Shown piece after piece: positions 1 to 64,000 of a stretch of 64,000 nucleotides of DNA. The position numbers and the translations under genes are program-made. The stretch covers positions 1,963 through 65,962 of the forward strand of contig CBDUZS010000004.1 in the NCBI GenBank assembly GCA_965371785.1, written 5' to 3'. Position 1 is the stretch's first letter. Each line of letters starts with the position of its first letter. This DNA is from an uncultured bacterium. GTDB lineage: Bacteria; Fermentibacterota; Fermentibacteria; Fermentibacterales; JCC-6. Below the pieces are notes generated by a model, which ran no database searches, was not told the origin of the DNA, and saw only the letters and a program-made list of their open reading frames with translations.

Positions 1-1078
1 TCTCGTAACGATCAGGAAGAAAGCCAGATACGTTAGCCTGATCGATTGCATCGGATGCGGAATGTGCTACGAAGTGTGCCCGGTGTCACTGGAGAATGAG
101 TGGGAAGAATGCCTGATCGAAAAGAAAGCCATCTACATCCCATGTTCCGGAGCGCTTCCCAACGTACCGGTCATCGATTCGGAGCACTGTCTGCACCTGT
201 CCGGGTCGGAAGACTGCAACCTGTGTGTGGAATCCTGTGCTTTCGAGGCCATCAACCTGGATGACACTGATGAGCTGAGAGAGATAGGAGTCGGAGCAGT
301 CATACTGGCGACAGGCTCTGAGACCGTTGATCTGTCCCTGTTCCCCAATCTCGGGTACGGCAGACTTCCAGGGGTTTTCTCACCGCTCGAATTCGAGAGG
401 CTGTTCGCTTCCAACGGACCTACTCTTGGTGAAATAAGGCTTAGAAACTCAGAAGATGCTCCCCGCAGCGTTGCAATCATTCATTGCGTGGGGCGCACGA
501 TGCAGGAATACTGCTCTGCGGTCTGCTGCATGTACGCTTTCAAGTTCGTTCACTTCCTGAAGCAGAAGATCCCCGGAATCAGCATAAGTAACGTTTTCAC
601 GGATGTATGCGTTCCGGGAAAGAGCTATCAGACGTTCTACAGTGGCGTCTCACACGAAGACACGAAGATGCTGTACGCTTCCTCCATCGAGAACGTGCAC
701 GTCTCCGAGAGCGGTGACGGTCTGAAGGTGACCTATCCGGACGAATCGAGTGTAACCCGGGAACTCTCCGTCGACATGGTGATACTGACCGCAGCCATCG
801 TTCCCGACCCGGGACTTGTTGAACTCGCGAGTGTGGCAGGAGTCGAACTGGATTCTCACGGATTCGTCAGAACTGCAGCAAACACATCAGGGAGTACCGA
901 AACCTCCCGGAGGGGTGTATTCGCCGCGGGAACGGTCGAAGGGCCCAAGGATATCCAGATATCGGTCATCCAGGCGGAATCGGCAGCGGGAGAGGCAATG
1001 GCCATGCTGACTGAAGTAGCTGCAGGCAAGCTCGAAGCCGCTGATCACTCGGAAAGGATGGCGACTTGTCCGAAGTGA
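1..1078 (+). CDS. HdrA-like flavoprotein, 5'-truncated at window edge (FAD/thioredoxin-reductase-like region plus inserted 2x[4Fe-4S] ferredoxin part of a '1.5x HdrA')
   Basis: Frame 2 is open from nt 2 with no stop before the track's ATG at 62, so the gene starts upstream of the window. It carries the motifs CIGCGMCYEVCP and SEDCNLCVESCAF. IHCVGRT..CSAVCCMYAF parallels FIQCVGSRDE..CSSACCMFAI of the paralog at 5529..8588. It is collinear with roughly residues 110-440 of that paralog. Stop TGA at 1076-1078. Confidence 0.8.
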   Translation, partial: LVTIRKKARYVSLIDCIGCGMCYEVCPVSLENEWEECLIEKKAIYIPCSGALPNVPVIDSEHCLHLSGSEDCNLCVESCAFEAINLDDTDELREIGVGAVILATGSETVDLSLFPNLGYGRLPGVFSPLEFERLFASNGPTLGEIRLRNSEDAPRSVAIIHCVGRTMQEYCSAVCCMYAFKFVHFLKQKIPGISISNVFTDVCVPGKSYQTFYSGVSHEDTKMLYASSIENVHVSESGDGLKVTYPDESSVTRELSVDMVILTAAIVPDPGLVELASVAGVELDSHGFVRTAANTSGSTETSRRGVFAAGTVEGPKDIQISVIQAESAAGEAMAMLTEVAAGKLEAADHSERMATCPK

Positions 1079-1092
1079 GCCGGGACAGGCAG

Positions 1093-2778
1093 ATGAAGGC
1101 AAAAGTAGGGATCTACGTATGTGAATGCGGACCGAATATTTCGGAGAAGGTCGACATGGACCGCATTCTTGCCGAACTGTCCGAACTCGGTGATTACAAG
1201 GATATCGAACTCGTGGTGAAAAAATACGGCTTCCTCTGCTCAGGTCAGGGGCAGCAGTTCCTCGAGGAAGAGATAGCTGGCAACGGCTTCACGCATCTGG
1301 TCATCGGAGCCTGCTCCCCCAGGGATCATGACTCCACGTTCATGGGTGTATGCGGGAAGGCCGATCTCAATCCCTATCTCTACAAGCTCGTCAACATCCG
1401 AGAGCACTGCACCTGGGTCATCGACGATATCGAAAAGGCAACTGACAAAGCGATCACCTACATCCACGCAGGCATATCCAGAGTACTGCATCAGACAGAG
1501 CTTTTCGAGAAGCCGTTTGACATCAATCCTGACACTCTCGTGATCGGAGGCGGAATCACAGGTCTGGAAGCCGCCCTGTCCCTTTCAAGCGATTCCAGGA
1601 GAGTATTCCTCGTCGAGAAGGGCGACAGGCTGGGCGGCAGGGCCGGTTCTCTCGCGGGAATGTCTTTTGATCAGTCTGAGGGTGCCGATTTCATCTCCGA
1701 CAGGGTCGATTCAGTGAACGGAGACCGGAACATCACTGTCCTGCTGAACACTGAAGTCAGTAAGGTGATTGGTTTTCTGGGCAACTTCGAGATCGAGCTC
1801 TCCACGGGAGAAGGCGGCGGACCGAAAGACATCATGGTCGGTGCTATCGTAACCGCAACCGGCTGCATGCTGTACGACCCCTCTGAAGATGACCACTTCA
1901 GCTACTCCGGGTCAGACGAGGTGTATACATCAGAGAGTATGGGAACGATGTTCGCCGAAGAGGGCAGGATTGAACTCGCTTCAGGAGAACAACCTTCATC
2001 GGTTGCACTTGTTCACTGCGTGGGCCGGAACGACAGGAATTACTGCTCAGGCATCTGCTGCGGCTACATGATGAGACTGGCAGGTCTCTTCAGGCAGCAG
2101 TCCCCGGAAATTGAAATTACGGAGTTCTACCGGGATATCTGTCTTCCCGGCAAGAACGGTTCGGACACACTCCGAGCCGCCGAAAGTGCAGGAGTCTCAT
2201 TCGTGCGTGTCAAGGATATTCAACTGAACGGCACGTGCATTTCCTTCGAAGAAATCGATGGTCAGTCGAAGGATCGAACCTTCGACATGGTCGTCCTGGC
2301 GCCTGCGCTCATCCCGTCGACGGATGCTGGAGACCTTGCGGAACTCCTCGGGATCTCCCTCGATGAAACCGGTTTCTTTGTAGAAGCTCACAGGATGATC
2401 AATCCCTCTGGAACCTCAACCGATGGAGTTTTCGTTGCCGGGACAGCACACGGCCCCTCGGGTCTTGTCGATTCAATGCGTTTTGCCCGTGCAGCTGCGG
2501 GCCAGATACTCACACGGCTCATCCCGGGGGAGAAACTGATTCCAGAGGTAATGGTCTCCGAAGTGATGGAAGCCTACTGTACGGGTTGCGGAAATTGTCT
2601 TGATGTCTGCGTTTACGGTGCTATCTATGCCGATGACTCGAAGGGTGTTTCCGTCGTTAACGAAGCAGTCTGCAGGGGGTGCGGCAACTGTTTCGGGAGC
2701 TGTCCGTCCGGAGCACTCCGGACAAAGCACTTTACAAACGCACAGATCTACCGTGAAGTCGATGAGGCTCTGAGATGA
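1093..2778 (+). CDS. HdrA-like module (N-terminal 4-Cys domain, FAD-binding Rossmann fold, C-terminal 2x[4Fe-4S] ferredoxin); second half of a split 1.5x HdrA
   Basis: The start is the ATG at 1093, not the track's TTG at 1066. KVGIYVCECGPNISEKV matches the HdrA N-terminal domain motif RVGVFVCHCGINIAG. LVIGGGITGLEAAL is a dinucleotide-binding motif. HCVGRNDRNYCSGICCGYM and CTGCGNC..CRGCGNCFGSCPSGA are present. It aligns with the C-terminal ~560 aa of the fused paralog at 5529..8588. Confidence 0.8.
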   Translation: MKAKVGIYVCECGPNISEKVDMDRILAELSELGDYKDIELVVKKYGFLCSGQGQQFLEEEIAGNGFTHLVIGACSPRDHDSTFMGVCGKADLNPYLYKLVNIREHCTWVIDDIEKATDKAITYIHAGISRVLHQTELFEKPFDINPDTLVIGGGITGLEAALSLSSDSRRVFLVEKGDRLGGRAGSLAGMSFDQSEGADFISDRVDSVNGDRNITVLLNTEVSKVIGFLGNFEIELSTGEGGGPKDIMVGAIVTATGCMLYDPSEDDHFSYSGSDEVYTSESMGTMFAEEGRIELASGEQPSSVALVHCVGRNDRNYCSGICCGYMMRLAGLFRQQSPEIEITEFYRDICLPGKNGSDTLRAAESAGVSFVRVKDIQLNGTCISFEEIDGQSKDRTFDMVVLAPALIPSTDAGDLAELLGISLDETGFFVEAHRMINPSGTSTDGVFVAGTAHGPSGLVDSMRFARAAAGQILTRLIPGEKLIPEVMVSEVMEAYCTGCGNCLDVCVYGAIYADDSKGVSVVNEAVCRGCGNCFGSCPSGALRTKHFTNAQIYREVDEALR

Positions 2779-2797
2779 TTCCGGAAAGGACCGTCAG

Positions 2798-3958
2798 ATG
2801 ACCTCTTCCGAACAGTCCGGAGCAGTGCTGCAGGCCAACACAGGAACCTGCAATGCGATACTGGATTTTCTCAGAGAACTTATACGGAACGGACAGGTTG
2901 ATTCAGTGCTGCTCCCTGTGAGAGTACCCTCCGGTGATTCCTTTGCCTGGATTCTCACCGACGACGATTCGGTTCTTGCAGAAGCATCGCCGATTGCTCC
3001 GGTAATGCCGGTGCAGGGGGCGAGAGCCCTCCGGAGCCTGACCAGGAAGGGCGTGGGTAAGCAAAAGATCCTGGCCCTCATGAGACCCTGCGAGATCAGG
3101 GCAGCAATAGAACTCGTCAAACTGGGGCAGGTGCACACGGACAACCTCATACTTGCCAGCTTCGACTGCCCCGGCGCAATGCCCCTGAAGGATTACATGA
3201 ACGAACCGGGGGAAAGTGATCGAAATTTTTCGAAAATTCTGGAGACCGGCGAGCAGGACGGCCAAGTCAGACCAGTCTGTGAAACCTGTATTGAATTCTC
3301 CCGGGTGGGTTCGGACATCCATTTCTGTCACCTGGGGCTTGCTAATGAAAAAGTACTGGCTATACCCGGAAGCACCAGAGGTGAGGAACTGCTTGGCGGC
3401 TCTCTGTCCGACGTGTCTGGTGACGTTTCGCTATGGCAGAAGGAAGTGGACAGGCTCCGGAAGAACCGGTCTGCAGCTCTTGAGATTGCATTCGCTGCGA
3501 CGGGAGACGACATCAGGGGCTTTTCGGGAATGCAATCCGTTTTCGCTGACTGTATCGGCTGCCATAACTGCCAGAGTGCCTGCCCTATCTGCTATTGCAG
3601 GCTCTGCTACTTCGACTCGGAAACGGCTGGTCAGGATCCCGATGCTTTAATGGCTTCAGCCGCCAGGCGGGGAGGAATTTCCCTTCCGGTGGACAGAATC
3701 ATGTTCCATACCGGGAGAATGGCACACATGAGCCTCTCCTGCGTTTCATGCGGACAGTGTACGGATGTCTGTCCTGTTTCCATTCCCGTCGCAAATGTCT
3801 TCAGCTACGTAGCCGATCAAACGCAGCGAGCTTTCGAATACAGAGCAGGAGGAGACGCAGATGCTCCACTGCCTCTCCGGGAATTCAGGAAATCGGAACT
3901 GCAGGGAATTCAGGAGCTCGTCAAAGATGCCGGTCCGGAGGTTTCAACCGATGAGTAG
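2798..3958 (+). CDS. Fe-S flavoprotein subunit of the FlxB/FlxC - HydB/AsrA - FrhB-like family
   Basis: ATG at 2798. Cys clusters CIGCHNCQSACPICYC and CVSCGQCTDVCP. The N-terminal segment resembles the FrhB/FdhB N-domain (ILDFLRELIRNGQVDSVLLPV). It is a paralog of 3951..5039, 9001..9966 and 9972..11003. The family assignment comes from motif recognition only. Confidence 0.6.
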   Translation: MTSSEQSGAVLQANTGTCNAILDFLRELIRNGQVDSVLLPVRVPSGDSFAWILTDDDSVLAEASPIAPVMPVQGARALRSLTRKGVGKQKILALMRPCEIRAAIELVKLGQVHTDNLILASFDCPGAMPLKDYMNEPGESDRNFSKILETGEQDGQVRPVCETCIEFSRVGSDIHFCHLGLANEKVLAIPGSTRGEELLGGSLSDVSGDVSLWQKEVDRLRKNRSAALEIAFAATGDDIRGFSGMQSVFADCIGCHNCQSACPICYCRLCYFDSETAGQDPDALMASAARRGGISLPVDRIMFHTGRMAHMSLSCVSCGQCTDVCPVSIPVANVFSYVADQTQRAFEYRAGGDADAPLPLREFRKSELQGIQELVKDAGPEVSTDE

Positions 3959-5039
3959 CATTATCCTGGATATGGGAGTTTCAGAGGGAGTGACAGAACT
4001 CCTGCGCTACCTTCTCGACAGCGGCAAGGTGGACGGTGTCCTGACGACGAGGAGAATACCAGGTTCCTTTGACCTTGCTCTGATAACCGACTCATCGAAC
4101 CTCTCCGAAGCCGATCCTCTTGCACCGGTCATGACCGTGAACGCCGGACAGCCGCTGTCCTCAATCTCGTTCTCCGGCAAAAAGCTTGCAGCGGTTCTCA
4201 AACCCTGTGAGCTTCGGGCTTTTTGCGAGAGAGTGAAACGGGAGCAGGGCTCATTCGAGAATCTCCTGATAATCTCTTACACTTGCGGTGGTGTCTTCCC
4301 CCTGGAGAAGGTTGCGGCAGGTCAGATCGAAGAGCTGATGCCCGGGTACAGCGAAACCGTTTCGAAGGACGGAATACCTGACGGCACAAGAGACACGTGC
4401 AGGATCTGCGAGCATCCCATCCCGATCAATTCAGACATCACTGTATCAGTGGTAGGTGAAAGGGATCTCGACGGCAAATGCGTGATGTATCTCAATTCCG
4501 GGAAAGCTGAGGTTTACACAAAAGGTTTCAACGGAGAGCGGAACGGGCAGGAGTTCGATCCCGCCATACTGGAAAAGACTCTTGCCGCCAGGAGAAGCGG
4601 TAAGGAAGACCTGTTCGCTTCGATGAGCGAAACCAGCGGCGGACTCGATGGACTGCTGGACCTGTTCGGAAAATGTGTGGGATGTCACGGCTGCAGCAGA
4701 GTGTGCCCGATATGCTACTGTCTTCTCTGCGATTTCGAATCGTCCAATTTCGACTACAGCCTGTCCAACTGTGAAGAATACCTTTCGCGGAAAGGCGCGT
4801 TGCGGCTGCCTCCCGATACGATACTTTTTCATCTGGGCAGGCTGACTCACATGAGCTTCTCCTGCGTGGGGTGCGGCATGTGTTCAGACGTGTGCCCGGT
4901 GGACATTCCGGTTGCGACCGTTTTCAGTAAAACCGGGGAAAAGACGAGTGCGCTATTCGATTATCTGCCCGGAGGAGACATCGAAGAACCAGTCCCTGTC
5001 ATGGTGTTCAGGGAAGAGGAACTGTCAGATCTAGGATAA
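3951..5039 (+). CDS. Fe-S flavoprotein subunit, FlxB/FlxC - HydB/AsrA - FrhB-like family (tandem paralog)
   Basis: The start is ATG 3951 (MSSIILDMG) with GGAGG 9 nt upstream, overlapping the previous stop at 3956-3958. The track start at 3861 lies inside the upstream gene and is rejected. Motifs CVGCHGCSRVCPICYC and CVGCGMCSDVCPVDIP. The N-terminal VTELLRYLLDSGKVDGVL is FrhB-like. Confidence 0.6.
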   Translation: MSSIILDMGVSEGVTELLRYLLDSGKVDGVLTTRRIPGSFDLALITDSSNLSEADPLAPVMTVNAGQPLSSISFSGKKLAAVLKPCELRAFCERVKREQGSFENLLIISYTCGGVFPLEKVAAGQIEELMPGYSETVSKDGIPDGTRDTCRICEHPIPINSDITVSVVGERDLDGKCVMYLNSGKAEVYTKGFNGERNGQEFDPAILEKTLAARRSGKEDLFASMSETSGGLDGLLDLFGKCVGCHGCSRVCPICYCLLCDFESSNFDYSLSNCEEYLSRKGALRLPPDTILFHLGRLTHMSFSCVGCGMCSDVCPVDIPVATVFSKTGEKTSALFDYLPGGDIEEPVPVMVFREEELSDLG

Positions 5040-5073
5040 GCCGAGTGTACGGCGGATCCTGTAGGAGCCTGAT

Positions 5074-5499
5074 ATGAAGAAGGAATTCAACCCCAGGATA
5101 ACCAGTTTTCTGTGTAAGTGGTGTTCTTACACGGGAGCGGACCTGGCTGGTACCAGCAGACTGCAGTATCCGACATCGATCATCCCCCTGATGGTGATGT
5201 GCTCCAGCAGGGTCGATCCGATTTTTCTCATCAAGGCGTTCCTGAACGGTTCCGATGGTGTCATGCTCGGAGGTTGTCACCCTGGAGACTGTCACTACGA
5301 AACAGGCAACTACCATGCGAGAAGAAGATTTGCGATCGTGAAGAGTGTTTTCGAATCCCTCGGGCTCGAGGCTGACAGGCTGAAGTTATCCTGGATATCC
5401 GCATCGGAGGGGCCGAAATTCGCCCGGGTTGCCAACGAGTTCACCGAAGAGATCATCAGGCTCGGCGAGAATCCGACACGTAAGAACATTTTCCTGTGA
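5074..5499 (+). CDS. mvhD: MvhD/FlxD-type [2Fe-2S] electron-transfer subunit (methyl-viologen-reducing hydrogenase delta subunit family)
   Basis: Hallmark CKWCSYTGADLAG ... CSSRVDP ... GCHPGDCHY motifs. AGGAG RBS before ATG 5074. 141 aa. Confidence 0.85.
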   Translation: MKKEFNPRITSFLCKWCSYTGADLAGTSRLQYPTSIIPLMVMCSSRVDPIFLIKAFLNGSDGVMLGGCHPGDCHYETGNYHARRRFAIVKSVFESLGLEADRLKLSWISASEGPKFARVANEFTEEIIRLGENPTRKNIFL

Positions 5500-5528
5500 A
5501 AGAGGCTGACAGTGCGGCGGAGGAGCTG

Positions 5529-8500
5529 ATGGAAAACTGCAGTAACACGGTTCTCGTGCTTGGCGCCGGCATCGCGGGAATACAGGCTGCTCTGGATCTC
5601 GCGGAGATGGGAGCGGAGGTGCACCTCGTCGAGGATACACCCACTATTGGCGGAAGAATGCCGCAACTCGACAAGACGTTCCCGACAAATGACTGCTCCG
5701 TATGCATACTCGCTCCAAAGATGACCGAGTGCATCAGGCACCCGCTCATCAAGCTGCACGTGCTGTCCAGCCTCGAGGAGATATCGGGTTCGCCGGGGAA
5801 TTTCAGATGCAGGATAATCGAACGGGCAAAGTACGTTGATCCAGTCAAATGCGTATCCTGCGGCCTCTGTGAGGAGAAGTGCCCCGTAAAGCTCGATGAC
5901 GAATTCGATGCCGGACTCCGGAAAACGAAAGCCATCTCACGCTACTTCCTCCAGAGCGTTCCTTCCGAGTACACGATCAACCCCGAACATTGCCTCTACC
6001 TTACAAAGGGAGTCTGCAGACTCTGCGAAAAGGTCTGTCCGGCAGATGCGATAAACTTCGAGGATCAGGACAGGGAGATCGAAATTCTGGCTGGTGCAGT
6101 CATCCTCGCGACAGGTATCGATCCATTCGATCCAATTGGCTTCGGTCACTTCGGATACCACAGGTACAGCAACGTCGTAACCTCTCTCGAATTCGAGCGT
6201 ATGCTCTCCGCATCGGGCCCATTCGGCGGACACGTAGTGAAAGCGTCAGACGGCAAGCCGCCTAAAAGGCTGGCCTTCATCCAGTGTGTCGGTTCGAGGG
6301 ACGAGGGTATCGACAGGAACTACTGTTCGTCCGCCTGCTGCATGTTCGCCATAAAGCAGTCCATAATAGCAAGGGAACACAGCAGGGACCTGGAAGCAAC
6401 GATCTTCTACATGGACATAAGGGCTTTCGGCAAGGATTTCGACAGGTATTACGACAAGGCCGAGAAGCAGTACGGCGTAAGCTTCAAGAGATCCAGAGTA
6501 GCCGATATCATTGAGCTTCCGGACGGCAGCCTGAAACTGAAGTACACATTCGAGAACGGCGACATACAGTACGAAGTCTTCGACATGGTCGTTCTCTCGA
6601 TCGGTCTCGAACCCCGCAGTATCAACAGGAAACTGTCGAAGATCCTGGATGTGAAGCTGAACCGATTCGGGTTCTGCAGATCGAACACCTTCAGCCCTCT
6701 CAGCACCACCAGGGAGGGTGTGTTCGTATGCGGTGCAATGAACGGACCGAAAGATATCCCCGAGTCTGTGATATCCGCGTCAGGCGCTGTCGCGAATGCC
6801 GCCAGGTTCCTCGGGCTCGAAAGGCAGACCATTTCGACCGATGAAAAGACAATCGAAAAGGATGTTGCCGGGGAGAGACCCAGGGTCGGTGTGTTCGTGT
6901 GCCACTGCGGCATAAACATCGCTGGTGTCGTGGACGTGAAGGACGTAGCCGGTTACGCTGCCGGTCTCTACAATGTCGAACACTCCGAAGATGTAGTCTA
7001 CGCATGCTCTACCGATTGCCTGGAGACGATAAAGCAGCGTATCGAAGAGCATGATCTGAACAGGATTGTCGTCGCAGCCTGCACACCCAGGACCCACGAA
7101 CCTCTGTTCAGGGATACGATCAGTGAAGCCGGGCTGAACCCCTACCTGTTCGAGATGTCCAACATCCGTGACCAGTGCTCATGGGCGCACATGGACGAAC
7201 CAGAACTGGCAACGACAAAATCCAGGGATCTCGTGGAGATGGCTGTTGCCAAAGCGCGTGGTCTTGTTCCTTTGCAGAGACTTCCAATAGAGATCGATCC
7301 CGAAGCTCTTGTCATCGGCGGCGGGCTCTCCGGAATGACGGCGGCACTGGCCGTAGCGGATGCCGGGTACGAAGTCTTCCTGGTCGAGCGGGAAAACGTG
7401 CTCGGTGGCAATATGAGGGACATCTTCTTCAGTTTCGACGGGTCAGACCCCCAGCAGATTCTTACCGAAACCATCGAGAAAGTGCTTTCTCATGATAGGA
7501 TCAATGTATTTCTAGACAGCGAGATAACGGACATCTCCGGATACGTCGGGAACTTTCTCACCTCCCTCGTGAAGGGAGACGGATCGAGTGAAGAATTCAC
7601 CCATGGGGCAGTCATCGTAGCCACAGGCGGTGTACGCCACGAGACGGAGGATTACCTCTACGGTGAATCGAGTCGTGTGATCACTCAAATGGAATTCGAG
7701 CGGATGCTCCATGACAAGGCCTTTCCCGAAGGCCGGCTGCGGAATGTTGTAATGGTACAGTGCGTAGGTTCCAGAGAAGAAGGACGGATGTACTGCAGCC
7801 GTATCTGCTGTTCAAAGGCGGTAAAGAACGCCCTGGAACTGAAAAAGCGCAGGCGTAACACGAATATTTACTTCGCCTGCAGGGACATCAGAACCTATGG
7901 ATTCAGCGAGGAGTTCTATACGAGACTGCGGAACGAGGGAACACTGTTCTTCCGTTACACGCCCGAACGCAAGCCGCTCGTGAAGATGATCCAGCCGGAT
8001 GATCCGGACAGCAGGCTGAGGGTAACAGTCTTCGACTCCGTGCTGGAGGAGGAAGTCGTCATTGACGCCGACCTGCTGGTCCTGGCGACGGCTATCGACG
8101 CCCCGGAGGGGAACAGAAAGCTTGGTCAGATGCTCAAGGTACCGCTAAATTCCGACGGGCTGTTCCTGGAAGCACACGTGAAACTGCGCCCCGTTGACTT
8201 TGCCACCGAGGGTATTTTCGTCTGCGGGCTTGCCCACGGCCCCAAGGATATGAGTGAATCAATCGCCCAGTCCCTTGCGGCAGCCGCCAGGGCACTGACC
8301 TTCCTGTCGAAGAGGTCCATACTCGCCGAGGGTACCATTGCCCAGGTAAGGACTGACAGATGCTCCGGGTGCGGTTACTGCGAATCAGCATGCGCTTACT
8401 CAGCCATTGAAATCGATCCTGAAGAAAGCGTAGCCGTTATAAACGATGCACTTTGCAAGGGGTGTGGTGCGTGCGTCGCTTCATGCAGGTGTGGTGCTCT

Positions 8501-8588
8501 CGATCTTCGCGGATTCACCAACGATCAGCTCTTCTCGGTGTTCGATTCGCTTTCCATGGAGACTGTTGAGGGGAAAACAGCCGAATGA
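5529..8588 (+). CDS. hdrA: Fused 1.5x HdrA-like flavoprotein (FAD domain with DCSVC motif, inserted ferredoxin, then a second unit: 4-Cys N-domain, second FAD motif, C-terminal ferredoxin)
   Basis: The start is probably ATG 5529 (MENCSNT), with GGAGGAG 5 nt upstream. The track's GTG 5496 overlaps the mvhD stop and remains an alternative. Motifs in order: [19 protein letters not shown]; LDKTFPTNDCSVCILAPKM; CVSCGLCEEKCPV; FIQCVGSRDEG..CCMFAIKQ; RVGVFVCHCGINIAG; LVIGGGLSGMTAALAV; VQCVGSREEGRMYCSRICC; CSGCGYCESACAYSA..CKGCGACVASC. Confidence 0.85.
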   Translation: MENCSNTVLVLGAGIAGIQAALDLAEMGAEVHLVEDTPTIGGRMPQLDKTFPTNDCSVCILAPKMTECIRHPLIKLHVLSSLEEISGSPGNFRCRIIERAKYVDPVKCVSCGLCEEKCPVKLDDEFDAGLRKTKAISRYFLQSVPSEYTINPEHCLYLTKGVCRLCEKVCPADAINFEDQDREIEILAGAVILATGIDPFDPIGFGHFGYHRYSNVVTSLEFERMLSASGPFGGHVVKASDGKPPKRLAFIQCVGSRDEGIDRNYCSSACCMFAIKQSIIAREHSRDLEATIFYMDIRAFGKDFDRYYDKAEKQYGVSFKRSRVADIIELPDGSLKLKYTFENGDIQYEVFDMVVLSIGLEPRSINRKLSKILDVKLNRFGFCRSNTFSPLSTTREGVFVCGAMNGPKDIPESVISASGAVANAARFLGLERQTISTDEKTIEKDVAGERPRVGVFVCHCGINIAGVVDVKDVAGYAAGLYNVEHSEDVVYACSTDCLETIKQRIEEHDLNRIVVAACTPRTHEPLFRDTISEAGLNPYLFEMSNIRDQCSWAHMDEPELATTKSRDLVEMAVAKARGLVPLQRLPIEIDPEALVIGGGLSGMTAALAVADAGYEVFLVERENVLGGNMRDIFFSFDGSDPQQILTETIEKVLSHDRINVFLDSEITDISGYVGNFLTSLVKGDGSSEEFTHGAVIVATGGVRHETEDYLYGESSRVITQMEFERMLHDKAFPEGRLRNVVMVQCVGSREEGRMYCSRICCSKAVKNALELKKRRRNTNIYFACRDIRTYGFSEEFYTRLRNEGTLFFRYTPERKPLVKMIQPDDPDSRLRVTVFDSVLEEEVVIDADLLVLATAIDAPEGNRKLGQMLKVPLNSDGLFLEAHVKLRPVDFATEGIFVCGLAHGPKDMSESIAQSLAAAARALTFLSKRSILAEGTIAQVRTDRCSGCGYCESACAYSAIEIDPEESVAVINDALCKGCGACVASCRCGALDLRGFTNDQLFSVFDSLSMETVEGKTAE

Positions 8589-9004
8589 AAGAATGGCAGC
8601 CCAGAATACTCGCCATCCTGTGCAACTGGTGCTCGTATGCCGGCGCGGATCTTGCAGGTGTTTCGAGGATACAGTACCCCCCGAATATCCGGGTGGTGCG
8701 CGTTCCCTGTTCCGGGCGTGTAGACCCTCTTTTCGTGATGAAAAGCCTTTCTGCAGGATTCGACGGGGTGCTGATCTCCGGTTGCCATCCGGGTGATTGT
8801 CACTACATATCGGGCAACTACGTAGCGAGAAGGAAATTCGCCGTCCTGAACACAATCCTCGAATTCGTAGGGGTAGAGCCGGACCGGGTTCAGTTCTCCT
8901 GGATCTCTGCAGGAGAGGGTGAGCGATTCGCAGAAGTGGTGAGAAAGATAACCGAAGATGTCAGGGAACTGGGACCCTCGACCAGGCTGGTGAAGAAGGC
9001 ATGA
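8585..9004 (+). CDS. mvhD: MvhD/FlxD-type subunit
   Basis: CNWCSYAGADLAG, CSGRVDP and GCHPGDCHY motifs. The ATG overlaps the hdrA stop (ATGA). Confidence 0.85.
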   Translation: MKEWQPRILAILCNWCSYAGADLAGVSRIQYPPNIRVVRVPCSGRVDPLFVMKSLSAGFDGVLISGCHPGDCHYISGNYVARRKFAVLNTILEFVGVEPDRVQFSWISAGEGERFAEVVRKITEDVRELGPSTRLVKKA

Positions 9005-9966
9005 GTACTATGGAAGATCTTCGCAAAACCGTACGGGAGCTGCTCGCGGAGAATCGGATCGACCTTTTCATCGGATGGAAAAGCGGATCCCGCCCTCTGT
9101 CGGCAACACCTGTTTTCATCGACAACCCGGACGAGGCGGACGATCTCATTTTCGATATCACCTGCGGGAACAACCTGTCCGTTTTCTTCACGAAGGATAG
9201 AAAGCAGTTTACCGGGAAACGGATCGGAATCGCGGTAAAGGGCTGTGATGCAAGGTCACTTGTCCTGCATATCCTCGAGAAGCAGGTCGACCGCGAGAAC
9301 GTTGTAATAGTAGGAGTTCCATGCAATGGTGTGCTGGATCGAAAAAAAGTGCTCCGGAAGACTGACGGCAGGGAGATACTGGAACTGGAGGATTCAGGTT
9401 CGCAGATCGGTGTTACGGGCAACGGATTCGAACTCTCAATCAACCGCGAGGAGATACTGAGTTCGGCCTGTCTTACCTGTGTTCATCCCGACGCGAGGGA
9501 ATTCGATTTTTTCATGGGCGAGCCCAGGAAAGAAATTTCTGTAGAAGACAGGCTGAAAGAGGTGAGAGAATTCGAATCCCTGCCGGCTTCCCGGAGATGG
9601 GACCGGATGAAGCAGGAGTACGAGAAGTGCATACGCTGCTATGCCTGCAGGAATGTGTGCCCCTCATGCTACTGCAATGTGTGCTTCGTCGACCAGAACG
9701 ACCCGCGCTGGATAGGCAGCACCTGCGACTTCTCGGACACCATGATTTTTCATCTGATAAGAAACCTGCATGTGGCCGGGCGATGCGTTGAATGCGGCGC
9801 CTGCGAGAGAGCCTGTCCGATGGATATCAACCTCCTCCTTCTCAACAGGAAGGTAGCAGCCGAAGTGGAAACAAGATTCGGCGACGTAGCCGGTCTCGAT
9901 ATCGGCGGGAAACCGGCAATGGCTGACTACCGGGAAGACGAGAAGCAGGATTTCATAATGGGATAG
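9001..9966 (+). CDS. Fe-S subunit, FlxB/FlxC - HydB/AsrA-like family
   Basis: CIRCYACRNVCPSCYCNVC and CVECGACERACP clusters. The ATG overlaps the mvhD stop. It is a paralog of 2798..3958 and 9972..11003. Confidence 0.6.
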   Translation: MSTMEDLRKTVRELLAENRIDLFIGWKSGSRPLSATPVFIDNPDEADDLIFDITCGNNLSVFFTKDRKQFTGKRIGIAVKGCDARSLVLHILEKQVDRENVVIVGVPCNGVLDRKKVLRKTDGREILELEDSGSQIGVTGNGFELSINREEILSSACLTCVHPDAREFDFFMGEPRKEISVEDRLKEVREFESLPASRRWDRMKQEYEKCIRCYACRNVCPSCYCNVCFVDQNDPRWIGSTCDFSDTMIFHLIRNLHVAGRCVECGACERACPMDINLLLLNRKVAAEVETRFGDVAGLDIGGKPAMADYREDEKQDFIMG

Positions 9967-9971
9967 GGAGA

Positions 9972-11003
9972 ATGACAAGGCTGGACAAGAGTGATTTCGG
10001 GGATTTCATCCGTGAACTGGCAGAAGGCTACGACGTCTACGCTCCCGGCCTTCGTGGGAGTACAACGATCTTCGTTCCCGTTGGACCGGATGATGATATC
10101 GTCCAGGACTGTACGGTAACGGTCATGTCCCCGAAGAACGTGTTCTTTCCACAGGCCGAAGTGCTTTTCGAGTACGAGAATGGCGAGGTCAGAACGATAC
10201 CGGCCAGTACCAGACCGCTGGCAGTCTGGGGAATGAGAGGCTGCGATGTCCGCAGTCTTCACCTCCTGGACAAAGTCATGGGAGACGCAATACAGATGCC
10301 CGGGGACAAGAGATTCCAGGATCCCTACTGGAAGGAGAGGTTCGACGATTCCATCATCTTCTGTACCGCATGCAACGAGCCTCTTTCGACCTGCTTCTGC
10401 AACTGGTTCGGCGGCGGACCGCACAGCGGGACCGGAGCGGACGTCTTCGTGATCGACATCGGTGAAGCCTGGCTGATGGAACCTATGAGCGAGAAGGGTA
10501 CGGAACTCATCGCAGGGATTTCCTGCTTGAAAGACGTATCGGATGACGACCTGACAAGGGCTTCGGAGCTGGCTGCCAGGGCGGAATCTCTGATGACCGC
10601 TCCGGATGGTATCGAAGGCATCGACACGCACCTGACAGAATTGTTCGATGCCGAAGTGTGGGATAAGATCAGCGCCAAGTGTGTGACCTGCGGTGCATGC
10701 ACATTCTGCTGTCCCACCTGCCACTGCTTCGATCTCCAGGATGAGGGCAGCGGCGGCAGAGGCAAGAGGATCCGCATCTGGGACTCATGCATGTTCCCCA
10801 TATTCACGGCAGAAGCTTCTGGGCACAATCCCAGGGCTCTTTCGAAGGAACGTGTAAGGCAGAGGATCATGCACAAATTCAGTTACTACCCGGAAAGGTA
10901 CGGAGAGATGCTCTGCACTGGCTGCGGACGATGCATCTCCGCCTGTCCCGTCAACTTCGATGTAAGGGATGTGCTGAGAGAACTCCAGGAATGCGAGAGT
11001 TGA
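9972..11003 (+). CDS. Fe-S subunit, HydB/AsrA (sulfhydrogenase beta / anaerobic sulfite reductase A)-like, FlxB/FlxC-type
   Basis: CVTCGACTFCCPTCHCF and CTGCGRCISACPVNFDV motifs are typical of the HydB/AsrA family. AGGGAG RBS before ATG 9972. Confidence 0.65.
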   Translation: MTRLDKSDFGDFIRELAEGYDVYAPGLRGSTTIFVPVGPDDDIVQDCTVTVMSPKNVFFPQAEVLFEYENGEVRTIPASTRPLAVWGMRGCDVRSLHLLDKVMGDAIQMPGDKRFQDPYWKERFDDSIIFCTACNEPLSTCFCNWFGGGPHSGTGADVFVIDIGEAWLMEPMSEKGTELIAGISCLKDVSDDDLTRASELAARAESLMTAPDGIEGIDTHLTELFDAEVWDKISAKCVTCGACTFCCPTCHCFDLQDEGSGGRGKRIRIWDSCMFPIFTAEASGHNPRALSKERVRQRIMHKFSYYPERYGEMLCTGCGRCISACPVNFDVRDVLRELQECES

Positions 11004-11845
11004 GGATAGTCGTGTCGAATACCTACATTCCGCTGCAGATGAGAGTCGAGAAAATCGTCTCGGAAGATTCTGACAGGATGCTTCGCACCTATGACCTGAC
11101 CTTCCTGGACGAAGCGGAACGTAAGGCGTTCAACTACCTGCCCGGGCAGTTCTGCGAACTGTCAATACTCGGCAAGGGTGAATCACCTTTCGGGATAGCG
11201 TCCTCCCCTACTGAAGACGGCTATCTCCGTTTCACAGTGAGCAGGACCGGTACCGTAACCAACGAGATACATTACCTCAGAGTGGGTGATACCGTCGGGA
11301 TGAGAGGACCTCTCGGCAACTGGTATCCTGTGGAGGAGCTCAAGGGCGCTAACGTGTTGATAGTTGGTGGCGGGTTTGCTTTTACAACCCTGAGGTCACT
11401 TCTGGTGTACCTGCTGGAAAACAGGAGTGATTACGGAGACATAACCGTTGTTTACGGAGCGAGAACACCCGATCTCCTCATTTACAAGGACGAACTAGCC
11501 CTCTGGAAAGAGAGAGATGACCTCGAGCTGCATCTCACTATTGACAGACCGGTGGAAGGCTGGGACGGCAAGACCGGATTCGTACCGACGGTTACCGAAG
11601 AGATCGCACCCGACCGGGAAAATACGTTCGCCATCGTATGCGGACCTCCGATTATGATCAAGTTCACACTGCCGGTGCTCACAGCACTTGGATTCCCCGA
11701 CGACAGGATCTACACTTCCCTCGAACGGCGCATGAAGTGCGGCATAGGCAAGTGCGGGAGGTGTAACATCGGGTCGAAATACATCTGCATCGACGGGCCC
11801 GTGTTCTCGATGGCCGAGCTCAGGATGATACCCGAGCCTGTCTAG
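10991..11845 (+). CDS. FAD/NAD(P)H-binding oxidoreductase with C-terminal [2Fe-2S], FlxA / HydG / AsrB-like
   Basis: The start is ATG 10991 (MRELRIV), overlapping the previous stop. The track's upstream Met at 10787 is out of context. FNR-like fold motifs: YLPGQFCEL, VLIVGGGFAFTTL, CGPPIMI. The C-terminal CGIGKCGRCNIG is a 2Fe-2S motif. Confidence 0.7.
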   Translation: MRELRIVVSNTYIPLQMRVEKIVSEDSDRMLRTYDLTFLDEAERKAFNYLPGQFCELSILGKGESPFGIASSPTEDGYLRFTVSRTGTVTNEIHYLRVGDTVGMRGPLGNWYPVEELKGANVLIVGGGFAFTTLRSLLVYLLENRSDYGDITVVYGARTPDLLIYKDELALWKERDDLELHLTIDRPVEGWDGKTGFVPTVTEEIAPDRENTFAIVCGPPIMIKFTLPVLTALGFPDDRIYTSLERRMKCGIGKCGRCNIGSKYICIDGPVFSMAELRMIPEPV

Positions 11846-12331
11846 ATGGAGACTATAGAGATGAAGAAGATAATCCTCGCCGAGAAAGACCCGAACTTCA
11901 AGAATCAAATTGCATCACAGCCAGGTGCGGAGTCCTTCATGAAGTGCTTCACCTGCGGCACCTGCACGGCTACCTGCCCCGTGGCAGAGGTGCATGATGA
12001 GTACGATCCGAGAAAGATAATAAGGATGGCCATACTGGGTATGCGTGAGGAGGTCCTCTCCTCCGACATTCTCTGGATGTGTTCGAGATGCTACGCTTGC
12101 GCTGCCCTCTGCCCTCAGAACGTGAAGTTCACCGATGTCATCAGCATTCTCAGAGATATGGCTGTGAAAGAGGGATACGTTCCAGCAGAACGGCTCGAGA
12201 AGGCCAGGGAACTCGACAGAATCGTGCAGAGCCTTCGATGCAGGCTCATAGAACAGAAACTGCATCCTGACGACGAGAACAGAGCTGAAATCAAACGCGT
12301 GCTCGAGGGTGAACTGGAGGAATCATGGTAG
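11846..12331 (+). CDS. HdrC-like 2x[4Fe-4S] ferredoxin-type subunit
   Basis: Two CxxCxxCxxxCP motifs (CFTCGTCTATCP and CSRCYACAALCP). 161 aa. Immediately upstream of the giant HdrA. Confidence 0.6.
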   Translation: METIEMKKIILAEKDPNFKNQIASQPGAESFMKCFTCGTCTATCPVAEVHDEYDPRKIIRMAILGMREEVLSSDILWMCSRCYACAALCPQNVKFTDVISILRDMAVKEGYVPAERLEKARELDRIVQSLRCRLIEQKLHPDDENRAEIKRVLEGELEESW

Positions 12332-12377
12332 TTCTGCTTGATGCATTCCCCTGTTTGACACGGCGGGGCAGCTGAAC

Positions 12378-15300
12378 ATGTCCAACGGAGCGCCAGAGCC
12401 GAAGAAAGAATTGGTTACGACAGCCACACGTAGATCGGGAGCAGTGCTCGTGGTCGGCGGCGGCATAGCTGGAATCCAGTCATCTCTTGATCTGGCCGAC
12501 TCCGGATTCAAGGTTTACCTGGTCGAGGATTCACCCGCAATCGGCGGAATCATGGCCCAGCTGGACAAGACGTTCCCTACGAATGACTGCGCCATGTGTG
12601 TCATCTCTCCCAAGCTGGTTGAATGCGGGAGACATCTCAATATAGAACTGCTGACTGACTCGAATCTGGTCTCCCTTGAAGGTGAACCCGGCAACTTCAC
12701 GGCAAGAGTGTACAAACGTCCCCGCTTTGTCGATCTGGAAACCTGCACCGGCTGTGGTGAATGCGTAGAAGTGTGCCCCGTAAGCGTCTTGTCGTTGTTC
12801 GACGAGAACCTTGTCGATAGAAAGGCAATCTATAAGCCCTATGCCCAGGCCTCCCCGAACGCATTTGTCATCGACAAGGCAGAGACACCCCCCTGTCAAC
12901 TCGCCTGCCCGTCAGGGATTCACGTACAGGGCTACGTTGCTCTCGTGGCTGAAGGCAAGTACGAAGAGGCATACGACCTGATCAGGAAGAACAACCCGTT
13001 CGTCTCGGTCTGCGGAAGGGTCTGTCATCATCCGTGCGAAACGGAATGCCGTCGTGGAGAGTACGATGAGCCTGTCGATATCAGATCCATCAAGCGGTTC
13101 ATCGCCGATTACGTCCATGCACATCACGAGGAGTTCGAAAAGAACACTGACGAAACCGTTCCCGATAAGAGCGAGAAAGTTGCCGTGATAGGTGCGGGAC
13201 CCGCCGGGCTCACCTGCGCATTCTACCTGGCCAGGGAAGGTTATCAGGTCACCATATTCGAGAAGGATGACAAGGCAGGGGGAATGCTGCGATTGGGAAT
13301 CCCCTCCTACAGGCTCCCTGAGGAAGAACTCGACTGGGAGATAGAACAGATTTTGAGAGAGGGAATCGAGCTTCGTACGAATTCACCCATAGGCCCGGAG
13401 GATTTTGCCGGACTGCGGGAGCACTACGATGCTTTGTTCGTATCGGTCGGATTCTCCTACGGAAGAAAGCTGGACATCGATGGAGCAGATAACTCCGGAG
13501 TCCAGACCGGGATAGAATTCCTGAGAAAGGTGAACGGAAACGTCGAGCCCGACCTCGGTAAAAAAATGGTTGTCATAGGCGGCGGAAACGTAGCGATAGA
13601 TGTAGCGAAATCAGCAATCCGCCTTGGCTCGGAGGTGGAGCTTTACTGCCTGGAATCCCGAAGGGAAATGCCTGCCCACGGCTGGGAGATCACTGAGGCA
13701 ATCGAGGAAGGGATCCGGATCAATCCGTCATGGGGACCCGCGGAGATAATCGGTGAGAACGGCAGAGTGAAGGGTATCCGCTTGCGGAAATGCACTTCCG
13801 TTTTCGATTCGGAGGGAAATTTCAATCCGCAGTTCGATAATGAGGATGTTATAGAAACCGATTGCGACGATGTGATCATCGCCATCGGGCAGAGCTCTGA
13901 CATTACCTTCCTGAAGGAAACGGACTCCGGGCTGAAGCAGACGGTACCGGTGGATCCCCTGACATTTTCAACTTCCATCGATGGAGTGTTCGCAGCCGGA
14001 GACATCATTCGCGGCCCGGCTTCGGTCGTCGAGGCGGTAGGACAGGCTCACGAGGCGGCCCTGTCGATCGATCGATACCTCAGAGGCGAGGATATGTCCG
14101 ATGGAAGAACCGTGGAGGATGAGCTTCCAGCCAGGGAACCCCCTATGGATGTCCCGCTCAGGCAGCGTGTTCAGATGGGTTTCATTCCTCCAGCCGAGCG
14201 TGTGAAGGATTTCTGTGAAGTCGAACTCGGTTTCTCCGAAGAGGAGGTTCGCGAAGAAGCCGGACGCTGTCTCGAGTGCGGTCTCTGCTCACGCTGTCTG
14301 CAGTGCGAGGTCGTCTGTGAAGCAAATGCGATCAACCACGCCATGACCGGGGAAATGGTCGATATCCGGGTCGGAGCGGTCATTCTAACATCTGGAGCCG
14401 AGGCATTCGATCCTTCCCCGCTGCACGAGTTCGGCTACGGACGTTACGATAACGTATTAACCAGTATTCAGTTCGAGAGAATATTAGCCGCATCAGGTCC
14501 CTTCGAGGGGCATCTGCAGAGACCTTCCGACGACAAGGTTCCGACAAGGATAGCATGGCTTCAATGTGTCGGGTCGAGAACCGAGGACACTCACATGCCG
14601 TACTGCTCCTCCGTCTGCTGCATGTACGCGATCAAAGAGGCGATAATCGCAAAGGAGCATGTGAGCTCTGTTGAGCCGACCATGTTCTTCATGGACATGC
14701 GTGCACACGGCAAGGATTTCGACAGCTACTACGAACGGGCTGTCGAGATGGGTGTGAGGTTTGTCAGGTCAAGGGTCAGCAAGATAAGAGAAATCAACGA
14801 TTCCGGTAACCTCGAGCTGCGTTACGTGACAGAGGACGGCACCGTACGGTTCGAGGAGTTCGATCTCGTGGTTCTGTCCGTCGGTCTCGATCACAACAGG
14901 CTCAACGCAGAGATATCGGATAACCTCGGACTCCGTCTGAACGAGTACAGCTTCATCGACTCCTCACAGCATTCACCCATACTGACTTCGCGGCCGGGGG
15001 TCTTCGTTTCCGGACCTGCAGGTTCCCCGATGGATATCCCGGAGACCGTCACCCAGGCTTCGGGATCGGTAGCCGGTGCAGCGGAGATCCTTTCGGATAC
15101 CCGGGGCACGGAGATCATCGAGAAGGAGTATCCCGAAGAGATCGACGTAAGCGGGAAAAGACCAAGGATTGGTGTTTTCATCTGCCGTTGCGGAACCAAT
15201 ATCGCAAGCATTGTCGACGTACCCTCGGTAGTCGAATTCGCGCGAACCCTTCCGGATGTTGTTTACGCCGGTGAGAACCTGTTCACCTGCTCTCAGGACA

Positions 15301-16859
15301 CACAGAAGAAGATAAAGGAGATAATCGACGAGAATCGTCTGAACAGGATAGTCGTCTCTTCCTGCTCCCCCAGCACTCACGAACCGCTCTTTCAGGAAAC
15401 CATCAGGGAAGCAGGGCTTAACCGCTACCTGTTCAACATGGCCAACATCAGGAACCACTGCAGCTGGGTCCACCGGAACGATCCGGTGCAGGCGACGGAA
15501 AAGGCGAAGATCCTGACCCGAATCGCTGTGGGCAAGTCACGGCTGCTGAATCCCCTTCATACAGTCGTCCTCGATGTGGTGCAGAAGGGGCTGGTCGTCG
15601 GCGGGGGGCTTGCCGGTATGACTGCAGCACTCTCCGTCGCCGAACAGGGCTACGATGTGGCTCTGGTCGAGAGAGAAAGTGTGTTCGGCGGCAACCTGTT
15701 GCGGCTTACGAAGAAACCTGACGGTCTCGACGTACTCGAGTATCTGAATGACCTGATCAGCCGACTGGAATCCCATCCCCGCGTCCACATCTACCTGAAT
15801 TCCACTATCGATGCCGTTGATGGATACATCGGAAACTACCTTACATCGATCCGCAACAACGAAACTGAAGAGATCGAGGATTACAAGCACGGTATAATCA
15901 TCATCACCACGGGAGGAGTGGAAACCAGCCCGGACTCATATCTGTACGGGAATTCTGATGGAGCAGTTCTCACACAGCTGGAACTCGAGAAGGATCTCGA
16001 GCACGACTGCGACTCGTACGCCAGAATGAAGAGTGTTGTGATGATTCAGTGTGTGGGGTCGAGGGAAGAGGAACACCCATACTGTTCCAGAGTCTGCTGC
16101 ACACAGTCCGTCAAGAACGCTATCCGGCTCAAGGAGCTCAATCCTGATCTGAACGTCTACATCCTCTACAGAGATATGAGGACCTACGGATTCAACGAGC
16201 GATACTACCAGCAGGCCAGGGCAATGGGTGTCGTGTTCATGAGATTTGATAAGGACGAAAAGCCCATAGTCGAATTCGACGGAACCGGAGAAGACAGAAA
16301 GATCAGAGTCAGTGTGGTCGACCATGTTCTCGGTGCAACCATCGAGATAGCTCCCGACCGCGTGATCCTCGCACCCGCCATCGAGCCGAGGGAAGATGCT
16401 TCGCGACTGTCGCAGATGCTCAAGATACCGCTCAACGAAAACCGGTTCTTCATGGAAGCTCACGTTAAACTCAGACCCGTGGATTTTTCGGCGGAGGGGA
16501 TATACCTTGCCGGTCTGGCTCATTCTCCCAAGGGTATGGACGAGACGATCTCACAGGCCAAGGCTGCCGCGGAGAGAGCCTGCATCATTATCAGTTCGGA
16601 CGAGTACCTGGCAGTAGCCAACATTGCCAGTGTGGATCAGGACGTTTGCGTCGGCTGCGGGTTATGCGTTTCGGTCTGCCCATACAACGCTCTCGGGCTT
16701 GTCTGGCAAAGCGGGAAAAACGTCTGTTCGGTGAATACCGCTCTCTGCAAGGGTTGCGGCAGCTGTTCATCGGTATGCCCGTCCGGAGCCATGGAGCAGC
16801 TCGGATACACCGAAGAGCAGACACTGGAGATGGTCGAGCTTACCCAGATCATTTTCTGA
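12378..16859 (+). CDS. Giant HdrA-GltD-HdrA fusion flavoprotein (1493 aa): HdrA FAD/ferredoxin unit, inserted NADPH-dependent glutamate-synthase-beta/NfnB-like module, then a second HdrA-like unit with C-terminal ferredoxin
   Basis: HdrA-type motifs: [19 protein letters not shown]; LDKTFPTNDCAMCVISPKL; CTGCGECVEVCPV. GltD-type motifs: CGRVCHHPCETEC; VAVIGAGPAGLTCAFYLAREGY; VVIGGGNVAIDVA. Second HdrA unit: WLQCVGSRTED..CCMYAIKE; RIGVFICRCGTNIAS; LVVGGGLAGMTAAL; IQCVGSREEEHPYCSRVCC; CVGCGLCVSVCPY..CKGCGSCSSVCP. Confidence 0.8.
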   Translation: MSNGAPEPKKELVTTATRRSGAVLVVGGGIAGIQSSLDLADSGFKVYLVEDSPAIGGIMAQLDKTFPTNDCAMCVISPKLVECGRHLNIELLTDSNLVSLEGEPGNFTARVYKRPRFVDLETCTGCGECVEVCPVSVLSLFDENLVDRKAIYKPYAQASPNAFVIDKAETPPCQLACPSGIHVQGYVALVAEGKYEEAYDLIRKNNPFVSVCGRVCHHPCETECRRGEYDEPVDIRSIKRFIADYVHAHHEEFEKNTDETVPDKSEKVAVIGAGPAGLTCAFYLAREGYQVTIFEKDDKAGGMLRLGIPSYRLPEEELDWEIEQILREGIELRTNSPIGPEDFAGLREHYDALFVSVGFSYGRKLDIDGADNSGVQTGIEFLRKVNGNVEPDLGKKMVVIGGGNVAIDVAKSAIRLGSEVELYCLESRREMPAHGWEITEAIEEGIRINPSWGPAEIIGENGRVKGIRLRKCTSVFDSEGNFNPQFDNEDVIETDCDDVIIAIGQSSDITFLKETDSGLKQTVPVDPLTFSTSIDGVFAAGDIIRGPASVVEAVGQAHEAALSIDRYLRGEDMSDGRTVEDELPAREPPMDVPLRQRVQMGFIPPAERVKDFCEVELGFSEEEVREEAGRCLECGLCSRCLQCEVVCEANAINHAMTGEMVDIRVGAVILTSGAEAFDPSPLHEFGYGRYDNVLTSIQFERILAASGPFEGHLQRPSDDKVPTRIAWLQCVGSRTEDTHMPYCSSVCCMYAIKEAIIAKEHVSSVEPTMFFMDMRAHGKDFDSYYERAVEMGVRFVRSRVSKIREINDSGNLELRYVTEDGTVRFEEFDLVVLSVGLDHNRLNAEISDNLGLRLNEYSFIDSSQHSPILTSRPGVFVSGPAGSPMDIPETVTQASGSVAGAAEILSDTRGTEIIEKEYPEEIDVSGKRPRIGVFICRCGTNIASIVDVPSVVEFARTLPDVVYAGENLFTCSQDTQKKIKEIIDENRLNRIVVSSCSPSTHEPLFQETIREAGLNRYLFNMANIRNHCSWVHRNDPVQATEKAKILTRIAVGKSRLLNPLHTVVLDVVQKGLVVGGGLAGMTAALSVAEQGYDVALVERESVFGGNLLRLTKKPDGLDVLEYLNDLISRLESHPRVHIYLNSTIDAVDGYIGNYLTSIRNNETEEIEDYKHGIIIITTGGVETSPDSYLYGNSDGAVLTQLELEKDLEHDCDSYARMKSVVMIQCVGSREEEHPYCSRVCCTQSVKNAIRLKELNPDLNVYILYRDMRTYGFNERYYQQARAMGVVFMRFDKDEKPIVEFDGTGEDRKIRVSVVDHVLGATIEIAPDRVILAPAIEPREDASRLSQMLKIPLNENRFFMEAHVKLRPVDFSAEGIYLAGLAHSPKGMDETISQAKAAAERACIIISSDEYLAVANIASVDQDVCVGCGLCVSVCPYNALGLVWQSGKNVCSVNTALCKGCGSCSSVCPSGAMEQLGYTEEQTLEMVELTQIIF

Positions 16860-16941
16860 CGGCAACAAGCCCTCACTTCTCACGGCTTCCATGTAGGAAT
16901 GACGACGCTATACACTCCCACTGCCGGGAAGGAGTAAATCC

Positions 16942-17637
16942 ATGAGCAGTCAACAAGAGTTTGCCTTGCCGAAGTGCGCTTACTGCAAGGAGGAAAGGAA
17001 GGTCTGTACAAATCCTGCTGGAACCGGTCCCGTCTGGTGCCCGACTCTTACTCTGGAGGTTCTGGTCAGCAAAGCTTTCGAGGAGTACGATGACCGCGGC
17101 ACCATGGAGCTCGCTAGAGCTGCCACCGTACAGGAAGGTGAATGCTACATCGGCAGGTCGAGGGGTGCCGAAGCCGCTCCCTACCCCGTAAAGCCCAGGG
17201 CTCTGGAGATAATCGAACTCGCCGGGAAAATGGGCTACAGCAGAATAGGCATTGCCTTCTGCACGGGGCTGATGGAGGAGGCAAGGCTCTTCAGTGAAAT
17301 TCTCATATCAGCTGGTCTGGAGGCTGTTTCCGTCTGCTGCAAGGTGGGAAGAACTCCGAAGGAGAGAATAGGTGTTCTCGACGATCAGAAGATCCGTATC
17401 GGGGAGTTCGAGGCGATGTGCAGCCCGGTTGCCCAGGCTCGCATTCTCGATCGGAGCGGGACGGACCTCAACGTAGTCATCGGGCTTTGCGTCGGCCATG
17501 ATTCGCTGTTCTTCAAATACAGCTCAGTCCCGGTAACGGTGCTCGTAGCGAAGGACAGGGTTACGGGCCACAATCCCGCAGCGGTTCTGTACACCGCTCA
17601 CAGCTACTACAGGAACCTGTTGAAGGGACCTTTCTGA
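16942..17637 (+). CDS. Cys-rich metal-binding protein, DUF1847-like
   Basis: 231 aa. CAYCKEERKVC..WCP and LCVGHD motifs. AGGAG RBS before ATG 16942. The DUF assignment is from memory of the family signature. Confidence 0.45.
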   Translation: MSSQQEFALPKCAYCKEERKVCTNPAGTGPVWCPTLTLEVLVSKAFEEYDDRGTMELARAATVQEGECYIGRSRGAEAAPYPVKPRALEIIELAGKMGYSRIGIAFCTGLMEEARLFSEILISAGLEAVSVCCKVGRTPKERIGVLDDQKIRIGEFEAMCSPVAQARILDRSGTDLNVVIGLCVGHDSLFFKYSSVPVTVLVAKDRVTGHNPAAVLYTAHSYYRNLLKGPF

Positions 17638-17828
17638 TCCTTGACCTCCCTGAACAATCTACAGAACGTTGGCATTGCAAACGGGGCCGATTTTTGCACG
17701 GTGTTGTGGCAATCGTGCTACTCACCTTCTACGTTGCCGGATAATTATACTAGCCCCTTAAAACAGCTGAAGAGGAGACGGACATAGGCGGACAGAACAG
17801 AGTACTGCTGTTTCTGCTCATATTCATC

Positions 17829-19037
17829 ATGTTCTCGTTTGTTATCACCGGGATAGCTGTTGATGGACCAGGCAGAGCTTTCGGTGGATTTCTTGAGCTG
17901 CAGTTTCAGCCGGCAAGACTCATCACTGACTTCATAGCCACCAGCGGCACAGGCGCCGCCCTTGTCAACGCCGCAGCGGTTGGCATTGTGGGGTTATTCC
18001 TTACTACGATGTCAAAGGTCCAATTGTCTGGATCGACCTTTGCTGCCATTTTTACGATGATGGGTTTCGCCCTGTTCGGAAAAACACCAATGAACATCAT
18101 CCCGATAATCATTGGAGTTTACATTTCGGGAAAACTGGTCGGCAGGAGTTTTGCAGAATACATAATCATTGCCCTTTTCGGAACCGCTCTTGGTCCGCTG
18201 ATCAGCGTTTTTTCTTTTGAGCTGGGGCTTTCGGGATTACCTGCAATCGCCGTTGGAACTGCTGCAGGAATCGGAACGGGTTTTCTGCTTCCGGCAATTG
18301 CCGTGTCCATGCTGCATCTCCACCAGGGATACAACCTTTACAACATGGGTTTGTCCTGTGGTTTTTTCGCTCTCTTTGCAGCCGCACTGATCAGGGCGGG
18401 AGGGCACACTTTCGAGGGACTCCTGCAGTGGCATACGGAGGGATCTGCAACGCTTTCATTTCTGATACCCGCTCTCTCGGGCATCCTGATCCTGACGGGG
18501 CTGCTGGCAGGAGGCATGAAGAGCCTGAGGAGTTTTAAGGCCATCCAGAAACATTCGGGCCGACTCCCCTCGGATTTCATGGACATGGAATCGATGGAGG
18601 GAGCTCTGCTCAACGCCGGGTTTATCGGTCTTGCAGGCTCTCTTTACATTCTGCTGATCGGCGGGGATTTCAACGGTCCCACTATCGGGGGGCTCCTGAC
18701 CATCATGGGATTTGGTGCTTTCGGCACACATTTTCGTAATTCATGGCCGATCGTTCTCGGAGTTATCATTGCAACGGTTGTATTCGGCAAATCACTTACA
18801 GCTCCCGGTGCGATCCTTGCCGCAATTTTCTGTACAACCCTCGCACCGCTGGCAGGGGCATTCGGAGTTCTTACGGGATTGGTCGCCGGGTTCACGCACC
18901 TTGCCCTGGTTCATCAGACCGGATCCTGGCAGGGTGGTATGAACCTCTACAACAATGGTTTTGCCGGAGGCCTGACCGCTGCATTCATCGTCTCGGTTAT
19001 TATGTGGTATCGTTCAAAGGACACTGGTTATGAATAG
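17829..19037 (+). CDS. Polytopic integral membrane protein of unknown function with an internal two-fold repeat (DUF1576-like)
   Basis: 402 aa. Multiple hydrophobic segments. The motif HLHQGYNLYNMG is repeated as HQTGSWQGGMNLYNNGFAGG. No ATG/GTG/TTG occurs upstream in frame after the stop at 17751. Confidence 0.5.
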   Translation: MFSFVITGIAVDGPGRAFGGFLELQFQPARLITDFIATSGTGAALVNAAAVGIVGLFLTTMSKVQLSGSTFAAIFTMMGFALFGKTPMNIIPIIIGVYISGKLVGRSFAEYIIIALFGTALGPLISVFSFELGLSGLPAIAVGTAAGIGTGFLLPAIAVSMLHLHQGYNLYNMGLSCGFFALFAAALIRAGGHTFEGLLQWHTEGSATLSFLIPALSGILILTGLLAGGMKSLRSFKAIQKHSGRLPSDFMDMESMEGALLNAGFIGLAGSLYILLIGGDFNGPTIGGLLTIMGFGAFGTHFRNSWPIVLGVIIATVVFGKSLTAPGAILAAIFCTTLAPLAGAFGVLTGLVAGFTHLALVHQTGSWQGGMNLYNNGFAGGLTAAFIVSVIMWYRSKDTGYE

Positions 19038-19064
19038 GTTGTTGTTTCTCGGGAGAAGAAAACC

Positions 19065-19451
19065 ATGAAGAGAAAAGAACTGATTCTCCACCTGATCGGT
19101 GGAATATCGAATTACATGCTGGAGAACAATCCTTCAAGGCTGGTCATTTCACTTCATCAGGAGGAGGATGGGCTACACCTCTCCGCTTTCGATGACAGGG
19201 CTCACAGCGATGAGGAAATAGAGAGAATAGACCTGGCCTTGAACAGTCAGAAAAGACCAGAACTGGCGGGCTATTACGGGGCCATGACCGGCCACGACTT
19301 GCTGGGGGCTTCCCGGCTTAATCTGCTCGGCTGGCAGGTGAAACACTGTGATGTATCGAGAACCTCCAACGGCATTAAGGTAGACATCTGGCTGGGCGGA
19401 GATCGGTTTGAAAGCGATCGGTTTACGCTCCCGGTCAAGGACCAGCAATAG
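19065..19451 (+). CDS. Hypothetical protein (128 aa)
   Basis: GGAGAAG RBS before ATG 19065. No recognisable motif. Confidence 0.45.
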   Translation: MKRKELILHLIGGISNYMLENNPSRLVISLHQEEDGLHLSAFDDRAHSDEEIERIDLALNSQKRPELAGYYGAMTGHDLLGASRLNLLGWQVKHCDVSRTSNGIKVDIWLGGDRFESDRFTLPVKDQQ

Positions 19452-19573
19452 GGGTTTCCTTCGGATCGTTCCATACCGGGTTGAATCGTATCATGGTTCG
19501 TGGTATTGTAGCCTGAAAGGTTTCCGGACCGTCCAAGTGGCGGTGTAATCCATACACCCTGGAGGGGGAAGAA

Positions 19574-20044
19574 ATGAAACTTGTTATCGTACTTGCATCG
19601 GCAGTGATGCTCGTGCTCATGGCCTGCGGCGGAGGAGGCGGGCTGCCCGAGGATGCCGTGAAGGACTTCATCGGGGCAGTCAAGGCCGGTGACGGCGAGA
19701 AGGCTGCCAGTTACCTGTCCACCTACGCGCTGGAAGAGCTGGACGTGCAGCTCGAAGCACTAAAGGAGGATCCCGAGATGGCGGTTATGGCCCTCGGGAC
19801 CATGGGAGTCGAAACGACTGTCAGTGAAGTCGAGGATTGGACTTCCAGAGTCTTCTTCGCAGCACTCATCGAAACCGAAGCAATGAGGGCAGAGCTGGGT
19901 GACAAACTCGATGTGGAAGTCACCGGCTCGGAAATCGAAGGTGACGATGCACTCGTCTTCCTCAAAACCGTCGATGGTGAAGAGGAAGAAGTCGAAATGA
20001 CCCTCGAGAACGGAGAGTGGAAGATCTACGAAATGCCGGACTGA
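19574..20044 (+). CDS. Acidic lipoprotein of unknown function
   Basis: Signal peptide with lipobox LMAC-GGGGG. GGAGGGGG RBS. Followed by a terminator. Confidence 0.6.
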   Translation: MKLVIVLASAVMLVLMACGGGGGLPEDAVKDFIGAVKAGDGEKAASYLSTYALEELDVQLEALKEDPEMAVMALGTMGVETTVSEVEDWTSRVFFAALIETEAMRAELGDKLDVEVTGSEIEGDDALVFLKTVDGEEEEVEMTLENGEWKIYEMPD

Positions 20045-20062
20045 TTCCATCCGGTTACTTCT

Positions 20063-20099
20063 GGACGCCCCGTGACATTCCGATCACGGGGCGTTTTTC
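20063..20099. terminator. Bidirectional rho-independent terminator between convergent genes
   Basis: Stem ACGCCCCGTGA / TCACGGGGCGT followed by TTTTTCT. It sits between the lipoprotein stop (20044) and the stop of the minus-strand sigma-54 regulator (20112). Confidence 0.7.
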
Positions 20100-20111
20100 T
20101 GACCCCGCGGT

Positions 20112-21458
20112 TCAAAGATCTTTAGAAAGCCGATCGAGTTCAGAGATCGGGATTCCCAGTTCTCTGGCGGCTGATTCTCTGTCTCCCCGGTAGTACTCTA
20201 TCGTTCGAAGCACCTGCTCACTTACTACATCCGATAATTTTCTCGGCTCGAAGCTCGGTTCCAGGGCTCCAATCCTCTCGATAATGTAAGGAGACAGTGA
20301 TTCGATGGTTATCTGATCCGATTCCTCGTTAGCGACGGCTCCGGCGATGATAGTTTTCAACTCCTGTACGTTATCGGGGAAACCGTATCCTTTGAGAAGG
20401 CAGAGGAACTCCTCGGAGAAACCGGAAATATCGCGTTCGTTTCTCCTGATTTCCTCCTCGAGGAAATGCTGTGCGAGAAGCGGAATGTCCTCCACTCTCT
20501 CCCGGAGCGGAGGTATTCCAATCGAATTAACCATGAGATGGTAGAGGAGATCACGCGAAAAGGTGCTCTTGTATTCGGGTGCGGTCAGATCTACCGTCGA
20601 GGCAACGATGAAACGTATGTCAGCTTTTCTGATCCTAGTGGAACTCTCGCGATAGTACTCACCCGTCTGTATCACTCTCTTCAGCCTTACCTGTGCCGGA
20701 AGGGAAAGGGATTCGATGTTGTCGAGGAAAACCGTTCCATTTGCAGCCTCCTCCAGAATACCAGGAGTTTCCTCTCTTTCCCCGCTCCAGTCCTTCGCCT
20801 GACCGAAGAAAAAGGAACAGAAGTGCTCGGCATCCTGACTGTCGGCCTCTATTGCGATGAAGGGTTTACCGGCTCTGGTGCTGACCCTGTGTATGGCTCT
20901 TGCAAGTGCTTCCTTGCCGGTTCCATTCTCTCCCCAGATGAATACACTCAGATCACTGGAAGCCGTTCTCTCCGCCTGATGGAAGAGACGGATCATGGCT
21001 GGATCCTGTGTAGGGAACTGCTCGAACGCCGCCTGATGGGCCAGGTCCTCCCGCTTGAGCTGCCCGGAGAGACTATCTATCGTATCGATGAGGGCGCCAT
21101 GCTCGAGTGCGTTGTTCAGGACCTCCAGAAGATGGTCATCTTCCACCGGCTTGATGAGGTAGTCAAAGGCTCCCTGCTTCATCGCACGGACCGCAAGGTC
21201 GACATCGCTTACTCCGGTCAGAACCACAACTGGCGTGCCGATGCCCTTGCCGCGCATGTCACGGAGGATATCCATACCGCTCACGTTGGGCATATCCATG
21301 TCCAGCAAGATGATGTCATATTCTCCCTCAGCAAGGAGGTTGGCAACTTCGCGAGAATCGTTCACGATTGTGGAGTCGAAAAGACCTGTCTGCATGAGGA
21401 AGACCATGAAGTAGTTGGTTACGGCAACATCGTCGTCAACGATCATTATTCTCTTCAT
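20112..21458 (-). CDS. Sigma-54-dependent response regulator (REC + AAA+ sigma-54 interaction domain + HTH), NtrC family
   Basis: The start is ATG 21458 (MKRIMIVDDD) with GGGGAGGGG 7 nt upstream. The track's 21482 overlaps the kinase gene by 23 nt and is rejected. Motifs GENGTGKE (Walker A) and GAFDYLIKP. C-terminal HTH. Confidence 0.85.
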   Translation of the reverse strand: MKRIMIVDDDVAVTNYFMVFLMQTGLFDSTIVNDSREVANLLAEGEYDIILLDMDMPNVSGMDILRDMRGKGIGTPVVVLTGVSDVDLAVRAMKQGAFDYLIKPVEDDHLLEVLNNALEHGALIDTIDSLSGQLKREDLAHQAAFEQFPTQDPAMIRLFHQAERTASSDLSVFIWGENGTGKEALARAIHRVSTRAGKPFIAIEADSQDAEHFCSFFFGQAKDWSGEREETPGILEEAANGTVFLDNIESLSLPAQVRLKRVIQTGEYYRESSTRIRKADIRFIVASTVDLTAPEYKSTFSRDLLYHLMVNSIGIPPLRERVEDIPLLAQHFLEEEIRRNERDISGFSEEFLCLLKGYGFPDNVQELKTIIAGAVANEESDQITIESLSPYIIERIGALEPSFEPRKLSDVVSEQVLRTIEYYRGDRESAARELGIPISELDRLSKDL

Positions 21459-21459
21459 T

Positions 21460-23439
21460 TCACGCCCCTCCCCTGTTTCCATCGGTTGTCGGGATTCTGA
21501 TGGTAAAGGTCGTTCCCTCTCCCTGCTTGCTGGTCACAGTGATGTTTCCGTTGTGCTCCTCGATTATCCGGTAGGCTATCGCCAGGCCCAGCCCGGTACC
21601 CCCCCCTGCCCTTTTCGTAGTGAAGAATGGATCGAATATCTGCTTGAGTGTTTTCTCGTTCATGCCCTTGCCGTTATCCGATATCTCGATTACCACCACT
21701 CCGGGAGTCTCTAACCTCGTTCTAATGGTTATCACGCCCTTCCTGTCATCGGGAATCGCCTGCCCGGCATTCACCAGGAGGTTGATGAAAACCTGCTCGA
21801 TCTTCTGGGAATTTCCAGTGAACGAAGGAAGATTTTCTACGAGATCCAGTTCGATATCAGCCCTTTTGTGAATCTCGTTGTGTACAAGCCTGGTGCTGGC
21901 TTCTATAAGTGTGTTCACGTCGACGGTGTCGATAAGCAGTCCTTCATCCTTCCTGGCAAATCCCCTCAGTCCCTCGACGATTCCCTTGATCCGTTCCGAT
22001 CCATGGGCCATATCATCGACGAGCGTCATAATGTGCTGCCTGAAGAAATCGTACTTCAGCCTCGCAATTTTGAGATCCGGGTGGGTATCCCTGTACTCGT
22101 CCAGAATGGGAAGAATATCCTCTAGAGACTGTTTGATTATGTTGACGTTTCCCCTGATGAATTGATTCGGATTGTTTATCTCATGACCGATTCCGCTGAC
22201 GAGCTGACCCAGAGATGCCAGTTTGTCCGCCTGCTGAAGTTGTTGCTCATAGGTTTTCTCGAGGGTTACATCCCTGTAGAATTCAAGGATTCCATCAACT
22301 TCATGCTCGGTGTTGTACACTGGAAGCGCGTGAACCTGAAGGAATTTATCCTCGTTCTTCATCGTCAGTGTTATGGGTGTCTTATCCCTGATTATCCTTG
22401 ACAGGCGGCAGTCCTCACAGGGCACATCCCTGCCGAAATACGCTTTGTAGCAGCTGATTCCAGGTTTGATATCTTCCCGATTGGTCATGACGATCTTTCG
22501 ATTCTTGTCGATGAGCATCACATCGTCGGGAATGGCCTGAAAGGTCGTCTCCAGTCTGGATCTGGCTTCTTCCCAGCCCCTGTTGACCCTGTCCAGGTAG
22601 GAATTGACAATTCCGAGTTTCGCCCGCTGGGCTTCTACTTCCTCGGTTCTACCGGCTATCTCTTTCTTCAGCTCTTTCAGCCGCTGATTGTACTCGTCCT
22701 CTTCATCGATCTTGAGGGCCAGTCTCTCCCTGAGTTCCTTGCGTTCCAGAGCAAGGCTGAGCATCCGTCCGATCTCGTTGATCATCCGCTGTTCCTCGGG
22801 AAGCAGTTCATGGCTGTCGTCCAGGTAACCCACCCGGATCTCGCCTTCGATCTGCTGCCCAATCTCCAGCTCTACGGTAAGGTACTTACTGGAAGCAGGC
22901 TTCTGGCCGTACTCGATTCCCCGGAAACGGGACCACACTACGACCTCGTCGGGGATCATCATACCCGGGCCGATATATTTCGGCAGATCGGTGAAGAACC
23001 TGCGAATAGAATCGGATGTTTCAATCCATTTAGCTACCTCGTAAAGGCAGCCCAGTTCCTTGATTCGCTCTTCCTTCTCCCACTCGTCCTGTTTCCCGAG
23101 GGAACCTATCCGGTTGCCGAAGAAGAGAAAAATATCTCCACTCTCCGGACCGGCGTATCCGGCTTTCAGAGGTATCGATTTTGAGCTGTCAGACAGCGTG
23201 GAGAGCACAGCAATACCCCGTTCTCCAGCCTTTGCCTGAGCCATCGCCGAGCGGAACGTGTCAAGAGATGTCTGAGCAAGGAGTTCCTCGAGATTAGTCG
23301 TTTCTTCCGGAAGACCAGATGAACAGCAATCCCTTACAAGAGTATGGTTTGCATAAACAATCCGTTCTTCAGCATCGACAACGAGAAGGTAATCGAAGTT
23401 GCCTTCCAGGAAGGCGTACAGGCTCTCGAGTCTGACCAT
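21460..23439 (-). CDS. Cytoplasmic PAS-domain sensor histidine kinase
   Basis: HisKA H-box GHEINNP. HATPase_c motifs DNGKGM and GGTGLGLAIAYRII. Coiled-coil/PAS region. GGGGAAGGGAG RBS. Confidence 0.85.
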   Translation of the reverse strand: MVRLESLYAFLEGNFDYLLVVDAEERIVYANHTLVRDCCSSGLPEETTNLEELLAQTSLDTFRSAMAQAKAGERGIAVLSTLSDSSKSIPLKAGYAGPESGDIFLFFGNRIGSLGKQDEWEKEERIKELGCLYEVAKWIETSDSIRRFFTDLPKYIGPGMMIPDEVVVWSRFRGIEYGQKPASSKYLTVELEIGQQIEGEIRVGYLDDSHELLPEEQRMINEIGRMLSLALERKELRERLALKIDEEDEYNQRLKELKKEIAGRTEEVEAQRAKLGIVNSYLDRVNRGWEEARSRLETTFQAIPDDVMLIDKNRKIVMTNREDIKPGISCYKAYFGRDVPCEDCRLSRIIRDKTPITLTMKNEDKFLQVHALPVYNTEHEVDGILEFYRDVTLEKTYEQQLQQADKLASLGQLVSGIGHEINNPNQFIRGNVNIIKQSLEDILPILDEYRDTHPDLKIARLKYDFFRQHIMTLVDDMAHGSERIKGIVEGLRGFARKDEGLLIDTVDVNTLIEASTRLVHNEIHKRADIELDLVENLPSFTGNSQKIEQVFINLLVNAGQAIPDDRKGVITIRTRLETPGVVVIEISDNGKGMNEKTLKQIFDPFFTTKRAGGGTGLGLAIAYRIIEEHNGNITVTSKQGEGTTFTIRIPTTDGNRGGA

Positions 23440-23461
23440 GGAGCTCCCTTCCCCTAATTCG

Positions 23462-26400
23462 TCAGTACCTGACTCTGAATCGCTCCGTACCGACTTCCCT
23501 TATCTCCTTCTTGTACTTTTCACCGTGGGTAAGGGGGGGCTGAATTGAAGCAGCCTTCAATCCGGTGACCGGAACCACAAGACTTCCAGGTCCGGAGTGC
23601 TTTCGTTCCTGGCCTGTGTTCCAGTAGTACATCACGAATTCCCCGAGGCCTCGAGAAACTGCATTGCTCATCTCGGTCGTGACATCATCTGAGACTTCGA
23701 GCCCGAGTTCTCTCGCAAGAATTGTCAGAACTTCTTTGCCTGAAAGACCGGATGGAGGTTCGACTGCTCGTGGAAAGCTGTTCACGCTGCCCTCGAAATT
23801 CAGCCGTGTTCCCCTTGTCTCGAGGAATGTCGAACCAGGAAGAACGACGTCCGCGTACTGCGTTGTCTCGGTGTCCGTCCAGTCAACTGCTGCCAGGAAT
23901 TCGACGTTGCTGAACCAGCCACCGGTCCGGCCCCAGGCCATCGGGTCTTCACCGATGATCAGGGCTGCCTTGATAACACCCTCATCCAGAACCCTCCTGA
24001 GTTCCTGATGGGTGGAAACTCCATTCCCTGAAACAACCGGAATCCTGCCTGGTCTGAAGGCCGGATCGGCACCGGTTGCCTCCAGAGCAGCACTGTTGCT
24101 GATAATCCTGGGAAGAAGCAGTTCGGTCCGGATACCGGCACCTCTGAGGAGCACGACGAAATTCGCCAGTGTTTCCATATCTCCCGGGGCACTGTCCTGT
24201 GGTCTATCCGGGCTGTGGATGAAAACGATTCTTCCGGCTGCGCGAATGATGTCTGCAGCAGCCCGAATGTTTTCCTCGTCTACTCCCGACATCGCAGAAG
24301 CACTTTCGGGAGTTACATTTCTTGATGCAAGGAATTCCTCTGCTCTCTGGAGAGATTCAGTCTTCAGGTATTCTTCATCGATCAGTACCTGCATGATTCC
24401 ATTCCAGAGAATCGAGCTGCGTCCCCGCATGGGATCAAGAGCGACCGTAGCAAGAAGTTGATCGGTGCTGTCGAGAGTGGAGTTGGATACGATCAGCTTG
24501 GCACCGGACTTGACTGCAGAAACAACATCCACCGCAAGCACGAGGTGATCGGTCTCCATGGCCGTGTTGTTGCAGATTATCAGGTCCGCTGCAGCCAGAC
24601 AGCTCCGGTCAGCAGTGGACGCCGTGAAGCCGAATGATGCATCGAGCATCCCGGCTTCTTTCCCGGTGCCGAGAATCGAAAGGGAGCCGATGTTGCCGGT
24701 TCCGATCCCCTCCCTCGCGATTCTACCAGCAAGGTAGAGCTCCTCGCACGTCAGCTCCGGGGAAACGAATACGGCAACACTCCCTGGGCCATGCATCCGA
24801 GCGACGTTCCCGAGGGAAGCAGCAATCAGCTCAGAAGCCTCGAGTACGTCCACCTGCCTTCGAGAGCTGCCGGTTCGGATTTCAGCGGATGAAATCCTTT
24901 TCTGCCTGATGAACAGTTCGTGCCCGAATCTTCCATACCTGCACAGGTACTCGCCGGGTACACCGGAATTCGAAATGTAGTATCTCTCTTCACCGAACTT
25001 CTTGACCTCGAAGGAGCAGGCAAGCGAACAGAATCCGCAGTGCGCCGATACACTCTCAGAGCACAATGCAGCCCTTCCGGGGAATGGATACTTTGCAGTG
25101 AGAGCACCCGTAGGACATGCATCTATGCAGTTTCCGCAACTGACACAGCTGGTCTCGACAAGCGGGTCCTTCATCGCCGGGCGCATCTCCGTCCTGAACC
25201 CTCTGCCAACCAGGCCGATAGCCGAGATCGGGAGGATTCGGGCACACGTTCTGATACATCTGGAACAGAGGATACATTTGTTGGGGTCGTACACCAGGTA
25301 CGGATGCCTCTCATCTACGCTGTGTTTCCTGACGTAGCCCTTGTACCTCTCCATGTCCACGCCGTATTCCTCGGCGTAGAGCCTCAGGTCGCAATCGTCG
25401 AACCTGATGCAGCCGCACGAAAGGCATCTGTCGCATTCGTGCACGTTATCCTCGTACTCGAACCCGGTTGAAACCTCCGTGAAATTACCCCTGCGATCAT
25501 CGACAGCAATCGTGTGCACTTCATGCCGTGGGCTTTCCTTCACATCACCCAGTTCCGTTTTTCCCGGTTTTACCCAGAATTCCTTCTTCACTACAAAGCT
25601 TCTCTGTGGGGGATCTTCCCCAATGAGGAAGGAGTGTACCGCATCAGCTGCCAGGTGGCCGTCCCTTATCGCGTCGATGACAACCGTGGGTCCGTCGTCA
25701 GCGGCATCACCACCTGCGAAAACCCCCTCCTGGTTCGTTTTCATCGTCATGGTGTCTACTACGTAGGTGTTCCATTTCGTCAGCTCGATATCGTTTCCGT
25801 CAATCTTCGTAAGACCGTCCAGAACAGTGTTCTGGCCAATCGCAGGTAGAGCTGTGTCACAGGGCAGATCGAACTCCGATCCCTCGAGCGGCACGGGGCG
25901 GCGCCTTCCGGAGTCATCGGGTGCACCAAGCTTCATCCTGATGCATCTGAGAGCCAGAAGTCTGCCGTTCTCCTCGATTATGCCTACGGGAGCCGCGAGT
26001 TCCATGATCTCAATGCCTTCCTCGAGACAATCAGCGATCTCCATCTCATCTGCAGGCATTTCAGCCTTGGTTCGCCTGTAGAGAACGATCACCTTTTCCG
26101 CTCCCAGTCTCCAGGCAGTTCTGGCGACGTCCATGGCAGTGTTTCCACCGCCTATCACCACGATCGTTCCCGTGACTGGTTCGCGGGTTACAGCCTTCTC
26201 GGTGAGGAAGTCGGCGCCTGTTACAATACCCTCTGTATCGAATTCCCCTTCCACCCGCATAGGTTTGCCCGTCCAGGCTCCGGCCGCGATGTACACGGCA
26301 TCATGCTTCTCCCGCAATTCGTCGAGAGTTACATCCCTGCCTACTCTTACACCGCAACTAATCCGGGCACCCGTTCGGCAGATGTACTCGACTTCGGCAT

Positions 26401-27136
26401 CGAGAACATCATCCGGCAGCCTGTACTCGGGGATACCGTATCTGAGCATTCCACCAGAACGCTCCATTGCTTCGTACAGAGAAACCCTGTGCCCCCTTCT
26501 GCCGAGGAACCAGGCAGCGGTAAGGCCTGATGGTCCTGCTCCCACAATGCCCACGGTTTTCCCGCTCGGGGGGGCACATTCCGGCATGCCATCGTAAGTG
26601 CCTGGAGCATCCGTGACGAACCTCTTCACCGCGTTGATGCCAACAGGACTGTCCACGTCCTCCCTTCGGCATACGACTTCACATTTTCTGACACACACCC
26701 GCCCGCATGACGCGGGAAACGGGTTGGACTCGCGTATGAGATCAACTGCCTTTCGGTACTCCCCCATCGCAGAGAGCGCGATGTAACCCTGGGCATCAAC
26801 GTTGGCGGGACAGCCCTCGAGGCAGGGAGACTGGCAATCAGCGTAATGGTTCGACAAAAGCAGCTCCAGTGCGGTTTTCCTTGAAGCCAGTACCCTTTCG
26901 TTCCGGGTCTCGATCTCCATCCCGGGGGCGATTCTGGTTGCACAGGCCGGAACGAGATTCCAGCGTCCTTTCACCTCGACCACGCATACGAAGCACGAGC
27001 CGTAGGGCTCCAGTTCCGGAGAGTGACAGAGCGTGGGAATTTCGTCGAGATCGTTTTCCCTTACCACCTCCAGAATCGTTTTTCCAGGAGCAGCCTCTAT
27101 ACCGGTTCCGTTGATCGTAAGTCTGATATTCTCCAT
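23462..27136 (-). CDS. NuoG/FdhA-like multi-domain Fe-S protein: N-terminal [2Fe-2S] + inserted GltD/NfnB-like NAD(P)H-FAD module + [4Fe-4S] + molybdopterin-oxidoreductase-like domain that lacks the catalytic Sec/Cys-His
   Basis: The start is ATG 27136 (MENIRLTING) with GGGAG RBS. The track's 27196 overlaps nuoF by 50 nt. Motifs HYADCQSPCLEGCP; GltD motifs VGIVGAGPSGL and VVIGGGNTAMDVA; CDRCLSCGCIRFDDC; CILCSRCIRTC; MopB Fe-S HCGFCSLACS..EYLCRYG. The region aligning to FdhF CCARV-U-HGP reads GSLSILGTGKE, which has no Sec or Cys. Confidence 0.7.
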   Translation of the reverse strand: MENIRLTINGTGIEAAPGKTILEVVRENDLDEIPTLCHSPELEPYGSCFVCVVEVKGRWNLVPACATRIAPGMEIETRNERVLASRKTALELLLSNHYADCQSPCLEGCPANVDAQGYIALSAMGEYRKAVDLIRESNPFPASCGRVCVRKCEVVCRREDVDSPVGINAVKRFVTDAPGTYDGMPECAPPSGKTVGIVGAGPSGLTAAWFLGRRGHRVSLYEAMERSGGMLRYGIPEYRLPDDVLDAEVEYICRTGARISCGVRVGRDVTLDELREKHDAVYIAAGAWTGKPMRVEGEFDTEGIVTGADFLTEKAVTREPVTGTIVVIGGGNTAMDVARTAWRLGAEKVIVLYRRTKAEMPADEMEIADCLEEGIEIMELAAPVGIIEENGRLLALRCIRMKLGAPDDSGRRRPVPLEGSEFDLPCDTALPAIGQNTVLDGLTKIDGNDIELTKWNTYVVDTMTMKTNQEGVFAGGDAADDGPTVVIDAIRDGHLAADAVHSFLIGEDPPQRSFVVKKEFWVKPGKTELGDVKESPRHEVHTIAVDDRRGNFTEVSTGFEYEDNVHECDRCLSCGCIRFDDCDLRLYAEEYGVDMERYKGYVRKHSVDERHPYLVYDPNKCILCSRCIRTCARILPISAIGLVGRGFRTEMRPAMKDPLVETSCVSCGNCIDACPTGALTAKYPFPGRAALCSESVSAHCGFCSLACSFEVKKFGEERYYISNSGVPGEYLCRYGRFGHELFIRQKRISSAEIRTGSSRRQVDVLEASELIAASLGNVARMHGPGSVAVFVSPELTCEELYLAGRIAREGIGTGNIGSLSILGTGKEAGMLDASFGFTASTADRSCLAAADLIICNNTAMETDHLVLAVDVVSAVKSGAKLIVSNSTLDSTDQLLATVALDPMRGRSSILWNGIMQVLIDEEYLKTESLQRAEEFLASRNVTPESASAMSGVDEENIRAAADIIRAAGRIVFIHSPDRPQDSAPGDMETLANFVVLLRGAGIRTELLLPRIISNSAALEATGADPAFRPGRIPVVSGNGVSTHQELRRVLDEGVIKAALIIGEDPMAWGRTGGWFSNVEFLAAVDWTDTETTQYADVVLPGSTFLETRGTRLNFEGSVNSFPRAVEPPSGLSGKEVLTILARELGLEVSDDVTTEMSNAVSRGLGEFVMYYWNTGQERKHSGPGSLVVPVTGLKAASIQPPLTHGEKYKKEIREVGTERFRVRY

Positions 27137-27146
27137 GGCCAGCTCC

Positions 27147-28925
27147 CTAGCTCTTATAGACTGCGTCGAAGTTGCAGCTGCTGATGCACTTGCCACACTT
27201 GACGCATTTCGAGTTGTCTACCGTATGCAGCCCCTTCGGTTCACCCTGAATCGCATCGACGGGGCAGGCTTTGGCACAAAGAGTGCAGCCGATGCATTTC
27301 GATCCATCGATATGGAATTCGACAAGAGCTGAACATACGCCTGCCGGGCAGCATCCATCGTTGATGTGCTGCTCGTACTCGGAAAGGTAGTAGCGAATAG
27401 TGGAGAGAGCGGGATTGGGAGCTGACTGACCAAGACCACAGAGGCTTGCCTCCATGATACTCTTCCCCAGCGTGCCGAGCTTCTCGATGTCATCAGGTTC
27501 ACCCTCGCCCTTTGTGATTCTCGTCAGGATCTCGAGCATCCTGAGGGTGCCGATTCTGCAGAACGTGCACTTCCCGCACGATTCGTTCTGGGTGAACTCC
27601 AGGAAGAACCTGGCGATTTCGACCATGCATATGGAATCGTCCATCACCACTAGCCCACCAGAGCCCATGATGGCTCCGGTTGCAGGTATCGATTCGAAAT
27701 CAACGGGCGTGTCGCCAAGGGAAGCGGGGATGCAGCCGCCGGATGGACCACCCATCTGCACGGCCTTGAACTCACGCCCCTCCTTGATTCCACCGCCGAT
27801 TTTGAAGACGAGATCGTTTATCGTCGTTCCCATGGGAACCTCTGCCAGCCCACCATGAATAACCTTGCCGGCAAGAGCGAAAACTTTTGTGCCCGTACTC
27901 TTCTCGGTTCCATACGAGGCATACGCCTTCGCACCGTTCATGAGAATCCAGGGCACGTTGGCATAAGTTTCGACGTTGTTGTTGTTCGTCGGCTTCCTCC
28001 AGAGCCCCTTCTCCGCGGGAAACGGAGGTCTGATTCTGGGCATGCCCCGCTGGCCTTCTATCGAAGCGAAGAGAGCCGTCTCCTCACCGCAGACGAACGC
28101 TCCCGCTCCCTGCTTTATCTTGAGGTCGAAGTCGAAGCCGGAACCGAGAATGTCTTTTCCCAGGTACCCTTTCTCCCTGGCGCTTTCGATTGCGATCGTC
28201 AGGCGCCTGATTGCCAGGGGATATTCCGCCCGGCAGTAGACGTACCCGTAGGTTGCACCTATGGCTTTTGCACAAACGATCATTCCCTCGAGCACCGAGT
28301 GCGGATCTCCCTCGAGGATGGACCGATCCATGAATGCGCCGGGATCACCCTCGTCGGCATTGCAGACCACGTACTTGACGTCCCCCTCGTTGCCGGCGGC
28401 AAAGGACCATTTAAGTCCCGTGGGGAATCCTGCGCCTCCTCTTCCCCTCAGCCCCGAATCCTTGATTATCTGGATGATCTCGTCAGTAGACAGCTCCAGA
28501 AGAGCTTTACGGATGCCCTGATATCCTCCAGAGGACTCGTATTCGTCTATGGACTCGGGATCAATTGTACCGCAGTTCCTGAGAACGATCCTGCTCTGGA
28601 GGTCGAGAAAACCCTTCTCCGAGCCGTAGGTCGACCCGTCGGGAGAGATGCCGTACACAACGCTCGCGGTCAGCTCCTGACCATCAACAACGTGGCATCT
28701 GAATATCTCCTCTGCCAGGTCTGGAGTTGCTTCGCCGTAGACTACACGGGCGTCACCCTCTCGAACCTCGAGCAGGGGCTCTTTGTAACACATGCCTATG
28801 CAGCCCGTACTGGAGAGTTCGAAGGTTCCCGGATTCTCATCCGAGAGTTCCGTAAGTTTATCGTAGGTTGCCCTCGCGCCGGCTGACAAACCGCAAGTTC
28901 CCATTCCGATAATGATTTTCTTCAT
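27147..28925 (-). CDS. NuoF/HoxF/HydB-like NAD(H)-binding FMN flavoprotein with N-terminal thioredoxin-like [2Fe-2S] and C-terminal 2x[4Fe-4S]
   Basis: GRGGAGFPTGLKW motif. N-terminal IIGMGTCGLSAGA. C-terminal CIGCTLCAKACP and CVKCGKCISSC. Confidence 0.85.
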   Translation of the reverse strand: MKKIIIGMGTCGLSAGARATYDKLTELSDENPGTFELSSTGCIGMCYKEPLLEVREGDARVVYGEATPDLAEEIFRCHVVDGQELTASVVYGISPDGSTYGSEKGFLDLQSRIVLRNCGTIDPESIDEYESSGGYQGIRKALLELSTDEIIQIIKDSGLRGRGGAGFPTGLKWSFAAGNEGDVKYVVCNADEGDPGAFMDRSILEGDPHSVLEGMIVCAKAIGATYGYVYCRAEYPLAIRRLTIAIESAREKGYLGKDILGSGFDFDLKIKQGAGAFVCGEETALFASIEGQRGMPRIRPPFPAEKGLWRKPTNNNNVETYANVPWILMNGAKAYASYGTEKSTGTKVFALAGKVIHGGLAEVPMGTTINDLVFKIGGGIKEGREFKAVQMGGPSGGCIPASLGDTPVDFESIPATGAIMGSGGLVVMDDSICMVEIARFFLEFTQNESCGKCTFCRIGTLRMLEILTRITKGEGEPDDIEKLGTLGKSIMEASLCGLGQSAPNPALSTIRYYLSEYEQHINDGCCPAGVCSALVEFHIDGSKCIGCTLCAKACPVDAIQGEPKGLHTVDNSKCVKCGKCISSCNFDAVYKS

Positions 28926-29248
28926 GGAAGATCTCCCGACCTCTCCTCTGCCCTTTTGTACTCCCTGAGAAGTTTTCTGAGAATTGCGGGAGTCAATCTG
29001 CCATGGGTGTCATCGTTGACCATTATGACGGGGGCGAGAGAACAGCAGCCTATGCAGGCAACCGTGAACAGCGTGAAGAGGCCATCCTCAGTGGTTCCAC
29101 CGACTTCGATACCCAGTTCATCCTCTATGGTCTCGATTATCATCTTTGAATCTGAAACGTGGCATGCTGTTCCGGCGCACGCTCTGATCAGGTTCTTGCC
29201 CATGGGCTGGAGTCTGAACTGGCTGTAGAAAGTAATGACGCCGTACAC
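28922..29248 (-). CDS. NuoE/HoxE-like thioredoxin-fold [2Fe-2S] subunit; N-terminus unresolved (no canonical start upstream)
   Basis: VYGVITFYSQF ... CAGTACHV ... CIGCCSLAPV. Homology continues ~80 codons upstream (ELIPLLQSAQDHFGYVP) to a stop at 29458-29460. No ATG/GTG/TTG lies in that stretch. Confidence 0.65.
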   Translation of the reverse strand: MYGVITFYSQFRLQPMGKNLIRACAGTACHVSDSKMIIETIEDELGIEVGGTTEDGLFTLFTVACIGCCSLAPVIMVNDDTHGRLTPAILRKLLREYKRAEERSGDLP

Positions 29249-29529
29249 TTCGGATTCAGGAATTCCAGTGACACCGGAAATGTAGCCAATCGCTCTCCGG
29301 GGGACGTAACCGAAATGATCCTGTGCGGACTGCAGTAATGGGATCAGCTCACCCGGAGCACCGTCGTATCGCCAGAGACGGTAACTGAAATTCTCCTGCT
29401 TGACAGCCGTGGTTTCCTCTCCCTTCTCCAGCTTTCGACGGGCTGGATCATCCTCTATCCGTTACGTTCCGACCGGTCATGGCAGACGGGTCGAAACCAT
29501 CGCATTTCAGGTTGGGTTTACCGGGAGGC

Positions 29530-30522
29530 TCAGTCCTCCATCAGCTTGATGACCCTTGCTTCGCGTACGCGGAGAACGCCATCGATCTGGTTCAGTTTCT
29601 CGATAATCCTGGGTGTACGACCCACTGCGCCATGCCCGGTTATCATGCCTACGAGTTTCGAGCCATTCTCGATAACATCGCAGAAGAGAACTCCTTCGAT
29701 GAAGAAGACCGTCGTGAAGATCGTCTGGATTGCGTCCTTGTCGATATCGACGATTATGTAGCTTGTCGTTCCCGGCTGCTTCAGAGCGCTTGCCCTGGCA
29801 CTTCTCTTTACCGCTTTCTCGTACACATCGATGAACTCGTTTACATCCCTGTCCAGTTTCGGTCTTTCTATCTGCGACAGGGAGGACACTTCGATGCCAT
29901 CCATGGCAGCGATTCGAGCGAACAGCTCCTTTATCTCATCCTGGGAGGATGCCTGGGCAAGGATGATGATATCGAAGTCACCTCTGACCGCCTCGCAGGT
30001 CTGGATACCATCCATCATGTAGAGATCGGTGAATATCTCCATGCTCCGGTCGGTATCCGTGATACGTATGGTGAGGTACGCACTGACCGATTCGCGTATT
30101 GCAGGTTCATCCGCCGATGTGCCATCCCTGCTCTCGACACCGGTTGTGCCCGGTGAGAGTTCATCGAGGGCACTCACCAGCTCGGATATCTCGAACGGTT
30201 TGTCGAGGTACCCGGTGTTGTGCTCGGAAAGCGCGGTAGCCATCAATCTTTCATCACCGAATCCCGTTATCACCAGCACTGGAAGATCCGGATACTGGTT
30301 CTTAATGACCTTGAGGATCTTCAGCCCGTCGATATCCGGCATGAAGATGTCGGTTACGAGGTAATCGTAGGTTACGCCCTCTTTCCTTGCCCTGTTGAGC
30401 TCGTGGATTGCCGAGATGCCATCGGGACAGGCAACTGCTGTGTAATCCTCCTGAGTGAGACCGATGGTGAGATTCCGCCTGATCTCGGCCTCGTCATCGA
30501 TAATCAGTACTCGGCCTTTCAA
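29530..30522 (-). CDS. Response regulator: receiver domain plus two C-terminal ACT-like domains
   Basis: VLIIDDE, DYLVTDIFMPDIDG and LVITGFG receiver motifs. Two C-terminal beta-alpha-beta-beta-alpha-beta repeats (YLTIRITD.. and YIIVDIDK..). No DNA-binding domain is evident. Confidence 0.6.
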   Translation of the reverse strand: MKGRVLIIDDEAEIRRNLTIGLTQEDYTAVACPDGISAIHELNRARKEGVTYDYLVTDIFMPDIDGLKILKVIKNQYPDLPVLVITGFGDERLMATALSEHNTGYLDKPFEISELVSALDELSPGTTGVESRDGTSADEPAIRESVSAYLTIRITDTDRSMEIFTDLYMMDGIQTCEAVRGDFDIIILAQASSQDEIKELFARIAAMDGIEVSSLSQIERPKLDRDVNEFIDVYEKAVKRSARASALKQPGTTSYIIVDIDKDAIQTIFTTVFFIEGVLFCDVIENGSKLVGMITGHGAVGRTPRIIEKLNQIDGVLRVREARVIKLMED

Positions 30523-30618
30523 TGGGACCCTCCTAATTAATGGTTATCCTGCAGTGGAGTAAACGCTACAGGCCGCCCACCGTTGAAGTCAAGCTGTTTC
30601 TTCCCTTCTGCGCCCGCA

Positions 30619-32085
30619 CTACTGGTGTACGGCATCGGTAACATCCATTGCTTCTGCCAGATTGCTCCATCTTCCCGTATTCAGAAAGATGTTCATGGCT
30701 TTCGCAGCCGTTCGCCCATGACCCATTGCCAGGATCACCGTGGCTGCTCCAAGGACTATGTCTCCTCCCGCAAACACTCCTCTTACGGATGTCTGTCCGG
30801 TTTCCTCGTTAATGATAATCCCGCCCCACCTCGTAACCTCCAGCTCGGGGAATACACTGGGGACAAGAGGGTTGGGGCTGTTGCCGATTGCGACCAGAAC
30901 CGCATCCGTTTCGAGAATGTACTCGGAGCCCTCAATGGGAATCGGTCTTCTCCTGCCGGAGGAATCCGGTTCACCGAGTTCCATTCGAATGACTTCCATG
31001 CTCTTGACCCAGCCTGAGTCATCACCGATGAGCCGAACAGGATTGTTCAGGAGGTGGAACTCGATGCCCTCTTCCCGGGCATGGTGGATCTCCTCGAGCC
31101 TTGCAGGCATCTGTTCCTCCGCCCTCCTGTACACGATCAGCGAATGCTCTGCTCCAAGCCTGAGAGCTGTTCTGGCGCAGTCCATCGCCACGTTGCCGCC
31201 ACCGACGGTTACTACCTTTTTCGCTCGGAAGATGGGAGTGTCAGCGCGTGGAAACTCGTAAGCCTTCATGAGGTTCGCCCTGGTGAGGTACTCGTTGGCG
31301 GAGTACACTCCGAGAAGGTTCTCTCCAGGGACCTTCATGAACCTCGGAAGGCCCGCTCCCGTTGCGATGAAAACGGAATCGAATTGATCGATGAACACAT
31401 CCATCGGCGTTGTCATGCCTACAACGAAGTTGTACCTGAATTTGACACCGAGGCTCTCGAGGTAGTCGACTTCCTTCTGCACAATGGCCTTGGGAAGCCT
31501 GAACTCCGGGATGCCGTACACCAGCACGCCGCCAGCCTTGTGGAGAGCCTCGAAAACGGTAACCTCGTGACCGTTCTTCACGAGATCTCCCGCAACGGTC
31601 AGACCCGCAGGACCCGAACCGACAACCGCCACTGTCCTGCCGGTAGGTTTTGCCGGCTCGGGCAGCTCGAATCTGTTCTGCTCCCTTTCCCAGTCGGCGA
31701 GAAATCTTTCCAGTTTTCCTATCATCACCGAATCGCAGGGATTCTTTCTAGCCTTTCCGACCGTGCAGGTAAGCTGGCACTGTTCCTCCTGGGGGCAAAC
31801 TCTACCGCAAACTGCCGGCAGCAGATTCCCGTCCTTGAGGATGCGGACACCCTTCTGGAAGTCTCCCTCTTCGATCGCTCCGATGAACCCCGGGATGTCG
31901 ATCCTTACCGGGCAGCCATCGACACAGAACGGAATCTTGCATTGAAGGCACCTCTTTGCCTCCTGTATCGCCATTTCAGGGGTGTAGCCGAGAGGCACTT
32001 CCTTTACATTCTTCACCCTGTCCTCTGGAGCCTGTTCCGGCATGTCTACGGGTGGAATTGCGAGCCTTTCCTTTGCGCTCAGCAT
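30619..32085 (-). CDS. nfnB: NfnB / GltD-family NADPH-dependent FAD oxidoreductase subunit (NADH-dependent reduced ferredoxin:NADP+ oxidoreductase large subunit-like)
   Basis: CLQC..CVDGCP and CGRVCP Fe-S motifs. VAVVGSGPAGL and VTVGGGNVAMD dinucleotide motifs. The start overlaps nfnA by 7 nt. Confidence 0.75.
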   Translation of the reverse strand: MLSAKERLAIPPVDMPEQAPEDRVKNVKEVPLGYTPEMAIQEAKRCLQCKIPFCVDGCPVRIDIPGFIGAIEEGDFQKGVRILKDGNLLPAVCGRVCPQEEQCQLTCTVGKARKNPCDSVMIGKLERFLADWEREQNRFELPEPAKPTGRTVAVVGSGPAGLTVAGDLVKNGHEVTVFEALHKAGGVLVYGIPEFRLPKAIVQKEVDYLESLGVKFRYNFVVGMTTPMDVFIDQFDSVFIATGAGLPRFMKVPGENLLGVYSANEYLTRANLMKAYEFPRADTPIFRAKKVVTVGGGNVAMDCARTALRLGAEHSLIVYRRAEEQMPARLEEIHHAREEGIEFHLLNNPVRLIGDDSGWVKSMEVIRMELGEPDSSGRRRPIPIEGSEYILETDAVLVAIGNSPNPLVPSVFPELEVTRWGGIIINEETGQTSVRGVFAGGDIVLGAATVILAMGHGRTAAKAMNIFLNTGRWSNLAEAMDVTDAVHQ

Positions 32086-32939
32086 CCCTGATCACCTCCC
32101 TCGTTACACTTGCAGCCGCTTCGCGAGTAGTGATCCATGGCCTGTGATTCATGCTCGATGTATGAACTGAGCCTCAGTGTAAGCTCGTCGAAATCGACTC
32201 CGTGTCCGTCGAATTCAGGGCCGTCTACGCATGCGAATTTCGTCTCGCCGTTGACCGTGACGCGGCAGCAGCCGCACATGCCGGTACCGTCTATCATTAT
32301 CGGGTTCAGGCTCACTACCGTAGGGATACCGAGCTCCTTGGTGAGCAGACTTACGAATTTCATCATAACCGGGGGACCTATGGCAAACACCTGATGAATC
32401 TTCTCGCCCCGGTCCGAGACCATCTGGATTGCATCCGTGACAAGCCCCTTCATTCCGTAGCTTCCATCATCAGTGGTGATAATCACTTCGTCGCTGACAC
32501 CAGTCATCTCCTCTTCGAGGATAAGGAGATTCCGGGAACGGGCGCCGAGAATGCTGATAATCCTGTTGCCTGCCTCCTTGAGAGCCTTCGTTATCGGGTA
32601 CAGGGGAGCGTTGCCGATACCGCCTCCCACGCACAGAACGGTACCTACCTTCTCGATATGTGTTGCTTTGCCCAGAGGTCCGGTAACATCGGGTATGGAA
32701 TCACCCTCTTCGAGCCTGGACATCTGAACGGTGCTCTTCCCGACAGCCTGCACTACGAGCGTTATCGTTCCCTCATCGGGATCCGAATCAGCGATGGTGA
32801 GCGGGATTCGTTCCCCTTCTTCACATATTCTCACGATAACGAACTGACCCGGTTTTCTGTACCTGGCGACTTCAGGCGCGGTTATCCTGTACCTGTGGAT
32901 ATCCGGTCCGAGTATTTCCTTGGATACGATCACATGCAT
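32079..32939 (-). CDS. nfnA: NfnA / SudB-like FAD + [2Fe-2S] subunit (PyrK-like fold)
   Basis: The start is ATG 32939 (MHVIVSKE) with GGAGGTG RBS. The track's 32957 is rejected. Motifs CVGGGIGNAPL and CGCCRVTVNGETKFACVDGPEF. Confidence 0.75.
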   Translation of the reverse strand: MHVIVSKEILGPDIHRYRITAPEVARYRKPGQFVIVRICEEGERIPLTIADSDPDEGTITLVVQAVGKSTVQMSRLEEGDSIPDVTGPLGKATHIEKVGTVLCVGGGIGNAPLYPITKALKEAGNRIISILGARSRNLLILEEEMTGVSDEVIITTDDGSYGMKGLVTDAIQMVSDRGEKIHQVFAIGPPVMMKFVSLLTKELGIPTVVSLNPIMIDGTGMCGCCRVTVNGETKFACVDGPEFDGHGVDFDELTLRLSSYIEHESQAMDHYSRSGCKCNEGGDQGC

Positions 32940-33015
32940 ATCTGGGGCACCTCCCACAATGATGAATCACCGATCTTTCTCCGGTCGAGTGCGGGCTGGA
33001 AACAGAAAAAGACCG

Positions 33016-33039
33016 GCTACGGTCTTTTCAGGGGATAAT
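33016..33039. terminator. Bidirectional rho-independent terminator (A5-GACCG-GCTA-CGGTC-T4)
   Basis: Perfect 7-bp stem flanked by an A-tract and a T-tract. It lies ~70 nt downstream of the relic minus-strand gene end at 33106, and upstream of the nfnA start. Confidence 0.6.
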
Positions 33040-33099
33040 CAGTGTATGTAAATATCGAACAGGATCTCCTCCGTAAACGTTCATTAAAAGATGCGATTC

Positions 33100-33198
33100 G
33101 CCTTCTCATTCCGTCTGCTCGAAACCAGCCGATCGCTTAAGCATAACTCCTTTACCCGATCTTCCGTCAATCATCACTTTCACCGGATATTCGAGCAT
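33100..33198 (+). repeat. ~100-nt direct repeat copy A: relic 3' end of a PPDK_N-family gene on the minus strand (partner at 36400..36498)
   Basis: The shared core CTACCCGATCTTCCGTCAATCATCACTTTCACCGGATATTCGAGC is identical in both copies. On the minus strand it encodes LEYPVKVMIDGRSGKGVMLKRS, which matches the C-terminus of the 36403..39384 protein. Confidence 0.7.
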
Positions 33199-33372
33199 GA
33201 ACGGATCTGCTTCGAGGATGGCTGTCTCTTGACCCGCCAGCGCCGTCGGGGCATCTACAGAGAGCGGCACCAGATCCTCACACACCATCCGGAAGGATCG
33301 ATATTGAGGGACAGGAATCTCGACCGCATAGCAGGCAAGCGGGGAACCGACCCGATACCCCTCTACTCGCTA

Positions 33373-36303
33373 ATGTCCAGAAGGGTGGGACGCATCCTGC
33401 TCGTATCCAGCCTGTACGACTCGTTCACCCTGGAGGAGGACGGCAGATTCACTGAAATCCTCTTCTCAGAGTACCTCTCACTCAACCTCCGCTATGCCCC
33501 CAGGGTTACCAGGGTCTCCACAGCCGAGGAGGCACTGGAACTTATTGGGAAGGAATTGTTCGACCTGGTCATCTCCATGGTAAGAGTGGGGTCCATGAAG
33601 ATCGAGCAGTTCAGCAGGGCGATCAAGGAGCTATGCCCGACCCTTCCCATTGTCGTGCTTGCGTACACTGCCAGGGACCTGGAGGTTCTCAGGGAGGCCG
33701 GAAGGCTGGAGTCCGTCGACAAAGCCTTCACCTGGCAGGGTGATGTCATGCTCTTCCTAGCCATTGTCAAATTGGTTGAGGACAGGCTTAACGTTGAGCA
33801 TGACTCGGAGATAGCAGGTGTGAAGTGTATCATCCTCGTCGAGGATTCCATCAGGTTCTGCTCCTCTTACATCCCCATGCTCTACACGGAGCTGATGGAG
33901 CAGACCCAGATACTCATGACCGATGGCGTTAACAATATGCAGAAGCTCATGCGCATGAGGGCACGCCCGAAAATTCTCCATGCAGAGACCTACGAACAGG
34001 CGCTGGACCTCTACCAGAGGTTCTCGAAGCATATCCTCGGCGTCATCCTTGACACCAGGTTCGAGCGGGAAGGAGCTGAGGATCCACATGCAGGCTTCGC
34101 CCTGGCCCGGGAGATAAGGATCGAGGACCCTGAATGTCCAATCCTCTTCCAGTCAACGGAAGAGGAGAACAGGACCGAAGCCCACAGGATGAATGCCGCC
34201 TTCATCGATAAGAACTCCCCTACGCTCCTGGCCGATCTGAGAGAGTTCATGAGGAGCTACCTCGGGTTCGGAGACTTCTTGTTCAGGAGCCCGGACGGCA
34301 GGGAGGAAGCCAGGGCAGCAGACATGAGGAGCCTGTATCACGCGGTCAGAGAGATCTCAGACGATAGTCTCCTTTACCATGCCAGAAGGAATGACTTTTC
34401 CACATGGTTGATGGCAAGGACCGAGTTTGACCTGGCACATGCGCTGAAGCCTCAGAAGGTGGAGGACTTCAAGTCGGTGGCCGACCTCAGGAACTACCTC
34501 CTCTCATCCCTGAAGGTCTGGAGGGAGAAGCACAGGGCAGGACAGGTGGAGGAGTTCTCGAATGAATCCTTCGATCTGGACACGGAGTTCGTGAAAATAG
34601 GCTCCGGGTCCCTTGGGGGGAAGGGCAGGGGGCTTGCCTTCGTGAACGCTCTGCTGAATGACTACCTCATCGACGAGAGGTTCCCGGACGTGAGCATCTC
34701 CATCCCTCCCACGGCTGTGATCGCCACTGATGTATTCGATAGCTTCATGGAAACGTCAGGATTGAAGGAGCTGGTTTTCGACCAGACCCTCGAAGAGAAG
34801 CTGAGCCCGTCAGGACGCGATTCCAGGGTGGCATCGGCCTTTGTCGAGACAGACCTTCCCGCCAAGGTCGTCAGGATACTCAAGGTGTTTCTGGAGAACG
34901 TCACCTATCCCATTGCAGTGCGCTCCTCCAGCCTCCTCGAAGATTCACCGGCTCAGCCTTTTGCCGGCATCTACAGCACGTACATGCTCCCGAACAACAG
35001 CTCCGATATAGCGGTGAGGCTGCACCAGCTCTGCGATGCAGTCAAGCTCGTTTACGCTTCAACCTTTTACTCCGATTCGGTCTCCTACATCGAGACAACT
35101 CCCAACAGGCTCGAAGAAGAGAGGATGGCGGTCGTCATACAGCAAGTCGTGGGTCAGGAGCACGGTGAAAGTTTCTATCCGAACCTGGCCGGTGTCGCGA
35201 GGTCATACAACTTCTATCCGCTGGAGGGCATGACGGAGGAAGACGGTGTAGTCTCCGTGGTCCTGGGGCTCGGCGGGACTGTAGTAGAGGGAGGGAAGTG
35301 CATCCGCTTCTCCCCCGCAGCACCTAAGAGGCTCTACCAGTTCTCGTCGACTGATGAATTCCTGAGGAACTCCCAGAGAGATTTCCTGGCTCTGAACCTC
35401 GGCGGGATCTCCGGAGAGCCAACCGTCAACCCGGGGGATGACCCGCACCTGGAGAAGCTTGACCTTGAACGTGCTCAGAAGGATGGCACACTTCTGCCTG
35501 TGGGCTCCGTATACTCGACAGACAACGACATGATAATCGACGGCACCTACCGTCCAGGGGTCAAGCTGGTGACCATGGCGGGCGTACTGAAGGGAGACAG
35601 CTTCCCCCTCGCCCCAGTGCTGGGGTTCCTGCTGAAGATGGGAAAGGCGGCGTTCTCCTGTGAAGTGGAGATCGAGTTTGCCGTGAACCTCCCGCAAGGC
35701 AGTGGCAGCGGAAGGGGGGACTTCGGCTTCCTGCAGATACGACCGATGGGATTCAGCACCGAGATGGGTCCCGATCTCTCAGAAGTGGATACCTCCAGAG
35801 CCATCTGCGTCTCGCACAACGTCTTGGGCTACGGCGCGGTGGAGGGTATCAGGGACATCATCTACGTACCCGGTGAGAGCTTCCCGAGGAGCATGTCCCT
35901 GAAGGTGGCTGGAGAGATCGAGCAGATCAACCGTATGCTGAAGAAGCTTGATCGGCATTCCCTGCTCATCGGTCCCGGCAGGTGGGGTAGTACCGACAGC
36001 TGGCTCGGCATTCCAGTGAAATGGTCCCAGATATCCACGGTGAGGTGCTTTGTCGAGACGCCCCTCGAGGACATGGACGTGATACCCTCCCAGGGCTCTC
36101 ATTTCTTCCAGAACATCACGTCTCTCGGCCTCGGCTATTTCACAGTCTCGAGGTCCGAAGTCAACCTCCTCGACACCAGATGGCTGAGTTCCATCGATGC
36201 GGTTTTCTCCACAGAACATGTGAGACACATCAGGCTCGATAAACCTCTGGAGATACTGATGGACCGCAAGGTCAGGATGGGCGTTATACTGGAGGGAATA
36301 TGA
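33373..36303 (+). CDS. Receiver-domain-fused PEP-utilizer-N (pyruvate phosphate dikinase N-terminal ATP-grasp, PPDK_N) protein with a conserved unknown C-terminal domain
   Basis: The start is ATG 33373 (MSRRVGRILLVSS). The track's start at 33091 runs across the relic/terminator region. Pseudo-REC, then a REC with ILVEDS .. GVILDTRF .. QSTEE .. IDKNSP. PPDK_N signature GKGRGLAF and VRSSSLLEDSPAQPFAGIY. C-terminal LLIGPGRWGSTDSWLGIP ... SQGSHFFQN. Confidence 0.7.
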   Translation: MSRRVGRILLVSSLYDSFTLEEDGRFTEILFSEYLSLNLRYAPRVTRVSTAEEALELIGKELFDLVISMVRVGSMKIEQFSRAIKELCPTLPIVVLAYTARDLEVLREAGRLESVDKAFTWQGDVMLFLAIVKLVEDRLNVEHDSEIAGVKCIILVEDSIRFCSSYIPMLYTELMEQTQILMTDGVNNMQKLMRMRARPKILHAETYEQALDLYQRFSKHILGVILDTRFEREGAEDPHAGFALAREIRIEDPECPILFQSTEEENRTEAHRMNAAFIDKNSPTLLADLREFMRSYLGFGDFLFRSPDGREEARAADMRSLYHAVREISDDSLLYHARRNDFSTWLMARTEFDLAHALKPQKVEDFKSVADLRNYLLSSLKVWREKHRAGQVEEFSNESFDLDTEFVKIGSGSLGGKGRGLAFVNALLNDYLIDERFPDVSISIPPTAVIATDVFDSFMETSGLKELVFDQTLEEKLSPSGRDSRVASAFVETDLPAKVVRILKVFLENVTYPIAVRSSSLLEDSPAQPFAGIYSTYMLPNNSSDIAVRLHQLCDAVKLVYASTFYSDSVSYIETTPNRLEEERMAVVIQQVVGQEHGESFYPNLAGVARSYNFYPLEGMTEEDGVVSVVLGLGGTVVEGGKCIRFSPAAPKRLYQFSSTDEFLRNSQRDFLALNLGGISGEPTVNPGDDPHLEKLDLERAQKDGTLLPVGSVYSTDNDMIIDGTYRPGVKLVTMAGVLKGDSFPLAPVLGFLLKMGKAAFSCEVEIEFAVNLPQGSGSGRGDFGFLQIRPMGFSTEMGPDLSEVDTSRAICVSHNVLGYGAVEGIRDIIYVPGESFPRSMSLKVAGEIEQINRMLKKLDRHSLLIGPGRWGSTDSWLGIPVKWSQISTVRCFVETPLEDMDVIPSQGSHFFQNITSLGLGYFTVSRSEVNLLDTRWLSSIDAVFSTEHVRHIRLDKPLEILMDRKVRMGVILEGI

Positions 36304-36399
36304 TCCCCCCTCCACTCCGTCGCCCCATCCGCTTGCTTACCTTCTGCTGAACACTGCCTGTTGCGATTGACATGAGGAGGCTGCTAAAATCAAATGGTC

Positions 36400-36498
36400 T
36401 TTTCATTCGATCCGCTCGAGATCAGACGATCTCTTGAGCATTACTCCTCTACCCGATCTTCCGTCAATCATCACTTTCACCGGATATTCGAGCCTGAT
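36400..36498 (+). repeat. ~100-nt direct repeat copy B, forming the genuine 3' end of the minus-strand gene 36403..39384
   Basis: See copy A; about 90% identity over ~95 nt. Confidence 0.7.
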
Positions 36499-39384
36499 GC
36501 GGCGCACATATTTCGTTTCCTCCACCGCAGGATTACAATCCAGCCAATCCCAGTCGATAGCATTGCCCTCCCGTACATGTGAGACCGAAAAGTAGCCAAC
36601 TCCGAGTGAGGTCATGTTCTGGAAGAAATGAGAGCCCTGAGAGGGTTCCACGTTCATATTTGTAAGGCTTACCTCGACAATCGAGGTCGCTCCGCAGATC
36701 TGGCTCCAGGTGACCGGTATACCCAGCCAGGAATCCGCTGATCCCCATCGACCGGGACCTATGAGGATGTAGGGAGTTCCAGCCGAGAACAGGCTGCTGT
36801 TCATTCGCGCTATCTCGACTGCGATATCCCGCGTGAGTGAAGCATCGAATGATTCCGGTCGAACGTAGACTATATCATGAATCGAATCGCTGACTCCGTT
36901 TCCGAGAACACTGTCACTCGTGCAGAACACCTGGTCCCTGTCAACGTCGCCGAGATCGACTTCGACCAGCTGCTCCGCCACGACCATCGGTCTGATCTGG
37001 AGAAGGGAGAATGTGGCCGGCAGCGGTTTTCTCCTGCCGAGTTCGACAGCGAATTCGATCTCTACCGGGCATCCCATCGCATGCTCACCCAGCTTCAGCA
37101 GCGTATCCGTAAGAGGGGCAAGCGGAAAGAGCTTGTTCTTGAGCACGTGGGCAAAGTTGATCACCCTTGGGCCTGCCCGGTTGATGCCGTCAACGATCAT
37201 GTCGTTATCGGCATCGTACGTGGAGGCAATGTAGTCGAGTGTCCCATCGGTTTCGGCGGAAGCAAGCTCCCGCGAAACCAGGAACTGATCTTCGTCTTCA
37301 ATGGATCTGTAGGTCGAATGATCCATGCTAATTGCGTAGAATTGCCTCTGGGAATCGTTGAGTGCGCTCCTGATCGTACCAAATTGCGGGAGGATTCTGG
37401 GATACTTCGGAGTGAACCTGAGGGATACCCCACCGTCAACGATTGTCTTCCCGAGCCCCAGGGCAACGTTTACAACTCCATCTTCGGGGTCAGCAGAACC
37501 TGTAGGATAGAAATTATACGAACGCCCCACTCCGGAGAAGTGCGGGTAGAATCCGCCGGGGAATTCGGATCCTGCCACTTCCTGTATCAGTATGGCCATC
37601 TTCTCCTCCTCGATCCTGTGATTCGTCGCCTCGATGTAGGATCGAGCAGCATGAAAGAAAGTGGATGCGTATACGAATTTAATCGAGGCTGCCAGATCGT
37701 TGAACCTCTTGTCGAAGGATATCGAATTATTAGGCAGCATCTTCGTGGTATAAATACCAGCAAATGGTTGACATAGCGCATCTTCCAGAAGACTGGAAGA
37801 TCTAACGGCAAGAGGTGTTCTCACCTCACCCAGGAAATCTCTCAGATCTCCCAGAATGACCGGGGGAAGATCTGCATTCAGAAACTGCCGAATTATGGAA
37901 AGATCTCGAGACGCATCCACAGCGAAACTGAGAAGGTCGTTCTGCATGATGAACTTGTCGAAGATATCGCTCGTTAGCACCAGTGTGCGTGGAATGGTCA
38001 CTGTCACATCCCTGAAACGACTTCCGTCGAAATTCAGGGCGAGTACGCGATCCAGGAATGCAAGGCCACGTCCCTTCCCTCCGATGGAGCCTCTGCCGAT
38101 TCTGCTGAACTGGGCATACTCCCGGTAGAATGTTCTACTGTAGGGAACGATCCTGCCCCTGTAGCTCTCCCTGCGGTATTCCCGGACAATACGGCTTGCT
38201 TCCCTGCGCAGTTCATCCCCGGCTGCACCGGAATCCTCTGTAAGGATATCCAGCCTGTCCGCTAGTTCGAGCTCCGTGTGTGATCTGAGCCATCTCGTCA
38301 TCTCTCCGGAACGGAGAGTAGAGGATACCGCATTCCCCGGGAGTTTATCGAGAGCAATACTCAGTGCTTCCAGGTTCGATACGCTGGTGATGCTCCTGCC
38401 GGAAGTATCTTTGAAAACAAGGCTTCCAAGACAGAACTTGCCTGCGAACTGTTCCCCTATATCTCTGAGCAGTGTTGGCGAACTTTTGGAAACGAATCCG
38501 GTCCCGAGTTCTTCCGCAATCAGTGAGGCATCCTCCTCGCTTGACTGTATCGATACCGGCATGCCCGGAAACCTGGCGCGGACGTATTCTATCAGATGGC
38601 GTCCCGCATCCGGATCGAGAACACCATCTCTCGGGAAACGAAGATCGGTAAAGAGCCCCAGGAGGTGTTTCCCATAATTGTCTACAAGCTGGATGGCTTC
38701 TTCGTAACAGGTGGCGAGAAGAAGTTTTGGCCTGGCCATTGCTCTCAATCTCCTGGAGGAATAGGAGACGTGCCCCTTCACTATCTCGCTTGTCTTGTCC
38801 CGTATCATCCCCAGCAGGCGGTGAATGTATCTCGAGTAGAAGAGGACGTTGTCCTCGACGAGAAGAAGGCTCAGGACACCACCCTGGCCGCTGTCGTGTG
38901 CAGCGTTCTTCATATCCTCTGCGAGCTGGATGATTCCGAGCAGAACTTCGCCATCGCCCTGCCAGAGGAAGACCCAGTCTACGGCATTGGTGTGATCCAG
39001 TGTCATGAACCTCTGCAGCTCGTACGTGTTGTAGGCAAGAACGGCAACGGGTGTGTCCGGTTTGAGTTCCTTCACCTTCCTGCCGAGAGTCACAGAATCC
39101 ATACCCTCTATCTGCATCATGCACACGACCAGATCGAATGGCTCACTCTCCAGCATCTCGAGAGCCTTCTCTCCCCCGGATACCTGGCTGATCGACGGGA
39201 AGTACCCCATCTCGTTTCTGCTGTACCACTGGGCGAGGAGATCGTTGAGTCGCCCATCCTCCTCGAGCATGAAGAAGTCGTACAGGCTGGAGACGAAGAG
39301 CACTTTTCTCACCTTGAACGGCATGAGCTGATGCAGCCTCGAGACGAATCTGCTGTCCAGCTGGAGGGAATCTGCCCCTGGCAC
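36403..39384 (-). CDS. Receiver-domain-fused PPDK_N (PEP/pyruvate-binding ATP-grasp) protein, convergent paralog
   Basis: Pseudo-REC plus REC (LLLVEDN .. LFTDLRF .. SIQSSEED .. VSKSSP). GKGRGLAFLD and VRSSSLLEDALCQPFAGIY. C-terminal ILIGPGRWGSADSWLGIP ... SQGSHFFQN. Confidence 0.7.
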   Translation of the reverse strand: MPGADSLQLDSRFVSRLHQLMPFKVRKVLFVSSLYDFFMLEEDGRLNDLLAQWYSRNEMGYFPSISQVSGGEKALEMLESEPFDLVVCMMQIEGMDSVTLGRKVKELKPDTPVAVLAYNTYELQRFMTLDHTNAVDWVFLWQGDGEVLLGIIQLAEDMKNAAHDSGQGGVLSLLLVEDNVLFYSRYIHRLLGMIRDKTSEIVKGHVSYSSRRLRAMARPKLLLATCYEEAIQLVDNYGKHLLGLFTDLRFPRDGVLDPDAGRHLIEYVRARFPGMPVSIQSSEEDASLIAEELGTGFVSKSSPTLLRDIGEQFAGKFCLGSLVFKDTSGRSITSVSNLEALSIALDKLPGNAVSSTLRSGEMTRWLRSHTELELADRLDILTEDSGAAGDELRREASRIVREYRRESYRGRIVPYSRTFYREYAQFSRIGRGSIGGKGRGLAFLDRVLALNFDGSRFRDVTVTIPRTLVLTSDIFDKFIMQNDLLSFAVDASRDLSIIRQFLNADLPPVILGDLRDFLGEVRTPLAVRSSSLLEDALCQPFAGIYTTKMLPNNSISFDKRFNDLAASIKFVYASTFFHAARSYIEATNHRIEEEKMAILIQEVAGSEFPGGFYPHFSGVGRSYNFYPTGSADPEDGVVNVALGLGKTIVDGGVSLRFTPKYPRILPQFGTIRSALNDSQRQFYAISMDHSTYRSIEDEDQFLVSRELASAETDGTLDYIASTYDADNDMIVDGINRAGPRVINFAHVLKNKLFPLAPLTDTLLKLGEHAMGCPVEIEFAVELGRRKPLPATFSLLQIRPMVVAEQLVEVDLGDVDRDQVFCTSDSVLGNGVSDSIHDIVYVRPESFDASLTRDIAVEIARMNSSLFSAGTPYILIGPGRWGSADSWLGIPVTWSQICGATSIVEVSLTNMNVEPSQGSHFFQNMTSLGVGYFSVSHVREGNAIDWDWLDCNPAVEETKYVRRIRLEYPVKVMIDGRSGRGVMLKRSSDLERIE

Positions 39385-39618
39385 TGTGCTGCTCCATCAA
39401 AGGTTCGGGAAATGTCGCGTTCTACTGCAGTCTGAAGCATACTGTAAGGCAGGAATTGTGTCATTGCCGCCGACACTCCCTGCCGATGTTCCTGCATGTG
39501 AAATCACCAACGTGATATTCACTTGACGAGAGTATGGTCACTGGAATAGGCTACTGCATCTGTCAGAATATACTGTTGGTTCAACCGTTCACATTCACCA
39601 GGAGGAGGTCACGGGTAA

Positions 39619-40971
<1,353 letters not shown>

Positions 40972-41000
40972 CAGGCCCGGAATCGGAACCGAGGGGCACG

Positions 41001-41033
41001 GAGTAACCGTGCCCCTTTCTCTTGGACCAGGGA
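41001..41033 (+). terminator. Rho-independent terminator after gdhA
   Basis: GGGGCACGG-AGTAA-CCGTGCCCC followed by TTTCTCTT. Confidence 0.7.
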
Positions 41034-41073
41034 CAGCGCCTGGCAAAGAGCTGTTCAGAGAAAAGGACTCGAG

Positions 41074-41472
41074 ATGAAAATGGAAATTCTGTTCCCCGGC
41101 GGCAAGAGAGTGGACGCCCTGTTCGATGGTTTCACGGTGCAGACGGATCAACCCGTCAGCTCGGGCGGGGAAAACTCTGCACCGGCGCCATTCGATCTCT
41201 TCCTGGCATCGATAGGCACGTGTGCAGGCATATACATTCTCTCCTTCTGCCAGCAGAGGAGTATACCAACTGAGGAAATCAGACTCGTGCAGAACAACGG
41301 CAGAAATCCCGAAACCGGGTTCCTTGAGATAGGAATCGATATAGTGGTTCCATCCGGTTTCCCCGAGAAGTACCGAAACGCCCTGATCAGATCGGCAGAA
41401 CTCTGTGCCGTGAAGAAACACATAACCGATCAACTCATCAGATTCTCGATTGAAACCAGCACGAAGGAATGA
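41074..41472 (+). CDS. OsmC/Ohr-family protein
   Basis: 132 aa with two conserved Cys (GTCAG ... ELCAV) in OsmC-like spacing. Confidence 0.6.
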   Translation: MKMEILFPGGKRVDALFDGFTVQTDQPVSSGGENSAPAPFDLFLASIGTCAGIYILSFCQQRSIPTEEIRLVQNNGRNPETGFLEIGIDIVVPSGFPEKYRNALIRSAELCAVKKHITDQLIRFSIETSTKE

Positions 41473-41504
41473 CAGGCTGTAAGATCTGTAACTGCCGGGT
41501 CGTT

Positions 41505-43862
41505 CTATCTGGTCAGGTACCCGATTGCCGAGTCGGTATTTCCATCCATGACAACCGACAGGCTTGCTCCATCGGACTCCATGGATACCTGAACTACCTT
41601 GATCTGTTTTGCCAGGTGCTTCGCGCCGGGAACGAGCTTGCACAGCCTGTTCCGTGACTTCATGAAGAAATCCTCGTTGAATATTATGCCTGGTTCGTCC
41701 GGGTACAGCGGCAGGTATATGATTCCCGCTTCGACCAGGTCCTGGAAGAAATGTGTTCCGAAAGACAGATCGGGCATGTACCCCTTCTTCATCCTGGCGA
41801 CTTCGATAAGCATTGCGGTGTTGTTGATGTCGGCGTAACCGACCTTGACGCCGAGTTTGATGTCTCCCCTGCTCCCCCACCTGCCGGGCCCAATCAGTAT
41901 GAATTTCCGCTGAGGCAGAACCTTGTTCAGCCTACCGACAACGTGTCCCACTTCAATGAGTTCTTCGAGACTTTCCAGCCTGTCGTACTCCACAGGGTCA
42001 ACGTAGACGACGAATTCGATGCCTTCACAGATGCCGGATGTAATGTACTTACCGGCGGTGAATACTATGTCCTCCTCGGGAACATCGTCCGGGACGACCA
42101 CCTCTCCGATTTCTCCGGAATAGCTCTGTGGTCTGCACTGGAGCAGGTAGGGAACCTGGATGTCATCGGCGTATGCGAATTCGACGTCTACGGGAACACC
42201 TATTTCCTTCTCCAGTATCTGGAGTATCGTCTGAATCAGCAGAGGGAACGGGCTTCTCGAGAGCAGGCGAGAGAATGTAATGACCGTTTCCTCGTTCTCC
42301 ACGTTGAAAAGGCTTCCCATCGGCGGAGAGAGGTTACCATCTTTGTATAGTGATATGATGTAAGAGAGAACGGGATAACTGCTTCCATGTGCCTTTACGA
42401 GATCGTCGAAGAGAACGGTCTCGAACCTGCGGTTTTCGAGATTGATCACGTCGATATGCTTCTGGGCATATCGAATCGTTTCCTCGGGTGTGACATTCAC
42501 TCTCAGACCCGGCTGTCCGGGGCAGAGAAGCATCGGAAAATCCTGACCCGTCCTGTCCACTGCCCTGGTTCCAAGGCCTGTAACCAGCCTTACTATTCCG
42601 TCCTCGCGCCTGATCCTGGGAGACCACCGGAACTCGTTCCTGCTGAAAGCTACACCTGCAAAAGCGGGGAAGTAGTACTTGCCGACCCGTTTTCCGACGA
42701 CTTCCTGGATGATGATTCCCATTTCCTCGTTGAAATCGAGAAGGCCGCGCTCCCTTCTGTACTCTATCGGGTCGGGACTGAACACACTTGCATAGACTTC
42801 CATTATCGCGTCTGCAAGCGCTTCCAGCCTTTCCATCTTGCTTCCGACGTTGGCGACGAAGAGGCTCTTGTATTTACCCGCAAAGGCAGACCCTACACTG
42901 TCTTCGAGCAGACTGGACGAGCGGACAACGAGCGGTACGTTTCCGAACTGATCGAGCGCAACGTTGAGCCCCGACATTATTCCCGCTGGCAGCAGAGAGC
43001 TCTTGAAGATCTGCCGAAGCAGACTGTACTCCTTTCTAAGCTCATCCGGATCGGAATATTTTATCGACAACAGTTCTTCGAGTGCATTGTGGTGGATGAA
43101 TTCGAAGATGGCATCACTGGATATGTACCATGTTTTGGGGACCTTCAGGTTCCTGAGAACGACGTTGTCTTTCCTGGCGGAATAGGATTCCAGTATCTTT
43201 TTCGCCCTGAACAGACCCGCTGCCTTTCCCCCGAGTCTGCCGCTGCCCGTGGCCGGGCCGATCGTGTGGTCGAGAACCTCGATGAAGTCAATAATTCTTA
43301 CACGGTTCTTGGTCGTGTTGATGTATGTGAGATCGGTACTGAACAGCCTCCTGATGAGAGCGACTCTGATTCCCATGCTCTCTTCCTTGTCGAGCACCTT
43401 GTGTGATTCGGGAAGAAGGGAGAACCTGTCGAGAGCCGCACTGAGCTCGACCAGAGGTACATCTTTCTGCTCTACCAGGATGGAGAGGAACCGTGTGCTT
43501 TCGTACCGGAGCCAGCGGGTCAGCATTGCGGATATCTCGCTCGAGGACAGTTCCTCCTCTGCGATCCTGAAAACCTCGCTGGTGAAGAACTCGATTGCGG
43601 AATGGTTGATCCTCGGCATCGGCTGGTTTTCTCCCCAGGCCGCACCCGTTTCGTAATCGTCAGGACTGTATACCAGCAGGCGTTCCATGACGTCGCTCAT
43701 CTTCTTCACGTTACGTTTGAACAGGTAGTTCATCATCTTCCGGCCAAGACGTTTCATGAGAATGGGATTGGTTTCGCTGAGAAGGCTGACGATCACCTTC
43801 CATTCAGGATCACTTCTCTCAGTGTTTTTCTTCCTGATATCGCGTTTGTCGGCATCGTGCAT
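41505..43862 (-). CDS. PPDK_N (PEP/pyruvate-binding ATP-grasp) domain protein without receiver domains; third paralog
   Basis: GGKAAGLFRA and VRSSSLLEDSVGSAFAGKY. C-terminal ILIGPGRWGSRGDIKLGV ... SFGTHFFQD. 785 aa. Confidence 0.7.
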   Translation of the reverse strand: MHDADKRDIRKKNTERSDPEWKVIVSLLSETNPILMKRLGRKMMNYLFKRNVKKMSDVMERLLVYSPDDYETGAAWGENQPMPRINHSAIEFFTSEVFRIAEEELSSSEISAMLTRWLRYESTRFLSILVEQKDVPLVELSAALDRFSLLPESHKVLDKEESMGIRVALIRRLFSTDLTYINTTKNRVRIIDFIEVLDHTIGPATGSGRLGGKAAGLFRAKKILESYSARKDNVVLRNLKVPKTWYISSDAIFEFIHHNALEELLSIKYSDPDELRKEYSLLRQIFKSSLLPAGIMSGLNVALDQFGNVPLVVRSSSLLEDSVGSAFAGKYKSLFVANVGSKMERLEALADAIMEVYASVFSPDPIEYRRERGLLDFNEEMGIIIQEVVGKRVGKYYFPAFAGVAFSRNEFRWSPRIRREDGIVRLVTGLGTRAVDRTGQDFPMLLCPGQPGLRVNVTPEETIRYAQKHIDVINLENRRFETVLFDDLVKAHGSSYPVLSYIISLYKDGNLSPPMGSLFNVENEETVITFSRLLSRSPFPLLIQTILQILEKEIGVPVDVEFAYADDIQVPYLLQCRPQSYSGEIGEVVVPDDVPEEDIVFTAGKYITSGICEGIEFVVYVDPVEYDRLESLEELIEVGHVVGRLNKVLPQRKFILIGPGRWGSRGDIKLGVKVGYADINNTAMLIEVARMKKGYMPDLSFGTHFFQDLVEAGIIYLPLYPDEPGIIFNEDFFMKSRNRLCKLVPGAKHLAKQIKVVQVSMESDGASLSVVMDGNTDSAIGYLTR

Positions 43863-44063
43863 TATCGGGTTACCCTCCGGAAAGATTCATTGTCGGTATC
43901 AGTAGTGTTTATGCGCTATGGCAAAGGCAATGTCCATGATACCGAAGTACTTTCTCGGAACAGATTTTCCGGTTGACCTGGCGGGTAGCATCGTCTATTA
44001 CATCCTTCTGCCCGAACGAGTCAATTGAGTATCAGACCTTATCTTTTCCTTTGAGGAGGGGTA

Positions 44064-45197
44064 ATGAAACTCGAGGAATTTCAGGCGAAATCACTTTTCA
44101 AGGCATCCGGAATTCCCGTTCCGGACGGCATTATGGTGACCACGGCAGACGATGCCGGAAAGGCAGCGGAAAAAATCGGCTGCCCCGTCGTCGTCAAGGC
44201 TCAGGTCCAGGCGGGCGGACGGGGCAAGGCGGGTGGAGTCAAAATCGCAAAGACGCCCGACGAGGCCGCTTCCCTTGCTGAAGACATCCTTGGAATGTCG
44301 ATCAAGGGTTTCCCGGTGGAGAGGCTCCTCATCGACCCCGCAGTTTCCATACAGGATGAGTTCTACGTAGGAATCACAATCGACAGAAGAAAGAAGGGGC
44401 CTGTCCTGATGGCATCCCCGGCCGGAGGTGTGGATATCGAGAAGGTGGCTAGAGAAACACCGGAAAAGATTTTCTTCCACACCATACATCCCATTCATGG
44501 CCTCAGACTCTTCGAAGCGAAAAAGGTTGCGTTCAAACTTTTTTCTGAGAAGAAGCAGGCGCTCACGGCTGCATCTATCATGACCAGGCTCTGGCAGTGC
44601 TTCAGGGACTCACATGCCTCTCTTGCAGAGATAAACCCACTGGTTCGACTCACGGACGGTTCACTTCTGGCAATCGATGCCAAAATCGTGCTAGATGACA
44701 ACGCGTTGTACTTGAATCCGGACCTCGAGAATATGAGACTCCCCTCCCTGGATGAACGGAAGGAACTCGAGGCAAAGGAGCACGGGTTGAGCTTCGTCAA
44801 GCTCGACGGTGAGATTGGCTGCATGGTAAACGGCGCGGGGCTTGCCATGGCTACAATGGACCTCATCAAGCACATGGGTGGTACACCGGCCAATTTCCTC
44901 GACATCGGAGGCAGCTCGAACCCGGACAAGGTTATCAAGGCAATGGAACTGCTCGTATCCGATCCCAACGTGAAGGCCATCTTCATAAACGTCTTCGGAG
45001 GAATCACCAGATGTGATGACGTGGCCAGGGGTCTCGTAACAGCGCTCGAGGTTGTCGGAACCGATCTTCCACTGGTAGTAAGGCTTACGGGAACAAACGG
45101 GAAAGAGGGAAGAGCGATTCTTGCCGATGCGGGAATCGAAGCATTCACCGACATGATGGAAGGCGCTGAGAAGGTCATCGGCTTGACCGTCTCATGA
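44064..45197 (+). CDS. sucC: Succinyl-CoA synthetase (ADP/GDP-forming) beta subunit
   Basis: Strong N-terminal match to SucC (EFQAKSLF.., VVKAQVQAGGRGKAGGVK). GGAGGGG RBS. Confidence 0.9.
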   Translation: MKLEEFQAKSLFKASGIPVPDGIMVTTADDAGKAAEKIGCPVVVKAQVQAGGRGKAGGVKIAKTPDEAASLAEDILGMSIKGFPVERLLIDPAVSIQDEFYVGITIDRRKKGPVLMASPAGGVDIEKVARETPEKIFFHTIHPIHGLRLFEAKKVAFKLFSEKKQALTAASIMTRLWQCFRDSHASLAEINPLVRLTDGSLLAIDAKIVLDDNALYLNPDLENMRLPSLDERKELEAKEHGLSFVKLDGEIGCMVNGAGLAMATMDLIKHMGGTPANFLDIGGSSNPDKVIKAMELLVSDPNVKAIFINVFGGITRCDDVARGLVTALEVVGTDLPLVVRLTGTNGKEGRAILADAGIEAFTDMMEGAEKVIGLTVS

Positions 45198-45220
45198 GCC
45201 GGGTCTGAAGGGAAATACAA

Positions 45221-46096
45221 GTGAGCATTCTAATAGATGAGAATACGAGAGTCCTCGTTCAGGGACTCGGGAGAGACGGATCCTTTCACGCCCAGCAGAT
45301 GCTCGACTACGGAACAAAGATCGTTTCGGGTGTGCATCCCGGCAAAGGCGGCTCGACAGTCGCATCCTTTCCGGTCTTCAACACCTGCACCGAGGCCCTA
45401 GAGAGCACCGGCGCGGAATGCAGCATCATTTTCGTACCTGCTGCATTCGCAGCGGACGCTATCCTCGAGGCTGCTAACGCCGGAATCAGACTCATCGTAT
45501 CCGTAAGCGAAGGAATTCCCATTCTCACGATGACCGAAGTCGTTCACGAACTCGATTCACTCGGGGTATCTCTCCTCGGACCGAATTGCCCCGGGTTGAT
45601 CTCCCCGGGCAAGTCGAAAGTCGGGATAATGCCCGGAAGCATCTTCCGCAGGGGAAACATCGGCGTAGTTTCGAGAAGCGGAACTCTTACCTACGAAGTA
45701 GTAGACCACCTCACAGCCGCCGGGCTCGGCCAGTCGACCGCGATAGGCATGGGTGGAGATCCCGTTGTCGGTCTTAAATTCATCGAATACCTGCAGCTGT
45801 TCGAGGAGGATCCCGAAACGGATGCCATCGTAATGGTAGGTGAAATCGGCGGAACCGACGAGGAAGATGCCGCTGACTTTGCAGGGCAAAACCTGTCCAA
45901 GCCGGTGGTGGGCTTCATCGTCGGCAGAAGTGCGCCTCCCGGCAAACGTATGGGTCATGCGGGAGCAATAGTCTCCGGTGGAACCGGCACTGCAGAGAAC
46001 AAAGTAGAAGCCATGGAGAGAAACGGCATTCCCGTTGCCGAAACGATAGTGGATATCGTGGATCTCCTGAAGCAGAGAATTGGAGGTTCCAATTGA
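45221..46096 (+). CDS. sucD: Succinyl-CoA synthetase alpha subunit
   Basis: [31 protein letters not shown] and GIGGDP motifs. A phosphohistidine loop is present. Confidence 0.9.
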
Positions 46097-46938
46097 GAGA
46101 GCTGGATGTAGCACTGATCACATCCGCGATGAAGGACCTGTCCATCTCCTGCAACCTCTTTCTCGGCGACGATGTGAAGGACTCGCTCCGGGAAGCCTAC
46201 GAGAACGAGGAATCGCCTCTCGGCAGAGAGATTCTCGGGGTTGTACTGGAGAACCACGATATCGCCGCGGAAAAGAGTATGCCCCTGTGCCAGGACTGCG
46301 GGGTTGCGGTGGTATTCATCGACATCGGTCAGGATGTTCATCTCACTGGCGGTAACCTGGAAGACGCAATCAATGAGGGTGTCAGACGGGGATACTCAGA
46401 GGGCTATCTCAGGAAATCAATGGTATCTGATCCCGCCATCGACAGGAAGAACACGGGAGACAACACGCCGGCCGTGATCCATACCAGAATCGTTCCCGGG
46501 GAAAAGATCAGGCTTCGCTTCGCGCCGAAGGGCGGAGGTGCCGAGAACATGAGCGAGGTCAGGATGATGACCGCAGCAGACGGCATCGAGGGCATAAAGG
46601 ACTTCGTAGTGGACAGGGTGAAGAGATCGGGAGGGAACCCTTGTCCTCCGATGGTTGTTGGAGTCGGGATAGGGGGCAATTTCGAGAAGTGTGCACTCCT
46701 TGCAAAGGAATCTCTTTTCAGGACCCTGGGAGAGCACAACCCCGATCCGAGATACGCAGACGCCGAGAGGGAAATCCTCGATAGAGTGAACAAGCTGGGA
46801 ATTGGTCCACAGGGCCTGGGCGGACGAACAACAGCGCTTGCCGTGAACATCGAGTACATGCCATGCCATATTGCCTGCATGCCGGTAGCCGTGAACATAC
46901 AGTGCCATGCTCACCGGCACGCTGAGATAGAGATATAG
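46093..46938 (+). CDS. Class I fumarate hydratase / Fe-S hydro-lyase alpha (N-terminal catalytic) subunit
   Basis: CQDCG ... PKGGGAEN ... GVGIGG motifs of the FumA/TtdA-alpha family. The ATG overlaps the sucD stop. Confidence 0.75.
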
Positions 46939-46948
46939 GAGGCGCCCA

Positions 46949-47503
46949 ATGAAGACATTCGAGCTCACAACACCCCTGACCACCGAACAGCTCTCCGAGC
47001 TTCAGGTAGGCGACAAGGTTCTTCTCTCCGGTGAAGTGTTCACCGCAAGGGATGCGGCACACAAAAGGCTTGTCACACTGATTGAGGAAGGCAAGGAGCT
47101 TCCATTCGATCTCGAAGGCGCGGTGATCTACTTCGTGGGTCCGGCACCTTCCCGACCCGGGCAGGTGATGAACTCGGCTGGTCCAACGACCAGTTACCGG
47201 ATGGACTCTTTTACCCCTCTTCTCATGGACCATGGTCTCAAAGGAACGATCGGCAAGGGCTCGAGATCGCAGGAGGTCAGGCAAGCGATTGTTCGCAACG
47301 GCGGTGTGTACTTCGGCGCTGTTGGCGGGGCCGCTGCAGGAATAGCTTCAACCGTGAAGGAAGCAGAAGTAATAGCGTACGAAGACCTCGGTCCTGAAGC
47401 TGTCAGACGGCTCGTAGTAGAGAAAATGCCCCTCTTCGTAATCAATGACGTTCACGGGGGAGACCTCTTCGAGATCGGCGTATCACAGTACTGTTGTGAT
47501 TGA
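46949..47503 (+). CDS. Class I fumarate hydratase / Fe-S hydro-lyase beta (C-terminal) subunit
   Basis: GTIGKGSRS and VYFGAVGGAAA motifs of the FumB/TtdB-beta family. Confidence 0.75.
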   Translation: MKTFELTTPLTTEQLSELQVGDKVLLSGEVFTARDAAHKRLVTLIEEGKELPFDLEGAVIYFVGPAPSRPGQVMNSAGPTTSYRMDSFTPLLMDHGLKGTIGKGSRSQEVRQAIVRNGGVYFGAVGGAAAGIASTVKEAEVIAYEDLGPEAVRRLVVEKMPLFVINDVHGGDLFEIGVSQYCCD

Positions 47504-47532
47504 TAAGCCTTACAACCGGGCATCTTTGCCTG

Positions 47533-48000
47533 CTAGTTGTCCTGGTACCTTTCGGTGGAGAACCTGTAGCCGTCCGCAGATATGCCTGCACCCGCGCCGA
47601 ACAGCCACCGGGAGCAGCAACCTCCCCGGTCCTCGATGACAAGGAAGTTATACTCCACTCGAATCGAGAGGCTACAGGCAGCCTGGCCATCGTTTGTATC
47701 GACGATATCGGTAAATACCAGAGCATCATCGACCAGAACCATGGGAAGAGGTCCGTCTTCCCCTGCGATTTCACAGATATGATAATTGGTGCCAACGATT
47801 CTCCCGGTCACTTCGTACCTGCCATCCTCCCGGGGAAGGATCCTCAGCCAGCTTCTCTCGATCGTCGACTCTCCGGTAGCGATTGATGTAATCTCTTCAT
47901 CGTTGTAGTAGTACCCGCTGAAATCAATCACCCTGGAAGAACAGCCCGAGAGAGCGGCCAGCACGAACGGGAACAGCATCGCAAGTGTTCCTCTTCCCAT
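47533..48000 (-). CDS. Lipoprotein of unknown function
   Basis: Signal peptide plus lipobox LSGC. 155 aa. Confidence 0.5.
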   Translation of the reverse strand: MGRGTLAMLFPFVLAALSGCSSRVIDFSGYYYNDEEITSIATGESTIERSWLRILPREDGRYEVTGRIVGTNYHICEIAGEDGPLPMVLVDDALVFTDIVDTNDGQAACSLSIRVEYNFLVIEDRGGCCSRWLFGAGAGISADGYRFSTERYQDN

Positions 48001-48015
48001 AACATCACTCTCCGA

Positions 48016-50763
48016 TCATTGTGCCCTTAGCCGCAGTCTTCTTCGCTTACTGGATTTCAGCAGTTCGAACACTCCCAGAAAGATACCGGCAGCACCGAGC
48101 ACGTAGAGCCAGTCCTGAAAACCCGGACCGGCAAAGTGCAGGAAATCACTGATGAAAGGTCCATAGACACCCAGCAGGATGAACCCGATTGAGGCAACTA
48201 TTGACCAAAGGAGAATCCTGTTCTCGAAGAAATTACGATTGAAGATCGATGTGCAGTCGTACCTTCTCGAGAGAACGTTGGCGAACTGACAGAAACCGAT
48301 GGTCAGGTAACTGAGGGTTGTGGCACGAGCGTAGTGGATTTCCGCGCTTGAAGAAAGGTCTTTTCGTGCCATGTAAAGAGCGAAATTAGCGAAAGCCAGC
48401 CCCCCTATGAGCACACCGAGAAGCGCAACTTCGACCGAACTCCTTTTGCCCATGATGTGGCAGCTCTGATCACGGGGTGAAGACTCCATCGTTCCCTTTG
48501 ATGAAGGATCGAATGTCAGGCATGTAAGCGGCATTACTTCTGCGAGCAGATCTATGGCCAGGATCTGGATTGCAAGAATGGGAATCGCCCAGTCCCCGAT
48601 GGCAACCGCCGCAAGGCCCAGGAGGACGATGGCAAGTTCCGCACCGTTAGTCGTCATCGATGCCAGAACGGTCTTCTTGAGATTGGCGTAGATCGTACGG
48701 CCTTCCCTGATAGCTTCCACGAGTGTAGGGAAACTGTCATCGAGAAGCACGAGCTCTGCGGCTTCCTTCGCGACATCGGTTCCCGTCTGACCCATGGCAA
48801 CTCCGATATCGGCTCTCTTCAAAGCCGGGGCGTCGTTGACTCCGTCGCCCGTAACCGCGACAACTTCGCCCTGGGCTTCGAGAAGCTCCACGATTCTCAG
48901 TTTGTGCTCGGGATTGACCCTTGAAAATATCACTGCCTCGTGTGACTCAAGAATCCCGCTCAGCTCGGTATCATCCATCTTCTCGAGCTGCACTCCCGTA
49001 TACACCTTCGGCTCACCGGTAAGAGATAATCCGATTTCCCTGCCTACTGCCTGTGCGGTGATCGAGTGATCTCCCGTCATGATGAAGATCCTGATCTGAG
49101 CCTTATGACACGCCGCAATTGCCTCCCGGACACCTTCCTTGGGAGGATCGGTCATGCCGACGAGCCCGAGGAATACGACATCCTTCTCGATCTCTTCGAT
49201 GTTGTAATCATCACCGTTGATTTCCAGCGGACGGAATGCTATCGCAAGCACGCGAAGAGCCTGCCGTGAATACTCTTCGTTCATCTCACGAATTCTCTGT
49301 TCGTCCTCCTCCGTGATTGGAACCATCTCACCGTTTCTGTAGATGTACTTCGAAATGGACAGAACACTGTCCGTAGCACCCTTCATTGCAAGCTGAATTC
49401 GATCGCCGAATCTGCGGACCGAGCTCATCCGCTTACGCTCTGAATCGAAGGGAAACTCGAACAGCTCCGGATTCTCCTCGTCCTCCGTCGGGCTGCGGGT
49501 ACCGATCTTGGTGGACATCGCAACCAGCGCTGCTTCGGTGGGATCACCGATAGGATACCAGCCGGCATGATCCTCATCGGGCGGATGTATCTCGGCATTG
49601 GATGCCATGGTCCCCGCATCCATCATTATCTCTATCCCGGCTATCTGCTCTCTCGAGAGCGGGACTCCCTCGCCGTCCTGTATCTCCCCCTCGGGAGCGT
49701 AACCGACACCCGTGATTCCATACTCTCTGCCGTCGAACCAGACGGTGGTCGCAGTCATCTCGTTCTTCGTGAGCGTGCCGGTTTTATCGGTACATATCAC
49801 CGTTGTCGAGCCGAGCGTTTCCACAGAGGGAAGATTCTTCACAACCGCATTTCTGTCCGCCAGCCGGTTGCTTGCTGCCGTAAGCGCTACGGTGACCTGG
49901 GCAGGCAGAGCCTGGGGTACTGCCGCAACTGCGACTCCCAGTGCGAGTATCATGCTCGTAAGAATCGTAAACCCCTGCCAGACCGCAACTGCAAAAAGCC
50001 CAACGCTGATCAGGAAAACGATGATCGTGAGCCATTTTGCCAGAATACCAAGCTCCTTCTGAAGTGGAGATTTTACGGTGGTTATCTTCTGGGTCATGCT
50101 GGCGATCTTGCCCATCTCGGTATCCATGCCGGTTCGAACGACAACTCCCAGTGCACTTCCCGTGGCTACCGTCGTCCCCGTGAAGGCCATGTTCTCCCTG
50201 TCGGCAAGGATACACTCCTCGTGAATTGCAGTGCTGTTCTTTTCCTGGGGCATCGATTCCCCGGTCAGTGAGAATTCGATGGTTCGGAAATCAAAGGATT
50301 CCAGAATACGCAGATCGGCGGGGATCTTGTCACCTGCATCTATCTCCACCACATCACCCGGTACGAGCATCGACTGCGAAACTTCCTGCAGCTCGCCATC
50401 CACCATGATCTTGGTTGGTGACTTTATCAGCTCTTTCAGCCGCTCCAGAATCTTGCTGGCCTTGTACTCCTGAGCGAAACCGATCGCTGCGTTTATGAGT
50501 ACGATCAGGAACATCACAATTCCGTCACTGAAGCTGCCGATAGCGATCGATATCGTTCCCGCGATGATCAACACGATAACCAACAGGTTCCGGAACTGTG
50601 TCAGGAAGAGAAGCCACTTTGGAATGGCGGTATCGGCGATTATCTCGTTCAGACCGTATTCCTCGCGGTAACGCTCCGCGGTCTTCCGGGGCAACCCCTT
50701 TTCAGTGGATTCAAGAGCATCGAGGGTTTCACGTGCGGTCATTCTGTAGAAATCGGTGCTCAT
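48016..50763 (-). CDS. Cation-transporting P-type ATPase (P2/P3-type, Ca2+/Mg2+-like)
   Basis: DKTGTLT phosphorylation motif. TGDHSITAQAVGREIG. GDGVNDAPALKRADIGVAMG. About 10 TM segments. 915 aa. Confidence 0.85.
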   Translation of the reverse strand: MSTDFYRMTARETLDALESTEKGLPRKTAERYREEYGLNEIIADTAIPKWLLFLTQFRNLLVIVLIIAGTISIAIGSFSDGIVMFLIVLINAAIGFAQEYKASKILERLKELIKSPTKIMVDGELQEVSQSMLVPGDVVEIDAGDKIPADLRILESFDFRTIEFSLTGESMPQEKNSTAIHEECILADRENMAFTGTTVATGSALGVVVRTGMDTEMGKIASMTQKITTVKSPLQKELGILAKWLTIIVFLISVGLFAVAVWQGFTILTSMILALGVAVAAVPQALPAQVTVALTAASNRLADRNAVVKNLPSVETLGSTTVICTDKTGTLTKNEMTATTVWFDGREYGITGVGYAPEGEIQDGEGVPLSREQIAGIEIMMDAGTMASNAEIHPPDEDHAGWYPIGDPTEAALVAMSTKIGTRSPTEDEENPELFEFPFDSERKRMSSVRRFGDRIQLAMKGATDSVLSISKYIYRNGEMVPITEEDEQRIREMNEEYSRQALRVLAIAFRPLEINGDDYNIEEIEKDVVFLGLVGMTDPPKEGVREAIAACHKAQIRIFIMTGDHSITAQAVGREIGLSLTGEPKVYTGVQLEKMDDTELSGILESHEAVIFSRVNPEHKLRIVELLEAQGEVVAVTGDGVNDAPALKRADIGVAMGQTGTDVAKEAAELVLLDDSFPTLVEAIREGRTIYANLKKTVLASMTTNGAELAIVLLGLAAVAIGDWAIPILAIQILAIDLLAEVMPLTCLTFDPSSKGTMESSPRDQSCHIMGKRSSVEVALLGVLIGGLAFANFALYMARKDLSSSAEIHYARATTLSYLTIGFCQFANVLSRRYDCTSIFNRNFFENRILLWSIVASIGFILLGVYGPFISDFLHFAGPGFQDWLYVLGAAGIFLGVFELLKSSKRRRLRLRAQ

Positions 50764-50882
50764 TCGCTTCGGGGCCCGTCAGGTTTACATTGGACTCGAT
50801 GTCGCTTCAGACTTTGCCGATGTACTCGATTGTGATTACCGGTTCTGAGTTCATGCATACGGAACTGCTGCAGGAATGTGGA

Positions 50883-51086
50883 TCAGAAGATGAACATCGA
50901 AACAGTGAGAGTGACGAAGATGAACCATGTAACCTGGTTCCGCAGGTGCTCGGAGGAGGTATCGGAGTTCAATCGGATTGAGTGCCACGAATCGCTTTCC
51001 GGTTCTCCGGCAAGACGCAAAACCTCGCTACCGTTTGATTTACCATTACTTGCTGCAGAGAGATGAGCGTTCTCATCCGCCATCAA
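50883..51086 (-). CDS. Candidate leader-encoded small protein (67 aa) upstream of the P-type ATPase
   Basis: GGAGGGG RBS 8 nt before the ATG. The C-terminal segment is hydrophobic (VTWFIFVTLTVSMFIF). It lies inside the ~360-nt 5' leader. It may be a spurious ORF. Confidence 0.25.
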   Translation of the reverse strand: MMADENAHLSAASNGKSNGSEVLRLAGEPESDSWHSIRLNSDTSSEHLRNQVTWFIFVTLTVSMFIF

Positions 51087-51130
51087 GGAATCCCCTCCGG
51101 TTCGTATGCAGCAGAGCAGAATTAATCACA

Positions 51131-51159
51131 TTTATACTCTTTTCCCTGTAGAGGTCCAA
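51131..51159 (-). promoter_or_regulatory. Sigma-70-like promoter (TTGGAC-17 nt-TATAAA) reading toward the P-type ATPase
   Basis: Minus-strand -35 TTGGAC at 51154-51159 and -10 TATAAA at 51131-51136 with 17-nt spacing. Predicted by eye only. Confidence 0.35.
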
Positions 51160-51221
51160 CATGGTATTTCCAGGCTGAACATGAGGGGCTTTCGAAGGCT
51201 GGAATCAAAGGTCCGAGGGGA

Positions 51222-51458
51222 TCACTTCCCTTCCCTATCGGTTTTCAGATCGGACCTGTTCTTCTTCCTGTGGTGTTCGAAACTGCTGAGCATCCAGCCG
51301 ATGACGGTACCGGTTGCGATGAACAGGAAAACCAGAAGAGCCCCCGACATGGAAACGGACCAGAAGAGGAATCGAATCTCAATTACTGCTACATTCTGAA
51401 CGATGAATACGATGGTCAGGGCAGCAAGAATCAGCAGCAGAACCAGTCTTGAATTCAT
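51222..51458 (-). CDS. LapA-like (DUF1049) small inner-membrane protein
   Basis: 78 aa. Two TM helices with the characteristic IRFLFWSVSMSGALLVFLF...GWMLS pattern. Confidence 0.55.
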   Translation of the reverse strand: MNSRLVLLLILAALTIVFIVQNVAVIEIRFLFWSVSMSGALLVFLFIATGTVIGWMLSSFEHHRKKNRSDLKTDREGK

Positions 51459-51525
51459 ACGTCTGTTTCACCTTTCAATCGGGGGTATTGAATAACCGTT
51501 GGATCCAGCCGGTAACCAGACCTCT

Positions 51526-52227
51526 TCACCTTCCTCTCTCGAGAGCAGATTCCTGTGTCCCTTTGCCTTTTCCTTTGCTCCTCGACATTCTCAACAGGAA
51601 GAGAGTCATACCCGCCAGTGAGATGAGAAACAGAGGCCAGCTGAAACCGGAAGGTCGCACCTGACTCAGGGCTTCGATACCGGCAGGCAATGCATGCAGA
51701 GCATCCTTCATGAACACGTACAGAGCCAGCAACGTACTGAAGGCGATAACGATCAGATCAACGAGCGTAAACCTCAGCTTCTGTTCCCGTTCAGTCTTCA
51801 AGACGGCTATCCCTCCCCCTGCGACCATCATCACGGCAATGAGCAGTGGGGACAACACAGGACCCCACCATGGAAGCGGTATCAGAAAGAGCAGGTCCCA
51901 GTCGAGCAGAGACTTCGGCCATCCTATGAAGATTGCCAGCCAGATGTAGTAGAAAATATCCCACAAACCAAACGCGAACACGGAATAGCCGACCCTGTCC
52001 TGCCACCGTCGTCCGGCAATCCAGCCTATCAGTACGAGGATTATCAGGGTGACAGCTTCTCGACCAATCTCAATAACGGTGTACAGGTCGGTCATGAGCG
52101 GAATATCCTGCAGCAGATCTTCTATCCCGTACATGGCCCGGAGGTATACGACGACTGCAGCTTCGAGATAGGCCATCATTACAGCCAACAGCCCAACCTG
52201 AATAAGTCTAGGTCCCGGTTTCGTCAT
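51526..52227 (-). CDS. Integral membrane protein of unknown function
   Basis: 233 aa. 6-7 hydrophobic segments. Basic C-terminal tail. Confidence 0.5.
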   Translation of the reverse strand: MTKPGPRLIQVGLLAVMMAYLEAAVVVYLRAMYGIEDLLQDIPLMTDLYTVIEIGREAVTLIILVLIGWIAGRRWQDRVGYSVFAFGLWDIFYYIWLAIFIGWPKSLLDWDLLFLIPLPWWGPVLSPLLIAVMMVAGGGIAVLKTEREQKLRFTLVDLIVIAFSTLLALYVFMKDALHALPAGIEALSQVRPSGFSWPLFLISLAGMTLFLLRMSRSKGKGKGTQESALERGR

Positions 52228-52243
52228 TCCCTTGCCAGTTCAC

Positions 52244-53434
52244 TCACATTAGGCTGATAAGAGAGTTCCAGCGATCCATCTCGGTATCTGCAGGCAAACC
52301 CTTTCCGGCAAGAAAGGATACGATTTCCACGTCATTGAATCTCAGGAACGGGTCAATTCTCTTCTCAAGTTCGAGTGTTGCCCGTACGTGAGCAGGGTCG
52401 TAGTCAGCCATGTAGGAATCGAAGAACAGGTTTTCGGGATCGAGTCGACGAGCGAACTCAATGTACTCCTCCACGTAGTCATGACCGGCGTATACAACCG
52501 TCTCCCCCGGGAGTTCGAGAAGCTTGCCGATGGACTGGAAAAAGGAGACGAGATCATCGGTAAAACACCTGCCTACCTTGCCGTTGAACAGAGTGTCACC
52601 TGAAACGAGCACGTTGTCGAAGTAGAAGCAAACCGAATCCTCTGTGTGGCCCGGTGTATGAATCACACGGATTCTTTCACCATCGAGTTCTACGAAACCC
52701 ATTGCGAGAAGGGCTTCAGTGCTCAGAAATTCTGCGCCCGACTGCTCGAGAAGAGCTCGATTCCCGGTTGTATGATCGCAATGGGAATGAGTGTTGGTGA
52801 CGTATAAGAGCTCGAGATCTTTCGTTCGTACAAAATCCAGAATCTGTTCGACGGCTCCGCCGTCGACTGCCATGGCGGACCGGTTTCCGTAGATCAGATA
52901 ACCCAGATTATCTGCGGAGTATCGGAACTGTTTGATCTTCATTGTACCCCCTGGTCTTCCGTTATCGGATTCCATCAGGTCAAGCTCCCAGTAGACGACA
53001 CCGGAAAGAGGATTCTCGTAGTACGTGTCACATTCGAGGAAGCCCATCGATTCGTAGAGCTTCATCGCACTTTTCAATCTGTCAAGCGTATCCAGGCGCA
53101 TGGTGGAGTAGCCTGATTCAATTGCCGTCTTCACCACGCTGTTCGCCAGTTTCCTTCCGAGCCCCCTCCCCCTGAATTCAGGCCTGACGTACAGCCGCTT
53201 CACCTCGCAGATCCCATCTTCCAGCTTTCTGAGTGCGACGCATCCTGCAGCACCCACTCTTCCGAGCGCTATCAGAAGGGCTCCGTCTGGAGGGGAGTAC
53301 TTCCCGGGAAGTCCTGCCAGCTCCTCCTCGAACCCCTGAAAACAGAGATCCACGTTCAGAAAGGTTTCGTACTCCCGGAACAGAACGCGAACCTCTTCGA
53401 TTTCCTCGACGGTCCTGGCTTGAAGTATCTCCAT
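52244..53434 (-). CDS. GNAT N-acetyltransferase fused to an MBL-fold metallo-hydrolase (glyoxalase II-like)
   Basis: The start is ATG 53434 (MEILQART). GNAT motif RPEFRGRGLGRKL. MBL motifs THSHCDHTTGN, HTPGHT and GDTLF. Confidence 0.7.
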   Translation of the reverse strand: MEILQARTVEEIEEVRVLFREYETFLNVDLCFQGFEEELAGLPGKYSPPDGALLIALGRVGAAGCVALRKLEDGICEVKRLYVRPEFRGRGLGRKLANSVVKTAIESGYSTMRLDTLDRLKSAMKLYESMGFLECDTYYENPLSGVVYWELDLMESDNGRPGGTMKIKQFRYSADNLGYLIYGNRSAMAVDGGAVEQILDFVRTKDLELLYVTNTHSHCDHTTGNRALLEQSGAEFLSTEALLAMGFVELDGERIRVIHTPGHTEDSVCFYFDNVLVSGDTLFNGKVGRCFTDDLVSFFQSIGKLLELPGETVVYAGHDYVEEYIEFARRLDPENLFFDSYMADYDPAHVRATLELEKRIDPFLRFNDVEIVSFLAGKGLPADTEMDRWNSLISLM

Positions 53435-53658
53435 GAAATCACCCCGGTTGACTATTCGGTTACCACGATCCTGGTCGTACTCTATGACTTCTTCAGACGG
53501 AGAACCATCCCATTTGCCTGATCGGATTATCAAATGACCGTTCATCCCTTGCATCAGCTCAATTAACATGGGAACCTGTCACAGGTTCGGCATTGAGGAA
53601 ACATACTGCGTCGATCGGAGTAGAAAGAGAAATAAGATACACGGAGAGTAGGGAAATA

Positions 53659-53901
53659 ATGAAAGAAGAGGACAGAAAGAAGATTGAGGAAATCGTTGAC
53701 GGAATGCAGTGTCCCAGAGATTTTATATGCGTGGAGTCCGGTTTCGAGCGTATGTGCCAGGCAAAGGATTTCGGGCTGGAAAGCTACCTGGAATGCCTGG
53801 ATGACAATCCCCAGGGTTGTCCTTTTTCCCTTTCTTTTGGAGAGGGGCACTTCTGCCAGTGTCCATTACGCGTGTATCTCAGCAAGAAACTGAAGAGGTA
53901 G
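53659..53901 (+). CDS. Small Cys-rich protein (80 aa, 8 Cys)
   Basis: GGAGAGTAGGG before ATG 53659. CPRDFIC ... C ... C ... CPFS ... CQCP. Confidence 0.4.
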   Translation: MKEEDRKKIEEIVDGMQCPRDFICVESGFERMCQAKDFGLESYLECLDDNPQGCPFSLSFGEGHFCQCPLRVYLSKKLKR

Positions 53902-54198
53902 TCGAACAAAGCCTGATGACTGCGAGATTCGGCAACTCGATCCATTGATCGGCAGAGTAAAAAGCACTCAGGTCCTGACTAACACATTCATTTGCGACCT
54001 GTTATCATATCTTTCTGAGTTGGGAAAAAGAACTGGAACCTTGTGTCTAGGAGATTCACTCAGTGGAGAAGGTTCAGGTAAACAGAACCCTTCCAGCAGA
54101 TTGCCCTCCATCAGGAGAGATTGAACCCGAATACACATTCAACAGTTTGAACCTCATGTCGCCGTTTATCCTGCAGCGACTGCACGAGGGAGTGTAAA

Positions 54199-54495
54199 AT
54201 GAAGTACTGGCGCAAGCCCCTGGACATCGACAAGGTGAAGATCCCGCACGGTACCGTCACCATCATCGCAGAAAGGTGCAAGGGTTGTGGCTTCTGTGTG
54301 GAGTACTGCCCGAAGGAAGTTCTGGTCATGTCCGAAGAGTTCAATGCAAAGGGTTATCATCCTCCCAAGGTTATCAAGGAGGGCGAATGCGTCAACTGCA
54401 ACCTCTGCGAGATGATATGCCCCGACTTCGCCATCTTCAGCGTTGAATCACCCGAAGAGGAATCACCGGAAGAGTCCGGGAACTCAGAGGAATAA
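54199..54495 (+). CDS. 2-oxoacid:ferredoxin oxidoreductase delta subunit (2x[4Fe-4S] ferredoxin)
   Basis: CKGCGFCVEYCP and CVNCNLCEMICP. The acidic C-tail is typical of PorD/KorD. Confidence 0.8.
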   Translation: MKYWRKPLDIDKVKIPHGTVTIIAERCKGCGFCVEYCPKEVLVMSEEFNAKGYHPPKVIKEGECVNCNLCEMICPDFAIFSVESPEEESPEESGNSEE

Positions 54496-54508
54496 GGAGG
54501 GAATCGCT

Positions 54509-55666
54509 GTGAAAGCAGACCCAGCAGGTGTGCTGACCGGTGTCCACTACCTGGACGGTGACTTCGCTTGCGGTGAGGGCGCGATGGCCGCGGGCTGCCG
54601 TTTCGTGGCAGGATACCCGATCACGCCCTCTACAGAAGTTGTGGAGAGGATCTCGCGGAGATTCCCATTCATGGGAGGAACGTTCATCCAGATGGAGGAC
54701 GAACTGGGGAGTATGGCAGCGGTTGTTGGCGCCGCATGGACGGGATCGAAGTCCCTGACCGTCACCAGTGGACCCGGATTCAGCCTGATGATGGAGAACA
54801 TCGGACTGGCCGCGATGATGGAAACACCCTGCGTAATCGTGAACGTTATGCGCGGGGGACCGTCTACCGGACTGCCGACGATGGTCGGGCAGGCTGACAT
54901 CATGCAGGCGCGCTGGGGTTCTCATGGCGACTACGAAATAATTGCCCTCAGCCCGCAGTCCCCTCAGGAGGCCTTCGACCTCTGCATCGAAGCCTTCAAC
55001 CTCTCGGAGGTCTACAGGGTACCGGTGATGCTGATGCTGGATGAATGCGTCGGCCACATGACCGAGAAGGTAGTGATTCCTCCGGCTTCGGAGATAGAGA
55101 TCACTCCCAGGATACTCTCCTCCAAGAGCCCTGAAGATTACTATCCCTACGATTTCGAAGGGGATTCCATTCCCGAGTTCGTCAGGGCAGGCGACGGGTA
55201 CAGGTTCCACACCACAGGACTGACCCATGACAAACGGGGTTATCCTCTAATGAGCACGGACTGCCAGGAGTGGAACGTCCGCCACCTGATAGACAAGATA
55301 CGGAACAACGTTGACAAGATCACGCGATACGATGAAGAGGATCTCGATGGAGCAGAAGTAGTGGTTCTTGCCTACGGAATCACCTCCAGGGTCACCCGCA
55401 TGGGGATCGACATGGCGAGGAAGAAGGGGGTCAAGGTCGGCTTCATAAGGCTGATCGTTATCTGGCCCTTCCCCGAGAAGCTCATCAGGGACCTCGCCTC
55501 TAAGGTCAAGGCTTTTGTTGTTCCGGAGATAAACTACGGGCAGATAGTGCTCGAGGTGGAGAGGTGCGCCGGGGACAAGGCTGAAGCGATATGCGTACCC
55601 CACGGGGGAGGCAGTGTACACGACCCGGAGTGCATCTGCAAGGCGATCATGGAGGCAGCGAAATGA
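54509..55666 (+). CDS. 2-oxoacid:ferredoxin oxidoreductase alpha subunit
   Basis: GTG 54509 with AAGGAGGG RBS. GYPITPSTE and TSGPGFSLM motifs. Confidence 0.85.
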   Translation: MKADPAGVLTGVHYLDGDFACGEGAMAAGCRFVAGYPITPSTEVVERISRRFPFMGGTFIQMEDELGSMAAVVGAAWTGSKSLTVTSGPGFSLMMENIGLAAMMETPCVIVNVMRGGPSTGLPTMVGQADIMQARWGSHGDYEIIALSPQSPQEAFDLCIEAFNLSEVYRVPVMLMLDECVGHMTEKVVIPPASEIEITPRILSSKSPEDYYPYDFEGDSIPEFVRAGDGYRFHTTGLTHDKRGYPLMSTDCQEWNVRHLIDKIRNNVDKITRYDEEDLDGAEVVVLAYGITSRVTRMGIDMARKKGVKVGFIRLIVIWPFPEKLIRDLASKVKAFVVPEINYGQIVLEVERCAGDKAEAICVPHGGGSVHDPECICKAIMEAAK

Positions 55667-56556
55667 GCGCACCAGAGTCAGGTACAGCAGCAACCGTAGA
55701 GCATCCGATATCACCATACCTCCGGATGGATCGTATTCCCCACATATGGTGTCCCACTTGCGGAATAGGCACCGTCGTCAAGTGTTTCGCAACGGCCCTG
55801 GGAGAACTGGAGATGGACCTGGACAAGTGCGCCATCGTCTCCGGAATAGGGTGTACCGGCCGGGTGGCCGGGTACATGAAACTCGATGCGTTCCACACGA
55901 CTCACGGAAGGGCGATACCATTCGCAACTGGTCTCCACCTGGGCAGACCCGAACTGAATGTTACCGTGTTCTCCGGGGACGGCGACCTGGTGGGCATCGG
56001 TGGTAACCACTTCATCCATGCCGCCAGAAGGAATATCGACCTTCTGGTGATCCTGATAAACAACTTCATCTACGCCATGACCGGCGGTCAGAACGCTCCG
56101 ACGACACCGATCTCTGCAAAGTCATCCACCATGCCCTTCGGCAATTACGAACAGCCGTTCAACATCCCCTACCTCGCTGACTGCTGCGGCGCCAACTACG
56201 TGGCACGCTGGACGAGCCTGCACATAAGAAGGGTTACCAAGGCCTTCAAGGAAGCTCTCCAGAAGAAGGGCTTCCGTCTGATCGAAGTCATAACCCCCTG
56301 CTCCACTCTCTACTCGCGGCTGAACAAGCTTGGATCCGGGCTGGATCTGATGCGTTTCTATCACGACAACGCCGAGATCCGCCATGGAGCCGACACCAGA
56401 GAGCTGGCGATTGACTTCCAGAAGAAGATCATCTGCGGCAAGTTCATCGACAGGGAGAGACCATCCTTCAGTGAAAGCAGGACCGCACACTACGAGAGAA
56501 CGCTCGGAGACAAGTTCGTTCCCATGCCCCCGGATGGGGGGTGGCTCCATGAGTAA
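55663..56556 (+). CDS. 2-oxoacid:ferredoxin oxidoreductase beta subunit (TPP-binding)
   Basis: WCPTCGIG, GIGCTGR and GDGDLVGIGGNH TPP motif. Confidence 0.85.
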   Translation: MSAPESGTAATVEHPISPYLRMDRIPHIWCPTCGIGTVVKCFATALGELEMDLDKCAIVSGIGCTGRVAGYMKLDAFHTTHGRAIPFATGLHLGRPELNVTVFSGDGDLVGIGGNHFIHAARRNIDLLVILINNFIYAMTGGQNAPTTPISAKSSTMPFGNYEQPFNIPYLADCCGANYVARWTSLHIRRVTKAFKEALQKKGFRLIEVITPCSTLYSRLNKLGSGLDLMRFYHDNAEIRHGADTRELAIDFQKKIICGKFIDRERPSFSESRTAHYERTLGDKFVPMPPDGGWLHE

Positions 56557-57148
56557 GAGGATCGAAATACGCATTACCGGGTTCGGAGGACAGGGCGTCG
56601 TGCTCTCAGGTCATATCGTCGGGCGTGCTTTTGCAGTCGAAGCCGGACACCACGCAACCATGATACAGAGCTTCGGTCCCGAAGCACGTGGTTCCGCGTG
56701 CAGCACCACACTCACCCTTTCAGATACCGAGGTGCTCTACCCGTACATACACAGGCCGGACTTCTTCGTCGTCATGTCCTCCGAGGGCTACGACAAGTTC
56801 AGAGACGAACTCAAACCAAAGGGCATCCTGTGCTACGAAAAGGATCTCGTGAAGCCTGAACTGAAAAAGGGCCAGCCCTCCTATGGGATATCCTCGACGA
56901 GAATCGCCGAGTCACTGGGCAGGACTATTGTACAGAACATAGTGATGGTCGGTTTCTTTGCCGCAGCTTCAGGGATCGTCAGCCGTTTACAGATGCGGAG
57001 CTCGGTGGAGCATTCCGTTCCTCCAGGCACGGAGGAGCTGAACCTCAAAGCATTCGACGCCGGCTGGAACTACTTTCAGGAGGAGTACGGCAAGGGGAAA
57101 ACCGGCAGTGCGAAAAAGAAGTCAGCCGGAACGAAGAAGACTGGATAG
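56549..57148 (+). CDS. 2-oxoacid:ferredoxin oxidoreductase gamma subunit
   Basis: ATG 56549 (MSKRIEIRITGFGGQGVV) overlaps the beta-subunit stop. Lys-rich C-terminus. Confidence 0.8.
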   Translation: MSKRIEIRITGFGGQGVVLSGHIVGRAFAVEAGHHATMIQSFGPEARGSACSTTLTLSDTEVLYPYIHRPDFFVVMSSEGYDKFRDELKPKGILCYEKDLVKPELKKGQPSYGISSTRIAESLGRTIVQNIVMVGFFAAASGIVSRLQMRSSVEHSVPPGTEELNLKAFDAGWNYFQEEYGKGKTGSAKKKSAGTKKTG

Positions 57149-57151
57149 CAT

Positions 57152-60100
57152 ATGCAGGACCAAGAAACTGACCGGGATCCGGAGATCATGGAGGAGGAAC
57201 CGGTAGTCGAGAAGAGGGCTCTGGTCATAGGTGGAGGAATTGCGGGCATACAGGCCGCTCTCGACCTTGCGGATGCAAGGATTCCAGTGACCCTCGTGGA
57301 GAGGTCCCCGGCCCTGGGCGGCCGGATGGCTCAGCTGGCCAAGACCTTTCCCTCGATGTACTGCTCCACTTGAATATTCGGGCCCAAGGCCATGGATGCC
57401 GGGCGGCATCCTCTGATCGACCTGGTGACGAATGCGGAGGTCATCGAATGCGAAGGTGACCCTGGCAGTTTCCATGTGAAAATCCGAAGGTATCCCCGCT
57501 ACGTGCTAGAGTCCTGCGTGGCATGCGGCCAGTGCGAGGATGTCTGCCCACAGGTCGGCGGCAACGAGTTCGACATGGGACTCAAGGCCAGGAAAGCGAT
57601 CTACAGACCCTACCCGCAGTCCGTTCCATCTACTTATACCATCGATCCCGATGCCTGCCTCAATTTCATGAGCTTCCTGACCGAGAAACAGAAGCAGAGG
57701 TTCGCGAAAGTTCAGACAGCCAAGCAAAAGAAAGACTCCGACTACGTACCCAACATCCTCGTGTGCGGTCACTGTCAGAAGGCCTGTGACGTGAACGCAA
57801 TAGACTTCGACATGACGGTAGAAGACCTCGAATTAGACGTTGGAGCCATACTGGTCGCTGTCGGCTTCAAGGAGTTCGACGCAAGGAAGCTTGGTAACTA
57901 CGGGTACGGACGCCTGCCGAACGTCGTCACAAGCCTCGAGCTCGAACGCATGCTAAGTCCCGCAGGTGTGACACAGGGTCACGTGGTGCGTCCCTCCGAC
58001 AGAAAGGTTCCGAGGCGCATTGTATTCATCCAGTGCGTCGGGGCAAGGGGTGAGGGCGGCAGACCTTACTGCAGCAGGTTCTGCTGCATGAACGCGGTCA
58101 AGGATTCCATGCTGATACGTCAGCATCAACCAGAAATCGAGGAGATATCCATCCTCTACACCGACCTGCGTGCCTTCGGAAAAGGTTTCGACGACTTCGT
58201 TCAGCGCTCGTTCAACGAGGAGAGTGCCGTGTACATCAGGGGACGACCCGCGAAAGTGGATCACCTGCCCGACGGTGACACGCTGGAGGTCTTCGTAGAG
58301 GACACCCTGGGTCACGAACAGAGACGCATACCTGCAGACATGGTCGTCCTTTCGGTTGCAGCAGCACCAAACGATGGTGCGGTGGAGCTGGCAGGCATTC
58401 TGGGAATAGACACTGACGAGTACGGATTCATCGCCCGTAAAGATGCAGCAATCTCGGCCGTCGAATCCACAAGGGAGGGCATCTACGTTTGCGGGAGTGC
58501 AGTAGGTCCCCAGATAATACCCGACTGCGTTGCGCAGGCGTCGGCATCTGCAGCGAGAGCAGGACTCTACCTTGCTGCACACAGGAAGGAAGAGGAAGAG
58601 AGGAAGGTCGAGCCCATGGACCTCTCCGGTCCTCCACGCGTTGGCGTTCTGATCTGTCATTGTGGGATGAACATAGCAGGCGTGCTGGACATCGAGAACC
58701 TGGTGGACTTCGCATCGACGCTTCAAGACGTTGTCGCCGTGAAGGAAGACATCTTCGCATGCTCCATGACAGGTCAGGACGAGCTGATCGAGATGATAAA
58801 GGAACACGGTCTCAACAGGATTGTTGTTGCAGCCTGTACACCCCGCACGCACGAGCCGGTTTTTCGCGATGCACTCGACCGGATAGGATTCAACCCCTAC
58901 CTGCTGGAGATGGCCAACATCAGGGATCAGTGCTCCTGGGTCCACTCGAAGCAGGTGAACGAAGCACAGGAGAAAGCCAGAGTGCTGATCCACATGAGCG
59001 TGGCAAGGGCAAAGAGACTCGAACCGCTGTACCAGACCGAAGCACCCATGACCAGGGCAGCTCTGGTCATCGGGGGCGGAATCGCAGGTATCCAGGCCGC
59101 AACCGACATGGCCATTCAGGGATTCCACGTAACACTCGTGGAGAAGACGGGCCGGCTCGGGGGACGCCTGGCAGACCCATGTCTGAAGCATCTCTACCCG
59201 AATATGAGATTAGCCTCGGAAGTGCTTGAAAAGAAGACCAGACTGCTCGAAGAAAGCGGTGCTGACGTACTGCTCAACACCGAAGTCGACCGGATAGAAG
59301 GGTTTGTCGGCAGCTTTGAAGTTACGTTCAAGGGAGAAACGACCGGAACGGCACCATTCGGCGCGATAATCATCGCTATCGGAGCAGACCTCTACGAGCC
59401 CGGGGACGGTGAGTTCGGGTACGGGAAGTTCGGCAACGTGATTACAAGCGAGCAACTCGAGAAAGCTTTCTGCAAAGGTGATGAGCTGAAATTCGGTGGG
59501 ATAGAGCCTAAGACCGCATCGTTCATTCTCTGCGTAGGCTCCCGGGAGAGAGACGGTTTCACAGGCTGTTCCCGATACTGCTGCCCGACCGCTATCAAAC
59601 AGGCGATGGAGCTGCACCGTCGGGGGATCGACACGACCGTTTTCTACAGGGACATAAGGACTGTATCCACGGGTGCCGAGGAGATGTACCGGCAGGCCCG
59701 TGGCGAGGGAGTCCTATTCATCAGGATTCCCCCCGAGCAGAAACCGGAGGTAGAGGGCAGAAAGCGGGTCGAGGTCGTCCGATGCTTCGATGACCTCCTC
59801 GGCAGGAAACTGGAAGTACCAACCGACCTCGTTGTACTCAGTGTGGGCATGAGACCCCTTCAGCCCGAGACGGAAACGTTCAAGGAGATGCTCAAGACCA
59901 GCGTCGGACTGGACGGATTCCTGCTCGAACGTCATGCCGATCTGGCACCCGTCGAGACAGTGGTCGAAGGAGTCATGCTGGCCGGGACGGCTCAGGGACC
60001 CAAGGATATCGTCGATTCGGTCGCACAGGCTTCGGCCGCAGCGGCAAAGGCAACAGTGTTCCTGGCGTTCGACAGTGTAAAACTCGATCCGACGATATCC

Positions 60101-60340
60101 GTTGTCAACGAAGAGAAATGCCGTGGCTGCGGTAAATGCCAGGAGATCTGCGACTTCAACGCACCGAAACTCGAAGAGATCGAACCCGGGCTCTTCGTAG
60201 CAAGAATTAATGCTTCCCTCTGCAAGGGCTGCGGAACCTGCGCCAGCTGGTGTCCGTCCGGAGCAATCGTCGCGAAGCACTTCACTGACGGACAGGTATA
60301 CGCGATGATCAGCGCCTTCTTCGGAGAAGAGAGCGTATGA
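57152..60340 (+). CDS. hdrA: Selenocysteine-containing fused 1.5x HdrA-like flavoprotein (in-frame UGA at 57371-57373 read as Sec)
   Basis: ORFs 57152..57373 and 57392..60340 share one frame. Across the UGA the protein reads [26 protein letters not shown], which matches the HdrA motif DCSxC-ILAPKM with Sec at the second Cys. The rest is collinear with 5529..8588 ([15 protein letters not shown]; [15 protein letters not shown]; C-terminal [19 protein letters not shown]). Confidence 0.8.
57394..57411 (+). promoter_or_regulatory. SECIS-like hairpin 21 nt downstream of UGA (GGAUGCC-GGGC-GGCAUCC)
   Basis: Perfect 7-bp stem with a 4-nt loop. Its position and spacing are identical to the second Sec site at 62617..62634. 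Confidence 0.6.
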
Positions 60341-60804
60341 CACCCGCGAAGAAGAGGACCAGCTGGGACCCCTCTATTGTCGTTTTCGCATGCAACTGGT
60401 GCTCCTACGCCGGGGCAGACACGGCTGGGGTATCGCGGTTCGAACACCAGCCGCACTTCAGGATGATAAGGGTGATGTGCTCGGGGAGAATTCAGCCGGC
60501 ATTCGTCTTTCGTGCTTTCGAGAAGGGTGCGGACGGCGTCATGGTTTCCGGGTGCCATTTCGGTGAGTGCCACTACATCTTCGGTAATGAGAGAGCAGTC
60601 GAACAGTTCGAGAAAACGATGAACGTGGTGAAGATGCTCGGAATAGAGGAGGGAAGGCTTCGGCTCGAGTGGATAAGCTCTGCTGAAGGAGCACGATTCG
60701 CCGAGATCATCGACGAATTCACAGACCAGGTTCGTGCGCTGGGTCCGAATCCCCTGGGCGGCAGGCCGGGCGGAAAAATACGCAAGAAGGGTGTTGCAGA
60801 GTGA
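60337..60804 (+). CDS. mvhD: MvhD/FlxD-type subunit
   Basis: CNWCSYAGADTAG, CSGRIQP and GCHFGECHY motifs. The ATG overlaps the hdrA stop. Confidence 0.85.
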   Translation: MTPAKKRTSWDPSIVVFACNWCSYAGADTAGVSRFEHQPHFRMIRVMCSGRIQPAFVFRAFEKGADGVMVSGCHFGECHYIFGNERAVEQFEKTMNVVKMLGIEEGRLRLEWISSAEGARFAEIIDEFTDQVRALGPNPLGGRPGGKIRKKGVAE

Positions 60805-61955
60805 GCAGTCAGAACGCCGGATCGATTCAGGAGCTGGCCAGCAGAACTAGAGCCTGGGCCTGCTACGACTGTGGGAAGTGTACGGCTACATGCCCGATAA
60901 CAAGGGCAGGCGCTGACTACAGCCCGCGGAAGCATGTTCTCGAAACGAACCTGGCTCACATTGAGGAGATCAGGGCCGATGGAAGCCTCGCAGTTTGCCT
61001 TACGTGCAGCCAGTGCGACGAGAGGTGCCCCGTCGAGGTCGATTATACCGGGCTGGTCCAGGGTCTCCGCGAGATGGTCTTCGACCCTTCTGCCGAACCG
61101 GAGTGCCCACACGGCGGTGCTCTCCAGTCCATTATGAGAATGATGGCGCGGGGGGGCACACAGCAGGCCAGACTCGACTGGATCGACGATTCCCTCGAGG
61201 TAAGCGCGAAGAAGGGGAAGGTCTTCTACTGGACCGGCTGCACCATGTACTTCGATGCCTTCTTCCCGGAATTCGAAGTTGCAACTCTGGGGGGAACGAA
61301 AGCAGCTATCCGATTACTCAACGCCCTCGGTGAGAAACCCGTGGTGTCACCAGACGAGAGGTGCTGCGGACACGATCTCCTCTGGAACGGTGACAGAAAC
61401 AGCTTCGAAGCTCTCGCGAAGTACAATATCAGCCTGGTGGAGAAGAGCGGAGCCGAACTCCTGGTTACATCCTGCGCCGAGTGCCTCCGCACGTGGAAAA
61501 TCGACTACAAACCCTACTACAGCACGAATCCACCGAAGATCATGCACATCTCAGAGCTGCTGGCCAACAGAACCGAGGATCTGAAACTGCAGATGACGGA
61601 AGAGAAGAAGGTCACATTCCAGGACCCCTGCCGCATGGGTCGACACCTCGGGATATACGACCCGCCAAGGCAGGTGCTGACCTCCGTTCCAGGCGTGGAA
61701 CTGATCGATATGCCGCGATCTGGTCGAGGTGCAATCTGCTGCGCGGGCGGCACCTGGTCGAACTGCGACCGCTACTCAAAGAAGATCCAGGTGAACCGCC
61801 TCAGGGAGGCCAGGGCAACCGACGCCGAGATACTGGTAACCGCCTGTCCGAAGTGCCAGGTTCACTACCGGTGCGCAATGAATGACCCGAACATCGGAGA
61901 CGATATCGCTATAGAGCTGCGCGACGTAGCAGAGATAGTCGCCGAAGCATTGTAG
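60801..61955 (+). CDS. HdrD-like (HdrC+HdrB fusion-type) protein: N-terminal 2x[4Fe-4S] ferredoxin plus two CCG domains
   Basis: CGKCTATCP and CSQCDERCP clusters. Two CCG motifs: ERCCGHDLLWNG..CAEC and AICCAGGTWSN..CPKC. GTG 60801 overlaps the mvhD stop. Confidence 0.7.
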   Translation: MSSQNAGSIQELASRTRAWACYDCGKCTATCPITRAGADYSPRKHVLETNLAHIEEIRADGSLAVCLTCSQCDERCPVEVDYTGLVQGLREMVFDPSAEPECPHGGALQSIMRMMARGGTQQARLDWIDDSLEVSAKKGKVFYWTGCTMYFDAFFPEFEVATLGGTKAAIRLLNALGEKPVVSPDERCCGHDLLWNGDRNSFEALAKYNISLVEKSGAELLVTSCAECLRTWKIDYKPYYSTNPPKIMHISELLANRTEDLKLQMTEEKKVTFQDPCRMGRHLGIYDPPRQVLTSVPGVELIDMPRSGRGAICCAGGTWSNCDRYSKKIQVNRLREARATDAEILVTACPKCQVHYRCAMNDPNIGDDIAIELRDVAEIVAEAL

Positions 61956-61987
61956 AAGAGTGTTCTGAACCAAGCGAAGGGAGGGTG

Positions 61988-64000
61988 ATGACTCCAGAGA
62001 AGACGGAGGATCAACTGAGGATCGGAGTGTTCGTCTGCGACTGCGGATCGAACATAGCCGGCACGGTTGATACCGCCGCACTCGCCGAATGGTCCAGCAG
62101 CCTGCCCGATGTGGTGTACGTCGGGAGGAACAGGTACTGCTGCGCGGACCCTGGTCAGAACGAAATCAAGGAGGCCATCGCTGAACACCGCCTTGACCGG
62201 GTGGTCGTAGCTGCCTGCACTCCCAGGCAGCACGAGTTCACGTTCAGGCAGTGTGTGAGCGATGCAGGGCTCAACCCCTACCTCCTCGAGATGGCCAACC
62301 TGAGGGAGCACTGCTCATGGGTTCACCGTAAGGACCCCGATGGTGCCAACCTGAAGGCCCGGGACCTGGTGGCGAGTGCAGTCGGGAGGGCTCACTTCCT
62401 CGAGCCGCAGGAGGAGATGACCATGCCTGTAACGCGAAAAGCGCTGGTCATCGGAGGCGGTATCTCAGGGATAGAAGCAGCCCTCGAACTCGCAGATTCA
62501 GGCCACAGGGTGGTCCTGGTGGAAAAGGAGGCATCAGTCGGTGGGATAATGGCACAACTCTACAAGACCTATCCCACAATGGACTGCTCGATATGAATAC
62601 TCGGGCCGAAGGCCATGGATGTCGGTCGGCATCCGAATATCGAGCTTCTGACGTTCTCCGAGATCGAAGAGGTTTCCGGTTACGTCGGTAACTTCACCGT
62701 CAGGATCAGAAAGAAAGCAAGGTACGTAGACCCCGATCAGTGCAATTCCTGCGGGGACTGTGTAGACGTTTGCCCCGTTGCCGTACCCGACGAGTTCCAG
62801 CTGGGTCTATCCTCGCGAAAAGCTATCTATATACCATTTCCGCAAGCGGTTCCCTGTACATACATCCTTAACATGAAGGACTGCCTGGGGAATAACCCCA
62901 TTGCATGCGGTGAGTGCGCAATAGTCTGTGAAAAGGAAGCAATCAACTACGACGACGAGGACGAGATCATAACGCGTGAGGTGGGAACGGTAATAATCGC
63001 CACCGGCCTCGACGTCTACGATCCAACCGAAATGGATGAGTACGGGTACTCTCGGTTCGACAACGTGATCACCTCTATGGAGTTCGAGCGGCTGATCTCC
63101 GCAGGCGGGCCAACTATGGGTCATTTCGTGAGACCATCCGATCAGACGCAGCCGAAACGCATTGGCTTCATCCAGTGCGTGGGTTCGCGAAACACGAAGA
63201 TCGGTAGACCCTACTGCTCCAACATCTGTTGTATGAACACGGTGAAGGACACCCTCCTCCTGGCCGAACACTACTCGGATATCGAGAACAACGTCTTCTA
63301 CCAGGATATCAGGGCGTTCGGAAAGTCCTTCGAGGACCTGTACCAGAGGTCCAAGGAAGCGGGAACCCGCTACATCAGGGGAATACCCGGTGACATAGAG
63401 GAGGATCCCGAAACCAGGAACCTCGTGCTCACCGTGGAGAACACGACTTCCGGGAAACTGGAGCGACATGAGCTGGACATGGTCGTTCTCTCCGTCGGCG
63501 TAGTGCCCTCCGAGGGTCAACAGAAGGTATCGAGCCAGTTCAATCTGTCGAAGACATCTGACGGCTTCTTCATGGAGTCGCACCCCAAACTCAGACCGGT
63601 GGAAGCACCCACAAGGGGCGTCTACTTCGCCGGATTCTGCGAAGCGCCAAAGGACATCAAGGACTCGGTCTGCCAGGCTGGAGCCGCAGCTTCCAAGGCT
63701 GGGGTTCTCCTCAACGCGGGCAAGATAAAGATCGAGGCGATAACCAGCGTTATAGATCCGGACCTGTGCATGAAATGCGGCATATGTGCGAAGGTCTGCC
63801 CGTACGGTGCAATTCACTGGAAGAAGGGTGAGATCGCCACCGTCATAGAAGCTGCCTGCGCCGGATGCGGCAACTGCGGCGCAGCGTGCGCTTTCGGTGC
63901 CATCACAATGCGCCACTTCACCGATGCCCAGCTCATGGCACAGATCAGGGCTATCCTGGCGGAGAATGCAAAGGACAAGGTCTTCGTCTTCGCCTGTAAC
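61988..64000 (+). CDS. hdrA: Selenocysteine-containing canonical HdrA fused to a C-terminal MvhD domain (3'-truncated at window edge; in-frame UGA at 62594-62596)
   Basis: ATG 61988 with GGGAGGG RBS. N-domain RIGVFVCDCGSNIAG. LVIGGGISGIEAALELAD. The motif TYPTMDCSI-U-ILGPKAMDVGRHPNIELL has Sec at the second Cys of DCSxC. Downstream: CNSCGDCVDVCPV, IQCVGSRNTKIGRPYCSNICCMNTVKD, CMKCGICAKVCPY..CAGCGNCGAAC. The last codons KVFVFACN begin an MvhD-type CNWC motif. Confidence 0.8.
62617..62634 (+). promoter_or_regulatory. SECIS-like hairpin 21 nt downstream of UGA (GGAUGUC-GGUC-GGCAUCC; GGUC apical loop)
   Basis: 7-bp stem with one G-U pair. The GGUC loop resembles the bacterial SECIS apical loop. 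It is a near-identical counterpart of 57394..57411. Confidence 0.6.

Follow-up and report, generated by a model that had tools for sequence, protein, structure and literature searches.

The region 57152-60340 of the window, the stretch of 64,000 nucleotides analysed here, is very probably a single gene, designated SecA, for a fused BamE-like/HdrA-like bacterial electron-bifurcating flavoprotein in which an in-frame UGA is read as selenocysteine (Sec) under the direction of a hairpin downstream. The window is bacterial, since it encodes an NtrC-type sigma-54 activator and a histidine kinase. The SecA frame runs from ATG 57152 to TGA 60338-60340 with the TGA at 57371-57373 as its sole internal stop, and the ORF lister breaks it into 57152-57373 (73 aa) and 57392-60340 (982 aa). 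The first-pass annotation had regarded these pieces as one gene split at the TGA, and the same frame does continue to 60340. The features referred to are the following.

54443-57148, + strand: 2-oxoacid:ferredoxin oxidoreductase alpha, beta and gamma genes, directly upstream of SecA
57152-60340, + strand: SecA, fused HdrA-like flavoprotein gene, 1062 codons including one in-frame UGA (Sec74)
57362-57364, + strand: SecA Cys71 codon TGC, partner cysteine of the C-x-x-U pair
57371-57373, + strand: in-frame UGA, read as Sec74 (predicted), aligned with Cys197 of methanogen HdrA
57394-57411, + strand: putative SecA SECIS hairpin, 7-bp stem, loop GGGC, UGA-loop distance 27 nt
60337-60804, + strand: MvhD/FlpD-type [2Fe-2S] adaptor subunit, Cys form (PF02662, E = 6e-51)
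60801-61955, + strand: HdrD/GlpC-like subunit, HdrC-like 2x[4Fe-4S] region fused to two CCG (HdrB-like) domains
61988-64000, + strand: SecB, second Sec-type HdrA gene, canonical domain order, cut by the window end
62594-62596, + strand: SecB in-frame UGA (Sec203, predicted), motif TYPTMDCSI-U-ILGPKAMDVGRHP
62617-62634, + strand: SecB SECIS hairpin (putative), GGAUGUC-GGUC-GGCAUCC, spacing as in SecA
5496-8588, + strand: Cys-type paralogue (C-S-V-C), same fused architecture as SecA, used for comparison and outside the Sec system

Motif and domain structure

The peptide around the SecA TGA reads TFPSMYCST-[UGA], as first annotated. The Cys paralogues in the window read TFPTNDCSVCILAPKM (Cys codon TGC at 5703) and TFPTNDCAMCVISPKL (TGT at 12597), and both these and Cys197 of methanogen HdrA (PDB 5odc_A) have Cys opposite the UGA, which agrees with the earlier placement of Sec at the second Cys of a C-x-x-C motif. 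In PDB 9sfi_A the position aligned with Sec74 holds a non-standard residue, X. The residue before Cys71 is Tyr in SecA, where Asp is usual; among the matches listed, all other Sec loci (119/119) have Asp or Glu there.

The joined protein aligns with 5odc_A in four collinear pieces (phmmer, E = 7e-195). SecA 19-170 corresponds to HdrA 142-294, 203-419 to 294-510, 494-666 to 3-175 and 875-1058 to 470-651. Membership of the HdrA family was judged by a TrxR-like FAD domain with a CSxxCC Fe-S motif and Lys, an inserted ferredoxin domain, an N-terminal Fe-S domain and a C-terminal 2x[4Fe-4S] domain, and all four corresponding regions of 5odc_A align with SecA. The alignment includes a 13-residue stretch of SecA opposite KYCSNVCCMYAMK and the N-terminal C-H-C-G motif. 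The TGA falls between the GxGxxG start of the Rossmann fold and the remainder of the FAD domain, and the two halves belong to one HdrA fold.

The protein consists of two units. Unit 1 (aa 19-480) has a TrxR-like FAD domain, the C71-x-x-U74 motif and the inserted ferredoxin domain, without the N-terminal domain. In unit 2 (aa 494-1058) an HdrA N-terminal Fe-S domain is joined by a second TrxR-like domain and by the C-terminal ferredoxin domain (2x[4Fe-4S]), and the stretch of this unit that matches the Cys/Sec-pair region has no Cys pair. The Cys197-equivalent is thus in unit 1 and the N-terminal Fe-S domain in unit 2, the arrangement of the self-heterodimers of the BamE and HdrA3/4 type. With the Cys/Sec pair supplied by unit 1 and the Fe-S domain by unit 2, the polypeptide would act as its own heterodimer.

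SecA scores 991 bits with NCBIfam model NF040770 (cut-off 1100) and 770 bits with NF041778 (cut-off 1400), and is thereby not an equivalog of methanogen HdrA or HdrA2 at the curated cut-offs. It is therefore described as HdrA-like, and the name CoB-CoM heterodisulfide reductase is unwarranted.

The downstream hairpin

The hairpin GGAUGCC-GGGC-GGCAUCC that had been noted earlier is present at 57394-57411, at a gap of 20 nt from the TGA and not 21. Folded alone it has a free energy of -11.5 kcal/mol (z = -3.2), with 1 of 200 shuffles equally stable; the 18-nt SecB hairpin alone has -8.8 kcal/mol. Both agree with the consensus model of bacterial SECIS elements (PMC13188914, Fig. 2A) in all four features compared. 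The model has an apical loop of 3-9 nt and an upper stem of 4-16 bp, against 4 nt and 7 bp in SecA and likewise in SecB, where one pair is G-U. It also has one or more G at loop positions 1 and 2, the G being followed by G or U (GGGC in SecA, GGUC in SecB), a UGA-to-loop distance within the bacterial range of 16-37 nt (27 nt in both genes, counting the UGA as nt 1-3 and the loop as nt 31-34) and a minimum free energy (MFE) of -7.5 kcal/mol or lower, which both 18-nt hairpins have. A search of the whole window against Rfam at the gathering threshold gave no match; with 57300-57500 at E <= 10 a SAM/SAH match was obtained on the opposite strand, which is due to chance.

Against synonymous shuffles the SecA hairpin is moderately unusual, because the peptide MDAGRHP predisposes to it; 3% of the shuffles are as stable as the native sequence in SecA and 8.5% in SecB. 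The case draws its strength from the comparative data.

Conservation of the TGA and selection on the hairpin

A degenerate-pattern scan with one genome per species gave at least 120 loci, all of them in HdrA genes whose frame stays open for a long way before and after the TGA. Within the window, a degenerate pattern for K-T-[FY]-P-x3-C-x2-TGA-[IV]-x2-P-K has two matches against 0.00 expected (100 shuffles). The UGA is aligned with a Cys conserved in homologues and is found in orthologues elsewhere, as in selenoprotein genes. Sec-HdrA had been annotated as known from a few methanogens and bacteria, which does not hold with at least 120 species-level genomes carrying TGA at this codon. Orthologues of SecA with 70-72% identity over more than 1030 aa retain the TGA and have no other stops or frameshifts; the closest Sec orthologues among the matches listed are labelled Holophagae and Planctomycetaceae.

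In 116 of 122 sequences, a hairpin with a stem of 5 bp or more and a G-rich loop is located 22-27 nt past the UGA. The commonest loops are AGGU (55) and GGUC (43), and GGU is found in 44/46 of the family where SecA has GGGC. In the register common to SecA and SecB, 97% of cells are paired, and sliding the partners lowers the figure to 26-56%. Compensatory changes are seen at two pairs, UA<->GC in 10 sequences and CG<->UA in 11, with UG in 5, and no C-A mismatches were found at the pairs of this register. These changes join a non-synonymous substitution, Ala to Val (GCC->GUC), to a synonymous one, CGG->CGA, and Asp to Glu to a change of His to Ser. RNAalifold independently recovers the same helix.

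The stem codons of the Sec genes are frozen, with a synonymous-codon entropy of about 0 bits compared with 0.7-2.4 bits in the flanking codons (GAT 36/36, GCC 29/29, CAT 36/36; CTG, GAG and CGG each 56/56). Five Cys controls were present among the first 120 loci listed, too few for comparison, and a metagenome scan was therefore used, giving 118 unique Cys-type homologues with the same K[LM]VExGRH peptide. Codon choice is free in these (0.8-2.5 bits). All seven pairs are formed in 2/118 of the Cys-type controls and in 54/56 of the Sec genes, and mean MFE is -6.8 and -10.7 kcal/mol, respectively (Mann-Whitney p = 2e-19); 18 Cys controls compared in the SecA register have 2-5 of the 7 pairs. The identification of the downstream hairpin as a bacterial SECIS element, made from the fold and its position, is strongly supported by the published features, by the covariation and by a synonymous constraint specific to Sec genes.

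According to the standard bacterial mechanism, SelB with its Sec-tRNA(Sec) would dock on the hairpin within the SecA coding sequence and hand the tRNA to the ribosome paused at the UGA. Sec74 would take the place of the second Cys of a C-x-x-C pair equivalent to Cys194/Cys197 of methanogen HdrA, and may be a cluster ligand or part of a Cys-Sec (Cys-Cys) redox pair on the low-potential electron path.

Alternative explanations

The broken frame and the odd neighbours of the TGA, Tyr for Asp and the GGGC loop, could be read as signs of a nonsense mutation or an assembly error in a pseudogene. Such an origin is highly improbable. The 90 nt around the TGA are identical in a contig of a different assembly (ERZ25748748; 99.8% identical overall), and a Logan contig of run SRR22302361 is identical over all 1107 bases (window 56315-57421), including the TGA and the hairpin, so that independent assemblies carry TGA and not the sense codon that would have undone the first annotation. 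An error or a decaying gene would also fail to explain why at least 120 genomes, the neighbouring paralogue and the 70-72% identical orthologues all have TGA at this codon, and why a hairpin under RNA-level selection follows it. A second reading, that the region encodes two proteins (a 73-aa peptide and 982 aa from ATG 57392) or that UGA is mostly a stop giving truncated products, for example at selenium limitation, draws on the ATG six codons past the TGA, which is used by database gene calls, and on the generally inefficient insertion of Sec in bacteria. It is nevertheless very unlikely, as the split severs the FAD-binding Rossmann domain after the GxGxxG strand and loses the Cys pair, and leaves the conservation of the hairpin unexplained; ATG 57392 is moreover the conserved Met of K-A-M-D, for which many orthologues have other residues.

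Decoding of the UGA as a standard amino acid (Cys, Trp or Gly), by near-cognate read-through or an altered code, is equally hard to credit as a pseudogene. A Cys would serve here, as it does in the paralogues, and the insertion of Sec is itself deduced. TGA is, however, the commonest ordinary stop in the window, ending 21 of the 34 Pfam-supported genes, and the code is therefore not reassigned; the absence of the hairpin from Cys-type homologues with the same peptide points to a SelB-dependent mechanism. There is likewise little probability that the hairpin simply follows from the conserved peptide MDAGRHP and has no function as RNA. Five of the seven pairs are partly set by the amino-acid sequence, and the single-sequence synonymous shuffles (p = 0.03 for SecA, 0.085 for SecB) are in line with such an origin, but the synonymous freezing is limited to Sec genes and to the stem, the hairpin is absent where Cys-type genes encode this peptide, and the compensatory changes tie non-synonymous to synonymous substitutions. 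A Sec codon directed by the hairpin is thus the preferred reading.

Among other possible UGA-split genes, 23 TGAs in the window are flanked by long open frames, and a real coding frame is found at the two HdrA sites only; a candidate TGA at 54413 gave a low-complexity peptide when translated. As a point against the Sec reading, Pfam scans found no selA, selB or selD within the 64-kb window, and a tRNA scan of the same 64 kb found no tRNA and hence no tRNA-Sec.

SecB and the gene neighbourhood

The first-pass annotation recognised SecA as a Sec-HdrA, and overlooked a second one in the same operon. The start of SecB is GTG 61985 according to the ORF lister and ATG 61988 in the gene call of a near-identical contig, where the full protein has 817 aa and a C-terminal MvhD domain. 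This HdrA-MvhD gene of canonical order is predicted to be recoded in the same way as SecA, at TGA 62594.

The genes for the 2-oxoacid:ferredoxin oxidoreductase end 3 nt ahead of the SecA start, and the enzyme is a likely source or sink of ferredoxin for the Hdr-like module. On the other side the start of the MvhD gene (60337) overlaps the SecA stop (ATGA), and the HdrD/GlpC-like subunit that follows is presumed to be the high-potential output module.

Comparison with known systems

Bacterial Sec-HdrA is well documented, including hdrA-hdrA fusions (PMC1794560, PMC1976440, PMC2702500, PMC5029168). The rarity assumed in the first annotation is contradicted by surveys in which HdrA counts as one of the most numerous selenoprotein families of bacteria (PMC1794560, PMC5029168). 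The fused 1.5x architecture had been called unusual, both in itself and in combination with Sec. Fused HdrA has already been described (PMC1794560, PMC9012536, bioRxiv 10.64898/2026.04.10.717634), and a collinear homologue of about 1050 aa spanning the TGA is found in 40/120 loci among the matches listed. HdrA is one of the commonest bacterial selenoprotein families and its fused Sec architecture is known, and the claim of novelty fails.

As in the bacterial family (Zhang et al. 2006, PMC1794560; Peng et al. 2016, PMC5029168), the UGA of SecA is in the FAD domain with a hairpin directly downstream. The clustering with mvhD (frhD) and a GlpC/HdrD-like Fe-S subunit is also shared, including with HdrA1/A2/HdrL of D. 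autotrophicum (PMC2702500), as is the occurrence of several Sec and Cys paralogues per genome. SecA differs in that its host is probably a Planctomycetota (Phycisphaerae) MAG and not a Deltaproteobacterium or Clostridium, that its MvhD and GlpC-like neighbours are Cys forms, and that it has Tyr for Asp ahead of the Cys pair.

All domains of methanogen HdrA (PDB 5odc) are recognisable in SecA, and the Sec is at the residue equivalent to Cys197, in the motif D-C-x-x-C/U. The domain order of SecA is, however, permuted and duplicated (a fused dimer), and its SECIS is of the bacterial type within the ORF and not in the 3'-UTR as in archaea. The Cys197-equivalent is Sec in some solved or published Hdr structures; in M. 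maripaludis HdrA, Sec197 is in a Cys-Sec link between the FAD and the A3 cluster (PMC13518236).

Fused HdrA with complementary domains, the self-heterodimer concept, is known from HdrA3/4 of ANME and from the HdrA of the M. thermoacetica MetFV-Hdr complex (PMC9012536). BamE of the Geobacter metallireducens class II benzoyl-CoA reductase (bioRxiv 10.64898/2026.04.10.717634) is, like SecA, a fused HdrA dimer of about 1000 aa. One of its units has an N-terminal Cys pair, C59/C62, by the bifurcating FAD, as C71/U74 in SecA, and in BamE and other fused HdrA the other unit has the N-terminal-type Fe-S domain, with complementary domain loss. The BamE pair is Cys and not Sec, the Sec of the BamE complex being in BamF, and no bamBC-type tungsten enzyme genes are adjacent to SecA, which has the 2-oxoacid:ferredoxin oxidoreductase upstream instead.

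The loop of the E. coli fdhF SECIS is GGUC, the same four bases as in SecB; it lies about 9 nt nearer the UGA than in SecA and SecB, and a bulged U in fdhF is absent in both. Otherwise fdhF and the consensus bacterial model (PMC13188914) resemble SecA and SecB in that a stem-loop with a small apical loop starting G-G/U follows the UGA directly, inside the ORF.

Implications

SecA and SecB are one more example in a well-known Sec-HdrA family, and no new question is opened by them, Sec at HdrA position 197 being already under study in methanogen structures. Tyr for Asp and the GGGC loop make SecA atypical in the family, and its function may be reduced. It is also conceivable, at rather low probability, that SecA and those close orthologues found in MAGs labelled Planctomycetota or Holophagae form, with the adjacent Sec-HdrA-MvhD, an uncharacterised double-Sec Hdr-like complex coupled to the 2-oxoacid:ferredoxin oxidoreductase, in which the change of Asp to Tyr retunes the selenylsulfide or cluster-ligand chemistry. 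Such a complex, if real, would be a functional variant of the HdrA bifurcation site and go beyond one more family member.

With their clean covariation and the Cys-homologue control, the two SECIS sequence classes could serve as the basis of a covariance model that detects such elements automatically. Both genes are cut in two at the UGA by gene callers, in public calls as well, and redox enzymes of 117 kDa and about 90 kDa are consequently reported as fragments; the selenium dependence of the organism is missed in the same way. An exact look-up found no match on record for the 982-aa downstream ORF, and the 73-aa upstream ORF and the MvhD protein are present in public records. The 90% cluster of the MvhD protein includes proteins from Phycisphaerae/Planctomycetota MAGs.

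Reading frame of SecA and a second recoded gene

The fused HdrA-like gene SecA is open from an ATG at 57152 to a stop at 60338-60340, a frame of 1062 codons with the TGA at 57371-57373 as its sole interruption. In the mechanical ORF list it appears as two entries, 57152-57373 (73 aa) and 57392-60340 (982 aa), and the view of the first-pass annotation that the caller had split one gene is confirmed. The Cys motifs reported near 5690 and 12590 are found in the two paralogues as TFPTNDCSVCILAPKM (Cys codon 5703) and TFPTNDCAMCVISPKL (Cys codon 12597).

A degenerate pattern of the motif with TGA matches the window twice (expected 0.00). The second match belongs to SecB, which had been overlooked (61988-64000 in the window). 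A 203-aa ORF, 61985-62596, ends within a Rossmann FAD motif in the Pfam scan of neighbours, and reading through its stop gives a second HdrA, TYPTMDCSI-*-ILGPKAMDVGRHP. The complete SecB is found on L122, a near-identical contig of another assembly (L122:2059-4512, 817 aa), and has the canonical HdrA domain order with a C-terminal MvhD domain fusion.

Features of the two recoded genes
57152-60340, + strand: SecA
57371-57373: TGA of SecA, codon 74 (predicted Sec74)
57394-57411: SecA hairpin, GGAUGCC-GGGC-GGCAUCC, 20 nt past the TGA
61988 onward, + strand: SecB, cut by the window end
62594-62596: TGA of SecB
62617-62634: SecB hairpin, as that of SecA but with one G-U pair and loop GGUC

Neither an assembly error nor a change of genetic code is behind the TGA. 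The surrounding 90 nt are identical in the other assembly (SecA in contig L124, SecB in L122; overall identity to the window 99.8%), and the Logan contig L125 is identical at 1107/1107 bases, SecA TGA and hairpin included. The refuting condition of a sense codon at 57371-57373 is answered by these contigs, L124 and L125 both keeping the TGA. TGA is the ordinary stop in 21 of the 34 Pfam-supported genes of the window. SecA is mildly atypical in two respects. Tyr70 (57359-57361) directly precedes the first Cys of C-x-x-U, a position held by Asp (115/119) or Glu (4/119) in the other Sec-HdrA loci among the matches listed, and the SECIS loop (57401-57404) is GGGC, with GGU in 44/46 listed sequences of the same register. 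Both are identical across independent assemblies and are therefore real features.

Genes for an NtrC-type sigma-54 activator and for a histidine kinase mark the window as bacterial DNA, and a SECIS directly 3' of the UGA is accordingly expected. Within the 64 kb there are no sel genes and no tRNA-Sec. Among the matches listed, SecA has its closest orthologues in MAGs with the labels Holophagae (71.7% identity across 1030 aa) and Planctomycetaceae (70.5% across 1056 aa). The 90%-identity cluster of MvhD includes Phycisphaerae/Planctomycetota MAG proteins.

Hairpin downstream of the UGA

The sequence and 7-bp stem of the SecA hairpin are as first described, but the distance from the TGA is 20 nt and not 21. 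Folded alone it has -11.5 kcal/mol, and 1/200 shuffles is equally stable. The bacterial SECIS model has a loop of 3-9 nt with G in the first two loop positions, an upper stem of 4-16 bp, a spacing of 16-37 nt and an MFE of -7.5 or lower (PMC13188914). The SecA and SecB hairpins lie within all four criteria of this model, in keeping with the proposed SECIS; Rfam has no model matching the hairpin.

Hairpins with 5 bp or more are present in 116 of the 122 sequences compared, in two main registers, loop AGGU at nt 26-29 (n=56) and loop GGUC at nt 31-34 (n=46, including SecA and SecB). In the GGUC register pairing is seen in 97% of cells, and sliding the partners lowers it to 26-56%. Compensatory changes occur at pair 27-38 (UA<->GC) and at pair 29-36 (CG<->UA via UG), the latter with no C-A mismatch in this register, and RNAalifold found the same helix independently. 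Amino acid swaps (Ala->Val; Asp->Glu with His->Ser) are matched by stem changes on the opposite strand, one of which is a synonymous CGG->CGA.

In the Sec genes synonymous-codon entropy falls to about 0 bits at precisely the stem codons, with 0.7-2.4 bits in the codons that flank them. The decisive control is a set of 118 unique metagenomic Cys-type homologues encoding the same K[LM]VExGRH peptide. Here codon choice is free (0.8-2.5 bits), all seven pairs are formed in 2/118 against 54/56 Sec genes, and the folds are weaker (-6.8 kcal/mol, compared with -10.7 kcal/mol in the Sec genes; Mann-Whitney p = 2e-19). For the SecA register, 18 Cys genes encoding [DE][AV]GRHP reach only 2-5 of the 7 pairs. 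From this sequence comparison the hairpin is judged to be an RNA element under selection.

A second small hairpin, GGCC-NAA-GGCC, lies 11-21 nt past the UGA (57381-57391 in SecA, 62604-62614 in SecB), is encoded by the G-P-K-A codons and precedes the SECIS stem. It is also present in the closest SecA orthologues (L018 and L022, and L081 with a GGC/GCC variant). The Cys paralogue 5496-8588 has a stable hairpin (5703-5750) as far from its Cys codon as the hairpins of the Sec genes are from the UGA, with stem nt 27-30 paired to 36-39 and a loop AUCAG lacking the required G; nt 13-51 fold with an MFE of -13.8 kcal/mol, a stability reached by only 1% of synonymous shuffles. A Sec-to-Cys conversion like those in PMC1794560 may have left it behind as a remnant SECIS.

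Protein identity and proposed role of Sec74

In the PDB, phmmer matches SecA to the HdrA of a methanogen Hdr-Mvh complex (5odc_A, E = 7e-195); the alignment consists of four collinear segments.

Alignment of SecA with HdrA (5odc_A) by phmmer
SecA 19-170: HdrA 142-294
SecA 203-419: HdrA 294-510
SecA 494-666: HdrA 3-175
SecA 875-1058: HdrA 470-651

Because of this alignment, unit 1 is assigned as a TrxR-like FAD domain that carries the C71-x-x-U74 pair and an inserted ferredoxin domain. Scores are below the NCBIfam equivalog cut-offs for methanogen HdrA/HdrA2, and SecA is therefore named HdrA-like. Counted along the alignment, Sec74 corresponds to Cys197 of 5odc_A; the paralogues also have Cys there, and the UGA is at the second Cys of the motif, as proposed. 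In another solved HdrA, 9sfi_A, the aligned residue is the non-standard X.

Cys197 provides the fourth ligand to the N-terminal [4Fe-4S] cluster of the partner protomer, and in fused or tandem HdrAs it is complementary in presence to the N-terminal domain (PMC9012536); SecA shows the same complementary pattern. In M. maripaludis HdrA, a Cys-Sec197 link joins FAD and cluster A3 (PMC13518236), and in BamE, a fused HdrA dimer described in a preprint, the low-potential electron is shuttled by the Cys59-Cys62 pair (10.64898/2026.04.10.717634). By analogy Sec74 would have such a role in SecA, in cis, with the internal N-terminal-type domain as its partner.

Distribution of Sec-HdrA

A degenerate-pattern scan of a species-representative genome collection gave at least 120 loci. 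All 120 matches listed are HdrA genes with TGA at the same codon, flanked on each side by a long open frame, mostly from Desulfobacterota, with Chloroflexota, Planctomycetota, Bacillota, KSB1, Calditrichia and more. A single collinear match spans the TGA over SecA residues ~24-1055 in 40 of the 120, many more being cut by locus ends. In Zhang et al. 2006 HdrA ranks fourth in abundance among bacterial selenoprotein families; Syntrophobacter fumaroxidans has seven copies, and both hdrA-hdrA fusion genes and clusters with Sec-FrhD(MvhD) and GlpC are reported (PMC1794560). Later, 103 Sec-HdrA proteins were reported from 42 organisms (Peng et al. 2016, PMC5029168), and D. autotrophicum has Sec-HdrA and Sec-HdrL (PMC2702500). 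The first-pass annotation was correct in its detection, but neither the rarity nor the unusual fused architecture that it claimed holds. SecA is therefore, as far as sequence can tell, an ordinary member of a known selenoprotein family, and the main value of the finding is annotation.

One locus labelled Candidatus Bathyarchaeota (L009, JAPUUO010000083.1) encodes a Sec-HdrA with a bacterial-type AGGU-loop hairpin directly after the UGA, which points either to misbinning of bacterial DNA or to horizontal transfer.

Gene neighbourhood

The operon runs 2-oxoacid:ferredoxin oxidoreductase alpha/beta/gamma, SecA, MvhD (Cys form), HdrD/GlpC-like CCG protein, SecB(-MvhD), and then HdrC-like and HdrB-like genes just past the window end. 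This gene order suggests a putative ferredoxin-linked bifurcating or confurcating module.

The window is unusually rich in electron-bifurcation parts (1-17000 and 23462-28925). HdrA-like genes number four or five and free MvhD genes three, all of these three being Cys forms; HdrC/B-like and NuoF-like subunits are also encoded, as is a 1244-aa protein in which GltD-like, NuoG-like and molybdopterin domains are fused. The 1493-aa HdrA at 12378-16859 (Cys form) has a GltD/NAD(P)-binding insertion and is of the 'HdrL' type of Desulfobacterium autotrophicum; long HdrL-type genes with Sec occur among the pattern matches (L015, L077; ~1420 codons past the TGA). Three large paralogues with a PPDK_N (PEP-utilising, ATP-binding) domain are encoded at 33091-36303, 36403-39384 and 41505-43862, two of them with a weak N-terminal match to the response-regulator receiver domain.

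Follow-up and report, generated by a model that had tools for sequence, protein, structure and literature searches.

An in-frame TGA at positions 62594-62596 of a 64,000-nt stretch of DNA (hereafter the window) interrupts a frame that otherwise reads as an HdrA gene, which raises the question of whether this codon ends the gene or is read through as selenocysteine. We assign a probability of roughly 90% to the second reading, namely that the locus is an 817-aa HdrA-MvhD gene of the HdrA2 type from an uncultured bacterium, and that its UGA would be decoded as selenocysteine by way of a bacterial SECIS element.

An in-frame UGA at the position of a conserved Cys

The ORF begins with an ATG at position 61988 of the forward strand, runs for 202 sense codons to the TGA, and continues for another 468 sense codons without a further stop to base 64000, the edge of the window. 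The motif across the TGA translates as TYPTMDCSI, the stop codon and ILGPKAMDVGRHPNIELL, with both the frame and the motif exactly as quoted in the initial annotation. The parts of the gene within the window are as follows.

61976..61985, forward strand: Shine-Dalgarno-like purine run GAAGGGAGGG, 5' of ATG 61988, read directly from the sequence
61988..62593, forward strand: HdrA residues 1-202, with the N-terminal Fe-S domain (VFVCDCGSNIAG...), from translation
62594..62596, forward strand: UGA, predicted selenocysteine at residue 203 in a CxxU motif, from the frame, the Cys197 alignment and the orthologues
62597..63973, forward strand: HdrA residues 204-662, from Pfam Fer4 matches and an alignment to 5ODC_A that extends to residue 652
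63974..64000, forward strand: first nine residues (DKVFVFACN) of a fused MvhD, cut at the window edge and continued on contig L001

Residues 1-202 align to residues 3-196 of the crystallised HdrA 5ODC_A, and within them the FAD-binding, thioredoxin-reductase-like domain begins (GGGISG), with Pfam FAD/NAD Rossmann matches at aa 148-189. Residues 204-662 supply the rest of that domain, an inserted ferredoxin domain and a C-terminal 2x[4Fe-4S] ferredoxin domain. The alignment of the HdrA-MvhD protein to 5ODC_A is collinear over residues 9-659 (E 5.5e-233), and it places the UGA on Cys197 of the crystallised protein, in the motif DCSIC197ILAPK.

To find orthologues we used tblastn, with which residues ~1-800 were covered in 80 loci from bacterial genome assemblies and MAGs carrying at least 15 phylum labels. 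The codon equivalent to Cys197 is TGA in 80/80 of these loci and also in 38 copies of an upstream paralogue, so that 118 sites could be compared; at none of them is the codon TAA or TAG, and the frame is kept throughout. The Cys paralogues in the window have TGC (5703) and TGT (12597) at this position. TGA is also the commonest ordinary stop of the window, ending 23 of its 37 long ORFs, so any recoding of UGA here would have to be context-dependent. When both strands were scanned for an in-frame TGA with long flanking ORFs and a bSECIS-like hairpin, only two sites were credible, both in HdrA genes.

One alternative is that the UGA is a true stop, with a 202-aa N-terminal piece followed by a 608-aa piece whose translation restarts at ATG 62615. 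TGA being the usual stop in the window agrees with this, as does the behavior of gene callers, which split the near-identical locus on contig L001 at the UGA into genes 2059-2667 and 2686-4512. The initial annotation had argued that the downstream half has neither a start codon nor a ribosome-binding site; the former is not strictly correct, since ATG 62615 lies in frame seven codons past the TGA. An AAGG lies only 2-3 nt 5' of this ATG, and there is thus no properly spaced Shine-Dalgarno sequence. At codon +7, the one aligned with ATG 62615, 55/118 sites have Ile or Leu rather than Met, and a stop at the UGA would halve the FAD-binding domain and remove the Cys197-equivalent cluster ligand. 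A stop also sits poorly with the presence of TGA, and of no other stop codon, at one exact codon of a preserved frame, and with the codon usage and covariation described below, which are expected of a SECIS element but not of a restart site. We regard termination as very unlikely.

Extremely improbable, in our view, is that the TGA reflects a sequencing or assembly error or a pseudogene lesion, or that UGA has been reassigned to Trp or Gly. The window is metagenomic sequence of unspecified quality, which would leave room for an error, but two independent near-identical contigs share this TGA, and it recurs in 80 other species. As for reassignment, UGA serves as a stop for most long ORFs of the window, and homologues carry Cys at the aligned position, neither Trp nor Gly. 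The reading of the UGA as a selenocysteine codon, already proposed in the initial annotation, is therefore the one we carry forward.

A candidate SECIS hairpin

The initial annotation had described near-identical hairpins, at the same offset, behind two UGA codons, the second with a GGUC loop. This was borne out: both hairpins begin after a 20-nt spacer from their TGA. Together with a further helix considered below, they are located as follows.

62617..62634, forward strand: predicted bacterial SECIS hairpin GGAUGUC-GGUC-GGCAUCC, from folding, frozen codons, covariation, RNAalifold and the bSECIS criteria
57371..57411, forward strand: paralogous recoding site, with UGA 57371-57373 and hairpin 57394-57411, in the tandem HdrA gene 57152-60340
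62586..62645, forward strand: possible lower helix enclosing the UGA, 62586-62594 / 62637-62645, from a single-sequence fold

The published bSECIS model describes a loop of 3-9 nt with a G in its first two positions, a stem of 4-16 bp, a distance from UGA to loop of 16-37 nt and an MFE of at most -7.5 kcal/mol (PMC13188914). The hairpin at 62617-62634 lies within all of these limits, with a fully paired stem of 6-7 bp (7 bp as scored), a 4-nt GGUC loop at 62624-62627 with G at loop positions 1-2, a loop start 27 nt after the UGA, and a folding energy of -8.8 kcal/mol. In this GC-rich coding region, segments of 67-101 nt have unexceptional single-sequence folding energies (z -0.1 to -1.0), and as such the support for the hairpin is comparative, not thermodynamic. 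A covariance-model search for SECIS, suggested in the initial annotation as a check, returned nothing: Rfam models had no match in the whole window at the gathering score, and no SECIS or other family over 62500-62750 even at E<=10.

The comparative evidence comes from the 118 sites, with the codon usage of the same genes as background. The Asp codon in the hairpin is GAT at 118/118 sites (background 29%), the His codon is CAT at 118/118 (26%), and the Gly codon is GGT at 115/118 (14%), with the GGT-C loop sequence likewise in 115/118. Synonymous sites are thus frozen in the hairpin codons, while flanking codons vary freely. One stem pair covaries, being C-G in 91 sites, U-A in 18 and U-G in 7, and never C·A; the underlying codon pairs are GCC-CGG (91), GUC-CGA (18) and GUC-CGG/AGG (7), with GCC-CGA absent. 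A second stem pair, 36/53, switches between G-C (68) and C-G (8). The RNAalifold consensus contains the 62617-62634 hairpin only, and none of 500 shuffles attained the observed pairing or covariation. Judged from these comparisons, the hairpin is under selection as RNA, and with the bSECIS limits, the frozen synonymous sites and the compensatory changes all agreeing, its initial annotation as a bacterial SECIS element is upheld.

One might object that coding for the peptide M-D-A/V-G-R-H-P produces the hairpin as a by-product, or that the hairpin has some RNA function other than SECIS. Its stem does lie within a highly conserved protein motif, and the unremarkable z-scores and lack of an Rfam match would fit this objection. 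However, the uniform GAT, CAT and GGT codons go beyond what amino acid conservation demands, and amino acid conservation leaves the Ala/Val-CGG/CGA covariation unexplained. In the Cys homologues, moreover, the peptide at this position differs, being V-D-V-A-K-H or T-E-C-I-R-H as opposed to the D-[A/V]-G-R-H of the Sec forms, and no hairpin is possible in the Cys paralogues (5703, 12597 and L031), for which forced energies range from +0.5 to +4.1 kcal/mol. Finally, the hairpin is tied to the TGA: a scan of 241 million metagenome records for a Cys codon (TGY) upstream of the pattern GATGYCGGTCGRCAT gave only 2 matches, i.e., two cases of a Cys codon with an intact hairpin. We consider the by-product explanation highly improbable, a shade more so than termination, and retain the SECIS reading.

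Selenocysteine in every recovered orthologue and just two hairpin-intact Cys variants in the metagenome scan suggest that having selenium at the Cys197 cluster-ligand position matters for function, and if so, the energy metabolism of these organisms would be selenium-dependent. Cys197 of HdrA is a cross-protomer ligand: the [4Fe-4S] cluster to which it binds sits in the N-terminal domain of the partner protomer (PMC9012536), so selenium at the equivalent position would probably lie in the electron path leaving the bifurcating FAD. Mechanistically, the ribosome would decode UGA 62594 as selenocysteine, with the hairpin 20 nt downstream acting as a bacterial SECIS that recruits SelB-GTP-Sec-tRNASec to the UGA-paused ribosome. 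A tRNA scan and profile scans of the ORFs found no selA, selB, selC or selD in the 64-kb window; the tRNA scan returned no tRNAs there, tRNA-Sec included.

The hairpin of the first site (57394-57411) is GGAUGCC-GGGC-GGCAUCC, with a folding energy of -11.5 kcal/mol. Identity between the two UGA contexts amounts to 80-82% across 45-60 nt and to 76% across 96 nt, somewhat below the figure of about 85% given in the initial annotation, which had taken the likeness to mean that the cassette was conserved or duplicated together with the codon. The two Sec-HdrA copies share 46% aa identity, are no closer to each other than to a Cys paralogue, and each have their own orthologues in other phyla; the cassette has therefore been conserved and not recently duplicated, and by these sequence relationships the two copies are old paralogues.

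Two further structures near the UGA were considered. A GGCC-GAA-GGCC mini-hairpin right after the UGA was dropped as a part of the SECIS, being lost in 40 sites with AAG-ATG-ATG. The possible lower helix (62586-62594/62637-62645) is paired in 68% of cells across 114 distinct sequences, compared to 29-38% for slid controls, a difference that is confounded by coding and composition and that concerns a model drawn from the very sequence under study. In most sequences two of its pairs do not form, the helix is interrupted by AGC/AGT serine codons, and it is weak or absent at the first site.

The MvhD fusion and the surrounding gene cluster

The last codons in the window (KVFVFACN) match the N-terminus of the neighboring free-standing MvhD, SIVVFACNWCSYAG. 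The 3' part of the gene was taken not from the window's own contig but from the near-identical contig L001, which has 7 differences in 4071 bases (99.8% identity). On this contig the ORF runs on as FACNWCSYAGGDTAG... to a length of 817 aa, takes in a complete MvhD domain and has no stop directly after the position equivalent to the window edge; residues 663-778 match the MvhD chain 5ODC_D (E 3e-35). With Cys substituted for Sec, the extended protein scores 1132.6 bits against the HdrA2 model NF040770 (cut-off 1100), its residues 11-790 covering model positions 1-775 of 777. The initial annotation had read the open frame at the window edge as the start of MvhD and the gene as an HdrA2-type fusion, and both readings stand. 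All 80 orthologues carry the fusion as well.

On L001 the fusion is followed by a small Zn-ribbon ORF and by HdrC- and HdrB-like genes, an A-(small Zn-ribbon ORF)-C-B order. The HdrC-like gene (4742-5245) scores 107.5 bits with TIGR03290, under the equivalog cut-off of 160, and the HdrB-like gene (5245-6144) scores 286.0 bits with TIGR03288, under the equivalog cut-off of 345.15. An adjacent hdrC was found in 70/80 loci and an adjacent hdrB in 63/80. Two genes lie between the Sec-HdrA copies in the window.

60337-60804, forward strand: free-standing MvhD in Cys form, from a Pfam FlpD match
60801-61955, forward strand: HdrD/GlpC-like Fer4+CCG protein in Cys form, from a Pfam CCG match

These two genes (60337..61955) belong to the same cluster, with conserved synteny. 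A 2-oxoacid:ferredoxin oxidoreductase adjoins the Hdr cluster, and no hydrogenase genes (frhA/frhG) are adjacent to it.

A sigma-54 NtrC-type activator and a histidine kinase are also encoded in the window, and each of the 80 related loci comes from a bacterial MAG, on which grounds the window is bacterial. The HdrA-MvhD protein has its best match in a MAG of Ca. Fermentibacteria, with 80% aa identity. An archaeal origin or a 3'-UTR SECIS had been weighed because methanogen HdrA is the nearest to this protein, and was rejected on the same observations.

Most likely, HdrA-MvhD would form a cytoplasmic module for electron bifurcation or confurcation together with the adjacent HdrC/HdrB and, from upstream, the tandem Sec-HdrA, MvhD, the HdrD-like protein and the 2-oxoacid:ferredoxin oxidoreductase. 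More tentatively, and with considerable doubt, the gene may belong to a new selenium-dependent bifurcating module of ~10-13 kb that has spread over at least 15 bacterial phylum labels, including Acidobacteriota, Planctomycetota, Gemmatimonadota, Zixibacteria, Eisenbacteria, KSB1, Fibrobacterota and Fermentibacteria. Its order would be 2-oxoacid:ferredoxin oxidoreductase abg, tandem Sec-HdrA, MvhD, HdrD-like, Sec-HdrA2/MvhD, small Zn-ribbon protein, HdrC and HdrB, and the same doubtful reading would give it two selenocysteines that are obligatory and a SECIS that is almost invariant and appears to have dictated the local protein motif. If true, the module would represent a new selenium-dependent electron bifurcation, from 2-oxoacid oxidation to a disulfide acceptor. 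A literature search found no description of a POR-Hdr cluster in these phyla.

The cutting of HdrA-MvhD into 202-aa and 608-aa products by gene callers is to be expected for its many MAG orthologues as well, and as a result both selenoproteins and the capacity for Hdr-type bifurcation are under-reported in several uncultured phyla. The very strongly conserved 18-nt hairpin (GAUGYC-GGUC-GRCAUC) offers a simple and specific signature with which to find and join such genes.

Comparison with known SECIS elements and Hdr complexes

The SECIS of E. coli fdhF has a G23/U24 apical loop and a bulged U17, and SelB recognises the G-U dinucleotide. The hairpin described here is likewise intragenic, lies just 3' of the UGA and presents an apical-loop G-U (GGUC). 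Unlike the fdhF element, which has a bulged U and a hairpin start 11 nt after the UGA (PMC8659212), it has no bulged U, a fully paired stem and a 20-nt spacer.

Sec-HdrA (CxxU, NF040770) figures among the listed prokaryotic selenoprotein families (PMC1794560, PMC13188914) and is known from Syntrophobacter fumaroxidans, Syntrophus, Desulfobacterium autotrophicum, Moorella and Carboxydothermus, as well as from Methanococcales/Methanopyrus (PMC1794560, PMC2702500, PMC13188914). Its clustering with MvhD and GlpC/HdrD-like genes and its tandem hdrA-hdrA fusions have also been described (PMC1794560, PMC2702500, PMC13188914). The known bacterial examples share with our gene the family, the CxxU position and an intragenic SECIS. 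In contrast, the host here is an uncultured, non-deltaproteobacterial lineage, the neighboring MvhD and GlpC/HdrD-like genes are Cys forms, and a 2-oxoacid:ferredoxin oxidoreductase is adjacent in place of frhA/frhG.

The fusion itself has a counterpart in Methanosarcina HdrA2, part of the HdrA2B2C2 complex, which likewise joins HdrA to a C-terminal MvhD with hdrC/hdrB adjacent. The present gene differs from it in its bacterial host, in Sec instead of Cys at position 197, and in its order with a Zn-ribbon ORF between A and C-B, and the F420H2/CoM-S-S-CoB chemistry of Methanosarcina HdrA2 should not be assumed for a bacterial HdrA-MvhD. In HdrABC-MvhAGD of Methanothermococcus thermolithotrophicus (5ODC), MvhD forms a chain of its own and Cys occupies position 197, whereas here MvhD is fused and the residue would be Sec. 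Existing knowledge stands, with nothing overturned: knowledge of Sec-HdrA with a bacterial SECIS dates back to 2006, and this gene is a further example.

Reading frame, in-frame UGA and hairpin in the window

The forward-strand frame of the Sec-HdrA2/MvhD gene runs from its ATG through 202 sense codons to a TGA, and past it stays open for another 468 sense codons, up to the window's final base, as the initial annotation had proposed; translation likewise returned the peptide it gave around the TGA, TYPTMDCSI-UGA-ILGPKAMDVGRHPNIELL. A tandem Sec-HdrA gene of 1062 codons lies upstream (paralogue 1) and carries a TGA of its own (site 1).

57152-60340, tandem Sec-HdrA gene
57371-57373, in-frame TGA of site 1
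57394-57411, site 1 hairpin GGAUGCC-GGGC-GGCAUCC, same offset from its TGA, dG -11.5
61976-61985, + strand, Shine-Dalgarno-like purine run just ahead of ATG 61988
62594-62596, + strand, in-frame TGA of Sec-HdrA2/MvhD
62617-62634, + strand, hairpin GGAUGUC-GGUC-GGCAUCC, 7-bp stem, 4-nt loop, dG -8.8 kcal/mol, 20 nt past the TGA

Sequence and folding agree with the earlier description of near-identical hairpins at the same offset from both TGAs, with a GGUC loop at the second. The identity of the two UGA contexts, put there at about 85%, is high but measures 80-82% over 45-60 nt (76% over 96 nt), far above the roughly 61-62% of the wider paralogous region. A possible lower helix enclosing the UGA (62586-62594/62637-62645) has 68% of cells paired; this figure is confounded by coding, AGC/AGT Ser codons break the helix, and it is weak at site 1.

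The recoding cassette had been suggested to be conserved or duplicated. The two Sec-HdrA units are only 46% identical over 387 aligned residues, no closer to one another than to the Cys paralogue at 5496 (47% and 44%), and both are represented by orthologues of their own in other phyla. The cassette is therefore conserved in two old paralogues, and the idea of a recent duplication falls away.

As the closest solved structures come from methanogens, we checked the host domain. The window encodes a histidine kinase and, at 20112-21479 on the minus strand, a sigma-54-dependent NtrC-type response regulator, and all 80 related loci, drawn from a species-representative genome collection, are from bacterial MAGs; both findings contradict an archaeal origin. 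With a bacterial host, an intragenic bacterial-type SECIS is the expected recoding signal. No Sec machinery genes were found in the 64-kb window.

Conservation of the UGA and of RNA pairing

We scanned 185,579 species genomes and kept the best 80 of 411 relatives (65-80% aa identity). The closest, at 80%, is from Ca. Fermentibacteria; other labels are Acidobacteriota, Planctomycetota, Gemmatimonadota, Zixibacteria, Eisenbacteria, KSB1, Fibrobacteraceae, Latescibacterota, Krumholzibacteriota and Methylomirabilota, among others. The homologous codon is TGA in 80/80 of these best relatives, with the frame maintained, and in the same loci the tandem-HdrA paralogue upstream adds 38 TGA sites; a Cys codon occupies the position in none of the 118 aligned sites. 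The independent contigs, the 80 species and the normal use of TGA as a stop exclude a sequencing error, a pseudogene or a reassigned code: TGA, the commonest ordinary stop, ends 23 of 37 long ORFs in the window. The closest relative's MAG is also the only other place where the unusual paralogue-1 motif SMYCS[T/A]-U-IF was seen (window 57359-57376; MAG locus L003, 1367-1384), a hint that the source of the window is a Fermentibacterota-like organism.

Just past the UGA, Ile codons (ATT/ATC/ATA 51/38/29) and Gly codons (GGC/GGG/GGT/GGA 48/45/15/10) vary synonymously across the 118 sites. In contrast, the hairpin-forming codons are invariant or nearly so.

Hairpin-forming codons after the UGA in 118 aligned sites, with background in the same genes
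Codon +8, Asp: GAT 118/118; background 29%
Codon +9, Ala/Val: GCC 91, GTC 25; background not applicable
Codon +10, Gly: GGT 115/118; background 14%
Codon +11, Arg: CGG 97, CGA 18, AGG 3; CGC is the commonest Arg codon in the background, 40%
Codon +12, His: CAT 118/118; background 26%

Covariation is seen in the stem where the second base of codon +9 pairs with the third base of codon +11 (C-G 91, U-A 18, U-G 7, C·A 0). The outermost pair is G-C in 68 sites and C-G in 8, the swap arising from coupled Met/Ile and Pro/Arg changes. Coding constraint alone cannot account for this conservation, being unable to freeze synonymous sites or to yield the coupling of Ala/Val with CGG/CGA. Over the 84-column alignment of the sites, 94.9% of cells are paired, versus 24-58% when the 3' partners are slid; 0 of 500 shuffles reached the observed pairing or covariation score, and unguided RNAalifold recovered exactly this 6-bp helix and no other. 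Six codons past the UGA (alignment columns 31-33, window 62612-62614), GCC is used in 76 of the 77 sites that have Ala (background 49%), so some constraint reaches 5' of the stem.

Three Cys paralogues (window 5703 and 12597; 10710 in a related locus, L031) have a different peptide at the hairpin position and cannot form the hairpin (forced-fold energies +0.5 to +4.1 kcal/mol). We searched 241 million metagenome records for the exact pattern of a Cys codon, the same spacer and an intact hairpin. Only two matched, both HdrA2-type (L083 4280-4318 and L084 1474-1512), in which TGT precedes the intact hairpin GATGCCGGTCGGCAT; they resemble recent conversions of Sec to Cys in which a remnant of the SECIS persists.

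Gene callers instead end translation at the UGA and restart it at ATG 62615. That reading would bisect the FAD domain and lose a cluster ligand, and it accounts neither for the stop being always TGA nor for selection on RNA pairing.

The HdrA-MvhD fusion and its gene neighbourhood

Pfam places an FAD/NAD Rossmann fold right before the TGA and several 4Fe-4S domains beyond it. The window's final codons read KVFVFACN, and the free-standing MvhD two genes upstream starts ...SIVVFACNWCSYAGADTAG. An exact-protein look-up with that MvhD gave L001 (ENA ERZ25748748 NODE_10248), which shows 7 differences from the window in an overlap of 4071 bases and reaches 2.1 kb further; the gene's 3' end is read from this 99.8%-identical contig. 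There the ORF meets no stop directly past the window and goes on as FACNWCSYAGGDTAG... through a complete MvhD domain to its stop codon (817 residues in all), with HdrC-like and then HdrB-like genes downstream. The full protein matches NCBIfam NF040770, 'CoB-CoM heterodisulfide reductase HdrA2', end to end (1132.6 bits, cut-off 1100), so that the fusion of HdrA2 type proposed in the initial annotation holds. All 80 orthologues match through about residue 800, and the fusion is therefore ancestral in this group.

With the halves joined across the TGA and extended from L001, residues 9-659 are collinear with crystallised HdrA (5ODC_A, E 5.5e-233), and MvhD, a chain of its own in that structure (5ODC_D), matches residues 663-778 (E 3e-35). 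The UGA aligns exactly with Cys197 of 5ODC_A (DCSIC197ILAPK). This Cys ligates the [4Fe-4S] cluster in the N-terminal domain of the partner HdrA protomer, and that cluster is on the route by which electrons pass from the bifurcating FAD to ferredoxin (PMC9012536).

The genes stand in the order POR alpha/beta/gamma, tandem Sec-HdrA, MvhD, HdrD-like, Sec-HdrA2/MvhD, HdrC, HdrB. Compared across loci L003-L082, this order is kept in roughly 55-60 of 80; the MAGs bear at least 15 phylum labels although aa identity is 65-80%, which suggests horizontal spread; no description of the module was found in the searchable literature. Hdr-type electron-transfer genes are unusually dense in the window, whose 5' quarter (62-16859) contributes at least three further HdrA-like genes, accompanied by partners of the Fer4/CCG and NAD-binding types.

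54443-64000, with L001 4513-6144, POR-Hdr module
1066-2778, HdrA-like gene
5496-8588, tandem HdrA-like gene, Cys at 5703
12378-16859, 'HdrL'-like, GltD-fused gene, 1493 aa, Cys at 12597

An uncalled 50-aa ORF, MKTTIETFRCMMCGYEYEEKVEEGEDKERTCPECRSNSIRHLMKKSRPPG (L001 4561-4713, about 560 nt past the window's 3' end), occupies part of the 229 nt, nominally 'intergenic', that separate HdrA2-MvhD from HdrC. It carries a zinc ribbon (CxxC...CPxCRSNSIR), matches Pfam Zn_ribbon_8 weakly, below cut-off, and was found by tblastn in 73/80 loci, between the same two genes in the loci listed. Elsewhere, two large PEP-utilising-enzyme-like paralogues (33091-36303, +; 36403-39384, -) each have at the start one copy of a 99-nt direct repeat (33102-33200 and 36399-36497, 88% identical), and a third gene related to them is at 41505-43862 (-).

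Comparison with known selenoproteins and SECIS elements

Sec-HdrA with CxxU is a long-established prokaryotic selenoprotein family of Methanococcales and several bacteria, including Syntrophobacter, Syntrophus, Desulfotalea, Moorella and Carboxydothermus. Work from 2006 already described hdrA genes fused in tandem, and clusters that include MvhD/FrhD and GlpC-like genes (PMC1794560). In Desulfobacterium autotrophicum, mvhD adjoins Sec-HdrA and HdrL proteins (PMC2702500), and a 2026 review enters the family under NF040770 (PMC13188914). The Sec-HdrA2/MvhD gene with its SECIS is thus well supported as correct and as an addition to a known family. Two aspects are modestly new: Sec in 80/80 recovered orthologues together with a SECIS nearly invariant across many uncultured phyla, and the conserved POR-Hdr module. 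We infer SelB binding, selenium incorporation, complex partners and substrate.

In the tandem HdrA, the first half has the Cys197 equivalent, here Sec, and lacks the N-terminal Fe-S domain, and the second half has an N-terminal-type domain and lacks CxxC/U. Fused HdrAs of ANME and Moorella share this complementary pattern (PMC9012536), although in ANME HdrA3/4 the halves are described in the opposite order.

The window hairpin satisfies every constraint of the published bacterial SECIS consensus: a stem of 4-16 bp, a loop of 3-9 nt with G in its first two positions, a UGA-to-loop distance of 16-37 nt, and an MFE of -7.5 or lower (PMC13188914). The covariance-model search, run with Rfam, matched the hairpin to no family. 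Its GGUC loop is also that of the fdhF element of E. coli, but the hairpin lacks the bulged U of that element and starts 20 nt past the UGA rather than 11. The predicted SECIS is one that acts like that of fdhF, not a copy of it.
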